The notes under the pieces were generated by a model, which did not search any database, had not been told where the DNA came from, and saw only the letters and a list, made by a program, of their open reading frames with translations. The position numbers were made by a program, and so were the translations under genes. From Bacteroidota bacterium (GTDB taxonomy: Bacteria > Bacteroidota > Ignavibacteria > UBA10030 > UBA6906), in NCBI GenBank assembly GCA_035687895.1, contig DASRUE010000044.1, positions 3,555 to 67,554 on the forward strand: a DNA stretch of 64,000 nucleotides, read 5' to 3'. Positions 1 to 64,000 of this stretch are shown here, one piece after another (within the stretch, counting starts at the first letter, position 1; the number at the start of each line of letters is the position of its first letter).

Positions 1-361
1 GCCCGTAATTCGGAATCAATGTGTATCCGTTCCTTTTGTACAGTCCAATAGCTTCCGGCTGTTTTTTCCCCGTCTCTAATACACACTTTGCATACGATAA
101 TTCGCTTGCCCAATGTTCCAGTTCAGAGAGGATTTTTGTGGCGATCCCCTTGTTTCTGCTCCCAGGCTCAACGTACATGCGTTTGATTTCCATTGTATTC
201 GTCCCATACTCTTTTATGGCTCCGCAACCCAACGGTTTTTCATTTTCATACGCGAGGACGACATACTTGATGTTGTCGATCGTATTGAATTGAGCGTAGA
301 AGGAATGCTCTTCACCGTCCCTTTGTGCAAGGTCCGCGTCAAGTAATTTCACAAGTTCCAT
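1..361 (-). CDS. GNAT family N-acetyltransferase (3' end runs off the window start)
   Basis: This ORF is absent from the ORF track because it has no stop inside the window. The reverse complement from ATG 361-359 reads MELVKLLDADLAQRDGEEHSFYAQFNTIDNIKYVVLAYENEKPLGCGAIKEYGTNTMEIKRMYVEPGSRNKGIATKILSELEHWASELSYAKCVLETGKKQPEAIGLYKRNGYTLIPNYG. It has the acetyl-CoA loop RNKGIATKIL and the YKRNGY tail typical of the GNAT fold. Confidence 0.8.
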   Translation of the reverse strand, partial: MELVKLLDADLAQRDGEEHSFYAQFNTIDNIKYVVLAYENEKPLGCGAIKEYGTNTMEIKRMYVEPGSRNKGIATKILSELEHWASELSYAKCVLETGKKQPEAIGLYKRNGYTLIPNYG

Positions 362-427
362 AAAATCGTGATTATCAGAATTGGTTCTGATGATGTCTAT
401 CATATCCGCTATCTATTCTCGGGTGAC

Positions 428-571
428 GCACAACGTGTGCGCAAACTACGGCACGCACTCCACGCTCTTTATGATTGCGTGCAGCGTGGGGCGAACTCTA
501 CTGAGTTCGCTCCAGTTGCTTTGACCGAGCCTTATCAAATTTTTGAGCGACGTAGTTTGTCGCTGTTATGC
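428..571 (-). mobile_element. attC-like recombination site of the 584..1141 cassette
   Basis: Window + strand: GCACAAC(428-434)-GTGT-GCG-CAAACTACG(442-450) ...100 nt... CGTAGTTTG(551-559)-T-CGC-T-GTTATGC(565-571). The site starts 12 nt after the TGA stop. The R box pairs 6/7 (G.T wobble on the - strand). The L stem is 3+9 bp with a bulged T, and the centre is structured (hairpin 491-510). Confidence 0.6.
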
Positions 572-583
572 GCAGCGCAAGGG

Positions 584-1141
584 TCAATTGTTATAGAGTG
601 TTCCCTTCTGATAAAGTGTGTGAACTCTGAACAGCGTTCGTTCGACGTCGCGTGCGCCAACTTTGTACTTATTGGCAAAGTATCTGAGAATCATCAGATA
701 CCGATACCACTGCTTGAAATCAAATCCCATTCCGTCAGCATTCGTCTTGACGGCACCCATTTTGTAAAGGAGTTGCCAAACTCGAATGTCAATGACACCG
801 TAACGTGTTGGATTGGTAAGCATCAGAATCGAAGATGCCATCGGGACACTGACGCCGTAGAGACTCGTGAGTTGAGACAGTTTCTCTTGCTCACTACGAG
901 TTGCGAACGCTGCTCTTGTAATGTTCTTGATCGTATCTGCACGGTTACGACGAATATGCTTAATCGCTCGCGGCGATTTCCACCGACAAACCTTCACTAA
1001 CTCGGGTTTGGTCAGATAACCCCGCTTTCTTGAACGAGACAATTCATCGATGACCCTCTGAGTGGGAGACCACTCCTTAGTAGAAAGATGAATTCCTATC
1101 AGATGCTGTAATCGTTTGTATGGAAGTTTCTTGAGTGGCAT
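584..1141 (-). CDS. helix-hairpin-helix protein, OGG/AGOG-like DNA-glycosylase fold (function unverified); gene cassette
   Basis: 185-aa ORF. It has the HhH-like motif LTSLYGVSVPMASSILMLTNPTRYGVIDIRVW, preceded by LTKPELVKVCRWKSPRAIKHIRRN. This pattern recalls small OGG-fold proteins. attC-like sites flank it on both sides. Confidence 0.6.
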   Translation of the reverse strand: MPLKKLPYKRLQHLIGIHLSTKEWSPTQRVIDELSRSRKRGYLTKPELVKVCRWKSPRAIKHIRRNRADTIKNITRAAFATRSEQEKLSQLTSLYGVSVPMASSILMLTNPTRYGVIDIRVWQLLYKMGAVKTNADGMGFDFKQWYRYLMILRYFANKYKVGARDVERTLFRVHTLYQKGTLYNN

Positions 1142-1165
1142 GGATAACCTTTCATTTGCGTTGCA

Positions 1166-1298
1166 GCATAACGCGTGCAGGCATTACGCCGGTTGTTTTG
1201 CTGCTATGAACGACTCATTCTTTTTGCGGCAAAACAAATGGAGCGCCCACAATTGTTCTCTTACAAAAAATGGAACGTCGTAATGACTGCTGTTATGC
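1166..1298 (-). mobile_element. attC-like recombination site of the 1293..2312 cassette
   Basis: Window + strand: GCATAAC(1166-1172)-GCGT-GCAG-G-CATTACG(1182-1188) ...90 nt... CGTAATG(1279-1285)-A-CTGC-T-GTTATGC(1292-1298). The R box is a perfect 7 bp, the spacer is asymmetric, and the L stem is 4+7 bp. There is an inner 9-bp hairpin (1193-1201 / 1229-1237). The TAA stop of the ORF lies inside the R'' box. Confidence 0.65.
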
Positions 1299-2312
1299 GA
1301 CGTTTGCGGCAACATCATACTGTAATCTTGTTGTTAGTTCATTTTCGAATCGAGAAACAAAGGGAACTCTATCAATCACGTGGACTTCAAATCTTCTTCT
1401 TACATTGCCGCCCGTTTTGAGACCAAGATCTTCAGCCGTTGTGTAGGTTAGCAAGTTCGGAATTGGACCTAGGAATGCATCGGGAAGCTCATCACGCAGG
1501 CGAGCGAAAGGCAGTTTTTCAAGACTACAAATGATGAGCTTCTCCTTGATGATGCGTTTGGAGCTGAGTCCCACGGCAAAACCAATCTCTTCAAAGACCT
1601 TACTTCGGATGTGATAGTAATTTTGCATTATCGCCTGTAATCTTGCCTTGTGGAATTTCGAGCCGATGTAGAGTGTGGCGACAACAGACTCGTGCTTGTC
1701 ACGTTTAGATGCAACAATGGGAAATACTACGCCCTCAATCGGCTTCACTTCTCTGAGATTGATACGCCGAAGCGTTTTCTTTGAAACTGTAACCAGTTGT
1801 TCTATTCTCGTCCTTATAGGGAGAATGGAAAATGCTGAGGTGTCCCTTTTCTCCTGAAGTTTAGCCTCAACGCTTGCTTTGAGCGGTCGTGTGACATAAT
1901 TGATTCTGCGGAGCAAGCGCTTTTTAAAGGTTGAGTCATCGTGACTACGCCAAGTCACGATATTTTTCATCTGCAAATGGAAATGCACCCGCAGGTTGCC
2001 TTTTGGGTCATCGGTGCGTGGTTTAAGATGGTCCACACGGCAAGTGTATATAACGGGAATCGACCTCTCAGCAAAGCCAGCCTCATAGTAGACGGAAGGA
2101 CGAGCAAAAGATAGATCAGCAACGACAAAGTCAGCATCTAGGATTTCATTGATGATTCTGTTATTGAGATCGTCATTATGCTCAATTCTGATCATGCATC
2201 TGGGAATGACCTCTGCTCTATGCAGCGTCGGCAAAAGAGACTTCTTGAGCAGGAGTTCTGTCTGCTTATCACTGAAGGACATAGCCACAAAGCATTTGAG
2301 TTTACTGGACAT
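1293..2312 (-). CDS. nucleoside 2-deoxyribosyltransferase-like/TIR-like N-terminal domain protein with uncharacterised ~220-aa C-terminal domain; gene cassette
   Basis: 339-aa ORF. The N-terminus reads KCFVAMSFSD ... DADFVVADLS ... RPSVYYEAGFAERSIPVIY (Glu77), the signature pattern of the NDT/TIR-like Rossmannoid fold. I recognise nothing in the C-terminal two thirds. Confidence 0.6.
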   Translation of the reverse strand: MSSKLKCFVAMSFSDKQTELLLKKSLLPTLHRAEVIPRCMIRIEHNDDLNNRIINEILDADFVVADLSFARPSVYYEAGFAERSIPVIYTCRVDHLKPRTDDPKGNLRVHFHLQMKNIVTWRSHDDSTFKKRLLRRINYVTRPLKASVEAKLQEKRDTSAFSILPIRTRIEQLVTVSKKTLRRINLREVKPIEGVVFPIVASKRDKHESVVATLYIGSKFHKARLQAIMQNYYHIRSKVFEEIGFAVGLSSKRIIKEKLIICSLEKLPFARLRDELPDAFLGPIPNLLTYTTAEDLGLKTGGNVRRRFEVHVIDRVPFVSRFENELTTRLQYDVAANVA

Positions 2313-2337
2313 TGATATCGTCTATATTTAGTACTTG

Positions 2338-2359
2338 GTTGCCGCAAATGACGCATAAC
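2338..2359 (-). repeat. GTTATGC core (R'-type) plus 15-nt flank; inverted copy (20/22) of 1292..1313
   Basis: The reverse complement of 2338-2359 is GTTATGCGTCATTTGCGGCAAC, against GTTATGCGACGTTTGCGGCAAC at 1292-1313. It lies 40 nt upstream of the ATG of the 1293..2312 ORF and marks the 5' boundary of that cassette. Confidence 0.6.
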
Positions 2360-2412
2360 TACTGGCTTAACGACACTGTGTCGTACTTACATGTGCCGGG
2401 TAGAGGATATGC
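2353..2412 (-). other. short degenerate attC-like or junction site at the right end of the array
   Basis: GCATAAC(2353-2359)-TACT-GGC-T-TAACGACAC(2368-2376)-T-GTGTCGT(2378-2384)...GCC(2395-2397)...GATATGC(2406-2412). The pairings are nested but the bulges are large and the R box pairs only 6/7. Confidence 0.25.
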
Positions 2413-2520
2413 GACACTCTGTCTTGTCTAATTCGCTTCTGCATGCGGGCTCCTCAATGTAGAGAACCCCTTCGGAAAATCCAATTGGTTTCTTAGCCGG
2501 TTCTGTACGCGCGTCCCTAT

Positions 2521-3486
2521 TCAATCCCTGCGTCTTAGAAGACAAAACAAATGATACCTTCCTCTTCGCAAATCGGAAGAAGCGAGCTTCTTCCGCAGAG
2601 CGTTCATTGCAACAAACCCCGGGACGTGCCTGATTGCCCGTCTCACAGTTCTTTTCCAGCCTCCTGCGTGTGAGCCGGAGAGCCGGGCGACGTTCTCCAG
2701 TCGCGGTGTTCCCAGACTCTCCAAGTGTACAATTTCGAAACCCAGGTCTTGCGCAATGACACCGCATGTGCGGGAGGAAAGATACTGCATGTGCTCAAGA
2801 TCGACACGTAGCTGGACTGGATCGCGTTCCTCAAGGAGGAACGAACCGTTCGGCGTCCAGATGGAGAGAAGTCCGCCCGGCGCAAGGATGGAGCGTGCCT
2901 TCTTCAGGAGCGACAGCGGGTCGAGGGGATGCTCGATCAGGTCATGGAAGGTGATAAGGTCATACGGTTGGTCCGGGGTGAAGTCGAGGAGATCGAGTTG
3001 ATGGATTTCTGAAATGCCAAGGTGACTTCGTGCAAAATCAACAGCCTCCGGGTCGAGATCGATGCCGGCTACGCGCCCGCCGAGTTTTCTCAGCAGCACC
3101 ATCGTCAATCCGATCCCAAACCCGACGTCGAGTGTGCGGGCATTTGCAAGCCTCATGGTTGTGGCGATCTCACGTACTTTGACGTCCGTAAATGGATCCA
3201 TGGCCAGCATTTCCCTCAAGAGAGATGTATCATGCAGGTATTGCTGCATCTCCACCTTCCGATGGTTAGCATAATAGCGGGAGTATAGGTCGTTGAGCGC
3301 TTGAGCTGAAGGTGCGGGCGAGACGAAGAACGCTCCACAGGCGGAACAGGATCGCACGTGCAGGCGATCAGGGCGGATGAATTTCTCTTCCCCTTCGGAT
3401 GAACAGAAGGGGCATCGTCGCGGATGAAGGCGAGCATGGTCACACGGTGGGATACGGGCGTCAAGCGGAGGAAGGGGAGAGATCAT
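2521..3486 (-). CDS. class I SAM-dependent methyltransferase with N-terminal Cys4 zinc ribbon
   Basis: It has motif I LDVGFGIGL and the zinc ribbon CPFCSS...CSACG. The start is placed at the internal ATG (MISPLPP...) of the 2521..3645 ORF, so the exact start is uncertain. Confidence 0.75.
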   Translation of the reverse strand: MISPLPPLDARIPPCDHARLHPRRCPFCSSEGEEKFIRPDRLHVRSCSACGAFFVSPAPSAQALNDLYSRYYANHRKVEMQQYLHDTSLLREMLAMDPFTDVKVREIATTMRLANARTLDVGFGIGLTMVLLRKLGGRVAGIDLDPEAVDFARSHLGISEIHQLDLLDFTPDQPYDLITFHDLIEHPLDPLSLLKKARSILAPGGLLSIWTPNGSFLLEERDPVQLRVDLEHMQYLSSRTCGVIAQDLGFEIVHLESLGTPRLENVARLSGSHAGGWKRTVRRAIRHVPGFVAMNALRKKLASSDLRRGRYHLFCLLRRRD

Positions 3487-3669
3487 CGAAATCAAAAGCG
3501 TCCCATGGTTGCTGGTGCTGCAAAAGCTAATCAACCCCATGGAGATTATCAACTGGATTTCTCTTCTGGTACCCCACTTCTCGCCGTTTCTATTGCTTCT
3601 TGCAAAGAGAAGTGATAGAATTGTCCAGTATTCCGATGCATACATTCACAGAACAAGGAGAAAGCAGAC

Positions 3670-4212
3670 ATGTTACGAAGCCTGTTGGTCACGATCGCAC
3701 TTTTGCTTCTTGGAACGATGTCGTTCGCCCAGACGCCCATTCATGCCGGAAAGGTCGGGCTGGGGATCGACGGGGTCAGTTCGCCCAACCTGATCCTGAA
3801 GTACTTCTTCAATAACCAGCTCGCGGGGCAGGTGATTGTTGGTGTTGAATTCGACTCACCCGGCGGTGACGCTCCACTGGGACTGACGAAGGTAACGGGG
3901 ACAACGTTCCGCGGCGGGCTCTCTTTTCTTTATCATCTGACGCAGACGCAGATGTCGACGTACATTGGTGTGGAAGGGATTTTTCAGTCGGCGCAAATGG
4001 CGGGGTTCTATGTCCAGGAGCCGGATCGGAAGAGCAGTGTTATGGGTGGTGCGGTGCTGGGCGGTGAGTACTTCATCCACGATCAGTTCACGCTCGGGAT
4101 CAAGCAAATGCTCGGACTGGACGTACAACTGAAACGCGATAATCCGGCGGAATCGTCAGATGTAAGGTTTGCAACATCGACTGTGGTGACAGGCCGGTTC
4201 TATTTCGACTGA
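3670..4212 (+). CDS. small outer-membrane beta-barrel protein
   Basis: It has a signal peptide (MLRSLLVTIALLLLGTMSFAQ), alternating beta-strand pattern and an aromatic C-terminus (GRFYFD). Confidence 0.65.
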   Translation: MLRSLLVTIALLLLGTMSFAQTPIHAGKVGLGIDGVSSPNLILKYFFNNQLAGQVIVGVEFDSPGGDAPLGLTKVTGTTFRGGLSFLYHLTQTQMSTYIGVEGIFQSAQMAGFYVQEPDRKSSVMGGAVLGGEYFIHDQFTLGIKQMLGLDVQLKRDNPAESSDVRFATSTVVTGRFYFD

Positions 4213-4240
4213 CCGCTTTCTACAATGCACGACCCAAAGC

Positions 4241-4276
4241 AACCGGAGCGCAAATGCGCTCCGGTTATTTGATTTT
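4241..4276 (+). terminator. Rho-independent terminator
   Basis: An 11-bp stem AACCGGAGCGC/GCGCTCCGGTT with an AAAT loop is followed by ATTTGATTTT. Confidence 0.75.
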
Positions 4277-4386
4277 CAGGGGGTGTTTCTGTACCTTCAT
4301 CCCAGTTTCGGACGCACGTCAGTCTCCCCTGTGCTGAGGCGCAGGGCTCCCTTCCTTCCCAACGCACACTGTCCTGCAGTTCGGTT

Positions 4387-4932
4387 ATGGCTGCTGAAGC
4401 ACTTGCACCCGGTTCGTCAGTTCTGCCGTTTGGTCCGCTCCCCGGAGTTGACGCCAAGAACTATTCACTAACCGACTTCAGCACGGCCAATGTGCTGGTG
4501 GTGGTCTTTTCCTGCAACCACTGTCCGTACGTGCAGGCGTACGAAGAGAGAATGATCGCACTTCAGCTCAAGTACGGGCCGCGTGGTGTTCAACTCGTTG
4601 CAATCAACGCAAACGACACGGCAAATTATCCGGAAGACAATTTCGCGGGAATGGTGAAGCGGGCAAAACTGAAGGGGTTCCCTTTCCCCTATCTTCGTGA
4701 TGAGGACCAGTCTGTGGCCGAAGCTTTTGGCGCGACGCACACGCCGGAGTTTTTTGTGTTTGACAGGGAACGGCACCTTCGTTATCACGGGAAAATGGAC
4801 GACAATTATCGAGACCCGTCGGCGGTGAAGAGAAAGTACCTGCAGGAAGCCATCGAGGCCATACTCGCAGGAGAGACAATTGCGGAGCCGGAAACCCATT
4901 CCATCGGGTGCACCATCAAGTGGAAGTACTAG
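4387..4932 (+). CDS. thioredoxin-fold thiol-disulfide oxidoreductase (AhpC/TSA-redoxin family)
   Basis: It has the CxxC motif FSCNHCPYV and the length and pattern of redoxin-family proteins. Confidence 0.7.
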   Translation: MAAEALAPGSSVLPFGPLPGVDAKNYSLTDFSTANVLVVVFSCNHCPYVQAYEERMIALQLKYGPRGVQLVAINANDTANYPEDNFAGMVKRAKLKGFPFPYLRDEDQSVAEAFGATHTPEFFVFDRERHLRYHGKMDDNYRDPSAVKRKYLQEAIEAILAGETIAEPETHSIGCTIKWKY

Positions 4933-4965
4933 TATCCCCCTATCGTTTCCCTTTACCCGGATAGC

Positions 4966-6354
4966 GTGGATCCCATCGCAGGCCCAACAGGGTTCAACAT
5001 TTATCTGGTTGGCGCCCTTCCATTCATGCTTGCTCTGTCGGTGATGTTATATTATCGACGGAAAGAGCGTCGGGAAAGGTTGGCCACCTTTTCCTGCTCC
5101 GACAAGACGTTCCGGGTTGTGGTCTGCATCGCGGTTCTTGTGTCGACGGGAGGGTTCTGGCTCCTTGAATACAACAAACCGGTTGAGACGCTTTGGGATG
5201 CCTACTATGCCCGGGCGCTGAACATGGTGACGTACGGTGTGTTTGGGTACGGCAATGAGCCGACCGCATTCTTTCCTCCCGGCTACTCCATGTTGCTCCT
5301 TCCATCCGTTGTCGTGCTGGGCCATTCGAAGTGGGCGATCTTCGGGACGAACATGACCTTGCTGCTCGTCGCAGTGTTGGGGTTCCGTTGGTGTCTCCGC
5401 TCGATGCTGTTGAGTACTCACCTTGCGAATATTCTGTCATTGTTTCTTCTTCTGTATCCGACGCGGTTCTTTTCAACATACATCCCATTGTCGGATATAC
5501 CGTTCTCATTGTTTGCGCTGGGAGCATTTGCTTCGATGCTGTTGGTCATCATGAAGAAGGGCGGGACGGCGGCTGTAGTATCGGCAGCTCTCTTCGGCGG
5601 TACCGCGGCGCTCATCCGGCCGAACGGATTGTTCTTGTTCATCCCCATTGCTATCGGTATTGTGTACGCCTCGTCCGCCGGAACTCGTCTGCAGCAATGC
5701 GCAATCCTCAGCGGCGTATTCCTCACCGTGCTTCTGCCGTGGACAGTGCGGAATGTGAATCTGTATGGCACACTCGTTCCGGTTTCCACGAATGGCGGAT
5801 ATAATCTTCTTGCAGGCAACAATCCCACCCGTAGTATCTATGGAGGATACTATCCGGACGTCCTGCTGCAGCGGTCCGGTCAACCCGAATGGAACGAAGC
5901 ACAACGTGACGACTTCTGGTTGCGTGCCGGGATCGCGGAAATCGTTCATGACCCACCAGGGTTTGCGCTGCTGGGCGTCAGGAAAATCATCAGGACATTC
6001 TCTTCCGATACACACAGCCTTGGCGCGCTGCGCGTCCATACCAACGTGGGACAGCTTCCCGGCTGGTTTCTCGCGTTTCTCTATGCGCTCAACAATTTTC
6101 TCTATTATGTTTTTGGACTAAGTCTCCTCGCGACGATCTGGCGACGGTGGAACGAATATGATGTTGTGCGACTGATCTTCATCCTGACGTCAGTAATCGT
6201 TGCCGGGATGGTGTTCGTCTTGTTCGGAGCACCGAAATACAAAGAGCCTTTGAGTACCATCGCCCTCGCCGTCATTGGCGTGTACCTGTCCACGCTCCCT
6301 TATTGCAGGTCTGATCATTACTCCAAATCCTCATTCACAAGGAGCCCTTCGTGA
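4966..6354 (+). CDS. polytopic membrane glycosyltransferase, GT-C type (ArnT/PMT family 39/83-like)
   Basis: 462 aa with more than 10 predicted TM helices and the loop FFPPGYSMLL after the first helices. GTG start. Its stop overlaps the next gene's start. Confidence 0.55.
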   Translation: MDPIAGPTGFNIYLVGALPFMLALSVMLYYRRKERRERLATFSCSDKTFRVVVCIAVLVSTGGFWLLEYNKPVETLWDAYYARALNMVTYGVFGYGNEPTAFFPPGYSMLLLPSVVVLGHSKWAIFGTNMTLLLVAVLGFRWCLRSMLLSTHLANILSLFLLLYPTRFFSTYIPLSDIPFSLFALGAFASMLLVIMKKGGTAAVVSAALFGGTAALIRPNGLFLFIPIAIGIVYASSAGTRLQQCAILSGVFLTVLLPWTVRNVNLYGTLVPVSTNGGYNLLAGNNPTRSIYGGYYPDVLLQRSGQPEWNEAQRDDFWLRAGIAEIVHDPPGFALLGVRKIIRTFSSDTHSLGALRVHTNVGQLPGWFLAFLYALNNFLYYVFGLSLLATIWRRWNEYDVVRLIFILTSVIVAGMVFVLFGAPKYKEPLSTIALAVIGVYLSTLPYCRSDHYSKSSFTRSPS

Positions 6355-7082
6355 AACGAGAACTCCATTCCTGGCACAGTCCCAATCTCAACAAGCAGAT
6401 GGAGCTTGCGGTCTACGGCCATTACGGACTCGCGCTTCTGATGTTTCCAACGGCGGCTGCGGACTATCTTGAATATGAGCGTTTCCATCTCATTGAAGCG
6501 ATCCGGCCGTTTATCGACTCGGGAAAAGTGAAGGCTTTTTCCATCAACAGTATCAACAGCGAGGCCTGGCTGAACGATCATGTTCCGCCACCATACAGGG
6601 CAGTCCGTCACCAGCAGTACAATCAATATGTGGTGGAGGAAGTGGTGCCATTTATCCGGAACCTGACGAGTCAGGAAACGATGATCATTACGACAGGAGC
6701 AAGCCTCGGTGCGCTGCACTGCGCGAACACACTCTTCCGGCGCCCCGATATCTTCGACGGGACCATCGCCATGAGCGGCTCGTACGACATCAAAGCGTAC
6801 TCCAACGGCTACTATGACGACAACTGCTATTTCAACAGCCCGGTGGATTACCTGCCAAACCTGACCGACGAACGGATCCTCGGTCTACTCCGCTCCAAGC
6901 AACATATCTATATCCTCTCAGGACAGGGGAACTATGAAGCACCGGAACGATCGGTCCAGCTTGGCCAGATTCTTGCAGGCAAGGGCATTCCCCATCACGT
7001 CGACCTCTGGGGGCACGACGTTCCGCACGACTGGCCCACGTGGAGATCGATGTTGCCGCATGTCCTGGGGACGAGGTTCTAG
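6351..7082 (+). CDS. esterase family protein (alpha/beta hydrolase)
   Basis: It has the nucleophile elbow GASLG and an overall putative-esterase (PF00756-like) pattern. Confidence 0.7.
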   Translation: MKRELHSWHSPNLNKQMELAVYGHYGLALLMFPTAAADYLEYERFHLIEAIRPFIDSGKVKAFSINSINSEAWLNDHVPPPYRAVRHQQYNQYVVEEVVPFIRNLTSQETMIITTGASLGALHCANTLFRRPDIFDGTIAMSGSYDIKAYSNGYYDDNCYFNSPVDYLPNLTDERILGLLRSKQHIYILSGQGNYEAPERSVQLGQILAGKGIPHHVDLWGHDVPHDWPTWRSMLPHVLGTRF

Positions 7083-7085
7083 CCG

Positions 7086-7772
7086 GTGACAAGTTCCACC
7101 CAATTCACACTGCTTCAACAGCAGATTATTGACTGTCGGCTCTGTCCGCGGCTTGTGCGATGGAGAGAGAAAACCGCGCGTGAGAAGGTGAAGCGGTTTG
7201 CCGATCAGGAGTATTGGGGCAAACCAATCCCAGGCTTTGGCGATCCGCGCGCCCGGCTTCTGCTCGTCGGACTGGCGCCTGCTGCACATGGTGGAAACAG
7301 GACAGGTCGGATGTTTACCGGCGACAATAGTGGCAACTGGCTCTACCGGGCGTTGCACAAAGCTGGTTTTGCCAATCAACCGTTGTCCGAGCATCGCAAC
7401 GATGGTCTTCGTCTGACGGATTGCTACATCACCGCCACGATTCGCTGCGCACCGCCGCAAAATAAGCCGACGCCTAAAGAGATCCTGAACTGCAAAGAAT
7501 TTCTTCTCAGAGAAATTGAATTGCTGAAGAATGTTCGGGTTATTGTTGGATTGGGGAAGATCGGTTTTGAGGCGGCACTCGAAGCCTATCGTGAGTCGGG
7601 GAAAATTGAATTCAAGTCGAAGCCGAGGTTTGCCCACTGTGCAATGTACAAAATCGGTGGACTCACATTCATCGCCTCATTTCATCCCAGCCAGCAGAAC
7701 ACCTTCACGGGCAGACTGACCGAGCCGATGCTCGACCGCGTGTTCACAACTGCCAGAACGCAGCTTCAATAA
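7086..7772 (+). CDS. uracil-DNA glycosylase, family 5 (UdgB-type)
   Basis: It has the motif GLAPAAHGGNRTGRMFTGD, an N-terminal CRLCPRL Fe-S cysteine pair and a C-terminal HPS motif. Confidence 0.85.
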   Translation: MTSSTQFTLLQQQIIDCRLCPRLVRWREKTAREKVKRFADQEYWGKPIPGFGDPRARLLLVGLAPAAHGGNRTGRMFTGDNSGNWLYRALHKAGFANQPLSEHRNDGLRLTDCYITATIRCAPPQNKPTPKEILNCKEFLLREIELLKNVRVIVGLGKIGFEAALEAYRESGKIEFKSKPRFAHCAMYKIGGLTFIASFHPSQQNTFTGRLTEPMLDRVFTTARTQLQ

Positions 7773-7831
7773 AACCTGTTGGGGCAGAATGTGTTCTTCC
7801 CCTTCGTGAAACTTATCTAAGAGGAATTGTT

Positions 7832-10309
7832 ATGAAGAAGCTTCTTGCCCTTTCGATTGTTGCAAGCCTGCTGCCGCTTGCTGCAAATGCGCAGCGCCTT
7901 CCCAAGGGAAAACTCAATCCCATCCGCGAACGCACGTTCGATGTTCTTCATTACAAAGCCAATCTCGAATTTGAATTTGCCAAAGGGCAAGTATTTGGCG
8001 AGGCAACAATTACATTTGTTCCGCTCCGACAAATAGACAGCATCTCGCTGGACGCCTACTATCTCAGCATCAAATCTGTGAGAGATGAGAAGATGAACTC
8101 ATCCCTTCCTTTTCGTTCGGGTGATAAATCAGTCAACATTAGATTTCCGAAAACCAAATCCGTCGGCGACACGATCAGGATGAGTATCGTGTACAATGCA
8201 ATTCCCCGTGCAGGAATGTACTTTCATTCTGATCCCGGGAATCCTCAGAAGTACATTGTCGATACGTACGGTGAAGGCGGGTTGCACGCCAACTGGCTTC
8301 CCATCTACAATGATGTGAACGACAAGTTCTCGACCGAAATGCTCATCACTGTGCCGCCTCCTTACACAGTTATCTCGAATGGAAAACTCATCGAGACGAT
8401 TATGAAAGGAGAAGGCTTCACAACATACCATTGGCTGCAAACGCTTCCGCACTCAAACTACCTGATCGCATTATACGTCGGGGATTTTGAGGAAGGCAAA
8501 CTCGCGCCTGCATTCGGCACGATTCCGATAAGTTATTGGGTGCCTCGGGGAAGACTGAATGAGGGCGCATACGCGTTTCGGAACACGACGAAGATGGTGG
8601 AGTTTTTCTCCGGCCGTTTCAACTACCGCTATCCGTGGGACAAGTACGACCAGATTGCGGTACCCGATTACTCCATCGGGGCGATGGAGCACACAGGTGT
8701 AACAGGTCATCGCGCCTGCGTGTTGCGGGATTCTACTGCGCCTTTGGATTTCGGGCCGCCGGATTTCACGCAATATTCCGGTGACTGGTCCGCTGAAGCA
8801 ACCATCTCGCACGAGCTTGCACACCATTGGTTCGGGGATAACCTCACGTGTCGCAATCTCAGCTACATCTGGCTGAACGAAAGTTTCGCAAGCTATTGTA
8901 TGATGTTGTGGGATGAGAAATCAGTCGGACGGGACCAGTTGTTGTTCGACGTGCAGCTCGCAAAGAAGCATTATCTGAACTATGTGAAGAAGGAACATAC
9001 TATTCGTCCGCTCGAGTATCAGAACTTCGATAACCCCGATATCATTTACAATGAAGAGCACACGTATCTTAAGGGCGCAATCATACTGCACTCGCTGAGA
9101 ACCGTTTTGGGCGACGAGCAGTTCTTTCGAGCGATGAGTTATTATCTGCACAAGCATGAATTCGGGAATGTTGTGAGCGATGATCTGAAGATTGCGATTC
9201 AAGAAGCGACGGGAGAAAACATTGACTGGTTCTTCAAACAATGGATTACGGGCGCCGGACATCCGCAGTTGGAGGTGAGCTACAAATTTGTCCCCGAACG
9301 AAAGTGCATTGACCTTTCGGTGAAACAAGTGCAGCCCATCGTTGAAGGACAAGGGTTGTTTACGTTCCCTGTTGTGGTAACGATTGCAACGCGGGACAAG
9401 ACCTGGAATGAGAAAGTCCTGGTGAAAGAAGAGAGCGTGCATTTTGTTTTGAAGTGCGACGAGAAACCGTTGATGGTAAGCTTTGATGGTGAGGGCAGCC
9501 TTGTCGCTGAAGCCTCGTTTGAAAAAGAGGTTGATGAACTTGCATATCAGGCAACGCACGATGCGCTGCCCGGCAGGTTGTGGTCGATGCGACAGCTGGC
9601 AGAGAAGTTCCCGACCGATGAAGCAACTCTCGAAACACTCTCGAATATTATCTCAACACCGATCTTCTGGGCAGATGCGGCTGAAGCAGCCGGGTTGCTT
9701 GGTGATGTGCGGACCGATGCAACAATGAAAACAACGCGTCAGGCTTTGGCATCTCCCGACTATCGCGTTCGCAAAAGTGCGGTGCTTGGAATGACGACGT
9801 TTGGGGGGGCAGCAAAGGACATGCTGCAGGAGATTGTACAAAATGATTCTCATGCCGATGTTGTGGCAACAGCCATTGTCGCGCTTGCCAAAGTGGACAA
9901 GAAGCTTGACATTCATGCTATCGAAAAACAGATAGCTCGCAAAGCTTGGTATGACGAGATGGCGATAGCATGTTTGAAGGCGTTTGCGGAATTGAAGAAC
10001 CCTGCCGCTGTCGGTATGATTAGACAATACGCGGGAGGCAGCTACAACCAATATGTTCGCGAAGCGGCGATTTTTGCGTGGAGCGAATGTTCTCCGGGCG
10101 ATAAAGACCTCCACAAAATGTTATGTGAGCTTGCACGCAAGGCAACACTTCGACTGCAGCAAAAAGCAATTGACTTGCTCGGCGATTTGTATGCGATGGA
10201 CGGAGTTCCGACCCTTGAAGAACTTGTAAAATTGGATTTTGATGCAAACGTAACCGCTGACGCGAAGGATGCGTTGGAGAAAATACGGCGTGTTCATACT
10301 CGTGACTAA
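7832..10309 (+). CDS. M1 family zinc aminopeptidase with C-terminal HEAT-like repeats
   Basis: It has a signal peptide, a GAMEH exopeptidase motif, HELAHHWFG (HExxH) and WLNESFA (third zinc ligand). Confidence 0.9.
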   Translation: MKKLLALSIVASLLPLAANAQRLPKGKLNPIRERTFDVLHYKANLEFEFAKGQVFGEATITFVPLRQIDSISLDAYYLSIKSVRDEKMNSSLPFRSGDKSVNIRFPKTKSVGDTIRMSIVYNAIPRAGMYFHSDPGNPQKYIVDTYGEGGLHANWLPIYNDVNDKFSTEMLITVPPPYTVISNGKLIETIMKGEGFTTYHWLQTLPHSNYLIALYVGDFEEGKLAPAFGTIPISYWVPRGRLNEGAYAFRNTTKMVEFFSGRFNYRYPWDKYDQIAVPDYSIGAMEHTGVTGHRACVLRDSTAPLDFGPPDFTQYSGDWSAEATISHELAHHWFGDNLTCRNLSYIWLNESFASYCMMLWDEKSVGRDQLLFDVQLAKKHYLNYVKKEHTIRPLEYQNFDNPDIIYNEEHTYLKGAIILHSLRTVLGDEQFFRAMSYYLHKHEFGNVVSDDLKIAIQEATGENIDWFFKQWITGAGHPQLEVSYKFVPERKCIDLSVKQVQPIVEGQGLFTFPVVVTIATRDKTWNEKVLVKEESVHFVLKCDEKPLMVSFDGEGSLVAEASFEKEVDELAYQATHDALPGRLWSMRQLAEKFPTDEATLETLSNIISTPIFWADAAEAAGLLGDVRTDATMKTTRQALASPDYRVRKSAVLGMTTFGGAAKDMLQEIVQNDSHADVVATAIVALAKVDKKLDIHAIEKQIARKAWYDEMAIACLKAFAELKNPAAVGMIRQYAGGSYNQYVREAAIFAWSECSPGDKDLHKMLCELARKATLRLQQKAIDLLGDLYAMDGVPTLEELVKLDFDANVTADAKDALEKIRRVHTRD

Positions 10310-10391
10310 TTCTTGATGAGGAAATCTTGTAACTCTCCCAAACTTTCGTATCTTTTCATCCAATGTTGTTTGAACTATTTGAGGAAATGAA

Positions 10392-11489
10392 GTGGGTAAG
10401 CTTGCGCTGGTTCTTTCTGGCGGTGGTGCGCGTGGTGCCTTTCAGGCGGGTGCGCTGGTGGAGTTGCTCAGGTATTTCGAGCGTGAAGGAAAGCGGATCA
10501 ACATTCTGTCCGGCACATCTGTAGGCGCATTGAACGGCATGAGCATTGCACAGGCGCTGACGTTGCCTGCCGCTGCCGACGAGATCGAGTCCCAATGGAA
10601 GAAGCTGACAAACGATGACATCTATAAGATCCGTGGCTGGGAGATCTTCGGACTGATCCTGAAATTCGCCACAACCCGAATGGATCTCTGGCCGACGGTT
10701 CCGGGTGTCGATTCACTGTTCGATAATACCCCGCTCTACAAAAAGTATGTGGAAGGATACTTCAAACCGGAAATGATCCGGGCACGGAACACTGTCGATG
10801 AGTTCTATGTCTCCCTCAGCTCACTCAACACTGGCGCGGCGTACATAAAATCCATCACCTCGGAACCGGACAACAGAAAAGCCATGGAGTACATTATGGC
10901 CTCCACAATTACGACAGTAGCGTACCCACCGGTCAGGACGATTGTGGACGACCCCGAAATCCCACCCCACCTCCGCGGCATTCCCCAGCTTTATGCGGAT
11001 GGCGGCATCTCCAACAAAACTCCCCTCAAGAGCATCCTGAAGTTCGGCGACATCAGCGAATTGTTCGTTGTGAACACGTACCCCTCATATCCCAACAAGA
11101 CGGAACATAGCATCAGAGCACGGTTTCCGAATGTCTTCTCCCTGCTGATGCGGACGGCGCTCGAGTTGCTCCCGAACCTCTATTTCCTCCGGGACATCGA
11201 GAGCGTGCGGGACGTGAACAATGACTTGCAAGCGTGGGAACGGATGAGAGCGAAAGTGCTGGATGCTGCTCCCGACAATCAAGCCAGAAAGAAAATCGAC
11301 GAGGTGTTGAGGAAAGAAGAAGAGGAATTCTCGTTTCACGAAGGCGGAAAGCACATTGTCACCCCTGTCATCATAGCCCCGGATGAAGAGCTCCCCGTGC
11401 AAGACACGGAATTTGTTCAGCCGAAACTCGGGGAGACATTTGAGATGGGGAGAGCAAAAGCAAGGGAAGTCCTGAAAACGATGCCGTGA
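10392..11489 (+). CDS. patatin-like phospholipase
   Basis: It has the GGGARG oxyanion loop, the GTSVG nucleophile elbow and ADGG (catalytic Asp). GTG start. Confidence 0.85.
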   Translation: MGKLALVLSGGGARGAFQAGALVELLRYFEREGKRINILSGTSVGALNGMSIAQALTLPAAADEIESQWKKLTNDDIYKIRGWEIFGLILKFATTRMDLWPTVPGVDSLFDNTPLYKKYVEGYFKPEMIRARNTVDEFYVSLSSLNTGAAYIKSITSEPDNRKAMEYIMASTITTVAYPPVRTIVDDPEIPPHLRGIPQLYADGGISNKTPLKSILKFGDISELFVVNTYPSYPNKTEHSIRARFPNVFSLLMRTALELLPNLYFLRDIESVRDVNNDLQAWERMRAKVLDAAPDNQARKKIDEVLRKEEEEFSFHEGGKHIVTPVIIAPDEELPVQDTEFVQPKLGETFEMGRAKAREVLKTMP

Positions 11490-12665
11490 CTATTTGGTGA
11501 GTCTGATTCGGAATGTCGTCCCGGCACCCACGGCGCTTTGCTTGACGTGCAGTTTCCCCTTGTGGTAATCTTCAATGATCCTCTTCGACAGACTCAAGCC
11601 CAATCCCCACCCACGCTTCTTTGTGCTGTAGCCGGGTCGGAAAACTTCCTTGTGGAGCTTCGGGTCGATCCCTTTGCCCGTGTCCGCTACGTCGATCGTG
11701 GTCTTGTGTCCTGATCGCGTGATCGCAAAGGAGATTCTTCCTGTCGGCCCTTCCATCGCATCCAGCGCATTCTTCATCAGGTTCTCGATCACCCACTCGA
11801 ACAGCTCACGGTTGATCATGGCAGGGAAAGCTCCCGGTGTCTCGATGGTCAGCTCGACTCTCTTCCCCGACCGGGGGAGCCTTCTGCCAATATAGTCGAT
11901 CACCCCCTGGATCACGTCGCTCAGATTCTCCTCCTTCAAATCCGCTTTCGATCCGATTTTGGAGAAGCGCGCAGTGACTTTGTTCAACCGGTCTACGTCG
12001 TTCTGCATTTCCCTGATGGTCTCGATCAGTTTTGGGTTTTCGCCCGCGTCGGTTTTGACGAGTTCCAGCCATCCCATGATGCTCGAGAGAGGCGTGCCGA
12101 GCTGGTGAGCGGTCTCCTTTGCCATTCCCACCCAGATATTGCTCTGCTCGCTCCGTTTGATATAGCTGAATCCAATATATGCGATGAAGATGAAAATACC
12201 TGCAAGGGAAATCTCGATGATGGGGAGCCACCGGAGTTGGCGGATCATCTCAGACTCACCGTAGTAAACATAATTGAGGACGAGGGTGTCGTTGAGGGCG
12301 ATGCGGATCGGTCTGTTCCGCGCGGCCATCTCGACCACGGTGGAGCGGAGGAGCGAAGATTTCTCCTCGGACGTGAGGCCGAGCGTGTCGATGTTCTTGA
12401 AGTAAATCGGGTTGTTGTCCGGGTCGGTTTGGATGATGGGAAAATCGATCGTGCGGATGACTTCGAACGAGAAGCTGAAATCCCCTATGCCGGATTTGTC
12501 GTTGGCAACAAACTCGAGGGACCGGGCATAGAGGTCCACGATGTCACGTTCGCGTTCCAGGAGTTGCTTGACGATTTGCTGGGAATAGAGGAGCATCCCG
12601 GCGACGAGTCCTGAAGCGACGATCAGCAGCAGGATTTTGAATGTGTTCGTTCTCGCTCCGCGCAT
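11490..12665 (-). CDS. sensor histidine kinase
   Basis: It has two N-terminal TM segments, the H box ETAHQLGTPLSSI, the N box NLMKNALDAM, and the G boxes DTGKGI / GWGLGLS. Confidence 0.85.
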   Translation of the reverse strand: MRGARTNTFKILLLIVASGLVAGMLLYSQQIVKQLLERERDIVDLYARSLEFVANDKSGIGDFSFSFEVIRTIDFPIIQTDPDNNPIYFKNIDTLGLTSEEKSSLLRSTVVEMAARNRPIRIALNDTLVLNYVYYGESEMIRQLRWLPIIEISLAGIFIFIAYIGFSYIKRSEQSNIWVGMAKETAHQLGTPLSSIMGWLELVKTDAGENPKLIETIREMQNDVDRLNKVTARFSKIGSKADLKEENLSDVIQGVIDYIGRRLPRSGKRVELTIETPGAFPAMINRELFEWVIENLMKNALDAMEGPTGRISFAITRSGHKTTIDVADTGKGIDPKLHKEVFRPGYSTKKRGWGLGLSLSKRIIEDYHKGKLHVKQSAVGAGTTFRIRLTK

Positions 12666-12686
12666 ACGATCACCCGTGTGGTGCTC

Positions 12687-13955
12687 TCACAGGACGATGG
12701 TTTGGTCCCGGCGTGGCCCCACGGAAACAATCCACAGGGGAACGCCGGAAAGGTGAGCAAGCGCTTCCAGGTACCGGTGCGCCTTTGACGGGAGGTTGGC
12801 ATACGAGGTGATCCCCGAAAGCGGGGTTTTCCATCCCTCGAATGATTCGTAAACCGGTGTGATGTGGGCGAGAGACGTCACGTCGGTCGGGAACGTCTTA
12901 AGACGTTTCCCTCTATGCTCGTACCCGATGCACACTTTGATCTCGTCGAATTCGTCCAGCACGTCGAGTTTGGTGATGGCGATCTTTTCGATGCCGTTGA
13001 CCATAGAGGAATACCGGAGTGCGAGGGCATCGAACCAGCCGCATCTCCGCGGCCGGCCAGTGGTGGCGCCGTATTCGTGGCCGGTCGTTCGTAGACGTTC
13101 GCCGGTGGAATCGGTCAGCTCAGTTGGGAAGGGGCCGTTACCAACCCTCGTCGAATACGCCTTGACGATCCCAACGACGGAGGTAATCGCAGTAGGGGGA
13201 ATGCCGAGTCCGGTACACGCCCCACCCGACGTGGGGTTTGAAGAGGTCACAAACGGGTAGGTTCCGTGGTCTACGTCAAGCAACGCACCTTGCGCGCCTT
13301 CGGCAATGATCTTCTTCTCCTGTTTAAGAGCCTGGTTCAAATAGAGTGCGGTGTCGGTGATGTATTCGTCGATCCTCTTGTCGAATTCCTGATACTCATT
13401 GATGATTGCATCGACATCGATCCTGGTCTCTCCGTAAACATTCGTCAGGATCTTGTTTTTCTCCTCGATGTTGGATTTCAGTTTTGAGGCAAAGACGTCG
13501 CGATCGAGGAGATCGACGATCCTGATACCGTTGCGCATGAACTTATCGATGTACGCCGGACCGATTCCCCGTCCCGTTGTGCCGATCTTGTTATGCACTT
13601 GTTCGCGGATGGTATCAAGCTGCTTGTGGTAGGGCATGATCAGATGAGCGTTATGGCTGATCAAGAGCCGCCCCTTGATGTTGACCCCCGCAGCCTGGAG
13701 CTTTTCGATTTCGTCCATCAATGCGGTAGGATCGATGACCGTTCCGTTACCGATAACGCAGGTGATCTGTTCGTGGAAAATACCCGAAGGGATCAGGTGG
13801 AGCACGTATTCCTTGTTGCCGATGCACACGGTGTGGCCAGCGTTGGCCCCCCCTTGATAGCGTGCAACGATGTCTGCATGCTCGGAGAGCATGTCCACGA
13901 TTTTCCCTTTTCCTTCGTCGCCCCACTGGGCGCCGACAATAACCTGGACAGGCAT
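12687..13955 (-). CDS. purA: adenylosuccinate synthase
   Basis: MPVQVIVGAQWGDEGKGKIVD P-loop, GTTGRGIGP and TKLDVL motifs. The start is set at the internal ATG because a terminator lies inside the longer ORF. Confidence 0.95.
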   Translation of the reverse strand: MPVQVIVGAQWGDEGKGKIVDMLSEHADIVARYQGGANAGHTVCIGNKEYVLHLIPSGIFHEQITCVIGNGTVIDPTALMDEIEKLQAAGVNIKGRLLISHNAHLIMPYHKQLDTIREQVHNKIGTTGRGIGPAYIDKFMRNGIRIVDLLDRDVFASKLKSNIEEKNKILTNVYGETRIDVDAIINEYQEFDKRIDEYITDTALYLNQALKQEKKIIAEGAQGALLDVDHGTYPFVTSSNPTSGGACTGLGIPPTAITSVVGIVKAYSTRVGNGPFPTELTDSTGERLRTTGHEYGATTGRPRRCGWFDALALRYSSMVNGIEKIAITKLDVLDEFDEIKVCIGYEHRGKRLKTFPTDVTSLAHITPVYESFEGWKTPLSGITSYANLPSKAHRYLEALAHLSGVPLWIVSVGPRRDQTIVL

Positions 13956-14006
13956 TGGTGGTTGAGTTCCTTTGTCGTGGTGTGTATAGTGCGGTGTCAG
14001 GCGGGC

Positions 14007-14045
14007 AAAAAAAATCTCCGACGCTTCACGTGAGAAAGGTCGGAG
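14007..14045 (-). terminator. Rho-independent terminator of the secD-secF-STAS operon
   Basis: On the - strand a CTCCGAC/GTCGGAG 7-bp stem (14016-14045) is followed by a run of eight T (14014-14007). Confidence 0.7.
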
Positions 14046-14065
14046 AATCAACAGTCAGAAGCAAT

Positions 14066-14407
14066 CTATTTCTTGAAGCTTGCCACCGCATCCTGTGTGG
14101 TATCGTACGTCTCGAGAATCCCGGTGAGTTTCGTAACCTTGATGAGCGCCATGATCTTGGCGGACGCGTTTGCAATCTTCAGGCCACCGCCGGCGTTCTT
14201 CATGGTGGAGACAGTGCCAATTAACATGCCGAGACCGGAACTATTCATGAGCTCGACCCCCGCAACATCGATCACCACATCCTTCTTCCCGGCGTCCACC
14301 AACTCGTGTAACTTGTTATTGAGTGTTGAAGCGTCGGGGCCACCCATCAGATTGCCTTCCAACTGTATTACCGTGACGCCACCTTGCTGTGCGGTCTTGA
14401 ACTTCAT
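14066..14407 (-). CDS. STAS-domain protein (anti-sigma-factor antagonist family)
   Basis: MKFKTAQQGGVTVIQLEGNLMG...DVAGVELMNSSGLGMLI. GGAGG lies 8 nt upstream of the ATG at 14407. Confidence 0.8.
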   Translation of the reverse strand: MKFKTAQQGGVTVIQLEGNLMGGPDASTLNNKLHELVDAGKKDVVIDVAGVELMNSSGLGMLIGTVSTMKNAGGGLKIANASAKIMALIKVTKLTGILETYDTTQDAVASFKK

Positions 14408-14429
14408 GGCACCTGCCTCCGTTGAGCGA

Positions 14430-15347
14430 TTAGTCGATGAGCTTGGCTTTCCGTTTTGACCGCTCGGCCCACTCCACGACGACTGCACTGGCGATATAGA
14501 TCGATGAATAGGTGCCGGTGACAATGCCGATGACGAGCGCAAAGGAAAATCCACGATTGACTTCTCCGCCGAAGATGAGCAACACCACAAGCACCACGAA
14601 GATTGTGCCCGAGGTGATGATGGTGCGACTCAGTGTTTCATTCAGGCTCTTGTTGATTAACTCGATGAGGCCCATGCTGCGAAACACCTTCTGGTTCTCG
14701 CGGATGCGGTCGAAAATCACGACAGTATCGTTGACCGAGAGACCGACCAGGGTGAGGAATGCCGCGACCATGTTCTGTGATATCTCCAGGTTGAAAACGC
14801 CATCGAATAGCGAGATGATGCCCAACGTAACCAACACGTCGTGGAAGAGCGCCACCACAGCCCCAACGCCGTAGATAAACTTGAACCGAAAAGCCACATA
14901 CAAACAAATAGCAATAAGAGAGGCGATGATTGCGTAGAGAGCATCACGCCTCAACTCAGCTCCGATCTTCGGGCCGATCTTGTCCTCTTTCAACACGGTA
15001 AAGGGGTTGGTGGGGAAATGTGCCGTCAACCCTGCACGGATTTGTTCGGCGATGATGTTCCCTTCCCCTGGCTCTGAGGTGCGGATCAGGATGTCCCTGT
15101 CGCTCCCAAAGGTCTTGATCTCCGCCCTGCCGAACCCGATTTTCTCCATTGCGGAGCGAACGTCACCCACCTGGACGTTGTTGGCAAATTGAACGATGAG
15201 CTCTGTTCCGCCGCGGAAGTCGATGCCGTAATCCACACCCTTGACGAAAAGGGATCCCATCCCTACGAGGATCACGACCGTGGATACAATGTACCAGGTC
15301 TTTCTCTTCCCCATGAAATCAATACTTGTCTTGCCGAAAAGCCGCAT
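14430..15347 (-). CDS. secF: protein translocase subunit SecF
   Basis: It has the typical SecF TM pattern and motifs (GIDFRGGTE, SVNDTVVIFDRIRE). AGGAG lies 8 nt before the ATG at 15347. Confidence 0.9.
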   Translation of the reverse strand: MRLFGKTSIDFMGKRKTWYIVSTVVILVGMGSLFVKGVDYGIDFRGGTELIVQFANNVQVGDVRSAMEKIGFGRAEIKTFGSDRDILIRTSEPGEGNIIAEQIRAGLTAHFPTNPFTVLKEDKIGPKIGAELRRDALYAIIASLIAICLYVAFRFKFIYGVGAVVALFHDVLVTLGIISLFDGVFNLEISQNMVAAFLTLVGLSVNDTVVIFDRIRENQKVFRSMGLIELINKSLNETLSRTIITSGTIFVVLVVLLIFGGEVNRGFSFALVIGIVTGTYSSIYIASAVVVEWAERSKRKAKLID

Positions 15348-15398
15348 TACACGTTCTCCTGAGAAAATCATCCGGGCGCGAATACCGCAGCCGGGGAA

Positions 15399-17216
15399 TT
15401 AACCGAAATTGACCGCGGAACCGGATTTCTCCGTTAGCACTTCAAAGATCACGCGGGTGATGAAAATCGCACTGAACATGCTGGCCACAATACCGATCAT
15501 CAGCGTGAGCGCAAAACCCTGCACCGGTCCGCTGCCGAACTGGAAGAGGATCACGCCGGTAATGAACGTCGTCAGGTTGGAATCGAAGATGGCGGTGAAG
15601 GCCTTGGCATACCCTGCATCGATGGCTGCCCTCATGGTCTTGCCGGTCGTGAGTTCCTCGCGGATGCGCTCATAAATCAGTACGTTCGCATCCACGGCCA
15701 CGGCGAGCGTCAGAATGATTCCTGCAATGCCCGGGAGTGTTAGCGTCCCCTTGAACTGTGCAAGAATGGCAAGCAGGAACAGCAAGCAGAAAACGACTGC
15801 AACGTCCGCCACCGCGCCACCTGTTCTATAGTAGATGAGCATGAACAGGATGGTGAGAACGGTCGCGATCAGCGCAGAATAAATGCCGCTTCGGATGGAA
15901 TCTTCTCCGAGCGAAGGTCCAACGCTCCGTTGCTCTACGATGTCGACCGGAGCTGGAAGAGCGCCGGCCTTGAGGACAATCTCCAGCAGACGGGCCTCTT
16001 CAATGTTGTCCATTCCCTCGATCTGGGAGTTTCCTCCGATAATTTTGTTCCGAACAACCGGAGCGGAAAACACCGCGTTATCCAGAACAATGGCAATCCG
16101 CTTGTTGATGTTGGCCCCTGTGATCCGCGCCCAATCCCGCGATCCTTCACTGCTCATCTCCATGGTGACGATGGGGAGATTGGTGTTCGGGTCAATGTTC
16201 GCACGGGCATTGACAATCACCCCGCCCGTCAGTTCCGCTGTCTTCTTTACCGGGTACAGGGTGTAAAATCGTGCGCCATCTTGTCCGACTGTCGGCTTAG
16301 CGCTCCAGGCAAATTCCATGTCCTTTGGAATTACTGCCCGAACGTCGTCGAGCTCAAGGAAGCGGCGAACTTTTTCCTTGTTGTCTTCCATAACAAAAGC
16401 CTCGCCCGACTGCTGGCTGATTCCGACAATGGCAAAGAAAGGGTGCTCTCGAGCAAGCTCTTCGGGGGTCTTCTGGTCTGCCGGTACGGTAGTGTCTGGC
16501 TTGGCGGCGGTGGAATCACCCATACTCGCAGCAAGTACCTTGTCGATGGATTCCATCACCTTGATAGCTACCTCAGGGTCGCGCAGAAGCCTGAACTCAA
16601 GAAGGGCTGTTCCCTGTAATAGTTGGCGAACCTCGGCCTCCTTGGTGACACCGGGGAGCTCCACAATAATGCGCGTTCCGCCCAACTTCTGGATTGACGG
16701 CTCGGAGACACCGTATTGGTCCACACGGTTGCGGACAATTTCCATGCCTCGGTCGATAGCCTTCACGGCCTCATCTTCGAGATTCTGGAAGATTTTCTCA
16801 TCGTCATCACGCAAGCTTCCGTAATATCTGCTTAAGCGGATCCCCCTTGCCTCGAACTTGCGCCGGAGCAGCAATACAGATGATTCCTCCGATCGCCCCG
16901 CTTCTTCCCGCACCTGGGCGATGAGCTCGGTGAAGACGTTGTCCTTGTTCTTTGCGAGATCCTCCAGCAGTTTCAATACATTCACTTCGAGCACGACACG
17001 CATGCCACCCTGAAGGTCGAGCCCGAGTTTGATTCGCTTCTGACGATACTCGCGGAGATCATTCTCATTCTTCGCCACAAACGCGAGACTGTCGGCGCCG
17101 TGGAGTTGCTCGAGTGTGTTGTGCAGCTGGTAGTCCATGTACGTCGGATACAGGAAGTACAGCGAGACTAGCACCGCAGCAACAATGAGAATGATCTTGC
17201 TTCGATTCTTTCGCAC
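15399..17216 (-). CDS. secD: protein translocase subunit SecD
   Basis: It has the motifs LGLDLQGG and VDANVLIYERIREE. A GTG start at 17216 has GGAGG 6 nt upstream. The longer ORF reaches 17267. Confidence 0.9.
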   Translation of the reverse strand: MRKNRSKIILIVAAVLVSLYFLYPTYMDYQLHNTLEQLHGADSLAFVAKNENDLREYRQKRIKLGLDLQGGMRVVLEVNVLKLLEDLAKNKDNVFTELIAQVREEAGRSEESSVLLLRRKFEARGIRLSRYYGSLRDDDEKIFQNLEDEAVKAIDRGMEIVRNRVDQYGVSEPSIQKLGGTRIIVELPGVTKEAEVRQLLQGTALLEFRLLRDPEVAIKVMESIDKVLAASMGDSTAAKPDTTVPADQKTPEELAREHPFFAIVGISQQSGEAFVMEDNKEKVRRFLELDDVRAVIPKDMEFAWSAKPTVGQDGARFYTLYPVKKTAELTGGVIVNARANIDPNTNLPIVTMEMSSEGSRDWARITGANINKRIAIVLDNAVFSAPVVRNKIIGGNSQIEGMDNIEEARLLEIVLKAGALPAPVDIVEQRSVGPSLGEDSIRSGIYSALIATVLTILFMLIYYRTGGAVADVAVVFCLLFLLAILAQFKGTLTLPGIAGIILTLAVAVDANVLIYERIREELTTGKTMRAAIDAGYAKAFTAIFDSNLTTFITGVILFQFGSGPVQGFALTLMIGIVASMFSAIFITRVIFEVLTEKSGSAVNFG

Positions 17217-17408
17217 TACAAACCTCCAGGGTAAAAAACGAACGGGAACAGAGTGAATGGAAGGCAAAGTCTGGTAAAATTAGCTTACAAATATAAACCA
17301 AGGTCTGGCAAAAGTCAATAAAAAACATTGCATTTGCTGGGTGTTTCATTTATATTTCTTTCGTTTCATACCTGATGTCATCACCCCCTTTGGAGGTTTT
17401 TTCATCGT

Positions 17409-19544
17409 ATGCCTATCATGACCCGCATGCGCGACAGCATGCCTGTGATTCTCTTCGGACTTCTGATCGCGTTCCTGATTACCATTATCTTTGAGTGGGG
17501 CATGGACTACATGGGCCTCAGTGCGGGCCGGACAGACGCGGTTGGTGAGGTGAACGGGAAGAAGATCAGCTATCAGGAGTTCTCAGAGGTTCTCCGTCAG
17601 TACAGCGACAACCAGAAAGCACAAACGGGCGTCGAGCCCGATGAAACACAGGTGAAGCAAATGCGCGAGCAGGTGTGGCAGAGTTTGGTGACACAGCATT
17701 TGGTGTCTGAAGAGATCGCCCGGCTCGGAATTACCGTTACCGACCAGGAGCTGCGGGACTGGGTGCGGGGCGACAATCCACCGGACGATCTCAAGCGAAA
17801 TTTTGTCGACTCGACGGGTCAGTTCCGCAAAGATCTTTACGATCAGTTTCTCGACAACCCGAATCAGTTCATTCAGGATCCTCAGGGTGCCGACGCAACT
17901 TATGGATCCAAGTGGCTTGTTGACTACGAGAAAAACCTCCGCCAGCGCCGCTTGCAGGAAAAACTTCTCAGTGTCTTGCTCGCCTCGGTTCGCGTGGGTG
18001 AGGGAGAACTCCAGCGCCGCTTCGCCGACCAGAGCCAGCAGTATGACGTACTCTATGCCCTTTTTGACGCGGCCCTGCTCGTGAAGGACGAAGAAGCGAC
18101 GGTCACGGATGGCGATCTCAAAAGTTATTATGAAGAGAATCTCGATCAGTACAAAGTTGAAGCGAACCGCAAGTTGAAGTACGTACAGTTTATGGAAATG
18201 GCTTCGACAACGGATACAGCGGAGGTCCGGAAGAGTATTGAGGACGCAGCCGACAGGGCGCGCAAAGGAATGGATTTTATTGAACTTACGTACACCTACG
18301 CGGAGAAAGCGGACAGCGGGACGTTCTTCCGGCATGGCGAGATGGCCCCAGGCTTGGAAACAGCTGTGTTCTCGGCAAAAGTTGGTGATGTGATTGGTCC
18401 GGTGTTGGAGAACGACGGGTTTCATTTGATGAAAGTTCTCGGTGAGCGGAAGGGCGACAAGGAGTATGTGCATGCGAGCCACATTCTGTTCCAATTGGAA
18501 GGGGAGAAGGATTCCAATGCGATCAAGGCGATGGCGCAAACCGTTGCACGGGATGCGAAATCCGGAAAGGACTTTGCTCAACTCGCCCGCCAATATTCCA
18601 AAGATCCCGGGTCAGGTCAGCGCGGTGGCGATCTCGGATGGTTCACCCGCGGGAGAATGGTGAAATCGTTCGAGGATGCCATCTATCACTTGAAGCCCGG
18701 AGAGATCACAGGCCCTGTTCGGACACAATTCGGTCTCCACATCATTAAGCTGCATGGTCGGGATTCACGCGAGCTGAAAATCTCCAGTATCGTTCTGCCC
18801 ATCACCCCCAGTTCCCAAACGAAGAATGATGTATTTGAGCTTGCACGCGACTTTGCGTTTCGGGCGAAGGAGGCTGATTTCGTAAAAGAAGCGCAGGGAA
18901 ATGGCTTTGACGTGAAGGAAACACAGGTACAGGAGAAGGGCGGCTTCGTACCCGGCATCGGGATCAATGAGAGTATCACGCGCTGGGCTTTCAAAAGCGG
19001 CGTCGGTTCTGTGGGCGAGCCGTTTTCGATCCCGAATGGCTATGCGGTGTTCACAGTAGTGGAGGCGAAAGATGCCGGTATCCGTCCGCTTGACGAGCTG
19101 AAGGAAACCATCCGACCGCTCGCGTTGCGGAAAAAGAAGATCGAGAGAGTAAAAGAGATGGCTGCGGAACTCAAGGCAAAGCTCACCCCTTCCGACAGCC
19201 TGACGAAAGTCTCCGAACTCAACGGTGCCATCAAGGTGCAACGGACTGGACTGTTCACACTTGGCGGAACGGTGCCCGGAGTGGGTCGGGACATGAATTT
19301 CATGGGCGCCGTCTCCGGACTGAAAATTGGAAAAATCTCCCCTGCCGTGCAAAGCCTCCGCGGTGCATATTTGATCCAGCTCATTACCCAGGCACCATTT
19401 GATTCAGCCGCATATGGGATGCAGAGAGAAACGTTGCGCGCGCAGCTTCTGCAAGAAAAACGTAACAAGTTTCAGACTGATTGGCTCGCAAAGTTGAAAG
19501 AGGATGCGGAAATCGAAGACAACCGAGACACGTTCTTCCGGTAA
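17409..19544 (+). CDS. ppiD: periplasmic chaperone / peptidyl-prolyl isomerase, PpiD-like
   Basis: It has an N-terminal membrane anchor, a SurA-N-like region and a parvulin domain (HASHILF...GGDLGWFTRGRMVKSFEDA). Confidence 0.75.
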   Translation: MPIMTRMRDSMPVILFGLLIAFLITIIFEWGMDYMGLSAGRTDAVGEVNGKKISYQEFSEVLRQYSDNQKAQTGVEPDETQVKQMREQVWQSLVTQHLVSEEIARLGITVTDQELRDWVRGDNPPDDLKRNFVDSTGQFRKDLYDQFLDNPNQFIQDPQGADATYGSKWLVDYEKNLRQRRLQEKLLSVLLASVRVGEGELQRRFADQSQQYDVLYALFDAALLVKDEEATVTDGDLKSYYEENLDQYKVEANRKLKYVQFMEMASTTDTAEVRKSIEDAADRARKGMDFIELTYTYAEKADSGTFFRHGEMAPGLETAVFSAKVGDVIGPVLENDGFHLMKVLGERKGDKEYVHASHILFQLEGEKDSNAIKAMAQTVARDAKSGKDFAQLARQYSKDPGSGQRGGDLGWFTRGRMVKSFEDAIYHLKPGEITGPVRTQFGLHIIKLHGRDSRELKISSIVLPITPSSQTKNDVFELARDFAFRAKEADFVKEAQGNGFDVKETQVQEKGGFVPGIGINESITRWAFKSGVGSVGEPFSIPNGYAVFTVVEAKDAGIRPLDELKETIRPLALRKKKIERVKEMAAELKAKLTPSDSLTKVSELNGAIKVQRTGLFTLGGTVPGVGRDMNFMGAVSGLKIGKISPAVQSLRGAYLIQLITQAPFDSAAYGMQRETLRAQLLQEKRNKFQTDWLAKLKEDAEIEDNRDTFFR

Positions 19545-19567
19545 GGTTCACATGCATGAGGTGGGAT

Positions 19568-20284
19568 ATGGCGGCCAGAAAACTTTCATCAATGCTGGTC
19601 CTTTGCGTGGTGTGTGGGTTGGGCACACAGTCTCTCCGTGCCGAGGAACGTCTGTTTTCAATTGGGCTCAAGGGAAACTTCACCACCGGCTCCCAGTTGT
19701 TCCCCACTCCAAATTCAACAGATCCATTCCAACGAAGCCAGTTTTTTTCCATAGAGGACTTTTTCGGAACGAGCGTAGAGCTGAAGTATTCCTTTCCGGA
19801 ATCCAACCTCGCGATCGGTTTATCCGCTGACTATATCCGAACGACCGCATCACAAAGCCTCCGTATCTCCAGCACGCAGTCTATCCCCGTTGACGATGGT
19901 TACCGTGTCATCCCGGTGGAACTGACCGGCTATTTTCAGATCCCGGTCTCGGGCCCGACGTTTGGCGTGTACATGGGTGGCGGTGGCGGTGTTTACTTTG
20001 GCAGGCGGATATACCGTATCGGTGGAGTCGAGGCGCCAGCAATTGATGAAGGACATGGTTTCGGGATCCACGTATTGGGCGGGCTCAGTTACCAGTTCAC
20101 CGAGTGGTTCGCGCTGAACGCCGAAATGAAATTCCGCGACCTCCAATTTGAATCGACCAATAGGTTTTCTTCCTCCCAGATCATCTACAACGGTACGATC
20201 ATCAGGGTGAGTGATGCCCCGTTCGCTTCCCGAGTCCACACCGACGGCATTGTCTTCCAGATCGGAACAGTCTTTCGGTTCTGA
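19568..20284 (+). CDS. outer-membrane beta-barrel protein
   Basis: It has a signal peptide (MAARKLSSMLVLCVVCGLGTQSLRA), beta-strand periodicity and a C-terminal VFRF. The GAGGTGG RBS favours the ATG at 19568. Confidence 0.65.
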   Translation: MAARKLSSMLVLCVVCGLGTQSLRAEERLFSIGLKGNFTTGSQLFPTPNSTDPFQRSQFFSIEDFFGTSVELKYSFPESNLAIGLSADYIRTTASQSLRISSTQSIPVDDGYRVIPVELTGYFQIPVSGPTFGVYMGGGGGVYFGRRIYRIGGVEAPAIDEGHGFGIHVLGGLSYQFTEWFALNAEMKFRDLQFESTNRFSSSQIIYNGTIIRVSDAPFASRVHTDGIVFQIGTVFRF

Positions 20285-20298
20285 GATCGTATCCTTCC

Positions 20299-21063
20299 AT
20301 GAACATCCCAGAGTTACACACCCCTCTGTCGAAGCCTGTTCACAGTGCGGACGTTCCAGTGCTTACCTCCGTGCAGGTCCTTGCCGAAATCTCTTCCGGA
20401 TATGACGTCGTGGAGAGGAACATCTCCCTCGGGACTACCGCCATTCCGCTTTTATGTGTGCGCGACAGCAATCGGCTTGTGGATGCAATTGATCCGGCCA
20501 CGTTTACACATGACGAGCGATTGCCGTACTGGGCTGATCTCTGGGCGTCATCGATTGGGCTGGCAGGATGGTGTCTGGAAAGCAATATGTTGTCCGGTAA
20601 GAAAATCCTGGAACTCGGAAGCGGCCTGGGTCTTGCAGGCATCGCGGCCGCCCTCGTTGGTGCCGACGTGGAACTTACAGATTATGAACCAGACGCGCTT
20701 CTATTTGCGCGGTACAACGCTATGCGCAACCTTCCACCGGACGTACTCACCCGGCGGGTGAGATTTCAACAACTGGATTGGCGCACGCCGGGGGACCTTG
20801 AGAAAGTGGACCTCGTTATTGCCGCTGATGTCGCTTATGAGCGCCGCAATTTTTCTCCCTTACTCTCTTTGATCGGGCAGGTGGTTGATCCCGGCGGTGT
20901 TGCGATCTTTGCTGATCCTGATCGGTCGATCGGGAGGGAATTCCTGGTCATTGCGCGACAGCAATACGACGTGACGACGCAGACGCGCACGGCGACACTG
21001 AATGGCATCACCAGCACCATCGTGCTGGCGGAAATTCGTCTACCCATAGTTAGTCACACATGA
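20299..21063 (+). CDS. class I SAM-dependent methyltransferase (protein-lysine MTase, Methyltransf_16-like)
   Basis: ILELGSGLGLAGIAAA...VELTDYEP...ADVAYE. Confidence 0.65.
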   Translation: MNIPELHTPLSKPVHSADVPVLTSVQVLAEISSGYDVVERNISLGTTAIPLLCVRDSNRLVDAIDPATFTHDERLPYWADLWASSIGLAGWCLESNMLSGKKILELGSGLGLAGIAAALVGADVELTDYEPDALLFARYNAMRNLPPDVLTRRVRFQQLDWRTPGDLEKVDLVIAADVAYERRNFSPLLSLIGQVVDPGGVAIFADPDRSIGREFLVIARQQYDVTTQTRTATLNGITSTIVLAEIRLPIVSHT

Positions 21064-21620
21064 TTGACCAGCATCCCGCGAGAAAAGAACGCGTGTATCT
21101 CACGGGTTTCATGGGGAGCGGGAAAAGTACCATCGGACCAATCCTTGCCAATACCATCGGCTATGACTTTATAGATGTAGACCGGTCAGTTGAGACCTCG
21201 ATGGGGAAAACCGTAAACCAAATCTTCCGCGAACACGGAGAAGAGCACTTCCGTGTCCTCGAACGGACATTGATCGCACAGATGTCTACCAGACCGCACA
21301 TCGTTGTGTCGCTCGGTGGGGGGACAATTGCCGACCCGGAAAACTTCGGCGTCATCAGGGCGACCGGAATTCTGGTCTATCTGAAAACAACACCTGAGCA
21401 ACTTTTTAGGCGACTCCACCACAAGTCCGACCGACCGGTTCTTCGGACGGAAGAGGGTGAACAATTGCCGGAGGGAGAGCTTCGCGCTCGCATCCTGGAT
21501 TTGTACAAGCGACGCGAACCTTTGTATGCCAAAGCAGACATTGTTGTCCACACCGACGAGGTGAAAGTTGGGAAGACGGTAGACCTGATTGTACGAAAGC
21601 TGTCTCATTTCATCGAGTGA
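21060..21620 (+). CDS. aroK: shikimate kinase
   Basis: It has the P-loop GFMGSGKSTIG, the LGGG motif and the expected size. Its ATGA start overlaps the upstream gene. Confidence 0.9.
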   Translation: MIDQHPARKERVYLTGFMGSGKSTIGPILANTIGYDFIDVDRSVETSMGKTVNQIFREHGEEHFRVLERTLIAQMSTRPHIVVSLGGGTIADPENFGVIRATGILVYLKTTPEQLFRRLHHKSDRPVLRTEEGEQLPEGELRARILDLYKRREPLYAKADIVVHTDEVKVGKTVDLIVRKLSHFIE

Positions 21621-21821
21621 CGGATATTTGGCGCACTCCGTCCACCGAAGGTCCATTTCTGATTGTCTTTCTTCACAGCGCGCGGTAAGGAAGCCCGTCG
21701 AGACTTCCCCGGGTTCACTCGAATTCGGACGCTACTCATCCCTCCAACTCCTTGCATCTCCAGCAGTTAATAGGTATATTTCCTTACAATTCTCTTTGTC
21801 TTTCATTCAGCACGAAGCGCT

Positions 21822-22835
21822 GTGGTACAATTCACTGAGCAACGGATCGAGGAACTCCTCAAGAGTTTTGTTGGTAAAAGAATCGCGGTCGTTGGGGACC
21901 TGATGGTTGATCGGTACTATTGGGGGACGGTAAATCGGGTCTCGCCGGAAGCGCCAGTACCCGTGGTTGACGTCCTCTCGGAATCCGTCCGGCTCGGTGG
22001 CGCGGCCAACGTGGCAAGTAACATCCAGGCGCTGGGTGGTGAGCCTGTTCTCGTCGGGCTTGTGGGCGACGATCATCCCGGGAGTCTCTTCTATCGAATC
22101 CTCAAGGAGCAGAACCTCAGTTCCGATGGGGTCGTCAAAGACCCCGATCGTCCGACTACGATCAAGACCAGGGTGATTGCCAACGGCCAGCATGTGGTTC
22201 GCATCGATAACGAATCGAAAGGCGACTGTCCGGAACAGCTCGAGCACCGGATCATCGACGCCGTCAAGTACAACATTCAGAAGATCGACGGCATGGTGAT
22301 CGAGGATTATAACAAAGGAGTGATCACGAAAAACGTCATTGCCGAGCTTATCGCCGTGGCAAGGAAGTACAACAAAATCATCACTGTTGACCCGAAGTTC
22401 AATAATTTCTTCGAGTTCAAGAATGTGACCGTTTTCAAGCCGAACAGGAAAGAGACCGAGGAGGTGATTGGTCGGAGGCTCCAGACTGTTGAGGATGTAA
22501 CAAAGGCGGGGAAGCGACTACAACAGGAGCTTGCAGCGGAAAACGTTTTGCTCACCCGTGGCGAGGATGGAATGTCGCTGTTCGAATCGTCGGGCGACAT
22601 TAGCCATATTCCTTCATCAGCTGAGAATGTCCAGGATGTCTCCGGTGCGGGCGACACAGTGATTTCTACACTTACCATCGCTCTTGCGAGCGGAGCAAGT
22701 ATCCGTGAAGCGTCCACTCTGGCCAATTGTGCTGGCGGTGTCGTGGTGGGGTCGGTGGGTATCGTACCGATCTTGCCGGACAAGCTGAAAGCAAGTACGC
22801 TCCACTTCTCGGGTAACAAGAGGGGCCGCATATAA
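21822..22835 (+). CDS. hldA: D-glycero-beta-D-manno-heptose-7-phosphate kinase (RfaE domain I, PfkB family)
   Basis: VGDLMVDRY...GGAANVA...DVSGAGDT, and it is paired with the adenylyltransferase gene. GTG start. Confidence 0.8.
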   Translation: MVQFTEQRIEELLKSFVGKRIAVVGDLMVDRYYWGTVNRVSPEAPVPVVDVLSESVRLGGAANVASNIQALGGEPVLVGLVGDDHPGSLFYRILKEQNLSSDGVVKDPDRPTTIKTRVIANGQHVVRIDNESKGDCPEQLEHRIIDAVKYNIQKIDGMVIEDYNKGVITKNVIAELIAVARKYNKIITVDPKFNNFFEFKNVTVFKPNRKETEEVIGRRLQTVEDVTKAGKRLQQELAAENVLLTRGEDGMSLFESSGDISHIPSSAENVQDVSGAGDTVISTLTIALASGASIREASTLANCAGGVVVGSVGIVPILPDKLKASTLHFSGNKRGRI

Positions 22836-23341
22836 TGGGGAAGGTGCTGAGCCTCAACGCACTTGTCAACGTCCGGCGGAAACTGCGCAGGCTTGGACGG
22901 AAAGTGGTTTTCACCAACGGGACATTTGACATTATTCACCGGGGGCACGTGGAGTACCTGACGAAGGCCAAGCAACTTGGCGAAGTGCTGATCGTAGGGT
23001 TGAACACGGATTCATCCATCCGTCGCATCAAAGGGAATGGAAGACCGATTAACAAGAATGCAGATCGTGGAGCGGTACTAGCCGCACTAGAACCCGTGGA
23101 TTATATCTGCTTCTTTGATGACGACACGCCGGCGCGGATCATCGACCGGCTGGTACCGGATGTGCTGGTGAAGGGGGCAGACTGGAAGATTGGTGAAATC
23201 GTTGGGAGGGAGACCGTCGAGCAGCATGGGGGAAAGGTCCGGACGATTCGATTAACCCCGGGGAGCTCCACCTCAAATGTCATCAAACGAGTGTTGCGGG
23301 CGTACGGCGGCGCTTCCCTTCGCAAGAGCCATAGCCGCTGA
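22835..23341 (+). CDS. hldC: D-glycero-beta-D-manno-heptose-1-phosphate adenylyltransferase (RfaE domain II)
   Basis: It has the cytidylyltransferase HxGH motif FTNGTFDIIHRGHVEYL. Confidence 0.85.
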   Translation: MGKVLSLNALVNVRRKLRRLGRKVVFTNGTFDIIHRGHVEYLTKAKQLGEVLIVGLNTDSSIRRIKGNGRPINKNADRGAVLAALEPVDYICFFDDDTPARIIDRLVPDVLVKGADWKIGEIVGRETVEQHGGKVRTIRLTPGSSTSNVIKRVLRAYGGASLRKSHSR

Positions 23342-23361
23342 CGGGTCATCCTTGGTGCAGA

Positions 23362-26300
23362 GTGAAAACTGTGAAGAAGATTCTCAAACGCATATTCTAC
23401 GTCCTTGTCGGCGTCTTCATCTTCCTGCTCCTCCTGGCAGGTTTCACACAGACGCAATTTTTCCGTGACCGCCTCCGTGCTGTAGTTCTTTCCAATCTGG
23501 ACTCCCTTCTAATTGCTGAAATAGAGCTTGGCGAATTCGACGGCAATCTTGTCACCGGCTTTTCAGTGGACCACCTCTCACTCAAAGTTGGCAATGATTA
23601 TCTCCTTGTTGCGACCCGCCTCGACGTGAGGTACGACCTCTTCCAGATCCCCGGCAACACCATCTCTATCGACAACTTCACTCTGGTGGAACCTGCGATT
23701 GCCTTGGTCCGCGGCCGCGATGGTCTCTGGAATTTTGAACGAATGATTCGTCCGACATCGGAGGACACGTCGGCGCCGGCGCCTTTCCAGTGGCTCATTT
23801 TTCTGAACAAACTGGAAATCCAGGACGGAACGATCCTCCTGGTGGATTCGGCCGCGCTTGGAGACCCCGACCATAGACGCGATAATCCGTACTATGTTGA
23901 GTATCATGATGTGACGTTGAAGCAGTTCCATTTGGTTACCTCTCTCGCTATTACGAAGAATGAAAAACGGGCGGAGATCAAGACACTCTCATTCCGTTCC
24001 AACACTCCCGATATTACGCTTGAGAGCCTCGCGGGTGTCTTCAGCGTTCGTCGTGATGGAGCGGTCGTGAAAAACATGGTTCTCAAGACCGGCCGCTCTC
24101 AACTTATGCTCAATGCTGAAATGGAAGGAGTGGATCTGTTCGGTGGTGTTGACCTCGAGCAACTGAAGTCTAACCCAGTCGAACTCTCTCTCAGGTCCGA
24201 GAGGCTCGACCTGAACGAGTTGAAGCGCTTCATCCCTGAACTTGAATTTCTGAGCAGCACCATTGCGCTTGACCTTCAGGCCGAAGGAGAGTTTGGTGAG
24301 TTGAGGGTAAAGAAGCTGAACCTCGCAGTGGGGAAGACAAATCTCACGACCAGCGGAACAGTGTATAACCTCCATACGCCAGGGGATCTTTACCTTGACG
24401 TGAAGTTCACTGAGAGCAGACTCTACGGCCCGGATGTGCAGACACTTCTCCCGACGTTTGATCTCCCTGATTTCACAAAGCTGGGAGTCACAACACTGAA
24501 TCTTGAATACCTTGGCGCACCGCTCAATTTTCATACGAAGTTCTTGCTGGAAACCGACGCTGGCAATGTTCATGCAGACGCGTCCCTTCTCGTCGGGGGA
24601 CCTGCAACGCTGAAGTACAAAGGCGAGGTACATGGAGCGTCGGTCGATCTCGCGAAGGTGTTGGGTGATCCGGCACTGGCCAGCAATGTGTATGCAACGG
24701 CGCAGATCGAAGGAGAAGGAACTTCGCTGGATGACTTGCGGACGACGTTGAAATTGCAAATCGATTCCTCGGCTGTCGCCGGGAGACGTGTGACATTGTC
24801 ACAGTTCCTCGTGGAAGCCGCAGATCGGAAGATCAACGTCACTGGTTTTGCCGAAGCCGGCCCGATGAGGATGGTCCTCACTGGAGAGCTCGACGAACGG
24901 AGGCCACTGCACCCCGCGTTTTCATTCACGGCGAATATTTCATCCCTGAACCTGGACGACGTGTTCCTCGACCAGAACCACACCAGTGCCCTGACAATGG
25001 ACATCACTGCGGAAGGGACGGGTCTTTCGTGGGACAATCTTAACGCCGATTTTCGGATCGACTTCTCACCATCGCGGTATCGCGACTACCAGATTACGGA
25101 GAGCAGGTTCCATCTTCTTGTTGATCAGAGAGATCCGAAAAAGAAGGAGCTGAAGCTTGAGTCCACCGTGGCCGACTTTTCATTGACGGGCACATTCGAC
25201 ACGAAGTACATGGCGGGCCTGATCTCGTTCGAGCTGCAGAACCTCAGAGGGGCGATCGGGGAGAAATTCGCCTCCCTGGATTCATCGATTGCTTCCTCGG
25301 TTGACCGGGATGCGCTGGCCGCTTTGGGAAAGGAGCTTGCGCACGCAGGCAAGCAGTTGGATGCAGCGTTCTCGCTCCACCTCAAAAACCTGGAGCCAAT
25401 CTCCAACGTGACAGGCAACCGGACATTCAACGGCGTCGGTCTCTTGACTGGATCGATCAATGGGAATTATGATGAGGTTGATGTGCATGGGGAGTTGAAG
25501 ATTGACGATTTCTTCTATGGGAATGCCGATTCTGGATTGCTGATCCAGAATGGAGCAGCTTCTCTGACTGTCAATACCCTCAAACCAACTGATCCGTTGA
25601 AGGATGTCGAAATCCGGATTGCTGCGGATGTTGAACGGGTGCATGTCAACCGGAGCGAACTGGACAGCCTCCGTCTGACATTCACGTACCAGCAGGAATA
25701 CTCAAGCTACGCCGGGCGAGCACAGTTCAATCGTGACACACGGGCAATCCTCTCGGGCTTTTCCACGATTGTAGATGATCAGCTGGTGTTCACACTGAAT
25801 GATTTCCAGTTTGCATACAAGAACTTTGGCTGGCGGGCAGATGGCGGAGCCTCTGCCGGGTTCGGAACACGGGGTATCGACATCAAGGGCCTTGTCATGC
25901 GCCGCGATACACAGTCTGTGAGCCTGGCATGTCATATCGGCTCAGGAGATGAGCTCGCGGCAACCGTGTCGGCAACCGCTGTTGATCTCGATAACCTGAA
26001 GTTTCTAATCGCGGAAGAACAGGGAGGAGCCCGTCGCAAGGCGTTTGCGGGGGTTGGCAATTTCACACTGCAGGCCAGGGGAACGTTGGAAAACCCGGAG
26101 TATACAGCATCGTTACGAGCACGCGATGTATCCTTCCGCGGAATTCCCTTCGGAGAGATCGTCGGGGACTTCACGTACGGCCATGAAGTCCTCGGCACCG
26201 ATCTTCGCATCAAAGAACAGACCTCCGATGCGCAAGGTCGTGCTCTTCTCACGGTCAAGGGAACGCTGCCGGTGAACTTCGCCCTGAAAGGACCGTCCGG

Positions 26301-27939
26301 ATCTGCTGACCGTCCGATGAATCTCATCATCCATTCAGACGGCATTCCCATCAATGTCCTTGACCCGCTTCTGCCGACATTCGATCAACTCAACGGGACC
26401 ATGCGCTGCGATCTCACCCTCGTCGGATCTCCCACATCGCCCGATTACCGGGGGACGTTCAGTCTTGACAGTTGCTCCTTCCTTTTCGTGCCGAACCTGA
26501 TTGCGTATGCGTTCGAAGGGAAGTTCCAACCGGATGGGAGCAGGATCAAGGTACTCGATGCGGTGGTTCGGAGCAAACCTCCGGACGATATTCGCAAGCG
26601 TGAAGGGGTCGTGCATATCAGCGGTGACTTTGCGTTCAGTGATTTTAAACCAAGTGACTTCAACCTGACGGTGCAGGGAAAACTTCTTGTTGTGAAGGAA
26701 ACGACCCGCGCGTCATCGCTTTCTGTCTACGGCAATCTCTTCCTTGAAATTGGGCCGCGGGGACTGCACTATACGGGGGCTGTTGACAATTCGCGCCTCA
26801 GCGGGTACATCCTCATACGCAATTCGAGCCTCATTTTCCCACCCACACAAGAGACCGTTGGTGAAGAGCTCACAAATACCGTTCCCGTGGTAGTACTTGA
26901 TGACACGACACAGGTCAAGACGCAGCCTACCAGCTCGCTTTCTGCTCGCTACTTTTACACAGAGACCCCATCCGGCAGGAACGAGAATGATAGGGGGAAC
27001 GGGACTCCCAAAAAGTCGTTCGTGGATGGCATCCATTACGATCTCGATATCGAAGCAGCCGGCGGAAACACCGAGTTCAGAATGATTTTCAATGCAGCGA
27101 CGAATGAGGAGTTGGTCGCCAACCTTGTTGGAAAGTTTTCCATTACCGAGGACGGCAGGCGTTGGATCGGCACACTCACCATCGAGCGAGCGTACTACAA
27201 CTTTGTGAAGAGGTTCGATGCAGAGGGGACCATCCGGTACTCTGGAGAGTTCCTGAACCCCGAGCTCGATATCACCGCGCGGTACGAAGGGCTCCGGACA
27301 CTTCCCGATACATCGGCTTCGGTTCGGGGAGGCAAACCAGAAAAGATCGTTGTGACGATGAAGATCACAGGGACGAAGAGCGCTCCGAAGCTTGCCTGGT
27401 CAATGACCATTGACGAAGTTGATTATTACTCGTACCGTGGAGTGACCTCCAATGACGTGCAGACAGATGCCGTGGCTTTCATCCTGGCGGGAACATTTCC
27501 GCTGAGCAAGTCCGAAGCGAATGAAGCCGCTGCCAACCTCGATCTTGGTCCTGCGGCCAGCGGAGCACTCCTGACAGGTGCATCCTCGCTGTTCACGAAT
27601 GCCCTCTCAGAATATCTCCGACGGGAAACGGGTTTCATCCAGTCCATCGAATTCCGCTACGGCACGGAAGGGAGCGGGTTCGGCGATCGGGCTAATATCC
27701 GCCTAAGTGGCGTTGCAGCCGGCGGCCTTTGGCGCTACGGTGGAAAACTCTTCTCGTCGGGTAACCTCGGGGATGCCGATGTCAGCATACTCTACTCACT
27801 TGGTGACATTTTCGACCGGTCGTCGTTGAAGAATTTCATGTTTGAGTTCGAACGACGGGTCGAGACAAATAAGAATGGCGACGTGACCGACAAAAAGGAG
27901 ACCAATTCCGCCCGTGTCTTCTATCGCTTTTCATTCTAG
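23362..27939 (+). CDS. tamB: translocation and assembly module protein TamB (DUF490 family)
   Basis: 1525 aa with an N-terminal signal-anchor, a long beta-rich repetitive body and a DUF490-like C-terminus. Confidence 0.75.
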   Translation: MKTVKKILKRIFYVLVGVFIFLLLLAGFTQTQFFRDRLRAVVLSNLDSLLIAEIELGEFDGNLVTGFSVDHLSLKVGNDYLLVATRLDVRYDLFQIPGNTISIDNFTLVEPAIALVRGRDGLWNFERMIRPTSEDTSAPAPFQWLIFLNKLEIQDGTILLVDSAALGDPDHRRDNPYYVEYHDVTLKQFHLVTSLAITKNEKRAEIKTLSFRSNTPDITLESLAGVFSVRRDGAVVKNMVLKTGRSQLMLNAEMEGVDLFGGVDLEQLKSNPVELSLRSERLDLNELKRFIPELEFLSSTIALDLQAEGEFGELRVKKLNLAVGKTNLTTSGTVYNLHTPGDLYLDVKFTESRLYGPDVQTLLPTFDLPDFTKLGVTTLNLEYLGAPLNFHTKFLLETDAGNVHADASLLVGGPATLKYKGEVHGASVDLAKVLGDPALASNVYATAQIEGEGTSLDDLRTTLKLQIDSSAVAGRRVTLSQFLVEAADRKINVTGFAEAGPMRMVLTGELDERRPLHPAFSFTANISSLNLDDVFLDQNHTSALTMDITAEGTGLSWDNLNADFRIDFSPSRYRDYQITESRFHLLVDQRDPKKKELKLESTVADFSLTGTFDTKYMAGLISFELQNLRGAIGEKFASLDSSIASSVDRDALAALGKELAHAGKQLDAAFSLHLKNLEPISNVTGNRTFNGVGLLTGSINGNYDEVDVHGELKIDDFFYGNADSGLLIQNGAASLTVNTLKPTDPLKDVEIRIAADVERVHVNRSELDSLRLTFTYQQEYSSYAGRAQFNRDTRAILSGFSTIVDDQLVFTLNDFQFAYKNFGWRADGGASAGFGTRGIDIKGLVMRRDTQSVSLACHIGSGDELAATVSATAVDLDNLKFLIAEEQGGARRKAFAGVGNFTLQARGTLENPEYTASLRARDVSFRGIPFGEIVGDFTYGHEVLGTDLRIKEQTSDAQGRALLTVKGTLPVNFALKGPSGSADRPMNLIIHSDGIPINVLDPLLPTFDQLNGTMRCDLTLVGSPTSPDYRGTFSLDSCSFLFVPNLIAYAFEGKFQPDGSRIKVLDAVVRSKPPDDIRKREGVVHISGDFAFSDFKPSDFNLTVQGKLLVVKETTRASSLSVYGNLFLEIGPRGLHYTGAVDNSRLSGYILIRNSSLIFPPTQETVGEELTNTVPVVVLDDTTQVKTQPTSSLSARYFYTETPSGRNENDRGNGTPKKSFVDGIHYDLDIEAAGGNTEFRMIFNAATNEELVANLVGKFSITEDGRRWIGTLTIERAYYNFVKRFDAEGTIRYSGEFLNPELDITARYEGLRTLPDTSASVRGGKPEKIVVTMKITGTKSAPKLAWSMTIDEVDYYSYRGVTSNDVQTDAVAFILAGTFPLSKSEANEAAANLDLGPAASGALLTGASSLFTNALSEYLRRETGFIQSIEFRYGTEGSGFGDRANIRLSGVAAGGLWRYGGKLFSSGNLGDADVSILYSLGDIFDRSSLKNFMFEFERRVETNKNGDVTDKKETNSARVFYRFSF

Positions 27940-27962
27940 CTCATCATCACAGGAGTCCCTCT

Positions 27963-30131
27963 ATCGCACATCTAAAAAAAAACCTGCTCGCATTTCTTTC
28001 CGGGCATCCCGACGAGAAATTCACACTGAAACAAATCACCAAGCACCTCAAGATCAACGGTGCCGAGGAATACCACGGACTGCGCGTTCTCATCGATGAC
28101 CTGGAGGGCAGAGGCCTTGTTGGTACGGATGAAAAGGGACAGATCCATTATGCCCGCGTCCGGAAGTCCGGGCAGAACCAACATGCCGTCAAAGGACCCA
28201 CCAACCGTCTGATCGGCAAATTGAGTGTGAACAGGCGTGGCATGGGGTTCGTCAATGTGGATGGGCTGGAAGAAGAAATCGTGGTCGCACCGCGATTTAT
28301 GAAGACCGCGCTGCATGGGGATATTGTTGCGGTAGTACCGTTTGCGCGCCCTGTGCGTGGACTTCGTCGGGGAGAGCGGGAAAGGACTGAAGGCGAGATC
28401 GTTGAAATCGTCAAACGCACTCTCACCTCGGTAGTCGGAACGCTGGACGCAAATGCCAGGTTTTGGTTCGTCGTGCCGGACGACCAGCGCCTCTCGCGCG
28501 ACATTTATATTGCCCGGGACGAAGCCACTACTGCGCACCATGGCGACAAGGTGCTGGTGGAGCTCCTTGCCTGGGATGATGAGCACAAGAATCCCGAAGG
28601 GACGATCGTCGAAATCTTGGGGAAATCCGGCGACGCGCGGGTGGAAGTGCTGGGTGTGGCACGAAGCTTCGGACTGCCGATGCGTTTTCCGAAAGAGGTG
28701 GAAGAAGCGTCCCGCCAGCTGAGCGATCAGATCACCAGTGATGAAATCCGTAAACGTGTTGATCTTCGCAAACAGACGTGTATCACGATTGACCCGGAGG
28801 ATGCAAAGGATTTTGATGATGCGCTGTCGATCGAGGAATTGGAAGACGGGGCCGTCCGGCTCGGTGTTCACATCGCCGATGTAAGTCACTATGTTCGTGA
28901 AGGCACTCTCCTCGATGCAGAGGCGTATCAGCGGGGGACGAGCGTCTACATGGTGAATGAAGTCATCCCGATGCTACCGGAGCGGCTCTCCAATGACCTG
29001 TGCAGTCTTCGACCTGATGTCGACCGGCTGACGTACAGTGTGTTTATGGATATTAACGCGCAGGGGAAGGTGGTGGACTACTCTATTGCGAAAAGCGTCA
29101 TCCATAGCGCGAAACGGTTCACGTACGAAGACGTTCAAGGTATCATTGAAAAGAAACATGGTGAACATGCAAGTGTCATCCTTCGTCTGTTTGCACTCAG
29201 CCAGGTGCTTCTCAAACGACGTCGACGTAACGGCAGCATCGACTTTGATACGTCTGAGGCAAAGTTCAAGTTCGATGAAACCGGCCTTCCCTCACAGATC
29301 GTGAAGAAGGTACGATTGGATGCCCACCGTCTGGTGGAAGAATGTATGCTACTTGCAAACAAGACTGTGACGAAACACGTCGGCGTAGAGAAGGCCGAAG
29401 AACAGGTGAAGCCTTTCGTGTATCGAGTCCATGACGCTCCCGATCCATCCCGTCTGACCGACCTGGCGAATTTTGTGAAGCAGTTCGGATACTCGCTCGA
29501 CGCGAAGAAGGGAGTCTCGTCCCGCGCGCTGCAAAAGCTGCTTGATCAGGTCCGGGGGTCAGAGGTGGAAGACCTGATCACCGAGGTGGCGCTCCGCTCG
29601 ATGGCCAAGGCCATTTACAGCGAGAAGAACATCGGCCACTATGGACTGGGGTTCAAATACTACTCCCACTTTACATCCCCAATTCGGCGTTACCCTGACC
29701 TCGTTGTGCACCGCTTGTTGTATGAATACACCCGTCCGCTCACACCCCAGCGGCGCGCGCAACTGGAAGCATCGCTACCGCCGACCTGCCGTCAGGCATC
29801 CGACCGCGAGCGGGTGGCAGTTGAGGCTGAGCGGGCATCGGTCAAGGTGATGCAGGTCGAATATATGAAGCGTCACGTTGGCGATGAATTTGACGGAATC
29901 ATCGGGGGGGTGACGGAGTTCGGGCTGTTCGTGGAGATCACAGATCTCCTCGTCGAGGGATTGGTGAAGGTGAGGGACCTGGGAGACGACTACTATCTCT
30001 TTGATGAAAAGAAATACACCCTGCGTGGACGCTCACGGGGGAAGGAATACCGCCTGGGTGACAAAATCCGCGTAAAGGTAGTATCCGTTGACCCCGAAAA
30101 ACGGGAAATTGACTTCGCTATCGTCAAGTGA
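27963..30131 (+). CDS. rnr: ribonuclease R
   Basis: It has the RNB motif DPEDAKDFDDALS, a C-terminal S1 domain and an N-terminal wHTH (KKNLLAFLSGHPDEKFTLKQITKHL). The reading frame is open upstream of the TTG listed in the track. The only well-placed start is ATC 27963, 7 nt after AGGAG. Confidence 0.85.
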   Translation: MAHLKKNLLAFLSGHPDEKFTLKQITKHLKINGAEEYHGLRVLIDDLEGRGLVGTDEKGQIHYARVRKSGQNQHAVKGPTNRLIGKLSVNRRGMGFVNVDGLEEEIVVAPRFMKTALHGDIVAVVPFARPVRGLRRGERERTEGEIVEIVKRTLTSVVGTLDANARFWFVVPDDQRLSRDIYIARDEATTAHHGDKVLVELLAWDDEHKNPEGTIVEILGKSGDARVEVLGVARSFGLPMRFPKEVEEASRQLSDQITSDEIRKRVDLRKQTCITIDPEDAKDFDDALSIEELEDGAVRLGVHIADVSHYVREGTLLDAEAYQRGTSVYMVNEVIPMLPERLSNDLCSLRPDVDRLTYSVFMDINAQGKVVDYSIAKSVIHSAKRFTYEDVQGIIEKKHGEHASVILRLFALSQVLLKRRRRNGSIDFDTSEAKFKFDETGLPSQIVKKVRLDAHRLVEECMLLANKTVTKHVGVEKAEEQVKPFVYRVHDAPDPSRLTDLANFVKQFGYSLDAKKGVSSRALQKLLDQVRGSEVEDLITEVALRSMAKAIYSEKNIGHYGLGFKYYSHFTSPIRRYPDLVVHRLLYEYTRPLTPQRRAQLEASLPPTCRQASDRERVAVEAERASVKVMQVEYMKRHVGDEFDGIIGGVTEFGLFVEITDLLVEGLVKVRDLGDDYYLFDEKKYTLRGRSRGKEYRLGDKIRVKVVSVDPEKREIDFAIVK

Positions 30132-30265
30132 ATTCTGCGGAACACCGGCGCTATATTCGGCTGTTGTAGTTAACAAGGGCGGAGGAATTGCATTTTCTCA
30201 GACCGTTTAGTAGTATATCACAGGTGCTGTTCTAACGGAAATACATCCCAACGTGCGAGGGGAAC

Positions 30266-33200
30266 ATGCTAGCGAAAGGGACTGCCGTGAGGCGCGGGAG
30301 GAAAATCGGGTGGTTGACTATCTTGGCAGTGGTGGTGATGGTGCCGGCGGTTGTGTTCGGGCAGGATGGGCTGTTCGGAAAGAATAAAGTCCAGTATAAA
30401 AAGTTCAACTGGTACTTCATCCAGTCGGACCACTTTGATATTTATTTCTCGGACGGAGGGGAATCTCTGGCTGAGTTCACTGCTTACGCTGCTGAATCCG
30501 CATACGTTTCCATCAGCAAATCCTTCCGCTACCAGCTTGTGAACCGTGTCCCGTGGATTGTCTACAACTCCCACAATGAGTTCCAGCAGACCAACGTTAT
30601 CGGAGAGTACCTCGAGGAGGGGATCGGTGGTGTGACGGAGTTGTTCAAGAACCGGGTCGTCGTTCCGTTCGAAGGAGACTACAAGAAGTTCCGCCATGTG
30701 ATCCACCACGAACTTGTGCACGCCGTTATTAACGATATGTTTTACGGCGGGTCCATTCAATCCATCATCTCCAACAACATCACGTTGCAGCTCCCCCTCT
30801 GGTTCAACGAGGGACTTGCCGAGTATGAAGCTCTACGATGGGATACGAACTCGGATATGTTTCTTCGGGACGCCACAGTCCACGAGTACCTTCCGGCCGT
30901 CAACCAATTGTACGGATACTTTGCCTACCGCGGAGGACAATCGCTCTGGTGGTACATCTCGCGCAAGTACGGTGAGCAAAAGATCGGGGAAATCCTGAAT
31001 CGCATCAAGAGCACGCGGAGTGTTGAAGCTGGTTTCAAGGGGTCGATTGGCCTTGGCCTGGAGGAACTCTCCGAGCGATGGCAAAAGGACCAGAAGGTAA
31101 TGTACTGGCCGGACATCGCCAAGCGAGAGGAACCGGCGGACTATGCGCGGCGCTTGACCGACCATCGGAAGGATGGTGGGTTCTATAATACCAGCCCTGC
31201 GATTTCCCCACAAGGTGATCGCGTGGCGTTCATCTCAAATAGAAACGACTATTTCGATGTCTTTCTTTTGAATGCCATCGATGGTACGATCATCGACAAG
31301 ATTGTAAATGGGCAGCAGACTAACGACTTCGAGGAACTCCATCTTCTCACGCCCGGAATTACCTGGTCGCCTGATGGGAAGAAGATAGCGCTTGCCGCGA
31401 AAGCAGGGGAACAGGACGCCATCCTGATCATTGACATTGAAAATGATACACAGGAAAAGTTGGTGTTCGACCTGGATGGAATCTTCTCCGTGGATTGGTC
31501 GGCGCAGGGCGACAAGCTGGCCTTCGTCGGGAACGCACTTCACCAATCAGATATCTATGTTTATGACCTGAACACCCGACAACTCACCAATCTGACGGAG
31601 GATGTCCACAGTGACTCCGATCCCTGCTGGTCACCGGACGGCACACGGATCTATTTCACGTCAGACAGGGGTGACAGAACGGACCGTGCCACCGCAGTAC
31701 TCACGAAGAGCTTCGATTACAGTCAGGCAGATCTATACAGTGTTGAAGTGGCCTCCAGGGCGGTGGATCGGATTCTTTCCTGGCCACACAGTGATGAGGG
31801 ATCCACGGAGGTGTCGCCCGACGGAAAGAAACTCCTGTTCGTCTCGGACCGGAACGGAATCAACAACATCTATGTGTTGAACCTGGAGACGAAGGAGACG
31901 CGTCCGGTAACGAACTCCCTCAGTGGTGTGTACCAGCTCTCGCTTTCCAACGACGGCAGCAAGCTGGCTTTTTCTTCACTCAATCATGCCGGCTTCGATC
32001 TTTTCCTGATGCGGAATGCGTTTGAGCGAGACATCAAGATGGCTGAACTGGAACCGACGGAATTCTTCAAGGAGAAATTCAAAGCGTCAACAACGGCTCC
32101 AGACGAACCCGCAGTCGTCGAGCATCACACAGTTAAGGATACCACGGGGTTGTACGGTAAGGATATTCAGATTGACTTCAGCAGCTATGTGTTCAAGGAC
32201 GCGTTGGAAGATGCCATTCCCAAGGACTCTACCCTTGCACGGCTCCCCAGGATTGCGAACAACCTTGACGAGGACGGCAGCTATAAAGTCAACAAATATA
32301 AATTGAACTTCTCACCGGATATCATTTACGGCAACGCCGGGTACAACACGTTCTACGGTGTCACTGGCTCAACGGTGATGGCATTCAGCGACCTGCTGGG
32401 AAACCACCAGATCGTGTTTGTGACAAACCTGCTGTTGGACCTGAAGAACAGTGACTACGGGCTACAGTATTTCTATCTGCCCGAGCGTGTGGACTTCGGG
32501 ATCGCGGGGTTCCACAGCGCCCGCTTTGTCTTTGTGGATGATATCTACGGTGGGAGCTACTACCGTTTCAGGACCTACGGGGCAAGTCTCGCCGCTTCCT
32601 ACCCGATTGACAGATTCAACAGGGTGGACTTTGGGCTGAATTGGTACAACATCACCCGTGAGAATCTTGATGTTCTTGGTGAGCCTCTCCAGCGTCGCAC
32701 TGTGCTGGTCCCATCCGTCGGATACACTCATGACAACTCCCTCTGGGGATACACAGCGCCGGTGAACGGATCGCGTTACAGTATCAATCTCTTTGGTACC
32801 CCAAAGCTCGGGACGTCGGGCCTCAGCTTCGTTAACGTGACTGCAGACTATCGTACGTATCTCCGTCTCGGTCGGAACTACACAATTGCACTGCGAACTG
32901 CGGCAGGTGGCAGTTTTGGACGCAACCCTCAGAAGTTTATAGTGGGCGGTGTGGATAACTGGATCAACCGGGAGTTCGAAGGTGGCTATATCCCCATCGA
33001 GAACGCGGAGGACTACATCTTCCTGCAAACCGGCACGCCACTTCGAGGCTACAATTATAACGCCGCCATCGGTTCCCGGTACGGGTTATTTAACATGGAA
33101 CTCCGGTATCCTCTTTTTGCATTTCTCCAGGCGGGTCCGCTCCCGATCGGACTCCAGAGCATTGGAGGGGCAATTTTCTTTGATATGGGTGCGGCGTGGA

Positions 33201-33397
33201 ACAAGGAGCGCGATTTTGTGGCGTTTACCCGCGACGCCGAAGGACACCTTGTAACCAGGGACCTGCTGATGGGCATGGGAACAGGAGCCCGCATCTTCTT
33301 CCTTGCGTTTCTCGTCCGCTTCGATGTGGCGTGGGCCTGGAATGTGAACGGGTTCTCTGAGCCGAAGTACTATCTTTCGCTTGGCGCGGATATCTAA
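30266..33397 (+). CDS. MA-clan peptidase-like / PD40 (TolB-like) beta-propeller / Omp85-family beta-barrel fusion protein
   Basis: It has a signal peptide and the zinc motif HHELVHAV. There are at least 6 PD40 repeats (SPQGDRVAF, WSPDGKKIAL, WSAQGDKLAF, WSPDGTRIYF, SPDGKKLLF, SNDGSKLAF). The C-terminal ~350 aa has a surface-antigen barrel pattern. Confidence 0.75.
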   Translation: MLAKGTAVRRGRKIGWLTILAVVVMVPAVVFGQDGLFGKNKVQYKKFNWYFIQSDHFDIYFSDGGESLAEFTAYAAESAYVSISKSFRYQLVNRVPWIVYNSHNEFQQTNVIGEYLEEGIGGVTELFKNRVVVPFEGDYKKFRHVIHHELVHAVINDMFYGGSIQSIISNNITLQLPLWFNEGLAEYEALRWDTNSDMFLRDATVHEYLPAVNQLYGYFAYRGGQSLWWYISRKYGEQKIGEILNRIKSTRSVEAGFKGSIGLGLEELSERWQKDQKVMYWPDIAKREEPADYARRLTDHRKDGGFYNTSPAISPQGDRVAFISNRNDYFDVFLLNAIDGTIIDKIVNGQQTNDFEELHLLTPGITWSPDGKKIALAAKAGEQDAILIIDIENDTQEKLVFDLDGIFSVDWSAQGDKLAFVGNALHQSDIYVYDLNTRQLTNLTEDVHSDSDPCWSPDGTRIYFTSDRGDRTDRATAVLTKSFDYSQADLYSVEVASRAVDRILSWPHSDEGSTEVSPDGKKLLFVSDRNGINNIYVLNLETKETRPVTNSLSGVYQLSLSNDGSKLAFSSLNHAGFDLFLMRNAFERDIKMAELEPTEFFKEKFKASTTAPDEPAVVEHHTVKDTTGLYGKDIQIDFSSYVFKDALEDAIPKDSTLARLPRIANNLDEDGSYKVNKYKLNFSPDIIYGNAGYNTFYGVTGSTVMAFSDLLGNHQIVFVTNLLLDLKNSDYGLQYFYLPERVDFGIAGFHSARFVFVDDIYGGSYYRFRTYGASLAASYPIDRFNRVDFGLNWYNITRENLDVLGEPLQRRTVLVPSVGYTHDNSLWGYTAPVNGSRYSINLFGTPKLGTSGLSFVNVTADYRTYLRLGRNYTIALRTAAGGSFGRNPQKFIVGGVDNWINREFEGGYIPIENAEDYIFLQTGTPLRGYNYNAAIGSRYGLFNMELRYPLFAFLQAGPLPIGLQSIGGAIFFDMGAAWNKERDFVAFTRDAEGHLVTRDLLMGMGTGARIFFLAFLVRFDVAWAWNVNGFSEPKYYLSLGADI

Positions 33398-33423
33398 TGA
33401 CGGATTGCATATAGAAACACTCC

Positions 33424-33451
33424 GGCCCCACCTCTTCACAGAGATGGGGCC
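33424..33451. terminator. bidirectional hairpin between convergent genes
   Basis: GGCCCCA(C)CTCT-TCAC-AGAG(A)TGGGGCC. T-rich tails are only moderate. Confidence 0.5.
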
Positions 33452-33528
33452 GTGTTCGCTTGGTAGGGAAGGGGGCGTGAACCACGCTGGGCCCGGACTA
33501 GGTGTCACGCCTCCCCTCCTTCTTCCCC

Positions 33529-33786
33529 TTACTTCTTCTCGTCTTCCTTCTTCTCCATCTTTGCCTCATGCTTCGCATCGTGCTTCTTTAGTTTCTTGAC
33601 CTTCTTCACCCCGTCTTCTTTCTTCAGTGTTGTCTTTGGGGTTACCTCCTTTTTCATTTCTTCCTTCTTGAGTTCGGTCTTTGGCTTTTCCTGCACGACA
33701 AGCTTTGCGGCCGTCTGTGCGAACACGGTGCTCGAGAATGCGAAGAGAGTTGCGAGCACAAGAGCAAACATCATGTGGCTTTTCAT
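33529..33786 (-). CDS. small secreted lysine/glutamate-rich protein
   Basis: It has a signal peptide (MKSHMMFALVLATLFAFSSTVFAQ) followed by KKE-type low-complexity repeats. GGAGG lies before the ATG. Confidence 0.6.
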   Translation of the reverse strand: MKSHMMFALVLATLFAFSSTVFAQTAAKLVVQEKPKTELKKEEMKKEVTPKTTLKKEDGVKKVKKLKKHDAKHEAKMEKKEDEKK

Positions 33787-33922
33787 ATGAAACCTCCAGC
33801 AGTAGTGATAAGATATGTGTGAGGAAATGGTTGAGCTTGTCGCTGGATAAAGATACGTCCGGTGTATGAATCCGACGTTAACAGGCGGTTAAAGGTTTTT
33901 CATTGCCCGGAGTTTTGGACGC

Positions 33923-35395
33923 TCAATTGAGGGGAAGGTGGACGGTGAAGATGGATCCTTTGTCGATTTCGCTCTGGACGGTGATTGTGCCCCGGTGAAG
34001 CTCGGCAATCCACTTCGCGATCGACAGGCCAAGCCCGGTGCCGCCAAGATCCCTCGATCGTGCCTTGTCGACACGGTAAAATCGGTCGAACACCTTGTCA
34101 ATGTCGTACGGAGGGATGCCAATTCCTGTGTCTGCGACGCGGAAGAGAGCGGTACCGTTTTGCTGTTCCACCGCGAGCGTTACGGAGCCCCCTTCCGGTG
34201 TGTACTTCACAGCATTGTCGATGATGTTGAGGAAAAGCTGACGCAGGCGTACCTTATCTCCAACAATCGTGATGGGCGGGTTCGCCAGGAGCGACACGTG
34301 GATCTTCTTCGGCTCAGCGAGCATTTCGCTGTCATTAAAAAGCTCGTTCACGAGATCGGCGAGATTGACCTCGGTGAAGTGTGCCTCGTAAGTACCCTGG
34401 TCGGCTTTTGCCAGGGTCATCAGGTTGTTGATGATCGAGGACATGCGGAGGATTTCCTCGAGTGAGCTCTCCAATGTGCGCCGGTATTCCTCGGGGGTCT
34501 TTGGACTGCGGAGCGAGAGCTCGATCTCACCGCGCAGGATGGTGAGCGGTGTACGCAGTTCATGGGACGCATCGGCGGAGAACTGACGGACTTGTGCGAA
34601 CGAGTCGTGAAGACGCTTGATCATGTCGTTAAATGTCGTGATCAGCCGCCCGATCTCGTCATCGATCGTTCGGGCAGGGATGGTCTGATCGAGGTTCTCT
34701 GCCGTGATCCTTCGCGCGCGGGTGGTCACTTCATCGACAGGCCGCAGCGAGGCGTTGGCTAGATAGAGACCCCCGATGATGGATACGGTGAGGGCGATGG
34801 GGATGAGGATCAGGAAGATGGAGTATAGGTTCTCCAGCACTTCACTCAACTCCGCCAGGGGGTAGCCGACGAAGATCGTGAAGTTCTTGTCCCGCGTTGC
34901 TGAAATGCGGATTGGTTCGCCTCGGAGCCATAACGTGCTCAATTGCGTGGTGTCAATCGAAACAGTGGAAGCGAGCTTCAACGTATCCTCATCGAGATTC
35001 AGCGACCGATAAATGACGGTCCCCTTCTTGTCTGCCACCTGGATGTATGTTTTTTTTGGACTGAGGAGTGTGTGTTCGTAGATCTGGTTCCAGATTTCGT
35101 CCGCTTCCTCGGCGGCGGGGTCCGCTGTACTGTCGGGTTCTACCGGGCGCTGCCTTGGCTTTCTCCGAAGGAGGTATTCGATGGAGCGTTTGCTGGGTTT
35201 CACCTTGCTCGCCTGGGGCTGGATGAAATCCCGGACCCATCGGACCTCGTTGCGCAGTGAGATGTCGAGGTTGTCAGAGAGGGTTCTGCCGGTGTAGTAA
35301 TACGAAAGGCCCCCAAACGCCAGGAGGGTGGTGAGGACAAGGAGGGAATACCAGAATGTGAGTTTTGCCCGGATTGACTGCAGTCGAAGCTTCAC
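33923..35395 (-). CDS. sensor histidine kinase (HAMP-HisKA-HATPase; CusS/ArlS-like)
   Basis: It has the H box SHELRTPLT, the N box NIIDNAVKYT and the G boxes DTGIGI / GTGLGLSI, plus two TM segments and HAMP. GTG start. Confidence 0.9.
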   Translation of the reverse strand: MKLRLQSIRAKLTFWYSLLVLTTLLAFGGLSYYYTGRTLSDNLDISLRNEVRWVRDFIQPQASKVKPSKRSIEYLLRRKPRQRPVEPDSTADPAAEEADEIWNQIYEHTLLSPKKTYIQVADKKGTVIYRSLNLDEDTLKLASTVSIDTTQLSTLWLRGEPIRISATRDKNFTIFVGYPLAELSEVLENLYSIFLILIPIALTVSIIGGLYLANASLRPVDEVTTRARRITAENLDQTIPARTIDDEIGRLITTFNDMIKRLHDSFAQVRQFSADASHELRTPLTILRGEIELSLRSPKTPEEYRRTLESSLEEILRMSSIINNLMTLAKADQGTYEAHFTEVNLADLVNELFNDSEMLAEPKKIHVSLLANPPITIVGDKVRLRQLFLNIIDNAVKYTPEGGSVTLAVEQQNGTALFRVADTGIGIPPYDIDKVFDRFYRVDKARSRDLGGTGLGLSIAKWIAELHRGTITVQSEIDKGSIFTVHLPLN

Positions 35396-35397
35396 GT

Positions 35398-36069
35398 CTA
35401 TTCCTCTTTGATCACATAGCCAACACCCCGAACGGTGTGGATGAGTTTCTTTTCCGCGCCGCTGTCAATCTTATTGCGGAGATGGTTCACATACACGTCG
35501 ATGATGTTCGTTCCGGTGTCGAAGTTGTAGTCCCAGATGTGCTCGGAGATAAGTGTCCGGCTGAGCACACGGTCCCTATTCCGGAGAAAGTACTCAAGCA
35601 ATGCATATTCCTTGGCGGTGAGCTCGATGAGCCGTCCCGCTCGTTTGGCTTTGTGCGTGACGGTGTCTAATTCCAGGTCAGCCATCGCGAGGACAGTGGA
35701 TTTTTCCTTTCCCCCGCGACGGAGAAGGGAACGGACGCGGGCAAGAAGCTCGGCGAATGCGAATGGTTTGGTCAGGTAATCATCAGCGCCGCTATCGAGC
35801 CCTGCAACCTTATCATCCGTCGCACTTTTCGCCGTGAGCATGAGTGCGGGCGTGGTTCCCTTCCGCGCACGGAAGACCTTGATCACCTCCAGACCATTCT
35901 TCTTTGGTAGCATGACATCGAGGATGAGGAGATCGTATTGTTCGGATTCCGCCATCAACAATCCCTTCTCTCCATCATGGGCAACATCAACGGAGTAATG
36001 TTCTTCTTCCAACCCCTGCCGAATGAAGCTGGCGACTTTCTTTTCGTCTTCGACAAGGAGAATACGCAT
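35398..36069 (-). CDS. OmpR-family response regulator
   Basis: MRILLVEDE...DLLILDVMLP receiver domain and a winged-helix C-terminus (VRGVGYVI). Confidence 0.9.
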   Translation of the reverse strand: MRILLVEDEKKVASFIRQGLEEEHYSVDVAHDGEKGLLMAESEQYDLLILDVMLPKKNGLEVIKVFRARKGTTPALMLTAKSATDDKVAGLDSGADDYLTKPFAFAELLARVRSLLRRGGKEKSTVLAMADLELDTVTHKAKRAGRLIELTAKEYALLEYFLRNRDRVLSRTLISEHIWDYNFDTGTNIIDVYVNHLRNKIDSGAEKKLIHTVRGVGYVIKEE

Positions 36070-36244
36070 GTGAGGGCTCAACGCATTTGAGATAAATCCG
36101 CAGATGTTACAACTTATCACATTTCGTGCGGCGCAGAATTAACCGAAAATTAAACTATTTTAAGGCCAGTTGCAAAATCGGTGTCCTTGGATTCCTCTGG
36201 AATTTTGCCTATATTTTTGCCGAATCAATTACACATCACGCGCC

Positions 36245-37105
36245 ATGAAACCACTTCTTCTGCCTTGCATCATTGCCATGCTCATATTTTCCGGATGCAT
36301 TCAACAAATCGCCATCTCGACGGTTGGGGGGATTGTAGACGATGGCTTTGGAGCGCTGACAGAGGAACAGGATCTGGAGTTCGCTGAGAAAGCCCTTCCT
36401 GCCAACATCAAACTCCTTGAAGTGATGCTGAAGAGCGACCCGGACAACGAGGAATTGCTGACGCTGGTCAGCCAGGGCTACAGCAGTTATACCCTTGGCT
36501 TTGTGGAAGACGTTAATGAAGATCGCGCACGGCTCTTCTATCTGCGGGCGCGTGACTACGCTCTCCGGATACTCCGCAATGACGACAGGATGGCGCGGGC
36601 GCTCGATGGGTCGGTGGACGAATTGGCGGCCGAGTTGAACCGGCGCGATGCGGAGGCGGTCCCTGCAGTTTTCTGGGCTGCGTTTGCATGGGGAAGTTAC
36701 ATCAACCTCTCGCAGAATAATACGGACGCGCTCGCTGATCTTCCGCGGGCAGAAGCAATGATGAAGTTCGTTGCCCGCGTCGATTCATCGTTCTACTACG
36801 GTGGTGCGGATGTTTTCCTTGGAACGCTTGCCGGCAAAAGACCCAGGATGTTCGGCGGCGACACAGACCAGTCCAAACGACACTTCGAAAGAGCACTCCG
36901 CATCAACAAAGGGAAGTTCCTGATGACCTACGTCTACTATGCCCGGTCATATGCTGTCCAGACTCTGGATGAAGCATTATTCGAGGATTTGCTTACAAAG
37001 GTTGCACAAGCATCCCTTGACATCTTTCCCGAATTCCGGCTTGCCAACGCAATCGCCAAGAAGAAGGCACAACTGCTCCTTGCGCGAAAAGCAGACTACT
37101 TCTGA
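36245..37105 (+). CDS. TRAP transporter TatT component (TPR lipoprotein)
   Basis: It has the lipobox IFSGC and the pattern EKALPANIKLLEVMLKSDPDNEELL...GYSSYTLGFVED, typical of the TatT family. It sits immediately upstream of dctPQM-type genes. Confidence 0.7.
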   Translation: MKPLLLPCIIAMLIFSGCIQQIAISTVGGIVDDGFGALTEEQDLEFAEKALPANIKLLEVMLKSDPDNEELLTLVSQGYSSYTLGFVEDVNEDRARLFYLRARDYALRILRNDDRMARALDGSVDELAAELNRRDAEAVPAVFWAAFAWGSYINLSQNNTDALADLPRAEAMMKFVARVDSSFYYGGADVFLGTLAGKRPRMFGGDTDQSKRHFERALRINKGKFLMTYVYYARSYAVQTLDEALFEDLLTKVAQASLDIFPEFRLANAIAKKKAQLLLARKADYF

Positions 37106-37145
37106 GAGGCCGGAATACCAGCAGATTCTATAGTCCGTTGGCCGA

Positions 37146-38222
37146 ATGAACTTCCCCGGCGCTTGGGCGTTTAATAGTCACATGATCACTTTTGACGAGG
37201 AACAGGTGAGAACGACAATTGTTTGCGTGGTACTCGGAATACTGATCTTCTTTTTCGTTGAACAGGCTTCCGCCCAACACACCATCAAATTTGCAACCAT
37301 TGCGCCCGAAGGCTCGACGTGGATGAACGTGATGCGGGAGTACGATGCCGCTGTGCGCAAAGAGAGTGGCGGCCGGCTGAGCTTCAAGATGTATGCAGGC
37401 TCTGTGCAGGGAGAGGACAAGGATGTTCTTCCCAAGATTCGCCTGGGTCAGTTGCATAGCGCTGGACTGACCGGGTTTGGTCTCGGCAAGATTGCACCAA
37501 GACTGCGTATTCTTGACTCACCGTTCCTGTTTACGAGCTATGAAGAAGTGGATTATCTGTACGAGACGCTGGATAAAGAATTCCGACAGGCGCTGCTCGA
37601 CAATAATTTCGTTCTCCTCGGATGGGCAGAAGTCGGGTTCGTGTACGTCTTCACCAATACCCCGGTGCGTTCACCCGCCGACATGAAAGGTGTCAAGATG
37701 TGGATGTGGGAGGGTGACCCTGTGGCGGAAGCTACGTTCAAAGCATTTGATATCGAGCCTATCCCTCTCTCGGTGGTAGATGTGCTCACCTCACTACAGA
37801 CAGGTCTCATCAATGGAGCGTACACTGCGCCCTACGCGTGCCTTGCATTACAGTGGAACACGCGGGTCACGTACATGATGGGCGTCCCGCTGGCGGATGC
37901 TTCCGGCGCAGTTGTGATCTCCAAGGCGATGTATGACAAGCTTTCACCTGACCTGCAGGAGATACTGCTTCGTAATGGGAAGAAGTACATGCGGGACCTG
38001 ACGCTGAAAAGCCGGATAGAAAACAAGGAAGCAATCGGCACGCTGAAAAAAAACGGCATACAGATGATTGAGGTCTCTTCTCCGAAACTGTTGCAGGAGT
38101 ATCAGGCTGCAGGCATGCGCGCACGGCAATCCATGGTGGGCACCTTGTACGACAAGGCATTTCTCGACCGTGTGGAAAAGGCGCTCATTGACTTCCGCAC
38201 ACGTGGCAACGCGACGAAATGA
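37146..38222 (+). CDS. TRAP transporter substrate-binding protein (DctP family)
   Basis: HTIKFATIAPEGSTWM...GQLHSAGLTG. The start may be the ATG at 37182. Confidence 0.8.
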   Translation: MNFPGAWAFNSHMITFDEEQVRTTIVCVVLGILIFFFVEQASAQHTIKFATIAPEGSTWMNVMREYDAAVRKESGGRLSFKMYAGSVQGEDKDVLPKIRLGQLHSAGLTGFGLGKIAPRLRILDSPFLFTSYEEVDYLYETLDKEFRQALLDNNFVLLGWAEVGFVYVFTNTPVRSPADMKGVKMWMWEGDPVAEATFKAFDIEPIPLSVVDVLTSLQTGLINGAYTAPYACLALQWNTRVTYMMGVPLADASGAVVISKAMYDKLSPDLQEILLRNGKKYMRDLTLKSRIENKEAIGTLKKNGIQMIEVSSPKLLQEYQAAGMRARQSMVGTLYDKAFLDRVEKALIDFRTRGNATK

Positions 38223-38722
38223 CGTTCCTTCGCACGCTGGACCGTTTCTTCTATCGAATTGAGTTCGCCCTCCTCGTGCTGTTTCTCAGTGCGATGGTGC
38301 TGCTTTCCTTCACACAGGTATTCCTTCGCAATTTCCTCGGTACCGGGCTCGTGTGGGCAGACACCATCATTCGGCACCTCGTTATCTGGGCGGGGTTTGC
38401 CGGGGCGGCGCTGGCCACCACCGAAGAGCGTCACATCAGTATTGATGCGCTTACCAAGTTCCTCTCGCCTCGCATCAAGCACGTGGCACAATTGTTCACC
38501 GGCCTTTTTGCCACTATTACATGCGTATATCTTGGCGATGCAGCGTGGACCTACCTCAAGGATGAACTGACATCCGGCGGTGTGCTCGTGCTCGGAATTC
38601 AGACCTGGCAGGCATTGTTGATCATCCCGGTTGGCTATTTTCTTATCGCCTTCCATTTTCTTGTGAAGCTCGTCGAGAATTTGCTTGGCGTCCTCGGCAG
38701 ACAGACGGTGAAACGCGTCTGA
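38219..38722 (+). CDS. TRAP transporter small permease (DctQ family)
   Basis: It has 4 TM helices, is the expected size, and its ATGA start overlaps the substrate-binding protein gene. Confidence 0.8.
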   Translation: MTFLRTLDRFFYRIEFALLVLFLSAMVLLSFTQVFLRNFLGTGLVWADTIIRHLVIWAGFAGAALATTEERHISIDALTKFLSPRIKHVAQLFTGLFATITCVYLGDAAWTYLKDELTSGGVLVLGIQTWQALLIIPVGYFLIAFHFLVKLVENLLGVLGRQTVKRV

Positions 38723-40002
38723 TGGAAACCGTTCTCATCGGCATTGGACTTGTTCTGCTCGCATTGTTCGGGGCGCCGCTCTTTGCCATCATTGGTGCGA
38801 TCGCCATGATGAGTTTTGCGGCGGAGGGCATCGATCCCTCGGTGGTGATTGTGGAACTCTACCGCATAGGGAGCAACCCAACACTCGTTGCGATTCCTCT
38901 TTTCACTTTTGCCGGCTACGTGCTGGCTGAAAGCAAGGCGCCGACTCGGCTGGTGAACCTTGCGCGTGCATTCTTCGGATCAATACCAGGAGGGCTCGCC
39001 GTTGTCGCGCTGGTGACGTGCGCTCTTTTCACGGCATTCACAGGGGCGTCGGGTGTTACGATTGTTGCCCTGGGCGGACTCCTCTATCCCATTCTGCTCA
39101 AAGAACAATACCCGGAGCGTTTTTCGCTCGGGCTTATCACCACGTCCGGGAGCCTCGGGCTGTTGTTCCCGCCAAGCCTCCCGCTGATCCTCTATGCGCT
39201 GGTGGCAAAGATCAGTATTGATAAGCTGTTTGCGGCAGGGATCATCCCGGGAATACTCCTTGTGGTTCTCCTTGCGGGGTACGCCATCTTCCAGGGGAAA
39301 AAGCTGCGTGTGCCCAAAACCCCATTCACATGGTCGAACGTATTCACGACGATGCGTGTGGCTGCCTGGGAAATTCCGCTCCCGGTTCTGATTATCGGCG
39401 GCATCTACGGTGGCTTTTTCACTGCAACCGAGGCCGCGGCGGTGACTGCGTTCTATGTTCTGGTGGTGGAAGTGTTCATCCACAAGGACCTCAACCTCTT
39501 CAAGGATATTCCGCGGGTCATGAAGGATAGCATGCTGCTCGTCGGTGCCATCCTGATGATCATCGGGGCGGCGATGGGGTTGACAAACTACCTGGTCGAT
39601 GAAGAGGTACCGATGAAACTTTTCGAGCTGACACGAACGTTTATCTCCAGCCCTATAGCATTCCTCATTGTGTTGAACATCTTCCTCATCATTGTTGGAA
39701 TGATGATGGACATCTTCTCCGCAATCATTGTGGTGGTCCCCCTGATCCTCCCGATCGCGACGGCGTACAACATCGAGCCGGTCCATCTTGGCATTATCTT
39801 CCTCACCAACCTTGAGATCGGTTATCTCACACCTCCTGTCGGGCTCAACCTCTTCATCTCCAGTATCCGTTTTCAGAAGCCGGTCTTCACGGTTGTGCGA
39901 GGTACGCTTCCGTACATTGCCATCCTTGTCGTTGCACTCATAATGATAACTTATGTACCCAACCTAAGCCTTTGGCTCGTGAACGCCCTGAACGTCCGTT
40001 AG
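38722..40002 (+). CDS. TRAP transporter large permease (DctM family)
   Basis: 426 aa, polytopic, with a typical DctM pattern (FTGASGVTIVALG, EIGYLTPPVGLNLF). Confidence 0.85.
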   Translation: METVLIGIGLVLLALFGAPLFAIIGAIAMMSFAAEGIDPSVVIVELYRIGSNPTLVAIPLFTFAGYVLAESKAPTRLVNLARAFFGSIPGGLAVVALVTCALFTAFTGASGVTIVALGGLLYPILLKEQYPERFSLGLITTSGSLGLLFPPSLPLILYALVAKISIDKLFAAGIIPGILLVVLLAGYAIFQGKKLRVPKTPFTWSNVFTTMRVAAWEIPLPVLIIGGIYGGFFTATEAAAVTAFYVLVVEVFIHKDLNLFKDIPRVMKDSMLLVGAILMIIGAAMGLTNYLVDEEVPMKLFELTRTFISSPIAFLIVLNIFLIIVGMMMDIFSAIIVVVPLILPIATAYNIEPVHLGIIFLTNLEIGYLTPPVGLNLFISSIRFQKPVFTVVRGTLPYIAILVVALIMITYVPNLSLWLVNALNVR

Positions 40003-40084
40003 GATCAGAGCAGGCCATTCGTTGGTTTGTGTTTTCGCAAAAAGATCATATATTGAATCCAGTGGCCAGTCCGGATTTTGTTCA

Positions 40085-40432
40085 ATGCTTCGAATGATAC
40101 GCTACATATCGCTTAGCTTGTTCTCCTGCGTGTATCTTGCTGTCTCGCTTGCGGGCCTGCTTGGTACCATGAACTTGCCGGCTATCTCCTCAGGACCGCA
40201 GGGGTTCGCTTCTGCCACTGCGAGCACTAAAGAGAAACCCAAAGTTGTTTGGACGCAACGTCGCCATATTCCGTTGGTCAAGACGTTTACTGTTCCAGTT
40301 GAGACCGCATGTACCATCGAGTTTCCATCTGATGTCCACCAATATTCCCTTGTTCCTCGATACACACACAGCGTTTCATATCTTTCCCTCTACTTCTCTT
40401 CTGTCGGTGATCGGGCTCCTCCCGTAGCCTAA
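40085..40432 (+). CDS. hypothetical membrane-anchored protein
   Basis: It has one N-terminal hydrophobic segment (ISLSLFSCVYLAVSLAGLL) and no recognisable domain. Confidence 0.35.
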   Translation: MLRMIRYISLSLFSCVYLAVSLAGLLGTMNLPAISSGPQGFASATASTKEKPKVVWTQRRHIPLVKTFTVPVETACTIEFPSDVHQYSLVPRYTHSVSYLSLYFSSVGDRAPPVA

Positions 40433-40655
40433 GCTCTCCACATTTATCTCCATTCTTCTACCGAGGAAGTTCCGGCTGAAGCAGTGCTGTTGTACCACTT
40501 CGGCATCGAACTTTCCGAATAGAAAACGTTCTCTAAGAACGTGACGCTCACCCTGCTATCAGTCGAATGTGGAGGTGCATTTTTTGATCATTGTGTGGGG
40601 AAAAGACAACGGGGCGTCAACGAATCCATTCTGTATTCTCAAGGAGGGTTTGATT

Positions 40656-40931
40656 ATGGCACATATTCAGAGTAAACCGGTTCATGATTCCGAGGCTCAG
40701 CACAAAAAGAACTTTCAGGCAGTCAACGCCAAAAGTCCCGCTGCAGACAGTAGTCATCGATCTCATCAAACGGAAGCAACACACGCTGACAACACATTGG
40801 CCCATCGACCTATTGAGGAGGCATCTCATGAGTTCGAGATTTTGGGATGCCCCTGGCAGTTTGTCGCGGTGATAGGAGCAATAGCTGTTGGAATACTTGG
40901 CCTTGTGCTAAAGTCGATCGGATTGTTCTAG
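40656..40931 (+). CDS. hypothetical His-rich tail-anchored membrane protein
   Basis: AAGGAGGG lies 7 nt before the ATG. There are 8 His in the first 60 aa and a single C-terminal TM helix (FVAVIGAIAVGILGLVL). Confidence 0.5.
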   Translation: MAHIQSKPVHDSEAQHKKNFQAVNAKSPAADSSHRSHQTEATHADNTLAHRPIEEASHEFEILGCPWQFVAVIGAIAVGILGLVLKSIGLF

Positions 40932-41014
40932 GCAGAAGGGAAAGCCCCTTTTGGCGGGACACCAGCCACTAGCGAAGGCCGACGTGAGTTGTTTTTTCCT
41001 TAAGAGGAACTGTC

Positions 41015-41434
41015 ATGAAAATCTCGATCATGGATGCAAGCGAATACCTTAGGGGATTACTCTTGCTTATCAGGAAGGACCGAAAAATTACTGAAGCGGA
41101 AAATCGATTGATGAAACGAATCGGCAAAACTCTAAAGTTTGAAAGAGAATTCTGTGACAACGCAATTTGTGAAATTCTTGAAAACAAACACATCCTGGAC
41201 GCACCTCCTGAATTCTCGACCGATGAATTGGCGATGAGGTTTATCAAAGACGGCTTGACTTTGGCATTCTCCGATAAGGATGTCCCAGCGTTTGAGGCTG
41301 AATGGCTGAGGTCTATCGCGGAGATAAACGGGCTTGACGAAGAATGGTTCATTCGAGAATGGGCAAACGCCTCAAATAGAAAAGACGTTCCTGTTCATTT
41401 GGAAGTGGATGATTTGTCCGTGGAATATTCCTGA
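41015..41434 (+). CDS. TerB-like (tellurite-resistance TerB/DjlA-N fold) protein
   Basis: Two helical repeats of the type GLLLLIRKDRKITEAENRLMKRI / FIKDGLTLAFSDKDVPAFEAEWLRSIA. This is pattern recall only. Confidence 0.45.
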   Translation: MKISIMDASEYLRGLLLLIRKDRKITEAENRLMKRIGKTLKFEREFCDNAICEILENKHILDAPPEFSTDELAMRFIKDGLTLAFSDKDVPAFEAEWLRSIAEINGLDEEWFIREWANASNRKDVPVHLEVDDLSVEYS

Positions 41435-41812
41435 CTTTAGTACGTTCACAATAGTTTCGGTATGGTCCTGAAAGTGGGTGCGCGAATATGGAATCCGCAT
41501 ACATGAAGTTCAAGACTTCGAGCGCCTCATGAGGCCGATGGTTCTGGAATTCGCTGTTCAAGAAAACACCCACGAATCACTATTACAGAGGGAAGAATAA
41601 TCCATAAGCACTTCCGGACTCGTATTGATGATCTTTAGTATGGTCATATATAGTCATCACATTAGTATATCTGTTTTCCAAGTTGCTGAGAAAAGAGAGG
41701 GAGAAGAAACGCGCGGAGGAGGCTCGTGACAACGGGTGAAACGGCTACGTATGTTGTTTGCGTGCTTGCGGGAATATCGCCGTCGTGACAGCAATGGAGG
41801 ATTCATTAGGAC

Positions 41813-42898
41813 ATGCCAATCCTTGATCAACAGTACTTGGGAAATACTCTACACACGTGGCTGATAGCTTGTGGAATCACGGTCGCCAGCCATCTCATTC
41901 TGAAGGCCGCTCAATGGCTCGTTGCCCATCGGCTCTCCAAGGTCACGAAAGCCACGAAGACCCAGTTGGACGATTTCGCCGTTGAGGTCATCAAGAAAAC
42001 ACGTTTCTTCTTCCTGTTCACGGTGTCGTTATACGCCGGCTTAAGCATACTTTCCCTGTCAGCAGCGACGCAGCGAACGGTGGATACCATCATCATTCTT
42101 GCGCTGCTGCTGCAGAGTGGCATGTGGGTGAGCGGGGCAATCTCGTTCTGGCTTGGTCAGACGATCAAGCAAAGGATGGAAGAGGACGCCGCCAGCGCCA
42201 CAACGCTTACCGCACTTGGATTCATCAGCAGACTGATGTTGTGGGCTGTTGTGCTGCTGGTTTCTCTAGATAACGTTGGCATCGACATTACCGCACTTGT
42301 CACCGGCCTCGGAATAGGCGGCATCGCGGTGGCATTGGCGTTGCAGAGCATACTTAGTGATCTCTTTGCCTCCCTTTCAATCGTCCTTGATAAGCCGTTT
42401 GTCATCGGTGATTTCATCATCATCGACGAGCACCTGGGAACGGTTGAATATATCGGATTGAAGACGACGCGGCTCCGCAGTCTCTCCGGTGAACAAATCG
42501 TGTTCTCCAATGGAGATCTGTTGAAGAGCAGGATCCGTAACTACAAGCGGATGTACGAACGTCGCGTCGTCTTTGCCGTTGGCATCACGTACCAGACACC
42601 GTACGAAAAGATCGCCGCCGTGAGCTCGCTTCTGCGACAGATTGTTGAGTCGCAGCCGCACGTTCGCTTCGACCGCGCACACTTCAAGGAATATGCGGAT
42701 TCATCGTTGAACTATGAGGTGGTATACTACGTTTTGAGCCCGGACTACAACACGTATATGGATGTTCAGCAGGCAATCAATTTAGAAATCTATCGTCGGT
42801 TTGAACGTGAACGGATCGATTTTGCATATCCAACACGCACAGTGTATATTCACAGACCGGGTCCCACCACGGCATCCGAGGACGGACTTGAAGGATGA
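41813..42898 (+). CDS. mechanosensitive ion channel, MscS family
   Basis: It has N-terminal TM helices and the pore-helix/beta-domain motif ALQSILSDLFASLSIVLDKPFVIGDFI. Confidence 0.85.
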   Translation: MPILDQQYLGNTLHTWLIACGITVASHLILKAAQWLVAHRLSKVTKATKTQLDDFAVEVIKKTRFFFLFTVSLYAGLSILSLSAATQRTVDTIIILALLLQSGMWVSGAISFWLGQTIKQRMEEDAASATTLTALGFISRLMLWAVVLLVSLDNVGIDITALVTGLGIGGIAVALALQSILSDLFASLSIVLDKPFVIGDFIIIDEHLGTVEYIGLKTTRLRSLSGEQIVFSNGDLLKSRIRNYKRMYERRVVFAVGITYQTPYEKIAAVSSLLRQIVESQPHVRFDRAHFKEYADSSLNYEVVYYVLSPDYNTYMDVQQAINLEIYRRFERERIDFAYPTRTVYIHRPGPTTASEDGLEG

Positions 42899-42921
42899 CG
42901 CATGCAAGGAGGAAGTAAACC

Positions 42922-43563
42922 GTGACCGCCTTTCACTTCTATACCAAGCTGGATCAAACTCTTCTCCTGGGGAAAAAAGCAAGAAATGCCCCCGGCCTGT
43001 TGGAGGGGATCAGGAGTGTCCCTGAGTCGAGCATCTACTACCACACCCACAGGTTTCTCCAGCAGCACCATTATCTCTCACCTGAACCTCCCAACGACTT
43101 TGCCTATTGGGTTACAGAGGTGTTGAGTGATGAAGTCCTGGGCGAGCAACTATCGAGCGTTGACACGATTCAATTCGAGAGCATCTCCACATTGAGGGAG
43201 AAATTCATCTTCCTGATCGAATCACATCTTGCTTCCGTGGAAAAGATAACAGACTGTTCTCACGGTGAAGAATTTCATTTCATGGCCTCACGCACGTTCG
43301 CACTGCCGACACCATATGTTGCTCAGAATCTTATCGAGTTCAGAGATGCACTTGGACGCGTAAGCGTGAATACGATATACTATCATATCTTTGACGCAAA
43401 GCTCAGATTGGAACGTGGCGAGAACGACTTCTCCAAATGGTTCGACACCAATGGGATGTCAACCCTTGCAGAGGAACTGAGGAAGTTGGATCCATACACA
43501 CACACCCTCGAAGGCTTGCGAAAACGCATCATTGTCCTGGTGAGAAAATATGATACGCATTGA
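42922..43563 (+). CDS. DUF5752-like protein (uncharacterised, trehalose-synthase associated)
   Basis: AGGAGG lies before the GTG start. The gene overlaps treT by 14 nt. The family assignment is from memory of TreT-linked hypothetical proteins and is not verified. Confidence 0.5.
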   Translation: MTAFHFYTKLDQTLLLGKKARNAPGLLEGIRSVPESSIYYHTHRFLQQHHYLSPEPPNDFAYWVTEVLSDEVLGEQLSSVDTIQFESISTLREKFIFLIESHLASVEKITDCSHGEEFHFMASRTFALPTPYVAQNLIEFRDALGRVSVNTIYYHIFDAKLRLERGENDFSKWFDTNGMSTLAEELRKLDPYTHTLEGLRKRIIVLVRKYDTH

Positions 43564-44767
43564 AGAGTACGCTGCCATTGTTGGTGAGGCCACCATTCAG
43601 GAACTTTTCCTTCTGGCCGAGCACTTGAAAGGGAAGGTCGTTCAGAACATCAATTCGACCGCAGTCGGCGGCGGCGTTGCGGAGATACTGACACGGATGA
43701 TACCGCTGCTCAAACAGCTTGGCATTGATGCGCGGTGGGATGTCATTAAAGGCAATGAGAAATTCTTTGCTATCACCAAGAAGTTTCACAATGGGCTGCA
43801 TGGCGTTCCAGTTGAGATCGCCGATGAAGAGTATGAGACGTTCTTGGAGGTGAACCGGGAGAATGCCGAACAGATGAACTTCGGCGATGTTGTTTTTGTG
43901 CATGACCCCCAGCCGATTGGGCTGATCGAGAAGCGAAAGGAATTGGGGAGGAATTGGATCTGGCGATGCCATATTGATTTCTCGAAACCAGATCCGAAGA
44001 TTTGGAAGTTTCTTGAGCAATATGTTTTCCAGTATGATTCGGCGGTGTTCTCCGCTCCATCGTTTGCACGTAAGCTTCCGATCCCGCAGGTGTTGATCTC
44101 GCCATCGATCGATCCATTGAGCGAGAAGAATAAGGAGATCCCGGAAGAAACAATTAACGCCGTCTTCGAGCGCTTTGGGATTGACCGCTCGCGACCCGTT
44201 ATTACCCAGATCTCCCGGTTCGATTATCTCAAAGACCCACTCGGTGTGATCAAGGCATACAAGATCGCAAAGAAGCGGGTGGACATGCAGTTGGTGCTTG
44301 CCGGAGGCGGTGCTACGGATGACCCGGAAGGACCAGTCATTATGCAACAGGTGAAAGAGGAAGCTGACAAAGACAAGGATATCTTTGCATTGTTCCTGCC
44401 ACCATCGAGTGATCTGGAGATTAACGCTCTCCAAAGGGGTTCCACGGTCGTTTTGCAGAAGTCCCTCAAAGAGGGATTCGGTCTTACCGTATCCGAGGCG
44501 CTGTGGAAGGGGAAGCCCACTATAGCTGGGGCTGTGGGTGGAATTCCGTTGCAGATTGCGCACAAGTATTCCGGCATCCTCACACATTCCATTGATGGGA
44601 CTGCCTACTGGATAAAGCAATTGGTAAACGAACCCGAATTCGCGCGGAAGCTTGGCGCGAACGGACGGGAACACATCAAGAACAACTTCCTGATCACGCG
44701 ACATATCAAGGACTATCTGTTGCTCTTCATCTCATTGTTTCATCAAGGCGGCATTGTCTATCTATGA
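43550..44767 (+). CDS. treT: trehalose glycosyltransferring synthase TreT-like (GT4)
   Basis: The N-terminus reads IEEYAAIVGEATIQELFLLAE...NSTAVGGGVAEILTRMIPLLKQLGIDARWDVIKGNEKFFAITKKFHNGLHG, characteristic of TreT. The C-terminal half is GT4. Confidence 0.75.
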   Translation: MIRIEEYAAIVGEATIQELFLLAEHLKGKVVQNINSTAVGGGVAEILTRMIPLLKQLGIDARWDVIKGNEKFFAITKKFHNGLHGVPVEIADEEYETFLEVNRENAEQMNFGDVVFVHDPQPIGLIEKRKELGRNWIWRCHIDFSKPDPKIWKFLEQYVFQYDSAVFSAPSFARKLPIPQVLISPSIDPLSEKNKEIPEETINAVFERFGIDRSRPVITQISRFDYLKDPLGVIKAYKIAKKRVDMQLVLAGGGATDDPEGPVIMQQVKEEADKDKDIFALFLPPSSDLEINALQRGSTVVLQKSLKEGFGLTVSEALWKGKPTIAGAVGGIPLQIAHKYSGILTHSIDGTAYWIKQLVNEPEFARKLGANGREHIKNNFLITRHIKDYLLLFISLFHQGGIVYL

Positions 44768-47037
44768 CAAAAGAACAGTCCACATCCCGTCGGTTGGTTG
44801 TTGTCTCCAATCGTTTGCCGTTCAATGTGACTGAAGAGAACGGTCAATTGCGATTCAAGGAGAGTTCCGGAGGGCTGGTCACGGGGATGGTTGCTGCTCT
44901 TGAAGGGATCAGATCAGGATCCACAAGCAAAACCGGTTACACATGGGTTGGATGGCCGGGAAGCACGGTTTCTGATTCGCTCAAAGAGGAGTTGAAGGCG
45001 AAGGCACTGACCGACTTCCATTCACACCCGGTGTTTTTCACGGAACAGGAGATGGATCAGTTCTACCATGGCTTCTGCAACAAAACCATCTGGCCATTGT
45101 TTCACTACTTCCCTTCATACACGGTCTACCAGGAAGACTTCTGGCAGCAGTACAAACGCGTGAATGAGATTTTTTGTGAGACACTGGTGGAGGTCGTCAG
45201 ACCGGATGATATCGTGTGGATTCACGACTACCATTTGATGCTGCTCCCCCAGTTGCTGAAAGCGAAGTTGCCGAACGTTCCGGTGGGGTTCTTCCTCCAT
45301 ATTCCTTTTCCCTCATTTGAGATTTTCCGCCTCCTCCCAGGCGCGTGGCGTCGAGAGATTTTGGAGGGTTTCCTGGGGGCAGACCTTATCGGCTTCCATA
45401 CGTACGAGTATACACAACATTTCCTTCAATGTGTACTACGGATTCTGGGCTACGAACACAACATGGGACAGATCGTCACGCCCGATCGACTGGTTAAGGT
45501 TGAGACATTCCCCATGGGCATTGACTTCGAGAAGTTCTCTGTCGCCGTGAGCAGCCCGGAAGTGCAACAAGAACGAGAGAGTCTCAAGAGGTCATTGGCG
45601 AACGTCAAGGTGATTCTCTCCGTCGACCGTCTCGACTACACGAAGGGGATCCTCAACCGGTTGCAGGGGTTCGAGATTCTCCTCGAATCCAATCCTCAGT
45701 TTCGAGGGAGGGTGGTGCTTATCATGGTTGTCGTTCCCTCTCGCATTGGAGTGGAGCATTACGATCAGATGAAGAAACAGGTAGAGGAGTTGGTGGGAAA
45801 GATCAATGGCAGATTTGGGCGTGTCGATTGGACTCCTGTTGTCTATCAGTATCGGCATGTTCCGTTTCATCCTCTGGTAGCATTGTATAGCCTTGCCGAC
45901 GTGGCATTAGTCACTCCGTTGCGTGATGGGATGAATCTGGTTGCAAAAGAATATATTGCCACGCGAGGTAATGACCCCGGCGTGCTCATCCTCAGTGAGA
46001 TGGCAGGGGCGGCGAAGGAACTCGGAGAGGCTATGATCATCAACCCGAACAACAGGGAGGAGATTGCTAGCGCACTCAAGGAAGCTTTGGAAATCCCTCC
46101 GGAGGAGCAAAAGAGGCGCGGCGAACTGATGCAGGACAGGCTGCGGCGGTACAGTGTTGTTCGATGGGCCAACGACTTCGTGCAAGAGCTTGCCGCCATG
46201 GAGCAGGTTCAGAAGAAGTTCTGTGCGAAGATCTTGTCGCCTTCCGGGAAGCAAAAACTCGCCGAGCAGTACAAGAACGCAACACGCAGATTGCTTTTGT
46301 TGGACTACGATGGAACTCTGACACCCTTCGTCCGACACCCGCCGATGGCAAAACCGGGTGAAGACCTCATCACCGTGATCGCTCAGCTCGCAGGTGATTC
46401 TCGCAACCTCATCGTATTGATTAGTGGGCGGGACAAGGATACGTTGCAACAGTGGTTTGGCAAACTCTCCATTGGATTAGTGGCAGAACACGGAATATGG
46501 ATCAAGGATCTCAACGACGATTGGAAGATGTTGAAGCAGCAAACCAATGAATGGAAGCCGAACATTCTTCCCATCCTCCAACTGTACGCCGATCGGCTTC
46601 CCGGAGCTTCCGTTGAGCAAAAGGATTATTCGCTGGTGTGGCACTACAGGGGGGCCGACCCGGAACAAGGACAGAAGCTTGCCGGTGAGCTTATGGATCA
46701 CCTTGTGAGCTATACTGCCAACATCGATATTCAAATCATGCGTGGGCACAAGGTCATCGAGGTGAGAACGGCGGGTGTGAGCAAGGGAACTGCAGGCCAA
46801 CATTTCCTTGCCAGGGAGACGTTCGATTTCATTCTGTCGATTGGTGATGATTGGACTGATGAAGACTTGTTCGGTGTAATGCCTGAGTGGGCGTACTCAA
46901 TCAAAGTAGGAGTCGCCAATACACGCGCACGATACAATCTGCGCAACCCAAGAGAGGTGCTCAAGCTGTTAGATGTACTGACAAAAGCTTCCCTCGAAGT
47001 ACAGGGTGTCCCTGGAGGAAGCACACCAGGTACATGA
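44764..47037 (+). CDS. otsA/otsB: bifunctional trehalose-6-phosphate synthase / trehalose-6-phosphate phosphatase (GT20 + HAD)
   Basis: The GT20 core has VDRLDYTKGI and PLRDGMNLVAKEY. The C-terminal HAD domain has LLLDYDGTL and GDDWTDED. Confidence 0.9.
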   Translation: MTKEQSTSRRLVVVSNRLPFNVTEENGQLRFKESSGGLVTGMVAALEGIRSGSTSKTGYTWVGWPGSTVSDSLKEELKAKALTDFHSHPVFFTEQEMDQFYHGFCNKTIWPLFHYFPSYTVYQEDFWQQYKRVNEIFCETLVEVVRPDDIVWIHDYHLMLLPQLLKAKLPNVPVGFFLHIPFPSFEIFRLLPGAWRREILEGFLGADLIGFHTYEYTQHFLQCVLRILGYEHNMGQIVTPDRLVKVETFPMGIDFEKFSVAVSSPEVQQERESLKRSLANVKVILSVDRLDYTKGILNRLQGFEILLESNPQFRGRVVLIMVVVPSRIGVEHYDQMKKQVEELVGKINGRFGRVDWTPVVYQYRHVPFHPLVALYSLADVALVTPLRDGMNLVAKEYIATRGNDPGVLILSEMAGAAKELGEAMIINPNNREEIASALKEALEIPPEEQKRRGELMQDRLRRYSVVRWANDFVQELAAMEQVQKKFCAKILSPSGKQKLAEQYKNATRRLLLLDYDGTLTPFVRHPPMAKPGEDLITVIAQLAGDSRNLIVLISGRDKDTLQQWFGKLSIGLVAEHGIWIKDLNDDWKMLKQQTNEWKPNILPILQLYADRLPGASVEQKDYSLVWHYRGADPEQGQKLAGELMDHLVSYTANIDIQIMRGHKVIEVRTAGVSKGTAGQHFLARETFDFILSIGDDWTDEDLFGVMPEWAYSIKVGVANTRARYNLRNPREVLKLLDVLTKASLEVQGVPGGSTPGT

Positions 47038-47038
47038 C

Positions 47039-47066
47039 GGCATTCTTATGAATGCCATTCTGATCG
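47039..47066 (+). terminator. candidate Rho-independent terminator after otsAB
   Basis: A GGCATTC/GAATGCC 7-bp stem with a TTAT loop is followed by ATTCTGATCG. The T tract is weak. Confidence 0.45.
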
Positions 47067-47104
47067 TTCGGCGCAACATTTCTTGAGTGCAAGGAGCGTT
47101 TTGC

Positions 47105-47788
47105 ATGCTGCTGACCTCTCTCCTCGGTTATGCCATCAGAGCCACCAATGGCGACATCGGAGAGGTGAATGATTTCTTATTCGAAGATGACACATGGGTT
47201 TTGAAATACTTCGTCGTGAAGACCGGCACATGGCTCCATGGTCGCAGAGTTCTCATAACACCATCGGCCCTGGGCCAACCGGACTGGTCGTCGCATGGCC
47301 TTCCGGTGAAACTGAACCGAAGAGAGGTGCAGAACAGTCCCGACATCAATGCTGACATGCCCGTGTCTCTTCAGCAACTGACCTTGCTGCACGAATACTA
47401 CGGATGGCCTGCATACGCTGCAGGGACTGGATTCGCTTACATACCGATGGCTCCTCCGCAGTTCACTGAGCAAGAGAAAGAGCAGCTTGCGGCAATAGAG
47501 AAAGCAAGTGATCCACACCTGCGCAGCGCCCGCCACGTGACCGGTTACCGCATGCAAGCAATTGATGGCGAAATCGGTCATGTGGATGATTTCATTCTGA
47601 ACAACGAGTCCTGGCTGATATCTTCTCTTGTGGTCGATACCGGAAAGTGGCTGACCGGAAAGAAAGTTCTGATCTCACCGCGATCGATAAGCGTAATTAG
47701 CTGGGGTGAAAGAATGGTGCATGTCGACCTTACCACTGATGCTGTAAAGAATAGTCCAGAGTATGAACCGACAACACCTGAATCTTGA
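47105..47788 (+). CDS. PRC-barrel domain protein (two PRC barrels)
   Basis: The pattern G(Y)x(I/M)xAxDGxIGxVxDFxxxxxxWxxxxxVVxTGxWLxGxxVLISP occurs twice. AAGGAG lies 8 nt before the ATG at 47105. Confidence 0.75.
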   Translation: MLLTSLLGYAIRATNGDIGEVNDFLFEDDTWVLKYFVVKTGTWLHGRRVLITPSALGQPDWSSHGLPVKLNRREVQNSPDINADMPVSLQQLTLLHEYYGWPAYAAGTGFAYIPMAPPQFTEQEKEQLAAIEKASDPHLRSARHVTGYRMQAIDGEIGHVDDFILNNESWLISSLVVDTGKWLTGKKVLISPRSISVISWGERMVHVDLTTDAVKNSPEYEPTTPES

Positions 47789-47850
47789 GTATGAGGGACA
47801 ACTCTGCGATTATCGTGGCTGCCCCGAGCGATGACGCCGAATGAGGATAT

Positions 47851-49131
47851 ATGCACGGTGACCCACTAGCACCCGTCCTGCTGATACTCTTGATTGTGCT
47901 TGCTGCAGCTAAGCTCGGGAGTGAAATCTTTGAGCGCCTCGGACAGCCTGCAGTGCTTGGCGAATTGATCGTCGGGCTTGTTCTCGGGAATCTCGTTCTT
48001 CTCAACGCTGACTGGACACTTTTTGAACCCCTACGCGCCGCAAACGTCACGGAACGTTGGGCACTTATCATTGACAGCCTCGCCCGTCTCGGTGTAATAC
48101 TGTTGCTGTTCGAGGTTGGGTTGGAATCCACCGTATCGGAGATGGCAAAGGTTGGCACCTCGTCATTGCTTGTAGCCCTGGTTGGCGTGATCGCTCCGTT
48201 CATACTTGGCTTTGGAGTGAGTTACCTATTTATCAAGGAAGTTCCCGCGGATGTACTCGTACATCTACCGTCCGATTTCAGCGTAATGAACATACACCTG
48301 TTCATTGGGGCGACGCTTTGTGCTACAAGCGTGGGAATTACAGCGCGGGTTCTCAAGGACCTAGGGAAGTTGCAGACGAAGGAAGCAAAAATCGTCCTTG
48401 GTGCGGCTGTGATTGATGATGTGCTCGGATTGATCGTCCTTGCTGTTGTGTCAGCCATCGTCAGTGCTTCGATTACCGGTTCTGAAGTAGGCGCGCTCTC
48501 GCTTGTTAGAATAACGGCAATGGCGATAGGCTTTTTCGTCGTTGCCATCGCCCTCGGGGTTGTGGTTGTCCCTCGCATCTTACACTACCTGGCAAAACTC
48601 AGGACAGCGGGCATGATGGTCATCTCCTCGTTGCTCCTCTGCTTTCTTCTTTCGTGGCTGGCAGATGCAGTTGGACTGGCAACCATAGTGGGTGCATTTG
48701 CGGCCGGCCTTATTCTTGAAGAAGTGCACTTCAAAGAATTCAAAGAGACTATTCACCTGCACGAGTTGATTCGCCCCATCTCAACTCTATTCGTACCCAT
48801 CTTTTTTGTTTTGATGGGGATTCAAGTGAGACTTGAAACCTTTGGAGATTCCAGCGTGGTTGGTCTTGCTCTGGGATTGACCGTCGCCGCCATCATCGGC
48901 AAACAGGTGTGCGGATTGGCTGTCGTGGAGAAACAATTGGACAGAGTGAGCATTGGAGTCGGAATGATTCCACGGGGTGAAGTGGGGCTCATTTTTGCAG
49001 GCATAGGGAAAGCATTAAACATCGTGGATGGTGCTCTCTACTCTGCAATTGTCATCATGGTCATTCTAACAACATTGATCACACCGCCTGCTCTGAAACT
49101 CACGATTGCTCGGTGGGGCCGAAAGCGATGA
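47851..49131 (+). CDS. cation:proton antiporter (CPA2/Kef-type membrane domain, no KTN domain)
   Basis: 426 aa, about 12 TM helices, with GEIFERLGQPAVLGELIVGLVLG and the LLLFEVGLE motif. Confidence 0.8.
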   Translation: MHGDPLAPVLLILLIVLAAAKLGSEIFERLGQPAVLGELIVGLVLGNLVLLNADWTLFEPLRAANVTERWALIIDSLARLGVILLLFEVGLESTVSEMAKVGTSSLLVALVGVIAPFILGFGVSYLFIKEVPADVLVHLPSDFSVMNIHLFIGATLCATSVGITARVLKDLGKLQTKEAKIVLGAAVIDDVLGLIVLAVVSAIVSASITGSEVGALSLVRITAMAIGFFVVAIALGVVVVPRILHYLAKLRTAGMMVISSLLLCFLLSWLADAVGLATIVGAFAAGLILEEVHFKEFKETIHLHELIRPISTLFVPIFFVLMGIQVRLETFGDSSVVGLALGLTVAAIIGKQVCGLAVVEKQLDRVSIGVGMIPRGEVGLIFAGIGKALNIVDGALYSAIVIMVILTTLITPPALKLTIARWGRKR

Positions 49132-49246
49132 GAGTCTGGAGCCCTTCGAACATAGTTGCTCTTTGAACGTCTTGCTATTCATCCTGCTGATTCGTTGTTT
49201 TGGAAAATTCATCCCACGACTACTTCCATAGTCACAAGGACAGAAT

Positions 49247-49395
49247 ATGAGGAAGCGGCTCACTGAGCAAACCATCCTCTTCTCAAACATTACGAAAGGG
49301 TTGTCCTGGCGGCAGGGGTTGGCACAATCGTAGGATTGTCCACAATGGGCTTTCTGAAACTGCTGGCACGGGCACCCGAAGTCAGCAACCAGTGA
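49247..49395 (+). pseudogene. possible decayed membrane-protein gene fragment (ClC-channel-like N-terminus?)
   Basis: MRKRLTEQTILFSNITKG (frame of 49247) continues as VVLAAGVGTIVGLSTMGFLKLLA only after a 1-nt shift at the GGG run near 49298-49300. A stop follows at 49393-49395, and no full-length ORF exists in the 404-nt gap. Confidence 0.25.
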
Positions 49396-49535
49396 TTGGG
49401 CTTGTGAGACTGATGGCAGAGGTGGCAAATGTGTCGATTGCCGCCAGCATTCTCTCGGTCAAGGTGTTTGGTTGCGATAGCGCCTCACCGATACGATGCT
49501 TCGCTGTCCCGTCCAAATAGTGCCATAGACTGCAT

Positions 49536-50996
49536 ATGATGGACATAGACGCTGTACTTCTCATCGGTTCGCTGCTGGTTCTCCTCAGTATCGGCATTGC
49601 GAAGCTCTCCGATAATCTCGGAGTGCCGGTGTTGCTGCTGTTCCTCGGGGTGGGGATGCTGGCCGGTCCAGAAGGCCCGTGGGGCATTCGTGCGGTTGAC
49701 GCGGGCACAGCGCGTTCCGTTGGCATCATGGCGCTTGTGTTTATCTTATTTGCCGGTGGCTTGGATACCAAGTGGAACTCCGTCCGGCGAATCTTCTGGC
49801 AGTCGGCGAGTCTTGCGACTCTGGGTGTGTTGTTCACCGCGTTCGCGGTCGGGCTATTCGCTCAGTTCTTCCTCGGTTTCACAATCGTTGAGGGGTTCTT
49901 GTTGGGGGCCGTCATCTCGTCAACCGACGCAGCGGCAGTATTTGCACTGCTTCGCTCTAAGAATGTGAGCCTTCAGGGAACGCTCACACCGATCCTTGAG
50001 CTTGAGTCGGGCAGCAATGATCCGATGGCGGTATTCCTCACGATGGGATTGATCCAAATTCACACTGTTCCCGACAGTTCCGCGTGGGATATTCTTCTGT
50101 TGTTCATCTATCAGATGGGCTTTGGTGCAGTAATTGGATTGGGTCTCGGCAAGGCAATGGTCTTTCTCCTGAACCATCTCAAGTTTACGTATCAGGGGTT
50201 CTATCCTGTATTCTCAATAGCGTTCGCAGCCTTTGTGTATGCTGCAACCTCTGCAATCAATGGGAGCGGATTTCTTGCAGTCTACGTGGCGGGACTTGTT
50301 GTGGGAAACAGCGAGATCGTTCAACGCAGAAGTCTCTTCCGGTTCTTTGACGGGCTTGCCTGGCTGAGTCAGATAGGGATGTTTCTTACGCTTGGCCTAT
50401 TGGTATTCCCTTCGCATGTGGCTAGTGTTCTTGGTGGAGGGCTTCTTGTCTCAGCGTTTCTGATGTTTGTTGCCCGGCCCCTTGGCGTGTTTCTTTCTCT
50501 CGCCCTGACGAAACTCCAATGGCGTGAGAAGGCGCTGGTATCGTGGGTTGGGATCCGTGGCGCAGTACCCATCATTTTGGCAACGTTTCCATTGCTGGCG
50601 AATCTCCCCAATGCAGAGGCGCTATTCAACATTGTTTTCTTTATTGTTCTCACATCAGCATTGTTACAAGGGTGGTCAGTACCGTTGGCCGCCCGCCTGC
50701 TTAAGATGGATGCGCCATTGCCCCGGCGCCTCGACTATCCTCTTGAGTTTGAAGGTCCAAGGGGAACGGAAACAGAGCTAATAGACCTTGTGGTTCCATA
50801 TTCAGCGGCTGCTGTTGGCAAGCCGCTCGTCGAGCTTGGCTTTCCGGAAGACAGTCTCATCGTGCTAATTATCCGGAACGAAGAGTTCATCGTACCGAGC
50901 GGAGGGTCTGTCTTGCAGGCTGGCGACACGCTCCTTGCGCTGACGACGAAACGTAGCCTCCCAGCCGTGAGAAAGATCTTCTCGGAACAGAGGTAA
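49536..50996 (+). CDS. nhaP2: K+/H+ antiporter NhaP2/CvrA family with C-terminal TrkA-C domain
   Basis: The N-terminus reads LLSIGIAKLSDNLGVPVLLLFLGVGMLAGPEGPWGI. It has the ESGSNDP motif and a C-terminal RCK-C-like domain (VGKPLVELGFPEDSLIVLIIR). Confidence 0.8.
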   Translation: MMDIDAVLLIGSLLVLLSIGIAKLSDNLGVPVLLLFLGVGMLAGPEGPWGIRAVDAGTARSVGIMALVFILFAGGLDTKWNSVRRIFWQSASLATLGVLFTAFAVGLFAQFFLGFTIVEGFLLGAVISSTDAAAVFALLRSKNVSLQGTLTPILELESGSNDPMAVFLTMGLIQIHTVPDSSAWDILLLFIYQMGFGAVIGLGLGKAMVFLLNHLKFTYQGFYPVFSIAFAAFVYAATSAINGSGFLAVYVAGLVVGNSEIVQRRSLFRFFDGLAWLSQIGMFLTLGLLVFPSHVASVLGGGLLVSAFLMFVARPLGVFLSLALTKLQWREKALVSWVGIRGAVPIILATFPLLANLPNAEALFNIVFFIVLTSALLQGWSVPLAARLLKMDAPLPRRLDYPLEFEGPRGTETELIDLVVPYSAAAVGKPLVELGFPEDSLIVLIIRNEEFIVPSGGSVLQAGDTLLALTTKRSLPAVRKIFSEQR

Positions 50997-51097
50997 TCAG
51001 ATGAAGACTGCGCACCAAGTCACCGCGTGGGGAGTCACTCTTCAAATGCTGGAAAAGATTTGCTATTATGATGCTATCACTTGCCGAGAAACCTCCC

Positions 51098-53374
51098 ATG
51101 AAAAAATTCGACACTGAAGTTCATCTCAGCCGTGAGATGAAACTGCTGGATGTGACGATGATTGGCGTGGGGGCAATGATCGGGGCAGGCATTTTCGTTC
51201 TCATAGGCATAGCGGCCGGTGTAGCAGGTCCCGCACTCATTATAGCCTTTGCTTTGAACGGATTCGTCGCGCTGCTGACAGCAATGTCATACGCCGAACT
51301 GGGTTCGTGCTACCATGATGCGGGCGGTGGATATCTCTGGGTGAAGGAGGGACTACCGAAATGGAATGGCTTTCTCTCGGGGTGGATGAGTTGGTTTGCT
51401 CATGCCGTGGCATGCAGTCTCTACGCGCTAGGATTCGGCGCGTATTTCGAACATGTGTTGAAGGAGTTTGGTGTGATGCTGCCACATTGGGGCTTCCTCT
51501 CCCCGCAAAAACTCCTTGCGGTAGGGATTGCCATTATCTTCGCCTATGTCAATTTTCGTGGTGCCTCCGAGACAGGAAAGATCGGGAATATGGTAACGAT
51601 GGCGAAGATCGTCATCCTCGCGATCTTCATCGGCTTTGGTCTCGAGTTTATGTCCAGACGTGGTGATTGGAGCGAAGCGTTTGTCCCGTTCATGCCTAAT
51701 GGCTGGGGGGGTGTGTTTCAAGCAATGGGTCTGACATTCATTGCCTTCCAGGGGTTTGAAGTGATCTCGCAATGTTCCGAAGAAGTCAAGAATCCAAAGA
51801 AGAACATACCACGGGCTGTGTTCCTGTCCCTTCTCATCGTCGTACCCATCTATCTCCTCATCGCAGTAACGTCGCTCGGCTCCGTCAGACCTGAAGGAGG
51901 GATGACGCCCTGGGATTTCCTGGCCACCCAAAAGGAGACCGCCCTCGTCGGAGTCGCACAGATGTTCTTTACAGGTGGTGGTGTGTTGTTGTTGATTGGA
52001 GGAATCATCTCAACGATGTCTGCCCTGAACGCAACAGTGTATTCATCCTCACGTGTCGCATTTGCCATGGGCAGGGATAGGAACTTCCCCACGTTCTTCA
52101 GCAAGGTCCACGCAAAGAAGTTCACGCCGCACTTTGCAATCTTCTTCTCGTTTGTCATCGTTGTGCTGATGTGCCTCTCGCTGCAAATCGAAGACGTTGC
52201 ATCTGCAGCCGATATTATGTTCCTGCTTCTGTTTCTGCAGGTCAACATCACGCTGATACGCCTTCGCAAGAAGCGGTCCGACCTTGATCGGGGTTTTTTT
52301 ACCCCCCTCTTTCCGTACCTCACAATCGCCGGGATAGCTCTCTTGTTGTTCCTTGCCGTGTATATGTTTAACTACAGCCCGCTTGGCTGGTTCGTCACTG
52401 CAGGTTGGATCGGAATTGGACTTGTGATCTATCAAACGTACGCTTCAAAGCGGGAAGTTGAGCACGTGAGAAAAGTGAAGGCTTTGGACCGTCTCGAACG
52501 GAAGGAGTTCACAATCCTTGTTCCTCTCTCCAACCCCTCAACAGTACAAGGCATTCTCGAAATAGCAATTGCCATTGCAAAAAAGCACAACGCCGAGATT
52601 TTGCTTCTACACGTTATTGAGGTGGACCAGGGCGTACCACTGCGAGCGGGTATTGATGAAGGTGAGCGCGTCGTCCCATTCCTTGAGGAAGCAAGAGCAA
52701 CGTTAGAAAGTGCTGGGATTTCCACCCGCTCGATTGTCCAGGTCTCACACAGAATCTCACAGGGGATTCTCGAGACTGCTATTGAAGAGCAGGCGAATTT
52801 CATTATTCTGGGCCGCGAACAACATCCGACATTCCTTGATCGAATCAATGCGGGCGTCATTGATACTGTGCTCGATCACGCGCCGTGCGAAGTTGCCATT
52901 CTGCATGGTGAGTTGGACCCGGAAAAAATCAAGAACATCATGATTCCGTTTGGTGAGAACATCCACACGCAATTGGCGTTTGAGATTGCCCCCGCGATTC
53001 TCGACCGCTTCAAGTGTAAAACCCAGGTGGCGGTGGTATTTGAGCCGAACACACCATCTGAGCGAAAAGAGGAACAACTAAAAAGAATCGAAGACCGTGT
53101 GAAATCGAGCGGGATCCCGGCACAAGTTAATGTCACACACGACAAAGGCATCCTTGAAGGCGTTGTCCAACAATCAAAGAAATCTGATCTTGTTATCATG
53201 GGCGGAAGATCTGGCGAATTTCTCGGATTGTTGGTCGGCCAATCGCTCACACAGGAGATCACTGAGCAATCGGCTTGCCCTGTGTTGTGGGTGAATGAGT
53301 ACGAAGAACGCTCCTCATTTTGGAAAGCCCTGTTTAGACCCGTCGATAAGGAGGTAGAAGATCATCATGGATAG
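51098..53374 (+). CDS. APC-family amino-acid permease fused to tandem universal stress protein (Usp) domains
   Basis: It has the permease motif MIGVGAMIGAGIFVL and about 12 TM helices. The C-terminal ~280 aa carries two Usp-like modules (ILVPLSNPST...; MIPFGENIHT...GGRSGEF). The start may be 51068. Confidence 0.8.
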   Translation: MKKFDTEVHLSREMKLLDVTMIGVGAMIGAGIFVLIGIAAGVAGPALIIAFALNGFVALLTAMSYAELGSCYHDAGGGYLWVKEGLPKWNGFLSGWMSWFAHAVACSLYALGFGAYFEHVLKEFGVMLPHWGFLSPQKLLAVGIAIIFAYVNFRGASETGKIGNMVTMAKIVILAIFIGFGLEFMSRRGDWSEAFVPFMPNGWGGVFQAMGLTFIAFQGFEVISQCSEEVKNPKKNIPRAVFLSLLIVVPIYLLIAVTSLGSVRPEGGMTPWDFLATQKETALVGVAQMFFTGGGVLLLIGGIISTMSALNATVYSSSRVAFAMGRDRNFPTFFSKVHAKKFTPHFAIFFSFVIVVLMCLSLQIEDVASAADIMFLLLFLQVNITLIRLRKKRSDLDRGFFTPLFPYLTIAGIALLLFLAVYMFNYSPLGWFVTAGWIGIGLVIYQTYASKREVEHVRKVKALDRLERKEFTILVPLSNPSTVQGILEIAIAIAKKHNAEILLLHVIEVDQGVPLRAGIDEGERVVPFLEEARATLESAGISTRSIVQVSHRISQGILETAIEEQANFIILGREQHPTFLDRINAGVIDTVLDHAPCEVAILHGELDPEKIKNIMIPFGENIHTQLAFEIAPAILDRFKCKTQVAVVFEPNTPSERKEEQLKRIEDRVKSSGIPAQVNVTHDKGILEGVVQQSKKSDLVIMGGRSGEFLGLLVGQSLTQEITEQSACPVLWVNEYEERSSFWKALFRPVDKEVEDHHG

Positions 53375-54020
53375 CCCACTGGAAAAAGCGCTCTATGGCG
53401 TCACCGAAAAACTTATCGCGTACTTACCAAACCTTGTGGCCGGTATTGTTCTGATCGCCATGGGATGGTTTCTTGGATGGCTCGTCAAACGCATTGTTGT
53501 GCAGGTGCTCCTGGTCCTAAGGTTTGATCGTCTGCTCCGCCGCTTCAAGTGGGGCGCCGGATTTGCCAAAGCCGACGTTCGCTATGCCTTTGCCGAGTTC
53601 ATTGGCAATGGCGCGTTCCTGATCATCTTCTTGATTCTGCTGAACGCCTCGCTTGGGGCATTACAACTTACCGTGATTTCCGATGTTCTAAGACAGGGTG
53701 TCTTGTTCATTCCGAAGCTCCTTGTTGCAGCCGTAATCTTCGGGCTTGGGTGGCTCCTTGCCGGATGGATCGCAGGCACGATTCAGCGTGCGCTCACGAA
53801 GGAAGATGTTCCAAGGGCAACGTTGATCGCCCGGTTCACAAAAGTCGTGATCATGCTCTTCTTTTCGGCGATGGCGCTTACGGAACTTGATATTGCTCGC
53901 GAGATTGTCATAATAGGTTTCAGCGTAACGATCGTAACGCTGGGCATTCTGGTGATCGTTATGACATCAATAGGAGGTAAACGCTTCATCTCGAGGATTC
54001 TGGAGACCCTCGAGGAATAG
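53367..54020 (+). CDS. small membrane protein with MscS-N-type conserved TM-helix repeats
   Basis: Two repeats of the LPNLVAGIVLIAMGWFLGWLV / IPKLLVAAVIFGLGWLLAGWI type. It overlaps the upstream gene by 8 nt. Confidence 0.55.
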   Translation: MDSPLEKALYGVTEKLIAYLPNLVAGIVLIAMGWFLGWLVKRIVVQVLLVLRFDRLLRRFKWGAGFAKADVRYAFAEFIGNGAFLIIFLILLNASLGALQLTVISDVLRQGVLFIPKLLVAAVIFGLGWLLAGWIAGTIQRALTKEDVPRATLIARFTKVVIMLFFSAMALTELDIAREIVIIGFSVTIVTLGILVIVMTSIGGKRFISRILETLEE

Positions 54021-54145
54021 TACCTGGTAAACGAAAGATTCGTTCTCAAATGCCACGTTCCCTCAGCGAAGGAAGAGGTATGAGTTGCACCGAGAAGTGA
54101 TTACAATGAGTCTGTAGCACAATCCCGGGCTTTAGATGGACCGCC

Positions 54146-56176
54146 ATGATCTTCTCTATGGGTAGTAGAGGTTACAGTAGAAAACTTGCGATGACGCAAA
54201 TGGGAGCGGTACTTCTTGTTACGGTGGCCTGCGTATCTGGCGCTCAAGAGAAGCCGCAAACCCTGCAGGTTGATGCGAACACTAATCTCGCCTCGCTGAT
54301 ACACGATGAGGACACGGATGGTGATCTGCGGATCACAGTAAACGACACCCTCGTTGGAGGCACTGGGCGTGGCGACAAAACATTCAGGCTCACTCTCACT
54401 AATACTCAACTGTTCGAAGTGACCGGCAGGTACCCACTTGCCAATCTCCTGCAGGAACTCAAACTCGCACAAGAGGCCGGGCACGATACAACAGAACTGA
54501 GGCTGGAAAAGGTTTTCGAGAAACCAGCTGAGCATATTTCAAGAAACATTCGCGACCGGTATTGGGATGGGCTCACGAGACGAATTGATGAACAGGGTCT
54601 ACACAAAATCGTGTCTGATGAGAAAAGCAAAACTGTGGATGGATTTTCGTACCTGTATGTTGCCGCCGCCGACACAGCGGCGTTCAGCTACTTCGTGGAT
54701 GTCGGGAGGCGCCATGCGAATTGGAAGCTGAACGTCGTGCGGTTGCCCGAACGCATTACGCCGCAATACGTCCGCAGTCTCAATGGTCGTCATGGAATTC
54801 TTACACTCTCCCTCAAGCGGGGAGGAGGAGACAGCCTGGACGGTGCTCCTTTCGTTGTGCCGGGCGGACGATTCAATGAAATGTACGGGTGGGACAGCTA
54901 TTTCATCGTGCTGGGATTGCTGCAGGACGGGCGGATTGAGCTTGCCAAGTCAATGATTGATAATGCGGTGTACGAGATCAACCATTACGGCGCCATTCTC
55001 AATGCCAACCGGACATACTATCTCACCCGGTCGCAACCTCCGTTCCTTACTTCGATGGCGTCGGAGTGCTACAAACATCTGCCACGAAATGAAGCCAATC
55101 GAGAATGGTTAAAGACAATTCTCGATGCGGCAATCCACGAATACCATCGCGTGTGGAGTAGCAGCTATCGTTTGACATCGATCGGCCTCAGTCGCTATTT
55201 CGACGCTGGGATTGGTGTCCCGCCGGAAGTTGAACAGGGACATTTCGATGCGGTATTCGCACGGTACGCAAGGAAGCTCGGCATAGGTGCAGAAGAGATT
55301 GAACAGGCGTACCGCTCAGGCACGCTCAAACTTCCAGAACTGGACGAGTATTTTGTACACGACAGATGCATGAGAGAGTCGGGACACGACACCAGCTATC
55401 GTCTCGAAGCGTGTTGCGCGGATGTGGCTACGGTGGATCTCAATTCCTTGTTGTTCAAGTACGAGATGGATATCGCTGTCCTCATCAAGCAAGAGTTCGG
55501 TGGGACGTTACTCCTCTCAGAGGGAAAAACAGAAAAAGCCTCAACGTGGGCACTGCGCGCAATCAACAGAAGGTTTCGCATGAATAACAACCTCTGGGAT
55601 GAGGGCAAGGGAATGTTTCTGGATTACGACGTTGTTCGAGAGAAAAGGAAAGAGTACGTCAGTGCAACCACCTTCTATCCAATGTGGGCTATGCTTGCCT
55701 CGAGGGAGCAAGTAGATATGCTCGTGAAAAAAGCTCTTCCGCTGTTGGAGATGCCTGGTGGGGTTGTGGCCTCAACAGAACAATCTCGTGGTCCTGTTTG
55801 CCCGGACCGCCCGTTACGGCAATGGGATTATCCCTATGGGTGGGCGCCGCATCAAATGTTAGTGTGGCAGGGCTTGATGAATTACGGATACGATAGCATT
55901 GCATATCGGCTCATTTATGAATGGCTGTACACCATTGCACGCAACGCGGCGGACTACAACGGAACAGTGACAGAAAAGTATGATGTCGTGAATCGAACAC
56001 ATCAAGTTTTTGTTGAATATGGAAACGTAGGAACAAAATTCGCGTACATCACGCGTGAAGGATTCGGCTGGACCAACGCCTCCTTTCAGGTCGGTCTCGC
56101 CCTGCTTTCGCCCGCACTCCGTGATAGTCTCAACGATTTGATTCCACCTGAAGTTGTCTTCAAAAGGGAAGGGTGA
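54146..56176 (+). CDS. GH37 trehalase with N-terminal neutral-trehalase-type Ca-binding region
   Basis: It has trehalase signature 1 (PGGRFNEMYGWDSYF) and signature 2 (QWDYPYGWAP). The N-terminus has EDTDGDLRITVND and ANLLQELKLA. A signal-peptide-like segment (MGAVLLVTVACVSGA) is present. The start may be 54191. Confidence 0.9.
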   Translation: MIFSMGSRGYSRKLAMTQMGAVLLVTVACVSGAQEKPQTLQVDANTNLASLIHDEDTDGDLRITVNDTLVGGTGRGDKTFRLTLTNTQLFEVTGRYPLANLLQELKLAQEAGHDTTELRLEKVFEKPAEHISRNIRDRYWDGLTRRIDEQGLHKIVSDEKSKTVDGFSYLYVAAADTAAFSYFVDVGRRHANWKLNVVRLPERITPQYVRSLNGRHGILTLSLKRGGGDSLDGAPFVVPGGRFNEMYGWDSYFIVLGLLQDGRIELAKSMIDNAVYEINHYGAILNANRTYYLTRSQPPFLTSMASECYKHLPRNEANREWLKTILDAAIHEYHRVWSSSYRLTSIGLSRYFDAGIGVPPEVEQGHFDAVFARYARKLGIGAEEIEQAYRSGTLKLPELDEYFVHDRCMRESGHDTSYRLEACCADVATVDLNSLLFKYEMDIAVLIKQEFGGTLLLSEGKTEKASTWALRAINRRFRMNNNLWDEGKGMFLDYDVVREKRKEYVSATTFYPMWAMLASREQVDMLVKKALPLLEMPGGVVASTEQSRGPVCPDRPLRQWDYPYGWAPHQMLVWQGLMNYGYDSIAYRLIYEWLYTIARNAADYNGTVTEKYDVVNRTHQVFVEYGNVGTKFAYITREGFGWTNASFQVGLALLSPALRDSLNDLIPPEVVFKREG

Positions 56177-56196
56177 ACCTATGGCAACTGTAGATC

Positions 56197-56376
56197 TCAG
56201 CACGTTCGAAAAAAACATAACTCAATGCCTCCGGGTCCATCGGATCCTGCAAGCATCCCGACGCCGAGGAAGAGCAACAGCACGGGGACGCCGAGGTTGT
56301 CCGAGAGTTTGGCAATCCCGATGCTGAGGAGGATCAATCCTGACGCGACAAGAAGAACGAGTTCGATGCTGATCAT
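56197..56376 (-). pseudogene. N-terminal fragment of a second NhaP2/CvrA-type antiporter gene
   Basis: MISIELVLLVASGLILLSIGIAKLSDNLGVPVLLLFLGVGMLAGSDGPGGIE is followed by 7 unrelated codons and a stop. A 29-aa stretch is identical to residues of the 49536..50996 product, but many synonymous DNA differences separate the two. Confidence 0.7.
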
Positions 56377-56474
56377 TGTTGTGCTGGTTTCTTTCTCAAG
56401 ATAACATGCCTGCGGGAAAAAACAAGGCGTTTGCAAGTCGGAACACTTTTTTCCTTATTTACCACCGACCGGTC

Positions 56475-57503
56475 ATGATCATCAACATCTCTCTCTTCGA
56501 ACGCCTGCTGCACCGTCTTCATCTGCTACCCACGCCGGTCGTTGATGCGTTTGGCAGTGTTGTGTTTGGCAGGGCATTGACGATTGCCGTTAGGCGCGGC
56601 GTGTTTGAAGCACTCGCCCACACCACGCGAATTGCTGAGGAAGTTGCACGAGCCACATCGCTGAGCCTTCAGGGAACAGAACTCCTTCTTGAGTCATGCG
56701 TCGTCGCAGGGTACATCTCTGCAGGGAACGGCCGTTACTCTCTCACGAGCGAGGCCCGGAAGTGGCTTGTGAAGGACTCACCGTTCTTCCTCGGCAACCT
56801 GATCCGCTACTTCGAGACGCTGTATGAACGCTGGGGCTATCTCGAACACTCGCTAGAACACGGCTCTCCTCCCCGAAGATACTATGAGAAGTTCACGGCC
56901 GAGGATTGGAAAATGTATGTGTACGGGATGCGCGACCTTGCCAGACTTCTGATGGATGATGTCATGCGTAAGATGGCCTTGCAGAACAGAGCTCTCTCGT
57001 TGTTGGATCTGGGTGGATCGCACGGGCTGTATGCCATGGAGTGTTGCCGTCGGTACCCGACACTCTCGGCAACAATCATTGATTTCGGGGAAGCACTTGA
57101 ACACACGAAAGAGATTGTGGGGCAGGATGGAATGAACGGCCGCGTGCAACTCTGCGCAGCGGATTTCACACAGATCGAACTGCCCCCGTTACAGGATTGC
57201 GTGTTGCTGTTCAATGTCATTCACGGTCTCCGTGATGACGAGAACCGGAGGCTCATCCAACGCGTGCTGAACACATTGAAACCGGGAGGCAAGCTCTACA
57301 TTCTCGATCAACTGCGCGAGGAGAGACGACGAACCGGTCTGGCTCAATTCATACCGCTCATGGTGGGATTGAACCTATTGAATGAAATCGGCGGGAACAC
57401 CTACTCATTCGAGCAAGTGAAGGCGTGGTGTGCAGGGGCGGGCAGGGTGAGAAGAATGCGACTGCGCCTTCCCGGGGTGACACTCGTCGAGGTGGTGATG
57501 TAG
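56475..57503 (+). CDS. class I SAM-dependent O-methyltransferase (family 2, with N-terminal dimerisation/wHTH domain)
   Basis: It has motif I LLDLGGSHG, IDF and LFNVIHG. The start is set at the internal ATG (MIINISLF...). Confidence 0.7.
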   Translation: MIINISLFERLLHRLHLLPTPVVDAFGSVVFGRALTIAVRRGVFEALAHTTRIAEEVARATSLSLQGTELLLESCVVAGYISAGNGRYSLTSEARKWLVKDSPFFLGNLIRYFETLYERWGYLEHSLEHGSPPRRYYEKFTAEDWKMYVYGMRDLARLLMDDVMRKMALQNRALSLLDLGGSHGLYAMECCRRYPTLSATIIDFGEALEHTKEIVGQDGMNGRVQLCAADFTQIELPPLQDCVLLFNVIHGLRDDENRRLIQRVLNTLKPGGKLYILDQLREERRRTGLAQFIPLMVGLNLLNEIGGNTYSFEQVKAWCAGAGRVRRMRLRLPGVTLVEVVM

Positions 57504-57513
57504 CAGCCTATTG

Positions 57514-59262
57514 TCACCGGATTTCCAACTGTTGTTCGATTCTTGTTGAACCCGCCTTGAGCCGGACCAGGTAGATACCCGGTGTCACTCCCTCCCCCAA
57601 TGCAACAATGTACGTTCCTCCCTGTTGAATCTCTTGAGCATACGTTGCTGCCAATCCTTCGCTTGAGTCGCTGCGTATGCGGAGCAGTTCGAGAGAAACA
57701 AACATCCTGCCGGCGAGCTTGTATGCGATCAACGTCCCTCCGCGGTCTGACGGAGAAACTGATGCCGACAGACTGGTGAAGTTCGAGAGCTTGCCGCTTA
57801 ACTCCACCATTTCTCTGATGACAGCAGTCCCGGTATTGGATGGTGAACTTTCGTTGTTTCCTTTGTCAAACGCAGTTACGGCATAATAGTAGCGCACAGC
57901 GCCGGGAGATTTGAGAGTATCCACAAAGTTGTTGAGTGATGAAGACGTCATCGCTGTGATGCTTGCAGGTTCGTCCACGGCGATCTTTGGTGAAGGCGAG
58001 CGGTAGATGTTGTAGAAGCGGGCTGTGTCGTGATCTCTTGCCGGAGGTGGCGGCGTCCATTCCAAATGGAACACTCCCGGAGCAATCTCCGCGACCGCAA
58101 GATTCTGTGGCTGGAGTGGGGGAATAGGATCCTTCCACGGCATCGGTGGGATGTTCGCGGGCGAAACATACCGTCCTTGAAGTACGTTGAAGTCTTTGAT
58201 ATGTTCGTAGCGAAAGAATGCTTGTCCGTCGAGTCCAACCGCCCGGACGGTATCGATCTCCTCGGCTATCTCTTCGAGTACTTCGGGTTTGTAGGCCCCA
58301 ATGCCTGCGTACACGTGCCGCCCGGTGGCGCTCGTTCTCCATTGTCTCGCCAGCTCAGCGAAATCCGGGTCGTCTGTGGATTCGCCGAGGTTCCAGTAGA
58401 TTTGAGGAACGAGGTAGTCTTGTTTTTTATTGCGGAGCCAGCCCTGAGAGTCCTGGTAGTAAGAATGATACGCACCCCACTTCCGCTCTCCCGACCCCAC
58501 GCTGAAGACCCCGAGAGGTGCGGATCCTATCTTGAGCATCGGTTTCATTGCAGTGGCAGCGTCATAAAACTCAGCAATGAACCGATCGATGTTTGCACGA
58601 CGCCAATCGTCGCGGTTCATTCCGTTCCCGTATCGACGGAATGATTCTGCGTCCGGGAACTCTCTTCCCGGGTAGCGGACGAAATCGAAATGCATCCCGT
58701 CGATATTGTACCGGCGCGCGAGTTCCAGGGAGACACGGAGCAAGTAGTTGCGGACATCGGGAATGCCGGGGTCAAGCCAGCCCTCACCGTCCTGTTCAAC
58801 AATCCACTCTGGATGTGAGCGGACAGGATGCTGCGGTGAACTCATTGCAACCACTCCTGGTCCTCGCACTTTGTAGACGTTGAACCAGGCGTGAAGCTCC
58901 ATGCCGGCGGCATGTGCTTCAGCCAGAAGAAACGCCAGCGGATCCCAACCTGGATCTCTACCGAGCGATCCGGTCAGGTTCTCAGCCCATGGCTCGTAGC
59001 TTGATCTGTAGTACGCATCGCCGCGTGCCCGGGTCTGAAAGAAAATGGTGTTGAAGTTTGCAGCTTTTAGCTCTGCCACCATGCGTCGCAAGGACGCTTG
59101 CTGCTCGTCTTTGTCATAGGTCTTGGGCCAATCCAATCCAGCGGCAGTTGTAATCCACACGGCACGCACTTCCCGTTTGGGTGAGGGGACCTGTTGCGAT
59201 TGCGCGCGAACGAATGATGCAAAAAGGAAAGTGACGAGAAGAACCGTTAACCGTGGGAGCAA
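57514..59262 (-). CDS. glycoside-hydrolase-like family 10 (GHL10/DUF187) protein with FN3-like region and T9SS C-terminal sorting domain
   Basis: REVRAVWITTAAGLDWP and a TIM-barrel pattern. The C-terminus GIYLVRLKAGSTRIEQQLEIR is typical of Por-secretion tails. The TTG at 59262 gives a clean signal peptide (LPRLTVLLVTFLFASFVRAQ). The longest ORF reaches 59340. Confidence 0.7.
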   Translation of the reverse strand: MLPRLTVLLVTFLFASFVRAQSQQVPSPKREVRAVWITTAAGLDWPKTYDKDEQQASLRRMVAELKAANFNTIFFQTRARGDAYYRSSYEPWAENLTGSLGRDPGWDPLAFLLAEAHAAGMELHAWFNVYKVRGPGVVAMSSPQHPVRSHPEWIVEQDGEGWLDPGIPDVRNYLLRVSLELARRYNIDGMHFDFVRYPGREFPDAESFRRYGNGMNRDDWRRANIDRFIAEFYDAATAMKPMLKIGSAPLGVFSVGSGERKWGAYHSYYQDSQGWLRNKKQDYLVPQIYWNLGESTDDPDFAELARQWRTSATGRHVYAGIGAYKPEVLEEIAEEIDTVRAVGLDGQAFFRYEHIKDFNVLQGRYVSPANIPPMPWKDPIPPLQPQNLAVAEIAPGVFHLEWTPPPPARDHDTARFYNIYRSPSPKIAVDEPASITAMTSSSLNNFVDTLKSPGAVRYYYAVTAFDKGNNESSPSNTGTAVIREMVELSGKLSNFTSLSASVSPSDRGGTLIAYKLAGRMFVSLELLRIRSDSSEGLAATYAQEIQQGGTYIVALGEGVTPGIYLVRLKAGSTRIEQQLEIR

Positions 59263-59395
59263 GGAAATTATGAGGTGAATGAACAAAGAATGCTGGCAAA
59301 ATATATGCACCTGGATGGCGAGAAGCAATAGGGTTCGCACTCCTCAGTGAGTTCGTTGAATCTCACGCGCGACCTGAGTATATTGATTCGTCCTC

Positions 59396-60769
59396 ATGAA
59401 GAAGATCCACACCAAATACGTCTGCCAGTCCTGTGCCTACGAATCGCCCCGATGGATTGGGAAATGCCCCAACTGCGGAGAGTGGAATTCCTTTGTCGAA
59501 GAACTGTCAGCCAAGGTATCGCGGTCAAGTCGTTCAGTGGTGGTAAAGGGTGCAGCAGGGCCGATCTCAATCGACGAGGTAAGCCTCGCAGCGGAGCCGC
59601 GAACCGCGACGCACCTTCCTGAATTGGACAGAGTCTTGGGTGGCGGCATTGTCCCCGGCTCAGTGGTATTGATCGGAGGCGAGCCCGGTATTGGCAAGTC
59701 AACTTTGATGATGCAGATGGCGTCGTCCCTTGGCGAAAGCGTCGTTCTCTATGTTACCGGTGAAGAGTCCGTCAACCAGATCAAGCTCCGCGCGAATCGC
59801 TTGGAGCGAAAGCCATCCAGAAAACTCCTGTTGCTTGCTGAGACCAACCTTGATGTGATTGATGCGCTCCTGGAAAAGAACACCCCCGATATCATCATCG
59901 TGGATTCGATCCAGACTATGTTCCGTCCTGACATGGAAAGCGCACCCGGGACTGTCAGCCAGGTGCGCGAAGCGACAGCCCAGTTCATGCGGTATGCAAA
60001 AACGCGTGACATTCCGGTGTTCCTCGTCGGTCATGTGACGAAAGAAGGAGTGATAGCCGGTCCGAAGGTAGTGGAGCATATGGTTGATGCTGTGCTCCAG
60101 TTTGAAGGGGAGCGCCATTACTCTTACCGAATTCTCCGCGCTATGAAAAACAGGTTCGGCTCGACCAATGAGATCGGTGTGTTTGAAATGCACGATGGAG
60201 GTCTGCGCGAAGTATCGAACCCGTCGGAGGTCTTTCTGTCTGAACGAAGGTCCGGCACCTCAGGCTCCGCGGTTGTGGCTAGCATCGAGGGGACAAGGCC
60301 GCTGCTGTTGGAGGTGCAGGCCCTGGTTGCACCCACCAGTTACGGGGTCCCGCAGAGAACCTCGACCGGTTATGACTCCAAACGTCTTCAGATGCTTCTG
60401 GCCGTTCTGGAAAAGAGGGCTGGCCTGCACGTAGGACAATTCGATGTGTTCGTAAATGTTGCCGGAGGAGTGAGAGTGGAAGAGCCTGCCGTTGACTTGG
60501 GGATGGCTCTCTCAATTGTGTCCAGCCTGCGTGATGTTCCCGTGGACCCATACACCGTGGTGGTTGGTGAAGTGGGGTTGGGGGGAGAAATCAGGACAAT
60601 CCACCAGATTGAGAAGCGGATCGGTGAAGCCAGGAAGCTCGGCTTTACAAGGCTGATCCTCCCGCGGAACAACTTGAAAGGCGTCCGACGGAACGGTGAC
60701 ATGACATTGACCGAAGTGGAGACGCTTGACCAGGCAATTGCAGCACTCTCCACGCGTTCCCCAACTTGA
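59396..60769 (+). CDS. radA: DNA repair protein RadA (Sms)
   Basis: It has the zinc finger CQSCAYESPRWIGKCPNCGEWNSF, the Walker A motif GGEPGIGKST, the KNRFG motif and a Lon-like C-terminal domain. Confidence 0.95.
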   Translation: MKKIHTKYVCQSCAYESPRWIGKCPNCGEWNSFVEELSAKVSRSSRSVVVKGAAGPISIDEVSLAAEPRTATHLPELDRVLGGGIVPGSVVLIGGEPGIGKSTLMMQMASSLGESVVLYVTGEESVNQIKLRANRLERKPSRKLLLLAETNLDVIDALLEKNTPDIIIVDSIQTMFRPDMESAPGTVSQVREATAQFMRYAKTRDIPVFLVGHVTKEGVIAGPKVVEHMVDAVLQFEGERHYSYRILRAMKNRFGSTNEIGVFEMHDGGLREVSNPSEVFLSERRSGTSGSAVVASIEGTRPLLLEVQALVAPTSYGVPQRTSTGYDSKRLQMLLAVLEKRAGLHVGQFDVFVNVAGGVRVEEPAVDLGMALSIVSSLRDVPVDPYTVVVGEVGLGGEIRTIHQIEKRIGEARKLGFTRLILPRNNLKGVRRNGDMTLTEVETLDQAIAALSTRSPT

Positions 60770-60795
60770 CGAGCCCCTCTGCTGGTTCCGCAGCC

Positions 60796-62142
60796 ATGAA
60801 TGTCCTCATAACAGTCGATGCCGTGGTGACGATGGATCCCGCGCGTAGGGTTGTGCAGGGAGGAGGCATCATTGTGAAAGGGAACAGAATTGACCGGGTT
60901 CTGACGCAAGCAGAATTGGGTGCGATGGCTCCATTTGAAGGCGAGGTAACACGCGCGTCCGGGTGTGTCGCGATCCCGGGATTTGTCCAGACCCACATTC
61001 ATCTGTGCCAGAGCCTATTTCGTGGGCTCGCCGATGACCTCGAGTTGTTGGACTGGCTGAAGCTCCGAATCTTTCCATTCGAGGCTGCTCACAACAGCCG
61101 CTCAATGCGAGTTTCCGCCCAGGCTGGTATCGCAGAGTTGCTTCGTTCCGGCACAACAACGATCATGGACATGGGAAGCATCCACTACGAAGAGGAGATC
61201 GTCGCGGCGATCAGCGAGAGCGGGATCCGCGCCTTCGTTGGCAAAGCGATGATGGATGAGAACACGCTCCACCCTTCCTTCAAGGAATCAACCAAGGATG
61301 CGCTTTCTTCGACGCTACAGCAGGCACAGCAGTGGCACAATGCTGCTGACGGTCGGATACGGTATGCCGTTGCTCCGCGGTTCGTCCTCTCTTGTACTGA
61401 TGAGCTTCTCACGCAAGCCTATGAAATGACGGGAGATTTTCCGGGCATGTTGTTCCACACGCATGCAGCCGAAAACCGGCATGAAATGAACTCTGTCCGG
61501 CAGAGATGCGGTATGGATAACGTGGAGTTCTTCGAATCGCTCGGAATCCTCCGGGCGAATACCTGCCTTGCTCATTGCATTTGGTTGAATGATCGCGAGG
61601 TCGACCTTATTTCGAAACGCCGGGCGAAGGTGGTTCACTGCCCGTCGTCAAACCTCAAGCTCGGGTCGGGGATAGCAAATGTTCCGCGACTTCTTCAGAA
61701 GGGCATCACGGTGTCCCTTGGTGCCGATGGGGCGCCATGCAACAATACACTGGATATGTTCCGCGAGATGCGGTTGGCAGCACTGCTCCAAAAGCCGCAG
61801 CACGGCCCACGTGCAATGGAAGTGAAGACTGTGCTCGAGCTGGCAACGCTTGGTGGAGCGAAGACTCTTGGAATGGATGACGAGATCGGGAGCATTGAAC
61901 CGGGAAAGAAAGCAGACATCGTGCTATTGGACCTTCATAGAGTATGGAATCAATATGCTGATCCATCCCCCGAACATGTCTACTCCACAATTGTATACTC
62001 GTGTTCTCCTGAGAACGTCCGTTCGGTGATGATTGACGGAAAATGGGTGTATTGTGAAGGCGCGCAGGTCACGCTCGACGAGGGGGCGATTGTTGGCGGT
62101 GCCCGAGAGGAACTTCGTCGTCTTCTGGGTCGTGTACGATGA
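60796..62142 (+). CDS. amidohydrolase, MtaD/TrzA-type nucleoside or aminotriazine deaminase family
   Basis: It has the metal-binding motif PGFVQTHIHLCQ followed by LFRGLADDLELLDWL, then HTHAAE, HCIWL and the GADG motif. Confidence 0.8.
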   Translation: MNVLITVDAVVTMDPARRVVQGGGIIVKGNRIDRVLTQAELGAMAPFEGEVTRASGCVAIPGFVQTHIHLCQSLFRGLADDLELLDWLKLRIFPFEAAHNSRSMRVSAQAGIAELLRSGTTTIMDMGSIHYEEEIVAAISESGIRAFVGKAMMDENTLHPSFKESTKDALSSTLQQAQQWHNAADGRIRYAVAPRFVLSCTDELLTQAYEMTGDFPGMLFHTHAAENRHEMNSVRQRCGMDNVEFFESLGILRANTCLAHCIWLNDREVDLISKRRAKVVHCPSSNLKLGSGIANVPRLLQKGITVSLGADGAPCNNTLDMFREMRLAALLQKPQHGPRAMEVKTVLELATLGGAKTLGMDDEIGSIEPGKKADIVLLDLHRVWNQYADPSPEHVYSTIVYSCSPENVRSVMIDGKWVYCEGAQVTLDEGAIVGGAREELRRLLGRVR

Positions 62143-62188
62143 CAACTGAACGGATTGGCTATGCCGGTGTTATTGCCCTAGCACTTGC

Positions 62189-62395
62189 GTGGGTGCGGCA
62201 ATCAATGGAGACGATCAGAGCCGGCCGCTGCGATATGTGGCGCTTGGATTTCTTCTCCTTGGCGCACTGGGGTCCGGCTCGCTCATGTGCTACGCACTTC
62301 TCCATGACGACATAGTATTCTCGATCCTGAACGGCCTTACAACTCTAGGCAGTCTTATCAATCTCTACTATAAACTGTTTCCCCGAACCTCATGA
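62189..62395 (+). CDS. small 2-3 TM membrane protein (possibly frameshifted; see findings)
   Basis: A GTG-started 68-aa ORF with two hydrophobic helices. An ATG at 62139 overlaps the upstream stop (ATGA) and opens another frame that encodes a helix-like MTTERIGYAGVIALALAWV. Confidence 0.45.
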   Translation: MGAAINGDDQSRPLRYVALGFLLLGALGSGSLMCYALLHDDIVFSILNGLTTLGSLINLYYKLFPRTS

Positions 62396-62985
62396 AGCAA
62401 CTCCTTCTTGCGACCAGAAACAAAGATAAGGTAAGTGAGCTGCACTCACTCTTGGTGGACGCTGATAGTGAGCTCTTGACATTAGATGAGTTCCCGCAGA
62501 TAGGTGAGACTGTCGAAGATGGTGAAACGCTGGAGGAGAACGCCGTGAAGAAAGCTCGCGAGACCTTTCAAGTAGCAAACATCCCCACCATTGCAGATGA
62601 TTCAGGACTGGAAGTGTACTATCTCAACAACGAACCAGGCGTGTATTCTTCTCGCTATGCCGGTCCAAGGGCAACCTATTCGGACAACTGCAAGAAGCTG
62701 CTCAAAAAACTGCGGGGCGTTCCGCCCCGCCGACGTGCGGCACGGTTTCGATGCGTGATTGCGTTCATGCCGACTGATGGTGTTGTGCGAACAGTGGAAG
62801 GCATCTGCCAAGGAGTGATTACCGAAATCCCTCGTGGAGAAAACGGGTTCGGGTATGATCCGATCTTCGTTCCGACCGGGCATTCCAAGACCTTGGCTGA
62901 AATGTCTACGGCATTAAAGAATACGTTGAGTCATCGAGCCAAAGCCATTCAAAACATTAGACCGATTCTTCGGCAACTCCTCTAG
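62392..62985 (+). CDS. rdgB: non-canonical purine NTP pyrophosphatase (RdgB/HAM1 family)
   Basis: LLLATRNKDKVSEL...IADDSGLEV...GENGFGYDPIF...SHRAKA. Confidence 0.9.
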   Translation: MKQLLLATRNKDKVSELHSLLVDADSELLTLDEFPQIGETVEDGETLEENAVKKARETFQVANIPTIADDSGLEVYYLNNEPGVYSSRYAGPRATYSDNCKKLLKKLRGVPPRRRAARFRCVIAFMPTDGVVRTVEGICQGVITEIPRGENGFGYDPIFVPTGHSKTLAEMSTALKNTLSHRAKAIQNIRPILRQLL

Positions 62986-63138
62986 CCTTCCGCTGACTCC
63001 GACTGCTGGGATTCGATGGCTCCACTTTTTCATCATGTTGATTCTCATAATCCTCCAACAAAGGTTGAAATTTCACTGTGGTGTTCTTATCTTGTTCAAA
63101 GAATTTAGCGAAACGAAGGCGCCATCCAAGAGCCATTA

Positions 63139-64000
63139 ATGAAGTTTCCAGGTTTCATGAAAGGCAAAGAGATCCGGCCGACATGGAGATACCACGCCAG
63201 CGGTATAATTTGGCGTGTTGTCCCGACGGGATCAGGGAAGTTGGTTGGTGAAGATAGAGATGTTGACCGGAAGCAAGCGACATTCTTTTGTGTAAGCCAG
63301 ACCAGTGGCGAAGTTCTCTGGCAAGGGGTTGAGTTCTCCGAGCGATGGTGGATTGGTATCGAGGCCATTCATCGTGACGTAGTGTTGTTGCATGGCTTTG
63401 CCAAGCCGGATATGCCGGAACATAAAGGAGTATTCGCGGTTGACCTCCTCACAGGGACGAAGCTCTGGTCGAACGACGAGTGCAAGTTCCTCGTCGCGGA
63501 AGACGACGTGGTGCTCGCCGCCAAGGACTCGCTGGAAGGCAACATCATTCTTGAACTTGAATATAGGACAGGTGCCATCCTACGATCGTGGGGAAACAAT
63601 AGTCAAGTTGTTCGTGATGCACGGAACCGGATCTCGTCCAGACCGTCTGATGCAATGGAGTTCCCGGTGCCACTTGGGCGGATCGACAACGGTGAAAGTG
63701 AGGCGGCAGATTTGGTGCGCAGCTATTGCACCAACAAATCAATCGTGGGACTCGTAGAAGTTCTGGATAACGAAGATACCATCGTTGTGAACTATCACGA
63801 GCGCATGGGGCAAGGGGAGGACACAGCTCTCCATCTGAAGAACACCATTGCAGTTCTTGAACGGGAATCCGGTAGCGTCTTGTTGCATGAGACAATCAAC
63901 GAAGATGTCCAAGCTATTGCCCCTGAATCATTCTTCGTTCAGCATGGCACACTTTTCTACATCAAGAATCGCAACACGCTGACTGCCGTAAGCTTGGCTG
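63139..64000 (+). CDS. DUF4905-like protein (3' end runs off the window)
   Basis: This ORF is absent from the ORF track because it has no stop in the window. ATG 63139 opens MKFPGFMKGKEIRPTWRYHASGIIWRVVPTGSGKLVGEDRDVDRKQATFFCVSQTSGEVLWQGVEFSERWWIGIEAIHRDVVLLHGFAKPDMPEHKGVFAVD..., which matches my memory of the Bacteroidota DUF4905 pattern (IWR...E.R......F.......G......E.WWIGIE...........F..PD.P.HKG). Confidence 0.6.
   Translation, partial: MKFPGFMKGKEIRPTWRYHASGIIWRVVPTGSGKLVGEDRDVDRKQATFFCVSQTSGEVLWQGVEFSERWWIGIEAIHRDVVLLHGFAKPDMPEHKGVFAVDLLTGTKLWSNDECKFLVAEDDVVLAAKDSLEGNIILELEYRTGAILRSWGNNSQVVRDARNRISSRPSDAMEFPVPLGRIDNGESEAADLVRSYCTNKSIVGLVEVLDNEDTIVVNYHERMGQGEDTALHLKNTIAVLERESGSVLLHETINEDVQAIAPESFFVQHGTLFYIKNRNTLTAVSLA

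Follow-up and report, generated by a model that had tools for sequence, protein, structure and literature searches.

The left-hand end of the stretch of DNA analysed here (64,000 nucleotides in all, hereafter the window) very probably carries a short cassette array of the integron type that lacks an integrase, that is, a CALIN, which occupies positions 1-2471 together with approximately 100 nt beyond the left edge and belongs to an uncultured Ignavibacteriota-like chromosome. This locus is a fairly ordinary orphan cassette cluster that has a few unusual details; the three-cassette CALIN of an Ignavibacteriota-like genome is new, and this kind of element is already known. The evidence supports integron-type cassettes, all of it stopping short of an integrase, and the tie between the repeat family described below and the integron integrase (IntI) is one that we infer. 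Read along the minus strand, the locus would consist of an attI-like leader ending in G|TTATGC followed by three cassettes, namely an NDT/TIR-like gene with a 133-nt attC (cassette 1), an HhH-glycosylase-like gene with a 144-nt attC (cassette 2) and a GNAT gene with a vestigial 18-nt site (cassette 3). The features are the following:

1-403, minus strand: GNAT acetyltransferase gene of cassette 3; 134 of its 150 codons (the N-terminal ones) lie in the window, and the 3' end is past the left edge
428-571, minus strand: attC-like site 1, 144 nt; R'' GCATAAC, R' GTTGTGC (gene strand)
584-1141, minus strand: gene of cassette 2, HhH-GPD-like, 185 aa (from the ORF list and predicted structure)
1166-1298, minus strand: attC-like site 2, 133 nt; R'' GCATAAC, R' GTTATGC (gene strand)
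1293-2312, minus strand: gene of cassette 1, NDT/TIR-like, 339 aa (from the ORF list and predicted structure)
2353-2359, minus strand: GTTATGC core (R box), the 5' boundary of cassette 1 (from the sequence and the homology breakpoint)
2353-2471, minus strand: attI-like leader with direct repeats, common to three array starts

The original prediction had described three consecutive minus-strand genes, of which the ORFs 584-1141 and 1293-2312 and the partial GNAT gene are indeed found, followed at or just after the stop codons by imperfect palindromes of 133-144 bp with the outer ends GCATAAC...GTTATGC or GTTGTGC on the coding strand. Such palindromes, with the ends GCAYAAC...GTTRTGC, are present at 428-571 and 1166-1298; the TAA stop of the 339-aa ORF falls within R'' of site 2, and the stop of the 185-aa ORF is separated from R'' of site 1 by 12 nt. 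Both sites possess the complementary ends of attC (RYYYAAC/GTTRRRY) with the AAC and GTT conserved, and the exactness of these triplets, also part of the prediction, extends to all 27 distinct sites of the family to which the palindromes belong. Each 7-mer had been said to contain a non-consensus base; the A of GCATAAC is not unusual given that this is the exact R'' of the class 1 cassettes blaVIM-2 and arr-3. The window contains 124 NNNNAAC...GTTNNNN pairs if up to one mismatch is allowed, and when these are ordered by folding energy per nucleotide, the two sites take the top two places. The fold of the plus strand, which is the presumed recombinogenic bottom strand of each site and had been suggested as a check, is more stable as DNA than that of the minus strand, at -37.4 vs -35.8 kcal/mol for site 1 and -30.4 vs -22.2 kcal/mol for site 2 (plus-strand z-scores of -4.9 and -3.8, respectively); for attC sites, a greater stability of the folded bottom strand relative to the top one has been reported (nucleotide skew; PMC5027507).

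In the plus-strand hairpin, the 7-bp R box would be separated by an internal loop of 4/1 nt from an L stem of 12 bp, beyond which the arm opposite AAC would carry a bulge, the tip being variable. In these details the sites depart from the canonical attC, in which the unpaired central spacer spans approximately 5-6 nt on each arm and single extrahelical bases lie opposite the AAC arm, two or three in number (in the bottom strand, a G and then a T past the 6-bp stem; PMC5027507), whereas here the unpaired spacer is 4 nt vs 1 nt (GTGT/T), with one bulged T in site 1 and a G/A mismatch in site 2. Instead of pairing inside one palindrome, GTTGTGC and GCACAAC, the variant 7-mers, stand on either side of the GNAT unit. 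Neither the window nor the key loci gave matches in Rfam and tRNA scans. A scan of positions 1-3800 for sigma-70 promoters and terminators gave counts no higher than chance, and no T-tract terminator is present on the coding strand of the sites.

So do these two sites have relatives in other genomes? A pattern scan reveals a family of approximately 35 repeats, 125-200 nt in length, in other metagenomes and in Chlorobi/Ignavibacteria MAGs, and the family profile matches the 64 kb at these two places only (site 1, 84.8 bits, E 1e-24; site 2, 72 bits, E 1e-20). The arms of site 1 have near-identical counterparts in the sites of L207, and site 2 has a homologous site in L210/L214. The family sites are arranged on the same strand in arrays, the largest of which has 7 or more copies (at least 7 sites in L207/L227 and 3 each in L201, L202, L209, L212 and L215), in which the cargo is varied, including a restriction-modification pair, a PLD nuclease, an FRG domain protein, an HSDR_N protein and unknowns. 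A same-strand ORF ends within -12 to +80 nt of 32 of the 35 sites, and 32 sites are co-oriented with the upstream gene vs 1 that is not. Members of the family were not found in viral contigs. Separately, two genomes that matched the search pattern, L219 and L220 (Longimonas, Rhodothermales), proved to be chance matches rather than family members.

The structure of the family sites is backed by covariation. Across the 27 distinct sites, 94% of the R-box cells and 90.7% of those of the 12-bp inner stem are paired, the latter compared to 27-55% in slid controls; changes on both sides occur in 10 of the 12 inner-stem pairs, and there are 72 compensatory cells in this stem vs 24 in shuffles, with none of the 500 shuffles reaching the observed value. 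Thus, as in attC, there is a second paired region that is conserved in structure rather than in sequence. The presumed bottom strand is the more stable one in 24 of the 27 sites (mean difference 2.7 kcal/mol), and across the family the 12-bp stem gives way to a bulge of 4-5 nt (AGYGW) in the arm that faces AAC. The polarity of the unpaired bases is canonical: beside the R box it is the AAC arm that has more of them, and deeper in the hairpin it is the other arm that bulges. Internal sequence motifs, for example CATTTGGTAAGG, are common to the family sites.

A covariance model (CM) built from 11 class 1 attC sites recovers all class 1 sites, held-out ones included, and fails to detect the sites in the window, which score below the threshold even with the filters off. 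A search of this kind had been proposed as a check on the attC assignment, and neither site gave a hit; this does not refute the attC reading because the same model also misses every other environmental array tried (L017, L207 and L224).

The cassettes are modular. The GTTATGC at 2353-2359 (minus strand), 40 nt upstream of the first gene, is the complement of the R'' of cassette 1, GCATAAC, and when this cassette is compared with homologous cassettes of 77% and 53% identity, the homology starts exactly at this core and spans GTTAWGY to R'' only. NDT-like cassettes of 77%, 53% and 41% identity are found in other contexts or arrays, and P0005 (array L017), P0003 and P0004, which are homologues of the 339-aa protein, have the same cassette boundaries; more distant NDT-like homologues on the long contigs L196, L197 and L199 do not lie within cassette arrays. 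The HhH gene has a homologue of 83% identity that is a cassette in the long array L224, where G|TTAGGC lies 23 nt before the ATG and GCCTAAC 12 nt past the stop, the respective distances here being 24 and 12 nt. Cassettes 1 and 2, then, run from TTRRRY through an ORF to their own attC and have homologues in other contexts with boundaries at G|TT, in the manner of gene cassettes, which contain one ORF or, rarely, two. Arrays whose sites are of the canonical RYYYAAC/GTTRRRY type also contain the same cargo genes, and in one such array there is a Cass2 gene typical of integrons. An allele of the locus, L200, is a mosaic in which the first two cassettes are 99% identical to those described here and the GNAT unit approximately 87% (DNA), the break falling inside site 1, which in this allele is truncated and has a degenerate GTC core. 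In the closest NDT homologue (L023), R'' is mutated to GCATGAC.

The labels initially given to the genes hold up, with one correction. The partial GNAT ORF matches Pfam Acetyltransf_1 (E 4e-17), and the gene is real; its start had been placed at 361 and the next ORFs accordingly 24-66 nt after each GTT core. Contigs that extend the window show the full 150-aa gene (L002 5571-6023) with the start at window position 403, and the same N-terminus is kept in the divergent allele L200, so that the GNAT gene begins 24 nt past its GTT core, not 66. The 185-aa protein of cassette 2, with more than 1000 homologues at 60-88% identity, is a putative DNA glycosylase of the HhH-GPD-like type: its AlphaFold model (pLDDT 92.9) resembles HhH-GPD 8-oxoguanine glycosylases, with Ogg2-type enzymes as the best PDB matches (E 1e-3, TM ~0.5), which agrees with the HhH label. 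The 339-aa protein of cassette 1 combines an N-terminal nucleoside 2'-deoxyribosyltransferase/TIR-like domain with a C-terminal domain of unknown function; in keeping with its NDT/TIR-like label, the predicted structure of the N-terminal domain matches NDT, MilB, DNPH1 and TIR folds in Foldseek (E 1.6e-4), and there are a profile match to PDB 2a0k (E 0.09) and a hit to the PADLOC TIR effector (E 0.012).

The array block had been judged by eye to be AT-rich, which the computed values bear out: the GC content is 0.464 and 0.449 in the first two kilobases vs 0.49-0.57 in nearly all other 1-kb bins, and approximately 45-46% for the array block vs approximately 53% elsewhere. The original prediction allowed for either the distal part of a chromosomal integron or a CALIN and supposed that the array continues off the left edge. 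It does not: the array stops just beyond this edge, the GNAT gene being the last cassette, and a leftward search for more sites yielded, past the rest of that gene, only an 18-nt mini-palindrome (a vestigial site, R''-N4-R') followed by housekeeping genes (rhomboid, amidohydrolase and others). Because these features come right after GNAT, the locus does not represent the far end of a large chromosomal integron, and of the two original alternatives the CALIN is the one that stands. The 18-nt mini-site, when sought at other array ends, did not recur. The same three genes are present in all eight contigs of the same strain, among which no excision or empty-site allele was seen. A comparison with related genomes, suggested earlier as a means to detect presence or absence of cassettes, shows that the genes are absent from the locus in relatives of about 70-75% protein identity; in those retrieved with the M1 peptidase at 67-75% identity, the neighbourhoods have neither the cassettes nor the methyltransferase nor the rhomboid gene at the locus, and an amidohydrolase query for synteny or an empty site gave only 32% matches. 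The relatives' neighbourhoods are too rearranged for an empty site to be defined. One M1 peptidase relative encodes a rhomboid homologue elsewhere in its 20-kb locus.

As predicted, no integrase was found in the window: a tblastn search of the 64 kb with IntI1 found nothing better than E ~1, Pfam scans of approximately 30 large ORFs detected no Phage_integrase domain, and no integrase was found in the 19 kb to the left either. The same query found no IntI-like sequence in approximately 15 related loci of the family, no intI accompanies the homologous cassette on a 58-kb contig, and no other recombinase genes were found linked to the family arrays. When the largest array was walked to the longest contigs, no intI was encountered, the contigs in every case ending at an upstream repeat.

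The one intriguing feature of the locus is its right-hand boundary, which, judging by sequence, appears to be a conserved attI-like leader. On the plus strand, direct repeats lie at 2371-2382 and 2412-2423, and they are followed by GTTAAGC-CAGTA and then by GTTATGC; the overall pattern is ATAGACGCAAT, approximately 27 nt, ATAGACGMAAT, 12-28 nt and CAGTAGTTATGC. The same leader of approximately 100 nt precedes the first cassette in L217 and L202, where the flanks are unrelated; a profile of the three leaders detected no further copy in 227 loci, and none of the three has an intI within 1 to 60 kb. It is conceivable, if rather unlikely, that the leader is an orphan attI-type landing pad in a lineage where dispersed leader-array modules are served in trans, or else that leader-bounded arrays move as units. 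Under the trans version, each Ignavibacteriota/Chlorobi genome would hold several modules and a single integrase encoded elsewhere. If either version is true, the architecture of the integron would be a distributed one and CALINs would have been given a concrete origin, and if the leader is an attI used in trans, the question of CALIN origin becomes directly testable.

Could the palindromes and the array be explained without an integron? It seems very improbable to us that the palindromes are intergenic structured repeats (REP, ERIC, MITE-like, or transcript-stabilising or terminator hairpins) that spread into 3' untranslated regions and are unrelated to integron recombination. Such repeats could well be as long as these sites (125-200 nt), share internal motifs such as CATTTGGTAAGG, lack a linked integrase and be invisible to the class 1 attC CM. 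However, they would not be expected to end in the integron core with invariant AAC and GTT or to be co-oriented with the upstream gene in 32 cases vs 1, and an inserted repeat does not account for cassette homology that breaks exactly at G|TT and R'' or for mismatched 7-mers that pair across a gene and not within one palindrome; the lack of a T-tract terminator on the coding strand and the attC-like strand asymmetry of folding speak against this explanation as well. An independent, integron-like system, in which a site-specific recombinase of another tyrosine or serine type moves the arrays by acting on the 7-mer palindromic cores, is quite unlikely too. It would fit the absence of IntI from approximately 15 loci, the non-canonical site geometry, the conserved leader with its own direct repeats before three arrays, and the 18-nt R''-N4-R' palindrome at the array end, which resembles a simple double-stranded core site; yet no other recombinase gene is linked to the arrays either, the core is identical to those of bona fide attC sites, the same cargo occurs in canonical RYYYAAC/GTTRRRY arrays, one with a Cass2 gene, and integrons have already been reported in Chlorobi and Ignavibacteriae.

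The least probable account takes the block for a fossil, in which case it would be a small genomic island of the ordinary sort with decayed and inactive flanking repeats, and its array-like appearance would be only historical. The vestigial third site, the truncated site 1 of L200 with its GTC core, the mutated R'' of L023 and the identical gene order in all same-strain contigs are compatible with this notion, but sites 1 and 2 are full-length, score as high as the sites of large arrays, and keep perfect R boxes and stems. Moreover, a fossil state bears on present activity rather than on identity and is compatible with the CALIN explanation. Under the latter, the present copy may be largely frozen, given the decay of the last site and the lack of an integrase nearby. 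In terms of mechanism, an IntI-type tyrosine recombinase encoded elsewhere would cleave AA|C (G|TT on the top strand), whereupon cassettes could be excised as circles and reinserted; having no evident promoters, they would probably be read through from upstream.

In a broader context, the locus adds a well-delimited CALIN from a poorly sampled phylum and defines an attC family (approximately 35 sites with a covariation-backed structure) to which class 1-trained models may be ill-suited. Integron cassettes have recently been reported to stockpile anti-phage functions. Going by predicted functions, the cargo of this array, with its N-glycosidase/TIR-like and HhH-glycosylase-like proteins, fits these reports, and so do the restriction-modification pair and the PLD nuclease of the sister arrays.

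How does the array compare to the known systems? CALINs are clusters of attC sites lacking an integron integrase, as delineated by IntegronFinder (Cury et al., 2016, PMC4889954; Neron et al., 2022); they are about as common as complete integrons, and four possible routes have been considered for their origin, which is unsettled (Cury et al., 2016, PMC4889954). A complete integron, in which intI adjoins attI and the array, is not what we find here. Instead, provided that the sites count as attC, the locus has the composition of a CALIN, namely at least two attC-type sites that share a strand and lie within 4 kb of each other (the two full sites have 595 nt between them) with promoterless small ORFs in between, no intI nearby, few cassettes, and cargo unrelated to resistance cassettes. 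Unlike the defining hits of the IntegronFinder covariance model, these sites are assigned by other sequence and structure criteria, and unlike CALINs as described, the array keeps an attI-like leader and has a last site reduced to 18 nt. The sites share with the homogeneous attC families of sedentary chromosomal integrons, for example the Vibrio cholerae repeats (VCR, approximately 120-130 nt), their length, a branched variable tip, lineage-internal sequence in common, better folding of the bottom strand, and arrangement in arrays of many cassettes, mostly of unknown function; they differ in the host, which is in the Ignavibacteriota/Chlorobi group, in the family spacer of 4/1 nt vs 5-6 nt on each arm, in the clustered 4-5-nt bulge vs two or three single extrahelical bases, and in that no integrase-proximal end was recovered for any family array. 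With the class 1 attC sites (59-base elements, such as those of aadA1, blaVIM-2 and arr-3) they have in common the cores GCATAAC and GTTATGC verbatim and the order of gene and then attC, with stop codons in or beside R'', and they lack the class 1 geometry, in which the 7-bp R box is followed by a 5/6-nt spacer and 3 bp, and then by two extrahelical bases with 6 bp between them. Finally, the leader resembles attI1 (DR1, DR2 and a simple site ending in GTTRRRY) in having two direct repeats approximately 40 nt apart, and, as with attI, the first cassette starts at the leader core, GTTATGC; in contrast to attI, which adjoins its intI, the three putative leaders have no intI within 1 to 60 kb.

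Thus, we have to conclude that the original prediction of an integron-type array without an integrase is essentially right. The 2.4 kb at the left end of the window are a three-cassette cluster of attC sites lacking an integron integrase (CALIN) on an Ignavibacteriota-like chromosome. ORF calling gives three minus-strand ORFs in this region, with palindromes between them just as had been described:

Left window edge to 403, minus strand: GNAT acetyltransferase gene, partial (Pfam, E 4e-17)
428-571: site 1, imperfect palindrome of 144 nt, GCATAAC...GTTGTGC on the gene strand
584-1141, minus strand: 185-aa ORF (ORF call)
1166-1298: site 2, imperfect palindrome of 133 nt, GCATAAC...GTTATGC on the gene strand
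1293-2312, minus strand: 339-aa ORF (ORF call)
2353-2359: lone GTTATGC, lying 40 nt before the first gene (the 339-aa ORF)

The start of the GNAT ORF, originally placed at 361, has to be moved to 403 on the evidence of extending contigs and a variant allele, so that all three genes begin 24-40 nt past a GTT core. Folded as DNA, the plus strands of sites 1 and 2 yield z-scores of -4.9 and -3.8, and in folding energy per nucleotide the two sites rank first and second among the 124 AAC...GTT pairs with complementary 7-mers in the window. The AT-richness of the block, which had been noticed by eye, is real (GC 0.45-0.46 vs ~0.53 elsewhere in the window). A 136-nt AGGGAAC...GTTCCCT segment at 35726-35861, outside the repeat family, folds at about -29 kcal/mol on either strand, nearly equal per nucleotide to sites 1 and 2.

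What kind of sites are these? In the plus-strand orientation of the window, every family member runs through R' (GCMTAAC), GTGT, a 12-nt stem, a variable, often branched interior, AGYGW, the 12-nt stem complement, T and R'' (GTTAKGC). An arms-only alignment of 27 distinct family sites was tested for covariation. In this set, AAC and GTT are invariant, the 12-bp stem is 90.7% paired (27-55% in slid controls), both partners have changed in 10 of the 12 stem pairs, and 72 compensatory cells are observed vs 24.4 in shuffles, with none of 500 shuffles reaching the observed value. In 24 of the 27 sites the better fold is that of the plus strand, which is the bottom strand of the cassette, and stronger bottom-strand folding is a published property of attC (PMC5027507).

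A covariance model trained on 11 class 1 attC sites from plasmid integrons recovers every class 1 site, including the held-out estX, arr-3, gcuF and aadA16 and those with tips of ~50-60 nt, and gives no significant match on sites 1 and 2; with filters off, its only match at the window locus is an R-box-only hit of 8.6 bits to an 18-nt mini-site. The same model misses the environmental arrays L017, L207 and L224, although RYYYAAC/GTTRRRY cores of the textbook kind are present in two of them (L017 and L224), with a Cass2 gene in L224. Because all other environmental arrays tried are missed as well, the model is too narrow for its miss on sites 1 and 2 to be decisive.

As had been noted, the window contains no tyrosine recombinase: Pfam scans show none, and tblastn with IntI1 yields E-values of about 1 or worse. 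Nor was an intI gene found within 1 to 60 kb of three attI-like leaders (window, L217 and L202), in the 20 kb seen of L224, or within 9 kb on either side of the L229 cluster of attC-like sites. That the sites are linked to IntI we infer from their cores, from the way the arrays are organised, from where the cassettes begin and end, and from the integrons known in the Ignavibacteriota/Chlorobi clade. Between the two forms originally proposed, the distal part of a chromosomal integron and a CALIN, the lack of an integrase and the end of the array just past the window edge favour the CALIN. The locus does continue leftwards, as had been expected, in that eight same-strain metagenome contigs supply the rest of the GNAT gene (150 aa when complete) and an 18-nt palindrome, GCACAAC-AAGA-GTTATGC, the R' of which is GTTGTGC in one sample. 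The further cassettes that this continuation might have held are absent from these contigs; instead, rhomboid, amidohydrolase, DUF4199, DUF2085, CN-hydrolase and agmatine deiminase genes follow. No such palindrome turned up at the ends of other arrays; where a full site would otherwise stand, it may represent an attC that has collapsed, or a simple core site. The features that bound the array, with the matching leaders of two other arrays, are:

L002 (leftward extension) 6033-6050, ~60-75 nt past the left window edge, and L205 6693-6710: 18-nt palindrome
Window 2353-2471, minus strand: leader of ~100 nt
L217 5829-5932, plus strand: the same leader
L202 3815-3945, minus strand: the same leader

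At the right-hand boundary, no palindrome lies upstream of G|TTATGC in the window (fold z-scores -0.3 and -1.1); its place is taken by two direct repeats, ATAGACGCAAT-like and ~40 nt apart (41 nt in the window). This leader stands immediately before the first cassette in three genomic contexts that are unrelated to each other, following a Zn-dependent dehydrogenase gene with its terminator in L217 and ~1 kb without ORFs in L202, and has a common architecture: GCGARWTAGACG..., ~27 nt, ATAGACGMAAT, 12-28 nt, CAGTA-GTTATGC. Run against 227 loci, a profile built on these three leaders matched no further copy. With direct repeats followed by the core where cassettes start, as in attI, the leader looks, from the sequence of three examples, like an attI-like site. 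Such an orphan leader is a lead, and the element here that most deserves follow-up.

Just upstream of the leader (2521-3645, minus strand) is a SAM-dependent methyltransferase gene with a long N-terminal extension (374 aa vs 242 aa in another gene call), the match of which to PADLOC mad2 (mads_2, E 1e-15) is probably a generic methyltransferase-domain match. Otherwise the window encodes chromosomal housekeeping functions (SecDF, a SurA-like protein, TamB, RNase R, purA, trehalose genes and others), with SecD 71-77% identical to proteins from Ignavibacteriota-, Chlorobi- and Bacteroidota-labelled MAGs. GC is low (0.46-0.49) at 40-42 kb, within a region (40000-57000) whose genes include what looks like a set for osmoadaptation: an MscS channel, a TreT-like trehalose synthase, an OtsA-OtsB fusion, two Na+/H+ exchangers, an amino-acid permease with a Usp domain and a trehalase.

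The cassettes behave as modules. The variant 7-mers GTTGTGC and GCACAAC bracket the GNAT unit, and each one's own palindrome is internally mismatched; crossover at G|TT predicts exactly such pairing of cores across the gene. Being symmetric as to strand, this pairing, as read from the sequence, supports modularity, not orientation. In a variant allele of the locus (L200, 1-2023), identity to the window is 99% across the 339-aa (NDT-like) gene, site 2 and the 185-aa (HhH) gene but drops to ~87% in the GNAT gene. Site 1 of this allele is shortened to ~68 nt and its core has degenerated to GTCGAGC; it is inside this site that the mosaic breaks.

Homologues of the 339-aa gene at 77% (L023/L024) and 53% (L021) share similarity with the window from GTTAWGY to R''. 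L017 (1-9587), which opens with a 41% homologue, is a 15-gene co-oriented array with RCCTAAC...GTTAGGC sites in its intergenic regions, of an attC type (RCCTAAC-CAGGCGCTCCCCGC...CCGTTAGGC) that differs from the window's; several contigs all break at a repeat, 134 nt upstream of this homologue. A 36% homologue occurs in L197 (1-12652), a defence-island-like setting (PLD, Cas1-domain and SIR2-like genes) and not a cassette array. The 185-aa HhH gene has >1000 homologues at 60-88% identity. An 83% copy belongs to a long cassette-like array on a 1.9-Mb contig (L224, 1-20558; JGI Ga0645780_00004); the boundaries of this copy are G|TTAGGC, 23 nt ahead of the ATG, and GCCTAAC, 12 nt past the stop (24 and 12 nt in the window). 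An 81% copy, from a Bacteroidota MAG, stands alone and has no site. The L224 array has a third attC type, GCCTAAC-TTTGCGTAACAACGG...CGTCGTTACGTGATAC-GTTATGT, and its genes include Cass2, SnoaL, DoxX, glyoxalase, beta-lactamase-fold and DHFR-like ones. In L229 (8600-10740), related attC-like sites (GCCTAAC-AGCGGCTACACGG... and GCATAAC-AGGCAAAACAACG...GTTATGT) form a small cluster round two small genes in a housekeeping context.

The family itself is found in other arrays. A scan of JGI metagenomes with the pattern GCATAACAGC-N(100-130)-GCACRCGTTRTGC returned 17 loci, the window's own among them, and a profile made from these matches found ~35 distinct copies: at least 7 on one strand in L207/L227, and three each in L201, L202, L209, L212 and L215. 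In the genome collection, 'uncultured Chlorobi bacterium CHB1' has one copy, and an Ignavibacteria MAG has two weak matches. A same-strand ORF ends -12 to +80 nt from R'' at 32 of 35 sites; only an opposite-strand ORF abuts at one. The cargo varies between arrays: a DpnII-like endonuclease with a Dam-like methylase, inverted, a PLD nuclease, an FRG-domain protein, an HSDR_N-like protein, a 1210-aa T9SS-sorted protein and many unknowns. The inverted two-gene restriction-modification cassette (L227 8255-9623, minus strand, equal to L207 2634-4002, plus strand) sits within the 7+ site array and adjoins the PLD-nuclease cassette.

The model of the 185-aa protein (pLDDT 92.9) is nearest to Ogg2-type HhH-GPD 8-oxoguanine glycosylases (E 1e-3, TM ~0.5), and in that of the 339-aa protein (pLDDT 87) the N-terminal domain matches nucleoside 2'-deoxyribosyltransferase, MilB, DNPH1 and the TIR fold (E 1.6e-4). 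PADLOC models give no convincing match for any of the three cassette genes. The genes may plausibly act in defence or in nucleotide/DNA modification.

CALINs are a known kind of locus, of which the window array is a further example. Its attC sites belong to a lineage-specific family that is VCR-like and departs in geometry from class 1: the polarity of the asymmetry is shared with class 1 attC, with extra bases on the AAC arm by the R box and a bulge further in on the other arm, whereas class 1 sites, unlike those of the family, show a spacer of 5/6 nt and single extrahelical bases at a distance of 6 bp from each other.

Follow-up and report, generated by a model that had tools for sequence, protein, structure and literature searches.

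Textbook attC sites, 57–141 bp in total length, have an unpaired central spacer of about 5–6 nt in each arm. Their canonical extrahelical bases, at position 16 (G16) and at T23/24, lie 6 bp apart on the L'' arm of the bottom strand, and in the attC sites of mobile integrons the bottom strand is purine-rich (top-strand GC and AT skew negative). The bottom strand is the strand that is recombined; its R' has the sequence 5'-RYYYAAC, with the cut falling between A and C, and in characterised sites it is on average the more stable of the two and the richer in G·T pairs (PMC5027507). Placement of the bottom strand on the lagging-strand template is favourable to folding and is associated with small arrays (PMC5371416). 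[quoted passage not shown]

Here we describe a 133-nt element at positions 1166–1298 of a 64-kb stretch of DNA (hereafter the window, meaning the whole stretch that was analysed). We conclude, with a probability of about 0.88, that this element (site 1) is the integron attC site of the cassette that carries a 339-aa open reading frame (ORF), and that it belongs to a CALIN of three cassettes. This reading draws on the observed structure of the site and its significance, on family membership, covariation and cassette context, and on the absence of a nearby integrase. An attC site in a CALIN is a kind of element that is already well known.

Site 1 shares with the attC sites of mobile integrons (59-base elements, attCaadA7) the R'' and R' boxes with their AAC/GTT triplets, the L box, the inter-box spacer, the variable terminal structure, the position just behind a promoterless ORF, and a stronger bottom strand with G·T pairs (PMC5027507). 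It differs from them in length (133 nt, against 57–70 nt), in having neither of the extrahelical bases that they place 6 bp apart (G16 and T23), in a spacer with some pairing and 3 nt more on the R' arm, and in the absence of a purine skew and of an adjacent intI or attI. Like Vibrio cholerae repeats (VCRs), site 1 is more than 120 nt long and has a branched terminal structure, and the family to which it belongs (motifs CGCTCCATTG ... CAACGGCG) likewise has motifs common to the attC sites of unrelated cassettes. Unlike VCR arrays, the cluster here is small and heterogeneous, with sites 0 and 1 (site 0 being the neighbouring attC site) sharing only the R-box region; it comes from a different host phylum, has no integrase and lacks the three VCR extrahelical bases. 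CALINs as described (PMC4889954; IntegronFinder 2, PMC9024848) have at least two same-strand attC sites less than 4 kb apart and no integrase within 10 kb, and, as here, are small clusters with cassettes of unknown function. Nothing essential sets the present cluster apart from them, the sites here being called by a home-built family model and a rule, not by IntegronFinder.

Site 1 is an imperfect palindrome with its top strand on the minus strand of the window, and its R box, L box and terminal structure are all contained in the minimum-free-energy (MFE) structure of the + strand. The bottom strand has GCATAAC as its R' box (1166–1172, + strand) and GTTATGC as its R'' box (1292–1298, + strand); on the top strand, R' is GTTATGC and R'' is GCATAAC. 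The initial annotation had described a perfect 7-bp R box, and these two segments do pair at 7 of 7 positions; a sequence check found every string that it quoted in its place on the + strand. The AAC in R' of the bottom strand pairs with the GTT in R'', as expected of attC boxes. Each R box fits RYYYAAC/GTTRRRY at six of seven positions, position 3 of RYYYAAC being A, a purine.

Inward of R' lies the R' arm of the central spacer (1173–1181, + strand), delineated by the pair table of the DNA fold and by the covariance-model alignment. In the pair table, G1173 wobbles with T1291, CGT at 1174–1176 is bulged and G1181 stands opposite A1286; GCAG at 1177–1180 pairs with CTGC at 1287–1290 in both the sequence and the DNA fold. 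The L' half of the L box follows (CATTACG, 1182–1188, + strand) and pairs with 1279–1285. The L'' arm (1279–1291, + strand; sequence and pair table) consists of CGTAATG at 1279–1285, A1286, CTGC at 1287–1290 and T1291. Between the two halves of the L box is a branched variable terminal structure (VTS) of 90 nt (1189–1278, + strand), defined by the fold, family motifs and covariation. Its inner hairpin, annotated initially as 9 bp long (TTGTTTTGC 1193–1201 / GCAAAACAA 1229–1237), is present and longer still, spanning 1193–1204 / 1226–1237, and on the top strand it is flanked by the motifs CGCTCCATTG ... CAACGGCG.

Folding recovered the R/L pairing foreseen in the initial annotation: with DNA parameters, the MFE structure of the + strand contains every R/L helix, and the minus strand is weaker. 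The + strand reaches −30.4 kcal/mol (z = −4.14; DNA parameters), a value that none of 200 shuffles equalled. When 6-nt flanks were included, the minus strand preferred other pairings and its R/L pairing was not recovered (z = −1.29); at the exact boundaries it did regain this pairing, at −21.6 kcal/mol compared with −29.4 kcal/mol for the + strand. The ensemble energies of the isolated strands of site 1 are −31.6 kcal/mol (bottom) and −25.7 kcal/mol (top), a difference of 5.8 kcal/mol, and the fold with both R and L boxes paired has a probability of 0.87 on the + strand versus 0.71 on the top strand. The structure of the + strand includes four G·T pairs, which are replaced by C·A at the same places on the top strand. 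Site 1 has, in other words, the stronger bottom strand with more G·T pairs. For site 0 (428–571), the corresponding ensemble energies are −37.4 kcal/mol (bottom) and −35.9 kcal/mol (top).

By the orientation of the cassette ORFs, the top strand is the minus strand and the bottom strand is the + strand, which we infer to be the recombinogenic one. Since the R-box complementarity test is symmetric, the mirror orientation, in which the window + strand would be the top strand and the ORFs reversed, was also considered and was rejected. Stop codons abut or overlap R'' and start codons lie 24–42 nt past R'; contigs L033 and L037 share the attC site downstream of the 185-aa gene and do not share the upstream one; a bulged base of site 0, T560, lies on the arm opposite the AAC of the + strand; and the greater stability of the + strand also counts against the mirror arrangement. 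On the + strand, 14 of 16 bins of 4 kb have a positive GC skew, a hint that the bottom strand belongs to the lagging-strand template.

Site 1 departs from the textbook geometry in several respects. The initial annotation spoke of a bulged L box, but what stands there is the G1181·A1286 mismatch (position 13 from the 3' end), and no extrahelical base is present. The extrahelical bases expected on the bottom strand are likewise absent: G16 and T23/24 are missing, the L stem at 1279–1285 has no bulge, and the surplus unpaired bases (CGT, 1174–1176) are on the R' arm and not on the L'' arm. The unpaired spacer had been given as 4 nt versus 1 nt. The asymmetry holds, but the G1173·T1291 wobble leaves a 3-nt CGT bulge in place of a 4-versus-1 loop; maximal pairing thus leaves 3–4 nt unpaired on the R' arm and 0–1 nt on the R'' arm, which is not the unpaired spacer of textbook sites. 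Similarly, the L stem of 4+7 bp with a G/A mismatch exists in the fold, but by homology GCAG/CTGC is mostly spacer: three of its four pairs fall in the central spacer of related sites, and the covariance model aligns the R' arm opposite a UAAAC spacer. Read by homology, the spacers are 4 nt (AGCA) and 7 nt (TGCACGC), with 3 bp of them pairable, and the L box is a G-C pair, a T·C mismatch and then 7 bp. The expected purine skew is also absent, with a top-strand GC skew of 0.00 and an AT skew of +0.04. The plan of a folded attC site, as initially proposed, therefore stands for its pairing, context and family, but not for the extrahelical base, the side of the surplus bases or the placement of the GCAG/CTGC helix. 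The geometry of 1 versus 4 unpaired bases recurs in site 0 and in L029 2508–2681, whose R'' (GCATAAC) is identical, so we regard it as a family trait and not as damage.

The R box alone is uninformative, because perfect 7-bp inverted repeats of the form NNNNAAC/GTTNNNN, 40–170 nt apart, are frequent in shuffled sequence (8.9 per shuffled 64 kb, compared with 11 in the real window). A naive scan for an R box plus a 6-bp stem gave many background matches, and a stricter scan with shuffles was used instead. An R box accompanied by at least 11 further arm pairs arose in 1 of 300 dinucleotide-preserving shuffles, an expectation of 0.003 per window; the real window has exactly one such site, 1166–1298.

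Membership of an attC family was assessed with two profiles. Rfam 15 gave no match in the window at the gathering score. An nhmmer profile built from six attC sites, none of them from the window, had a single match in the window, at 1297–1203 on the minus strand (E = 1.1e-5). A covariance model was derived from four attC sites that lie on other metagenome contigs, with a hand-specified R box, L stem and VTS hairpin; its sole match in the window was the full length of 1166–1298 on the minus strand (27.3 bits, E = 2.8e-6). The structure was specified by hand on four well-aligned sites because a plain MAFFT alignment of family members misplaced the arms, and RNAalifold found no structure in that alignment. 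The central module (CGCTCCATTG, hairpin, CAACGGCG) also occurs in attC sites behind unrelated genes in L012, L017, L029, L033, L035 and L037. Soil contigs of sequencing runs X8 and X10 carry another attC site, of which the R'-L'-hairpin half is about 88% like window positions 1169–1245 and both flanks are different; further members of the attC family thus coexist in the same habitats.

In a model-guided alignment of ten family members, 87.5% of cells were paired, compared with 73.4% in shuffles, and 15 of 30 pairs were altered on both sides, compared with 6.8 ± 1.5 in shuffles (0 of 500 reached 15); because the alignment was fitted to the model, these counts lean towards the structure. When partners were slid out of register as a control, only 25–51% were paired. 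In helix 3, the VTS hairpin, 10 of 12 pairs were altered on both sides. Comparison of this hairpin with that of L012 17760–17895 (L012g and L029c being left out) revealed three compensatory pairs, and the same C·A mismatch is kept. In a control that requires no alignment, arms were cross-paired among nine sites (site 1 and eight others): the 5' arm of site 1 paired with its own 3' arm at −14.6 kcal/mol, and the other combinations reached −11.9 kcal/mol or weaker.

The cassette context is that of an integron array. Site 1 stands at the 3' end of the co-oriented ORF of cassette A (1293–2312, minus strand), which encodes 339 aa with no Pfam family; its TAA stop, at 1295–1293, lies within the R'' box, as the initial annotation had reported. 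The cassette itself would extend over 1172–2358. Cassette B (predicted extent 434–1171) has an ORF of 185 aa, also with no Pfam family, at 584–1141 on the minus strand, and its attC site is site 0 (428–571, minus strand, 144 nt), recognised by sequence, fold and arm pairing. The ORF of cassette C, a GNAT acetyltransferase, is present as its 5' part (2–403, minus strand) and leaves the window at its start. Contig L001 is the window reversed and reaches 10 kb past the window start. In cassette orientation it has the order methyltransferase, 339-aa ORF, site 1, 185-aa ORF, site 0 and GNAT acetyltransferase, followed by a bare 7-bp hairpin (GCACAAC-aaga-GTTGTGC), a rhomboid gene and convergent housekeeping genes. 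Each of the three same-strand ORFs thus has a hairpin or hairpin remnant behind it. GC content is 0.44–0.48 over the three ORFs and 0.53–0.60 on either side, marking a foreign island of 2.4 kb. The housekeeping proteins encoded in the window share at least 90% identity with proteins from MAGs that bear the label Bacteroidetes/Bacteroidota. The bare hairpin (L001 10855–10872) lies about 60–75 nt past the window start and marks the end of the low-GC island.

On its top strand, site 0 reads R'' GCATAAC, A, GCG, a bulged A, CAAACTACG ... CGTAGTTTG, CGC, ACAC and R' GTTGTGC. Its one-base bulge, T560, sits in the bottom-strand L'' arm, where the extrahelical bases belong, but at position 12. Only the rule and the fold, not the family model, identified site 0. 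A loose end at position 570 that seemed to link site 0 to another cassette proved to be a 35-nt match to a related attC arm, and the low-depth contigs of the sequencing runs with this locus showed no excision joints. In the variant contig L027, a shorter and different sequence (1650–1730) replaces the 3' half of site 0, including the R' box.

Upstream of cassette A are a methyltransferase gene of native GC content and a divergent 180-aa gene. The methyltransferase gene (2521–3645, minus strand) matches PADLOC mad2 (mads_2) with an E value of 1e-15, over the methyltransferase domain only. Just past the 180-aa ORF (3670–4212) is a perfect 12-bp palindrome with a 2-nt loop (4241–4266; AACCGGAGCGCA / TGCGCTCCGGTT), which is probably a terminator.

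Scans with PADLOC and NCBIfam assigned no function to the cassette proteins. Many homologs of the 339-aa protein bear the JGI name nucleoside 2-deoxyribosyltransferase, two of them with PF05014, and they often match only its first half, which leaves the second half unassigned. The 185-aa protein has more than 1,000 conserved homologs, the best 120 of which, as listed, are 59–88% identical; they have many invariant residues, for example in CRWKS and RYGVIDIRVW, and occur in many metagenomes, both in cassette arrays and in other contexts, several of those examined lying in arrays. On the 1.9-Mb contig L012, a long series of short genes, all on one strand (among others Cass2, DoxX, SnoaL and a beta-lactamase fold), includes one homolog, which is flanked by textbook attC geometry, GCCTAAC-TTTGC-GTAAC...GATAC-GTTAGGC, with spacers of 5 and 6–7 nt. 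On L111, a homolog belongs to a second integrase-less cluster beside native genes. Among 80 metagenome loci of 185-aa homologs, many have GCCTAAC...GTTAGGC right behind the stop codon.

Comparison of homologous cassettes defines where the units begin and end. In homologs of the 339-aa cassette (79%, 77% and 53% identity), similarity starts exactly at the GTT of the upstream R' and stops just past R''. For cassette A this 5' boundary is an R' box at 2353–2359 (minus strand; GTTATGC on the top strand), identified by sequence and by the cassette homologs. R'' is complementary to the 5' R' of its own cassette in 10 of 10 cassettes (7/7 positions, once 6/7), as expected from a G|TT crossover; it frequently lacks complementarity to the R' with which it shares a hairpin, as in site 0 (GCATAAC with GTTGTGC). 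The GNAT cassette starts with TTGTGC and ends with GCACAAC. Since site 1 follows the bottom-strand rules (PMC5027507), we infer a crossover between A1171 and C1172, that is, G|TT on the top strand. In the mechanism that we propose, the + strand, once single-stranded, would fold into a long imperfect hairpin in which the R box (1166–1172/1292–1298) and the L box (1182–1188/1279–1285) would form the two integrase-binding duplexes and the 90-nt branched centre would be the variable terminal structure. An integron integrase from another source would cut between A1171 and C1172, and strand exchange with another attC site would excise the cassette as a circle; alternatively, exchange may take place with an attI site.

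No such integrase was found close to the cluster. Phage_integrase or other tyrosine recombinase domains were absent from the 20 window ORFs scanned, and the gene list of L001, which reaches 10 kb past the window start, contains no integrase. A tblastn search with IntI1 gave no match at E ≤ 1e-3 in the window or in L001, and the related loci fetched yielded neither a cognate integrase nor an attI. The arrangement of a complete integron, an intI gene with an adjacent attI, was not present upstream of the first cassette. Sites 428–571 and 1166–1298 lie on the same strand with a gap of 594 nt, well within the 4-kb limit for CALINs, and no integrase lies within the 4–10 kb over which CALINs are judged. 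With at least two attC sites and no integron integrase nearby, the cluster is a CALIN; it is inserted between the native methyltransferase gene and the native rhomboid gene.

The strongest rival to a working attC site shares the same origin and differs in its present state: the cluster would be fixed, recombination would have ceased in the absence of an integron integrase, and the neighbouring sites would be decaying. We consider such a fossil quite possible, at somewhat below even odds. Searches with the exact cassette proteins showed an identical order in all contigs that span two or more cassettes, from several samples, and current mobility is therefore unproven; that no integrase was found in the 64 kb and the adjoining 10 kb fits the same picture. 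A synteny scan with the neighbouring amidohydrolase returned only relatives of 30–32% identity and no empty-site allele. The GNAT cassette ends, at L001 10855–10872, in the bare R''-aaga-R' mini-hairpin, which is devoid of L boxes and centre (z = −4.5); loss of the interior of its attC site by deletion is the simplest reading. At the upstream boundary, the fold of the 60 nt at 2353–2412 (GCATAAC ... GATATGC) is not significant (z = −0.9 and −1.5), and this segment may be a decayed short attC site. In L027, whose 185-aa protein is 98% identical, the 3' half of site 0 is gone. The interiors of attC sites appear to be rearrangement hot spots. Against the fossil reading, site 1 is itself intact, L027 having it unchanged with one base different just outside, and the predicted probability of its recombinogenic fold is high (0.87, as above). 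Action in trans is also conceivable, by an integrase encoded elsewhere in the genome or by one that arrives from outside, as has been proposed for CALINs (PMC4889954).

The complementarity between the two ends of a cassette extends past the R box. The last 15 nt of cassette A before R'' (1299–1313, minus strand) and its first 15 nt after R' (2338–2352, minus strand) are complementary at 13 of 15 positions. The ends of three cassettes of L033 and L037 are complementary at 12 of 15, and most other cassettes (L033, L037, L012, L106 and L109) have ends that are complementary at 9–13 of 15; combinations of non-homologous ends average 3.9 of 15. A homolog of 53% identity displays, by eye, one apparent compensatory change of an end pair from C-G to G-C. 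For the extra helix to form, the cassette must be an excised circle, or the DNA must be single-stranded so that pairing can reach across the ORF. A literature search found no description of such a cassette-end helix, which is weak evidence of novelty. It is conceivable, if unlikely, that the helix is a cassette-specific clamp, stabilising the folded attC site or joining the two flanking sites for excision, and that together with the odd geometry it marks a variant attC design; this design would presumably be used by an integrase of a Bacteroidota type.

Inverted repeats that reach 9–13 nt past the 7-bp boxes around each ORF would also suit a non-integron element akin to a repeated extragenic palindrome or a MITE, in which terminal inverted repeats of about 22 bp around ORFs are acted upon by some other enzyme. 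REP/BIME palindromes and MITEs are, like site 1, intergenic, repeated and hairpin-forming, with inverted repeats that can bracket ORFs, and no integrase turned up next to any of the related clusters fetched. However, site 1 has boxes of the attC type, with AAC/GTT triplets placed as in attC sites, together with strand asymmetry and ORF-by-ORF modularity; the hairpins stand between ORFs and not at the ends of a single element, and there is no transposase. In L012, textbook attC repeats with spacers of 5 and 6–7 nt flank the same gene. The neighbouring genes in the clusters compared (Cass2, GNAT, SnoaL, glyoxalase and DoxX) are typical integron cassette cargo. We therefore judge a REP- or MITE-like origin to be very improbable. 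Even less probable is a role for the 339-aa gene at the RNA level, as a transcription terminator or as a 3' hairpin that stabilises the mRNA. The element is suitably placed for this, directly behind the stop codon, and strongly structured, but the stem is not followed by a T-run, the element is 133 nt long and branched, and the four G·T pairs and an advantage of 6 kcal/mol are on the strand antisense to the mRNA, pointing to selection on the bottom DNA strand and not on a transcript. A chance inverted repeat, to which the abundance of 7-bp AAC/GTT repeats (about 9 per 64 kb) lends a superficial appeal, is refuted by the full architecture appearing in 1 of 300 shuffled windows, by the fold z score of −4.1 and by the family profile and covariance-model matches and the covariation.

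The identification of site 1 as the attC site of a cassette in a small CALIN leaves the understanding of integrons unchanged. It contributes a documented attC family, together with a small CALIN, from a lineage that has been poorly sampled, here an uncultivated member of the Bacteroidota recovered in metagenomes of soil and sediment. Real attC sites can do without the textbook extrahelical bases and spacer geometry, and the non-canonical geometry of site 1 bears on the constraints used in structure-based attC detectors and in synthetic attC designs.

Follow-up and report, generated by a model that had tools for sequence, protein, structure and literature searches.

A stand-alone integron cassette carrying an NDT/TIR-like domain fused to an orphan C-terminal module: a candidate one-protein antiviral system

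A gene on the minus strand of a 64,000-nucleotide stretch of Ignavibacteria DNA (the window) is a credible candidate for a one-protein antiviral system. It encodes a predicted N-glycosidase-type domain of the nucleoside 2-deoxyribosyltransferase (NDT)/DNPH1/MilB/TIR superfamily, a type of nucleotide-cleaving domain with which bacteria can starve viruses, followed by a helical stalk and an orphan C-terminal domain, and it travels alone in an integron cassette. The reading of this protein as a self-contained, horizontally mobile, two-module single-gene system against phages or mobile elements, of the 'sensor-fused effector' type, is judged to be evenly poised between right and wrong. An effector-plus-sensor defence protein fits the pattern of divergence between the two modules, the absence of a conserved neighbouring gene and the occurrence of the C-terminal module behind an HNH nuclease in another protein; against it is counted that the N-terminal domain finds its best structural matches among metabolic enzymes (NDT, DNPH1, and MilB) and not among TIR NADases.

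The gene and its integron cassette

The open reading frame at 1293-2312 is a real gene. Database searches with the 339-aa protein returned 284 matching proteins (E ≤ 1e-3), the closest of which are 79%, 77%, 53%, and 41% identical, and its homologs number in the hundreds and are metagenomic; the identical protein is also encoded on three other contigs, which come from different samples or runs. The ATG-to-TAA translation contains every motif that a first, sequence-only reading of this DNA had quoted for the frame (KCFVAMSFSD, DADFVVADLS, and RPSVYYEAGFAERSIPVIY). Scans of the window protein against Pfam and NCBIfam gave no family match (for Pfam, none at E ≤ 1), and a phmmer search of the whole protein against the PDB returned only a match to ChREBP, which was dismissed as chance. 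Rfam had zero matches across the entire window, and a promoter and terminator scan around the cassette found no more sites than chance would provide. The features of the cassette array are as follows.

1293-2312, minus strand: open reading frame of 339 aa (ATG at 2312, TAA at 1293-1295), encoding an NDT/TIR-like domain, a helical stalk and an orphan C-terminal domain
1166-1298, minus strand: attC site of the NDT/TIR-like cassette (GCATAAC...GTTATGC, 133 nt), overlapping the stop codon; from imperfect palindrome and DNA fold
2353-2359, minus strand: GTTATGC, the R' core belonging to the recombination site that precedes this cassette; it forms the cassette's 5' boundary, lies 41 nt before the start codon, and is where identity with locus L095 starts
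1172-2358, minus strand: cassette between the two crossover points (between G and TT), 1187 bp; inferred from core sites and homology breakpoint
428-1141, minus strand: next cassette, a 185-aa open reading frame (584-1141) and its attC site (428-571); from open reading frame and attC fold
1-403, minus strand: third cassette, a GNAT acetyltransferase gene truncated where the window begins (complete at 4309-4761 of the longer contig L001); from family scan and longer contig

An attC site was taken to be an imperfect palindrome of 55-150 nt that follows an open reading frame, has an inverse core (..AAC) and a core (GTT....), and folds as single-stranded DNA. The site at 1166-1298 folds with -29.4 kcal/mol and a z-score of -4.76 on the plus (bottom) strand, and that of the next cassette (428-571), likewise an imperfect palindrome of the form GCATAAC...GTTATGC, has a single-strand folding z-score of -4.6; the upstream site (2330-2400) is not significantly structured. 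Inverted repeats of 37 nt lie at 1277-1313 and 2338-2374, and the G+C content of the cassette region is 45%, against ~54% in the flanks. When the window is compared with L095, the locus of the 79%-identical protein, the two are poorly alignable upstream of GTTATGC, while the core and the following ~20 bases are nearly identical. The gene is confirmed as a true, stand-alone integron cassette flanked by attC sites; the attC folds, the GTTATGC core, the shift in G+C and the homology breakpoint with L095 all uphold its earlier description as a stand-alone mobile cassette. Because a single open reading frame occupies a cassette of 1.2 kb, integron integrases can move the gene between hosts.

The array in the window is a CALIN-like cluster of three cassettes: neither the window nor the longer contig L001 contains an IntI-like open reading frame, and no integrase lies within ~10 kb of the array. 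Of two more distant relatives, one (L085) sits in a canonical attC array and the other (L028) in a complete integron that has an IntI with 53% identity to IntI1 (E 1e-92). The attC sites of these two loci were added by manual reading. The home-made attC detector yielded many false positives at relaxed settings; in its strict form it found an attC-like site immediately downstream of the gene at just three loci, the window contig L001 among them, and by this crude measure most homologs in genomes have no adjacent attC.

A conserved N-terminal domain and a diversifying C-terminal module

The protein divides into the following parts.

1938-2312, minus strand: N-terminal alpha/beta domain, residues 1-125, NDT/DNPH1/MilB/TIR superfamily; from AF2 model, Foldseek, profile against the PDB and Pfam in relatives
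2082-2084, minus strand: codon of Glu77, predicted catalytic nucleophile/acid ('ctc' on the plus strand, GAG in the gene); invariant in family alignments
1764-1937, minus strand: helical hairpin ('stalk'), residues 126-183, with helices at 127-162 and 166-183; from AF2 model and alignment
1293-1763, minus strand: C-terminal alpha/beta domain, residues 184-339, beta-beta-alpha-beta-alpha-beta-beta-alpha; from domain model, Foldseek and profile search

Structural modelling and sequence profiles show the N-terminal module to be a predicted N-glycosidase-type catalytic domain with a flavodoxin-like/Rossmannoid alpha/beta fold, a member of the NDT/DNPH1/MilB/TIR superfamily in which Glu77 is intact and is the probable nucleophile. 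The AF2 model of the protein (pLDDT 85.5) has as its top Foldseek matches in the PDB an NDT (8pqr, E 2.5e-4), a DNPH1 glycosyl-enzyme intermediate (8qhr) and the MilB/BcmB CMP N-glycosidases, with a probability of ~1; TIR domains rank below NDT and DNPH1 (7rx1, E 6.9e-3; 8fz9, E 8.7e-3; TMt 0.49, probability ~1). Target-normalised TM-scores in this search are 0.55-0.70 for DNPH1, MilB, and BcmB, compared with ~0.53 for NDT and 0.49 for TIR. A profile of the N-domain family matches the T. brucei NDT 2a0k (E 2.3e-4), with IADLS..GTAFEVG aligned to IADLT..SVYFEAG, which pairs Glu77 with the GTAFEVG Glu and D66 with the IADLS Asp. Asp66 ends strand beta3, and Glu77 sits on the helix that follows it.

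Among 38 relatives, 22 match PF05014 at E ≤ 0.1, every one below threshold, the best scoring 27.9 bits against a gathering score of 28.8. Since the scores stay under that threshold, the family is placed, on sequence grounds, as a separate family inside the NDT superfamily (Pfam clan Nribosyltransf) rather than as a member of PF05014. Pfam TIR_2 is matched by just 4 of the 38 (best E 0.002), DUF4062 (PF13271) is absent from the window protein and from all 38, and phmmer and profile searches detected no match to DNPH1 or MilB at the sequence level. PADLOC (PADLOC-DB 2.0) gave a lone marginal match to a TIR effector model (PDLC00733, E 0.012, 12.4 bits).

The residues C7, F8, D66, R71, P72, S73, Y75, E77, A78, G79, P86, H95, H110, F111, and W121 are invariant in the family alignments, and D102 is invariant in all 38 relatives and almost invariant across 34 N domains. 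By ungapped extension of the 2a0k profile alignment, Cys7 falls where NDT and DNPH1 carry a Glu-positioning Tyr, in their beta1 region (Y7 in CtNDT and Y24 in DNPH1, as named in PDB titles). The catalytic chemistry could differ from that of NDT and DNPH1, because Cys7 apparently replaces this Glu-assisting Tyr.

Behind this domain the AF2 model shows a long helical hairpin, a shape suited to oligomerisation, whose first helix is strongly conserved (L133, P143, and F161 invariant, F129 and R136 nearly so). The isolated C domain is modelled with a pLDDT of 84.8, has C262, S263, R271, P277, H311, and D314 as semi-conserved residues, and defines by profile search a family that forms 276 clusters at 50% identity. 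Pairwise identity within the family drops from 57% in the N domain to 29% in the stalk and 18% in the C domain; the C module is diverging roughly three times as fast as the N domain. From about residue 149 onward, taking in the last part of helix 1, all of helix 2, and the alpha/beta domain, the protein is an orphan module that diversifies rapidly.

Nothing in Pfam, the PDB or viral structures matches the C domain convincingly, and a Foldseek search of the isolated domain against the PDB and BFVD returned nothing above a TM-score of 0.4. Its weak PDB matches are restriction endonuclease (REase)-like, namely McrC (6hz4, E 0.015), HamA (8vxy, E 0.037), Zip2-Spo16, R.BspD6I, Cap4, and XisH, and a weak match to UL24 was found in the viral library. 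The assignment of the domain as a PD-(D/E)xK nuclease, for which these Foldseek matches (TM < 0.4) are insufficient support, was rejected. There was no significant match to SAVED or CARF domains (Cap4 6wam, E 0.5 by Foldseek against the PDB).

What the sequence-only reading had proposed for the protein is supported in part. Structure, profile and Pfam evidence agree with its NDT/TIR-like Rossmannoid fold, the Foldseek search of an AlphaFold model that it had suggested placing NDT, DNPH1, and MilB best with TIR after them, and the Glu77 that it had called conserved is invariant and, by sequence, aligns with the NDT nucleophile. A conserved N-terminal module exists as described, but is longer than the ~110 aa given for it, continuing as alpha/beta structure to about residue 125 and then into a conserved helix. 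PADLOC, also suggested there, produced the marginal TIR match and none that is significant. The C-terminal domain is still novel, with no confident family or structure match and a weak, repeated REase-like resemblance; the statement that residues 120-339 match nothing was right for known families, but the region resolves into a helical hairpin (127-183) and a well-modelled alpha/beta domain (184-335).

The C module is also found with a different partner. In the protein P0164 it lies behind an HNH nuclease (hhalign probability 99%, E 3e-18), in place of the NDT-like domain. This HNH domain is related to that of the Cap5 HNH-SAVED effector (9om4, E 8e-8; 7rwk, E 2e-4), and HNH domains of its type are elsewhere joined to NB-ARC and NACHT NTPases. 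The fusion is known from a single protein on a 1.5-kb contig, and no further one appeared among the best 119 matches to P0164, which are dominated by the HNH domain.

Distribution and competing explanations

Homologs were compared in ~80 genomes from more than 10 phyla, and hosts include Acidobacteriota, Chloroflexota, Planctomycetota, Verrucomicrobiota, Ignavibacteria, and Nitrospirota; the distribution is patchy, with all occurrences seen in MAGs. No homolog was found in phage genomes, and plasmids hold only distant relatives of the N domain, with a different architecture, on Bacillus megaplasmids. All open reading frames within 4 kb of the gene were compared against each other across the ~80 loci, and no family was common to more than three. 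Homologs in conserved metabolic operons, an arrangement that the sequence-only reading had named as telling against itself, were looked for and not found. A GNAT gene lies directly upstream in three loci (L004, L005, and L075); it is not related to the GNAT gene in the window's third cassette and was rejected as a partner. Known defence genes (GajA, DrmMI, type I and IIG methylases, TIR_2, and an AbiEii-like AAA_21) adjoin only a minority of homologs by raw count, which does not demonstrate enrichment, and the association of the family with defence islands is weak. MazEF and DUF433/DUF5615 pairs are also among the neighbours.

An alternative is that the gene is ordinary metabolic or house-keeping cargo, an NDT or nucleotide N-hydrolase of salvage or detoxification whose C domain is regulatory or oligomerising. 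Several contexts hold common stress or detoxification genes (GNAT, glyoxalase, DinB, and isochorismatase, often in neighbouring cassettes or loci), which are equally typical of non-defence cassette cargo, and an aldehyde dehydrogenase lies upstream in three loci; many relatives are named 'nucleoside 2-deoxyribosyltransferase' by JGI pipelines, and the best fold matches are salvage enzymes. This explanation is nonetheless considered fairly unlikely, given a gene that is never inside a conserved nucleotide-metabolism operon, its patchy spread over more than 10 phyla in MAGs only, the very fast evolution of the C domain, a best relative that falls short of the PF05014 gathering score and the apparent replacement of the NDT Tyr by Cys. 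Decidedly improbable, too, is a non-abortive editor of the nucleotide pool, a DNPH1/MilB-like N-hydrolase that would destroy phage-modified (5-hydroxymethyl-dCMP/-dUMP) or other non-canonical nucleotides and so halt phage DNA synthesis, or cleanse the pool, while the cell survives, its C module tuning specificity or oligomerisation. The top target-normalised TM-scores (0.6-0.7) belong to DNPH1 and the MilB/BcmB CMP/hmCMP N-glycosidases, the Foldseek list includes DNPH1 with 5hmdUMP and MilB with hmCMP, and the invariant R71-P72-S73 before the catalytic helix appears to resemble the phosphate-binding 'PS' loop of DNPH1/Rcl. These resemblances have no counterpart in a sequence-level match to DNPH1 or MilB, however, and a phage-type specificity is not inferable from them; moreover, the C module points to trigger sensing rather than substrate tuning, because of its extreme divergence and its swap onto an HNH nuclease.

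The recurrence of REase-like folds, the only theme among the weak Foldseek matches of the C domain in the PDB and, through UL24, in the viral library, suggests instead a nucleic-acid-directed enzyme, in which a degenerate DNA/RNA-binding domain of PD-(D/E)xK fold would bring the N-glycosidase to invader DNA or RNA for base excision or an ADP-ribosylation-like modification. All of these matches have TM-scores of ~0.3-0.39 and E > 0.01, a long helix between beta2 and beta3 departs from the canonical alpha-beta-beta-beta-alpha-beta core, and the semi-conserved residues of the domain form no conserved D...(D/E)xK motif; no enzyme of NDT fold is known to act on polymeric DNA. The proposal is accordingly rated very improbable. 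Cassette arrays often hold toxin-antitoxin pairs, some known toxins are NADases or nucleotidases, and with toxin-antitoxin pairs adjoining one homolog a selfish function might be considered, such as stabilisation of the cassette array or inter-bacterial toxicity rather than immunity. Across the ~80 loci, however, there is no conserved adjacent small antitoxin or immunity gene, the protein has neither a secretion signal nor a toxin-delivery domain, and the gene stands alone between its attC sites, which makes addiction or toxicity the extremely unlikely option.

Relation to known systems and proposed mode of action

The closest architectural parallel, Swarozyc (Swz), is a single protein in which a TIR-like DUF4062 NADase is joined through a helical stalk to an auxiliary domain, and which is activated by the phage portal; the auxiliary domain is needed for function, and Swz acts alone and has spread horizontally (bioRxiv 10.64898/2026.05.01.722283). 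The cassette protein shares the single polypeptide, the N-terminal TIR/NDT-superfamily domain with a catalytic Glu, the stalk and a C-terminal domain. It differs in having no DUF4062 and a beta-beta-alpha-beta-alpha-beta-beta-alpha C domain, whereas the auxiliary domain of Swz is HTH/winged-helix; the trigger (phage portal) and substrate (NAD+) of Swz come from experiment. The effector of retron Ec86 (Retron-Eco1) likewise has an NDT-like N-terminal lobe, with a catalytic E106, and is toxic, its activity depending on assembly state (bioRxiv 10.1101/2023.08.16.553469). No sequence similarity between this effector and the cassette protein was detected, and unlike the retron, which needs an adjacent reverse transcriptase and msDNA, the cassette family has no conserved reverse transcriptase or other partner in ~80 loci, and Rfam found no ncRNA in the window.

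With NDT, DNPH1/Rcl, and MilB/BcmB (PF05014), its best structural and sequence matches, the cassette protein has in common the fold and an aligned catalytic Glu and preceding Asp, but identity is 12-17% and Pfam scores are sub-threshold. The family has an extra conserved loop (R92.DH95...D102..GN.RVH110F111D), an apparent Cys instead of the Glu-partnering Tyr, and an added stalk and C-terminal module of ~210 residues, and its context is a mobile cassette rather than salvage or antibiotic biosynthesis. Cap5 (HNH-SAVED) and other sensor-fused CBASS effectors have the same two-module layout, effector and then sensing domain, a likeness extended by P0164, in which a Cap5-like HNH meets the C module of the family; here, in contrast, the C module is not detectably SAVED or CARF, and because no cyclase (CD-NTase) neighbours the gene, a second-messenger input is unlikely. 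Integron cassettes are documented stores of small defence systems (BRiCs; sedentary chromosomal integrons). The window gene resembles them as a single small gene between attC sites, from a family found inside and outside integrons, but differs in the absence of an integrase within ~10 kb; the mobile-integron paper that was searched mentions no NDT- or TIR-like cassette.

The sensor and effector architecture that the sequence-only reading had suggested gains evidence from the roughly threefold faster C module and the HNH swap. Against the putative defence function stand the lack of a significant PADLOC match and the weak defence-island association. In the sensor-fused effector reading, the C-terminal module would recognise an invader-derived cue, whether protein or nucleic acid, and this recognition would change the oligomeric state via the helical stalk, completing or opening the N-terminal active site. 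The active domain may then cleave the N-glycosidic bond of an essential nucleotide. TIR domains, DUF4062 (Swarozyc) and some reports on the NDT-like effector of retron Eco1 make NAD+, by analogy, the foremost candidate, with a (deoxy)nucleoside monophosphate or ATP-like molecule as second choice; the cell would stop growing or undergo abortive infection. A bolder, and rather improbable, combination would make the C-terminal stalk and alpha/beta domain a hitherto unrecognised, portable invader-sensing module that drives unrelated effectors (NDT/TIR-like in ~275 clusters and Cap5-like HNH in one), and the NDT-like domain a new enzymatic branch (Cys for Tyr, with an extra His/Asp-rich lid) whose substrate would be a (modified) dNMP-like nucleotide and not NAD+, giving a single-gene, cassette-mobile defence with both a new trigger and a new chemistry.

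Were the protein a salvage or detoxification enzyme instead, the finding would be routine. If it is a defence protein, a compact single-gene system of 1.0 kb with an uncharacterised sensor domain would join the TIR/NDT-type nucleotide-depleting effectors, and such systems would be seen to circulate on cassettes of uncultured soil and sediment phyla, beyond Vibrio and clinical integrons. The family lends itself to testing, being a single gene with an obvious catalytic-dead mutant (E77Q/A) and a C module that can be separated. Its most valuable part is the orphan C domain: if it proves to be a new infection-sensing fold that can be reused with different effectors, it would be useful both for understanding how triggers are recognised and as an engineering part.

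An integrase-less cassette cluster at the left edge of the window

The target gene is one of three minus-strand ORFs in a region with a G+C content of ~45%, versus ~54% to its right. The features of this region are as follows:

1-2312, minus strand: three ORFs, namely the target, a 185-aa ORF and, truncated at the window edge, a GNAT acetyltransferase
428-571: attC after the 185-aa ORF, an imperfect palindrome bounded by GCATAAC and GTTATGC or GTTGTGC
584-1141, minus strand: the 185-aa ORF
1166-1298: attC after the target, an imperfect palindrome, likewise bounded by GCATAAC and GTTATGC or GTTGTGC
1293-2312, minus strand: target ORF of 339 codons, ATG at 2312, TAA at 1293-1295
2082-2084, minus strand: codon for Glu77
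2330-2520: right boundary of the cluster, a GTTATGC core after a short, weakly palindromic sequence
2521-3645, minus strand: class I SAM methyltransferase with an N-terminal zinc-ribbon-like segment, flanking the right boundary

That the target ORF is a gene is clear from a search of 5.8 billion proteins, in which 284 relatives reached E≤1e-3 (79, 77, 53, and 41% identity for the closest); three other assembled contigs carry an identical protein. The motifs quoted for this ORF in the sequence-only reading are all present in its translation and residue 77 is indeed Glu, confirming that observation.

The gene had also been proposed to be a mobile integron cassette, which is borne out by folded attC sites and a break in homology at the core site. 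As single-stranded DNA, both palindromes fold more stably than shuffled controls (z -4.76 for 1166-1298 and -4.63 for 428-571), and the more stable strand is in each case the complement of the coding strand, as is usual for attC sites. Upstream of the target start codon, at a distance of 41 nt, is a GTTATGC core; the surrounding 37 nt are repeated in inverted orientation at the 3′ end of the target ORF, as expected if the two cassette ends make one attC in the excised circle; the site upstream of this core is short, and its folding is not significant. The contig of P0002, the 79% identical relative, shares the core and the sequence that follows it and differs upstream, the pattern left when a cassette inserts at the G|TT crossover. 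Neither the window nor the longer contig L001, in which the cluster lies between a methyltransferase and a rhomboid protease, encodes an integrase, and the three cassettes are therefore a small integrase-less, CALIN-like cluster.

Neither an integrase nor an attI-like context was found at the right boundary (2330-2520), and the cassettes may have been inserted at a secondary genomic site. Just past the left end of the window (L001 4771-4788), the GNAT cassette is followed only by an 18-nt palindrome, GCACAACaagaGTTGTGC, which resembles an attC stripped down to the two core sites and ends the three-cassette cluster, adjoining the rhomboid protease gene. The 185-aa cassette protein, with faint matches to the OGG-like model PF21790 (Pfam, E 0.075) and the monofunctional DNA glycosylase model NF053634 (NCBIfam, E 0.012), might be helix-hairpin-helix DNA glycosylase-like. 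Rfam, at gathering thresholds, returned no RNA family (tRNA-like, riboswitch, or rRNA) across the whole 64-kb window.

Predicted catalytic domain, stalk, and C-terminal domain

The AlphaFold2 model of the target, built with 38 relatives, is confident (pLDDT 85.5, pTM 0.74) and comprises a beta-alpha domain, two long helices, and a second alpha/beta domain:

Residues 5-10, 35-39, 62-66, 87-92, and 118-121: strands of the N-terminal domain
Residues 127-162 and 166-183: stalk helices
Residues ~186-335: second alpha/beta domain

The sequence-only reading had recognized an NDT/TIR-like Rossmannoid fold at the N terminus, and structure and profile comparisons agree with it. In a Foldseek search of the PDB, the Chroococcidiopsis nucleoside 2′-deoxyribosyltransferase (NDT) 8pqr ranks first (E 2.5e-4), followed by human DNPH1, including its glycosyl-enzyme intermediate, and the CMP/hmCMP N-glycosidases MilB and BcmB, and then by the TIR domains of RUN1 (7rx1) and B. 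cereus (8fz9). For all of these the probability is ~1, and the target-normalised TM-scores lie between 0.5 and 0.7. A profile built from 34 N-terminal domains matched the NDTs of T. brucei (2a0k, E 2.3e-4) and Leishmania (6qai, E 0.03); its alignment to 2a0k pairs 'IADLS...GTAFEVG' with 'IADLTYARPSVYFEAG', which places Asp66 and Glu77 on the NDT Asp and nucleophilic Glu. Pfam and NCBIfam scans of the target alone matched no model; among the 38 relatives, 22 gave sub-threshold matches to PF05014 (best 2.7e-6, the best relative scoring 27.9 bits against a cut-off of 28.8) and four matched TIR_2. Given this agreement and the sub-threshold PF05014 matches, the domain is a new family within the NDT/TIR superfamily, outside PF05014, with its putative catalytic Glu intact. 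PADLOC yielded only a marginal TIR-effector match for the target (E 0.012).

Residues C7, F8, D66, R71, P72, S73, Y75, E77, A78, G79, P86, H95, H110, F111, and W121 are invariant in alignments of 38 proteins and of 34 N-terminal domains, and D102 is invariant in the former and nearly so in the latter. Residues 92-121 (R.DH...D..GN.RVHFD) are a family-specific stretch of low model confidence and may therefore be a mobile lid. In NDT and DNPH1 a Tyr assists the Glu; ungapped extension of the 2a0k alignment suggests that the invariant Cys7 corresponds to this Tyr.

Conservation is strong in the first stalk helix (L133, P143, and F161 are invariant; F129 and R136 reach 97%) and collapses beyond it, mean pairwise identity being 57% over residues 1-125, 29% over 126-183, and 18% over 184-335. 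The fast-evolving C-terminal domain, again modelled confidently when taken alone (pLDDT 84.8, pTM 0.81) in the order beta-beta-alpha-beta-alpha-beta-beta-alpha, has no Pfam match and no Foldseek match in the PDB at E<1e-3, in keeping with its earlier description as matching nothing recognizable. A single viral-library match (E 4.5e-4) is unconvincing (TM 0.29, rmsd 14.5). The best weak Foldseek matches, McrC (E 0.015, TM 0.36) and HamA (0.037), and the lower-ranked Zip2-Spo16, R.BspD6I, Cap4, XisH, and herpesvirus UL24 are all restriction-endonuclease-like folds; these scores are too low to assign that fold, and the family alignment conserves no D...(D/E)xK motif. The modelled domain is thus an orphan for which this resemblance is a weak lead.

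Domain architectures, distribution, and neighbouring genes

At E≤1e-3, the C-domain profile matched 276 of 1.84 billion cluster representatives; almost all of these have 320-440 residues, and the domain occupies ~190-340. An HMM tally of every protein retrieved up to that search found both domains in 185, the C domain only in 51, and the N domain only in 12; 50 of the 51 look like fragments, many starting inside the N domain or stalk. The full-length exception, P0164 (372 aa, on a 1.5-kb contig without genomic context), aligns over residues 147-359 to family residues 149-339 (hhalign probability 99%, E 3e-18), and starts with an HNH nuclease that has PDB 9om4 (E 8e-8) and the HNH domain of Cap5, a CBASS effector (7rwk, E 2e-4), as relatives. 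The C module is absent from the top 119 matches to P0164, and the swap of N domain for HNH is therefore genuine in one sequence yet rare. The P0164 HNH domain and its homologs P0274, P0278, and P0306 have no Pfam match; the type is abundant (1544 matches) and fused elsewhere to NB-ARC, NACHT, and AAA modules, which suggests a widespread effector domain of STAND-type systems that has gone unannotated.

Relatives are patchily distributed, encoded at 90 loci in GTDB (one genome per species), all in MAGs, from Acidobacteriota, Chloroflexota, Planctomycetota, Verrucomicrobiota, Ignavibacteria, Bacteroidota, Nitrospirota, Desulfobacterota, Gemmatimonadota, Armatimonadota, Spirochaetota, and others. 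The 41% identical P0005 is flanked by GTTAGGT and ACCTAAC...GTTAGAC and followed by small same-strand ORFs separated by canonical GTTAGGC sites. In L028, a homolog with 34% identity sits between GTTAGGC and GCCTAAC...GTTAGAC, and an ORF 4 kb away shares 53% identity with IntI1 (E 1e-92). A crude attC detector found a site directly after the gene at only a few loci, so much of the family may reside outside integrons. Some 1.3 kb downstream of an Ignavibacteria homolog (L067 8224-9141), four similar CCTAAAC...GTTTAGG palindromes of 109-142 nt (starts 8224, 8406, 8588, and 9033) could represent either an attC array without ORFs or a different repeat family.

No homolog was found in phage genomes, and plasmid matches are distant N-domain relatives of other architecture. 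Bacillus mycoides plasmid pl395 (L091 6425-7378) and 14 similar Bacillus plasmids encode 317-aa proteins annotated 'nucleoside 2-deoxyribosyltransferase', with ~190 uncharacterised residues before a C-terminal NDT-like domain, a different architecture within the same superfamily; the L091 gene adjoins an ArpU-family phage regulator and an integrase in a prophage-like region.

Homologs in conserved metabolic operons, which the sequence-only reading had set against a defence role, were looked for, and no neighbouring ORF family occurs in more than 3 of ~80 loci. The recurrent neighbours are an aldehyde dehydrogenase (3 loci) and a homologous 172-aa GNAT, unrelated to the GNAT cassette of the window, in Vicinamibacterales, Blastocatellia, and Gemmatimonadales MAGs:

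L004 5480-5998: 172-aa GNAT
L005 252-770: 172-aa GNAT
L075 1837-2355: 172-aa GNAT

As these end 3-39 nt before the NDT-like gene, the pair may form an operon in that subclade. PADLOC and Pfam scans of the 134 nearest ORFs (150 aa or longer) reported GajA (2), DrmMI (2), type I and IIG methylases (2-3), TIR_2 (2), AbiEii-like AAA_21 (2), and mad2 (4), besides many ordinary genes. MazEF and DUF433/DUF5615 pairs lie beside one relative; others sit amid runs of small uncharacterised ORFs or detox-type genes.

A candidate single-protein conflict system

The closest functional precedents are Swarozyc, in which a DUF4062 TIR-like NADase is joined to a helical stalk and an auxiliary domain and which the phage portal activates (bioRxiv 10.64898/2026.05.01.722283), the NDT-like effector of retron Ec86 (bioRxiv 10.1101/2023.08.16.553469), and integron cassettes, documented as stores of small defence systems. 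The target is outside the Swarozyc, retron, and CBASS families: it has no DUF4062, no adjoining RT or ncRNA, no cyclase neighbour, and no SAVED domain.

Two main rivals bear on its function: that the N domain is a DNPH1/MilB-like hydrolase of (modified) nucleotides, and that the protein is a plain salvage or detox enzyme. Both stay alive because the top structural matches are metabolic enzymes and detox-type genes occur in several neighbourhoods. From the predicted catalytic domain, the conserved stalk, the orphan C module, and cassette mobility with no conserved partner gene, we infer a single-protein conflict system, a sensor-fused TIR/NDT-type effector. The effector-plus-sensor proposal of the sequence-only reading is plausible and somewhat strengthened. 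In such a conflict system, the C module would sense an invader and pass a signal via the stalk that switches on the N-glycosidase, which would then deplete NAD+ or another nucleotide. The orphan, sensor-like C domain is the most interesting part of the protein.
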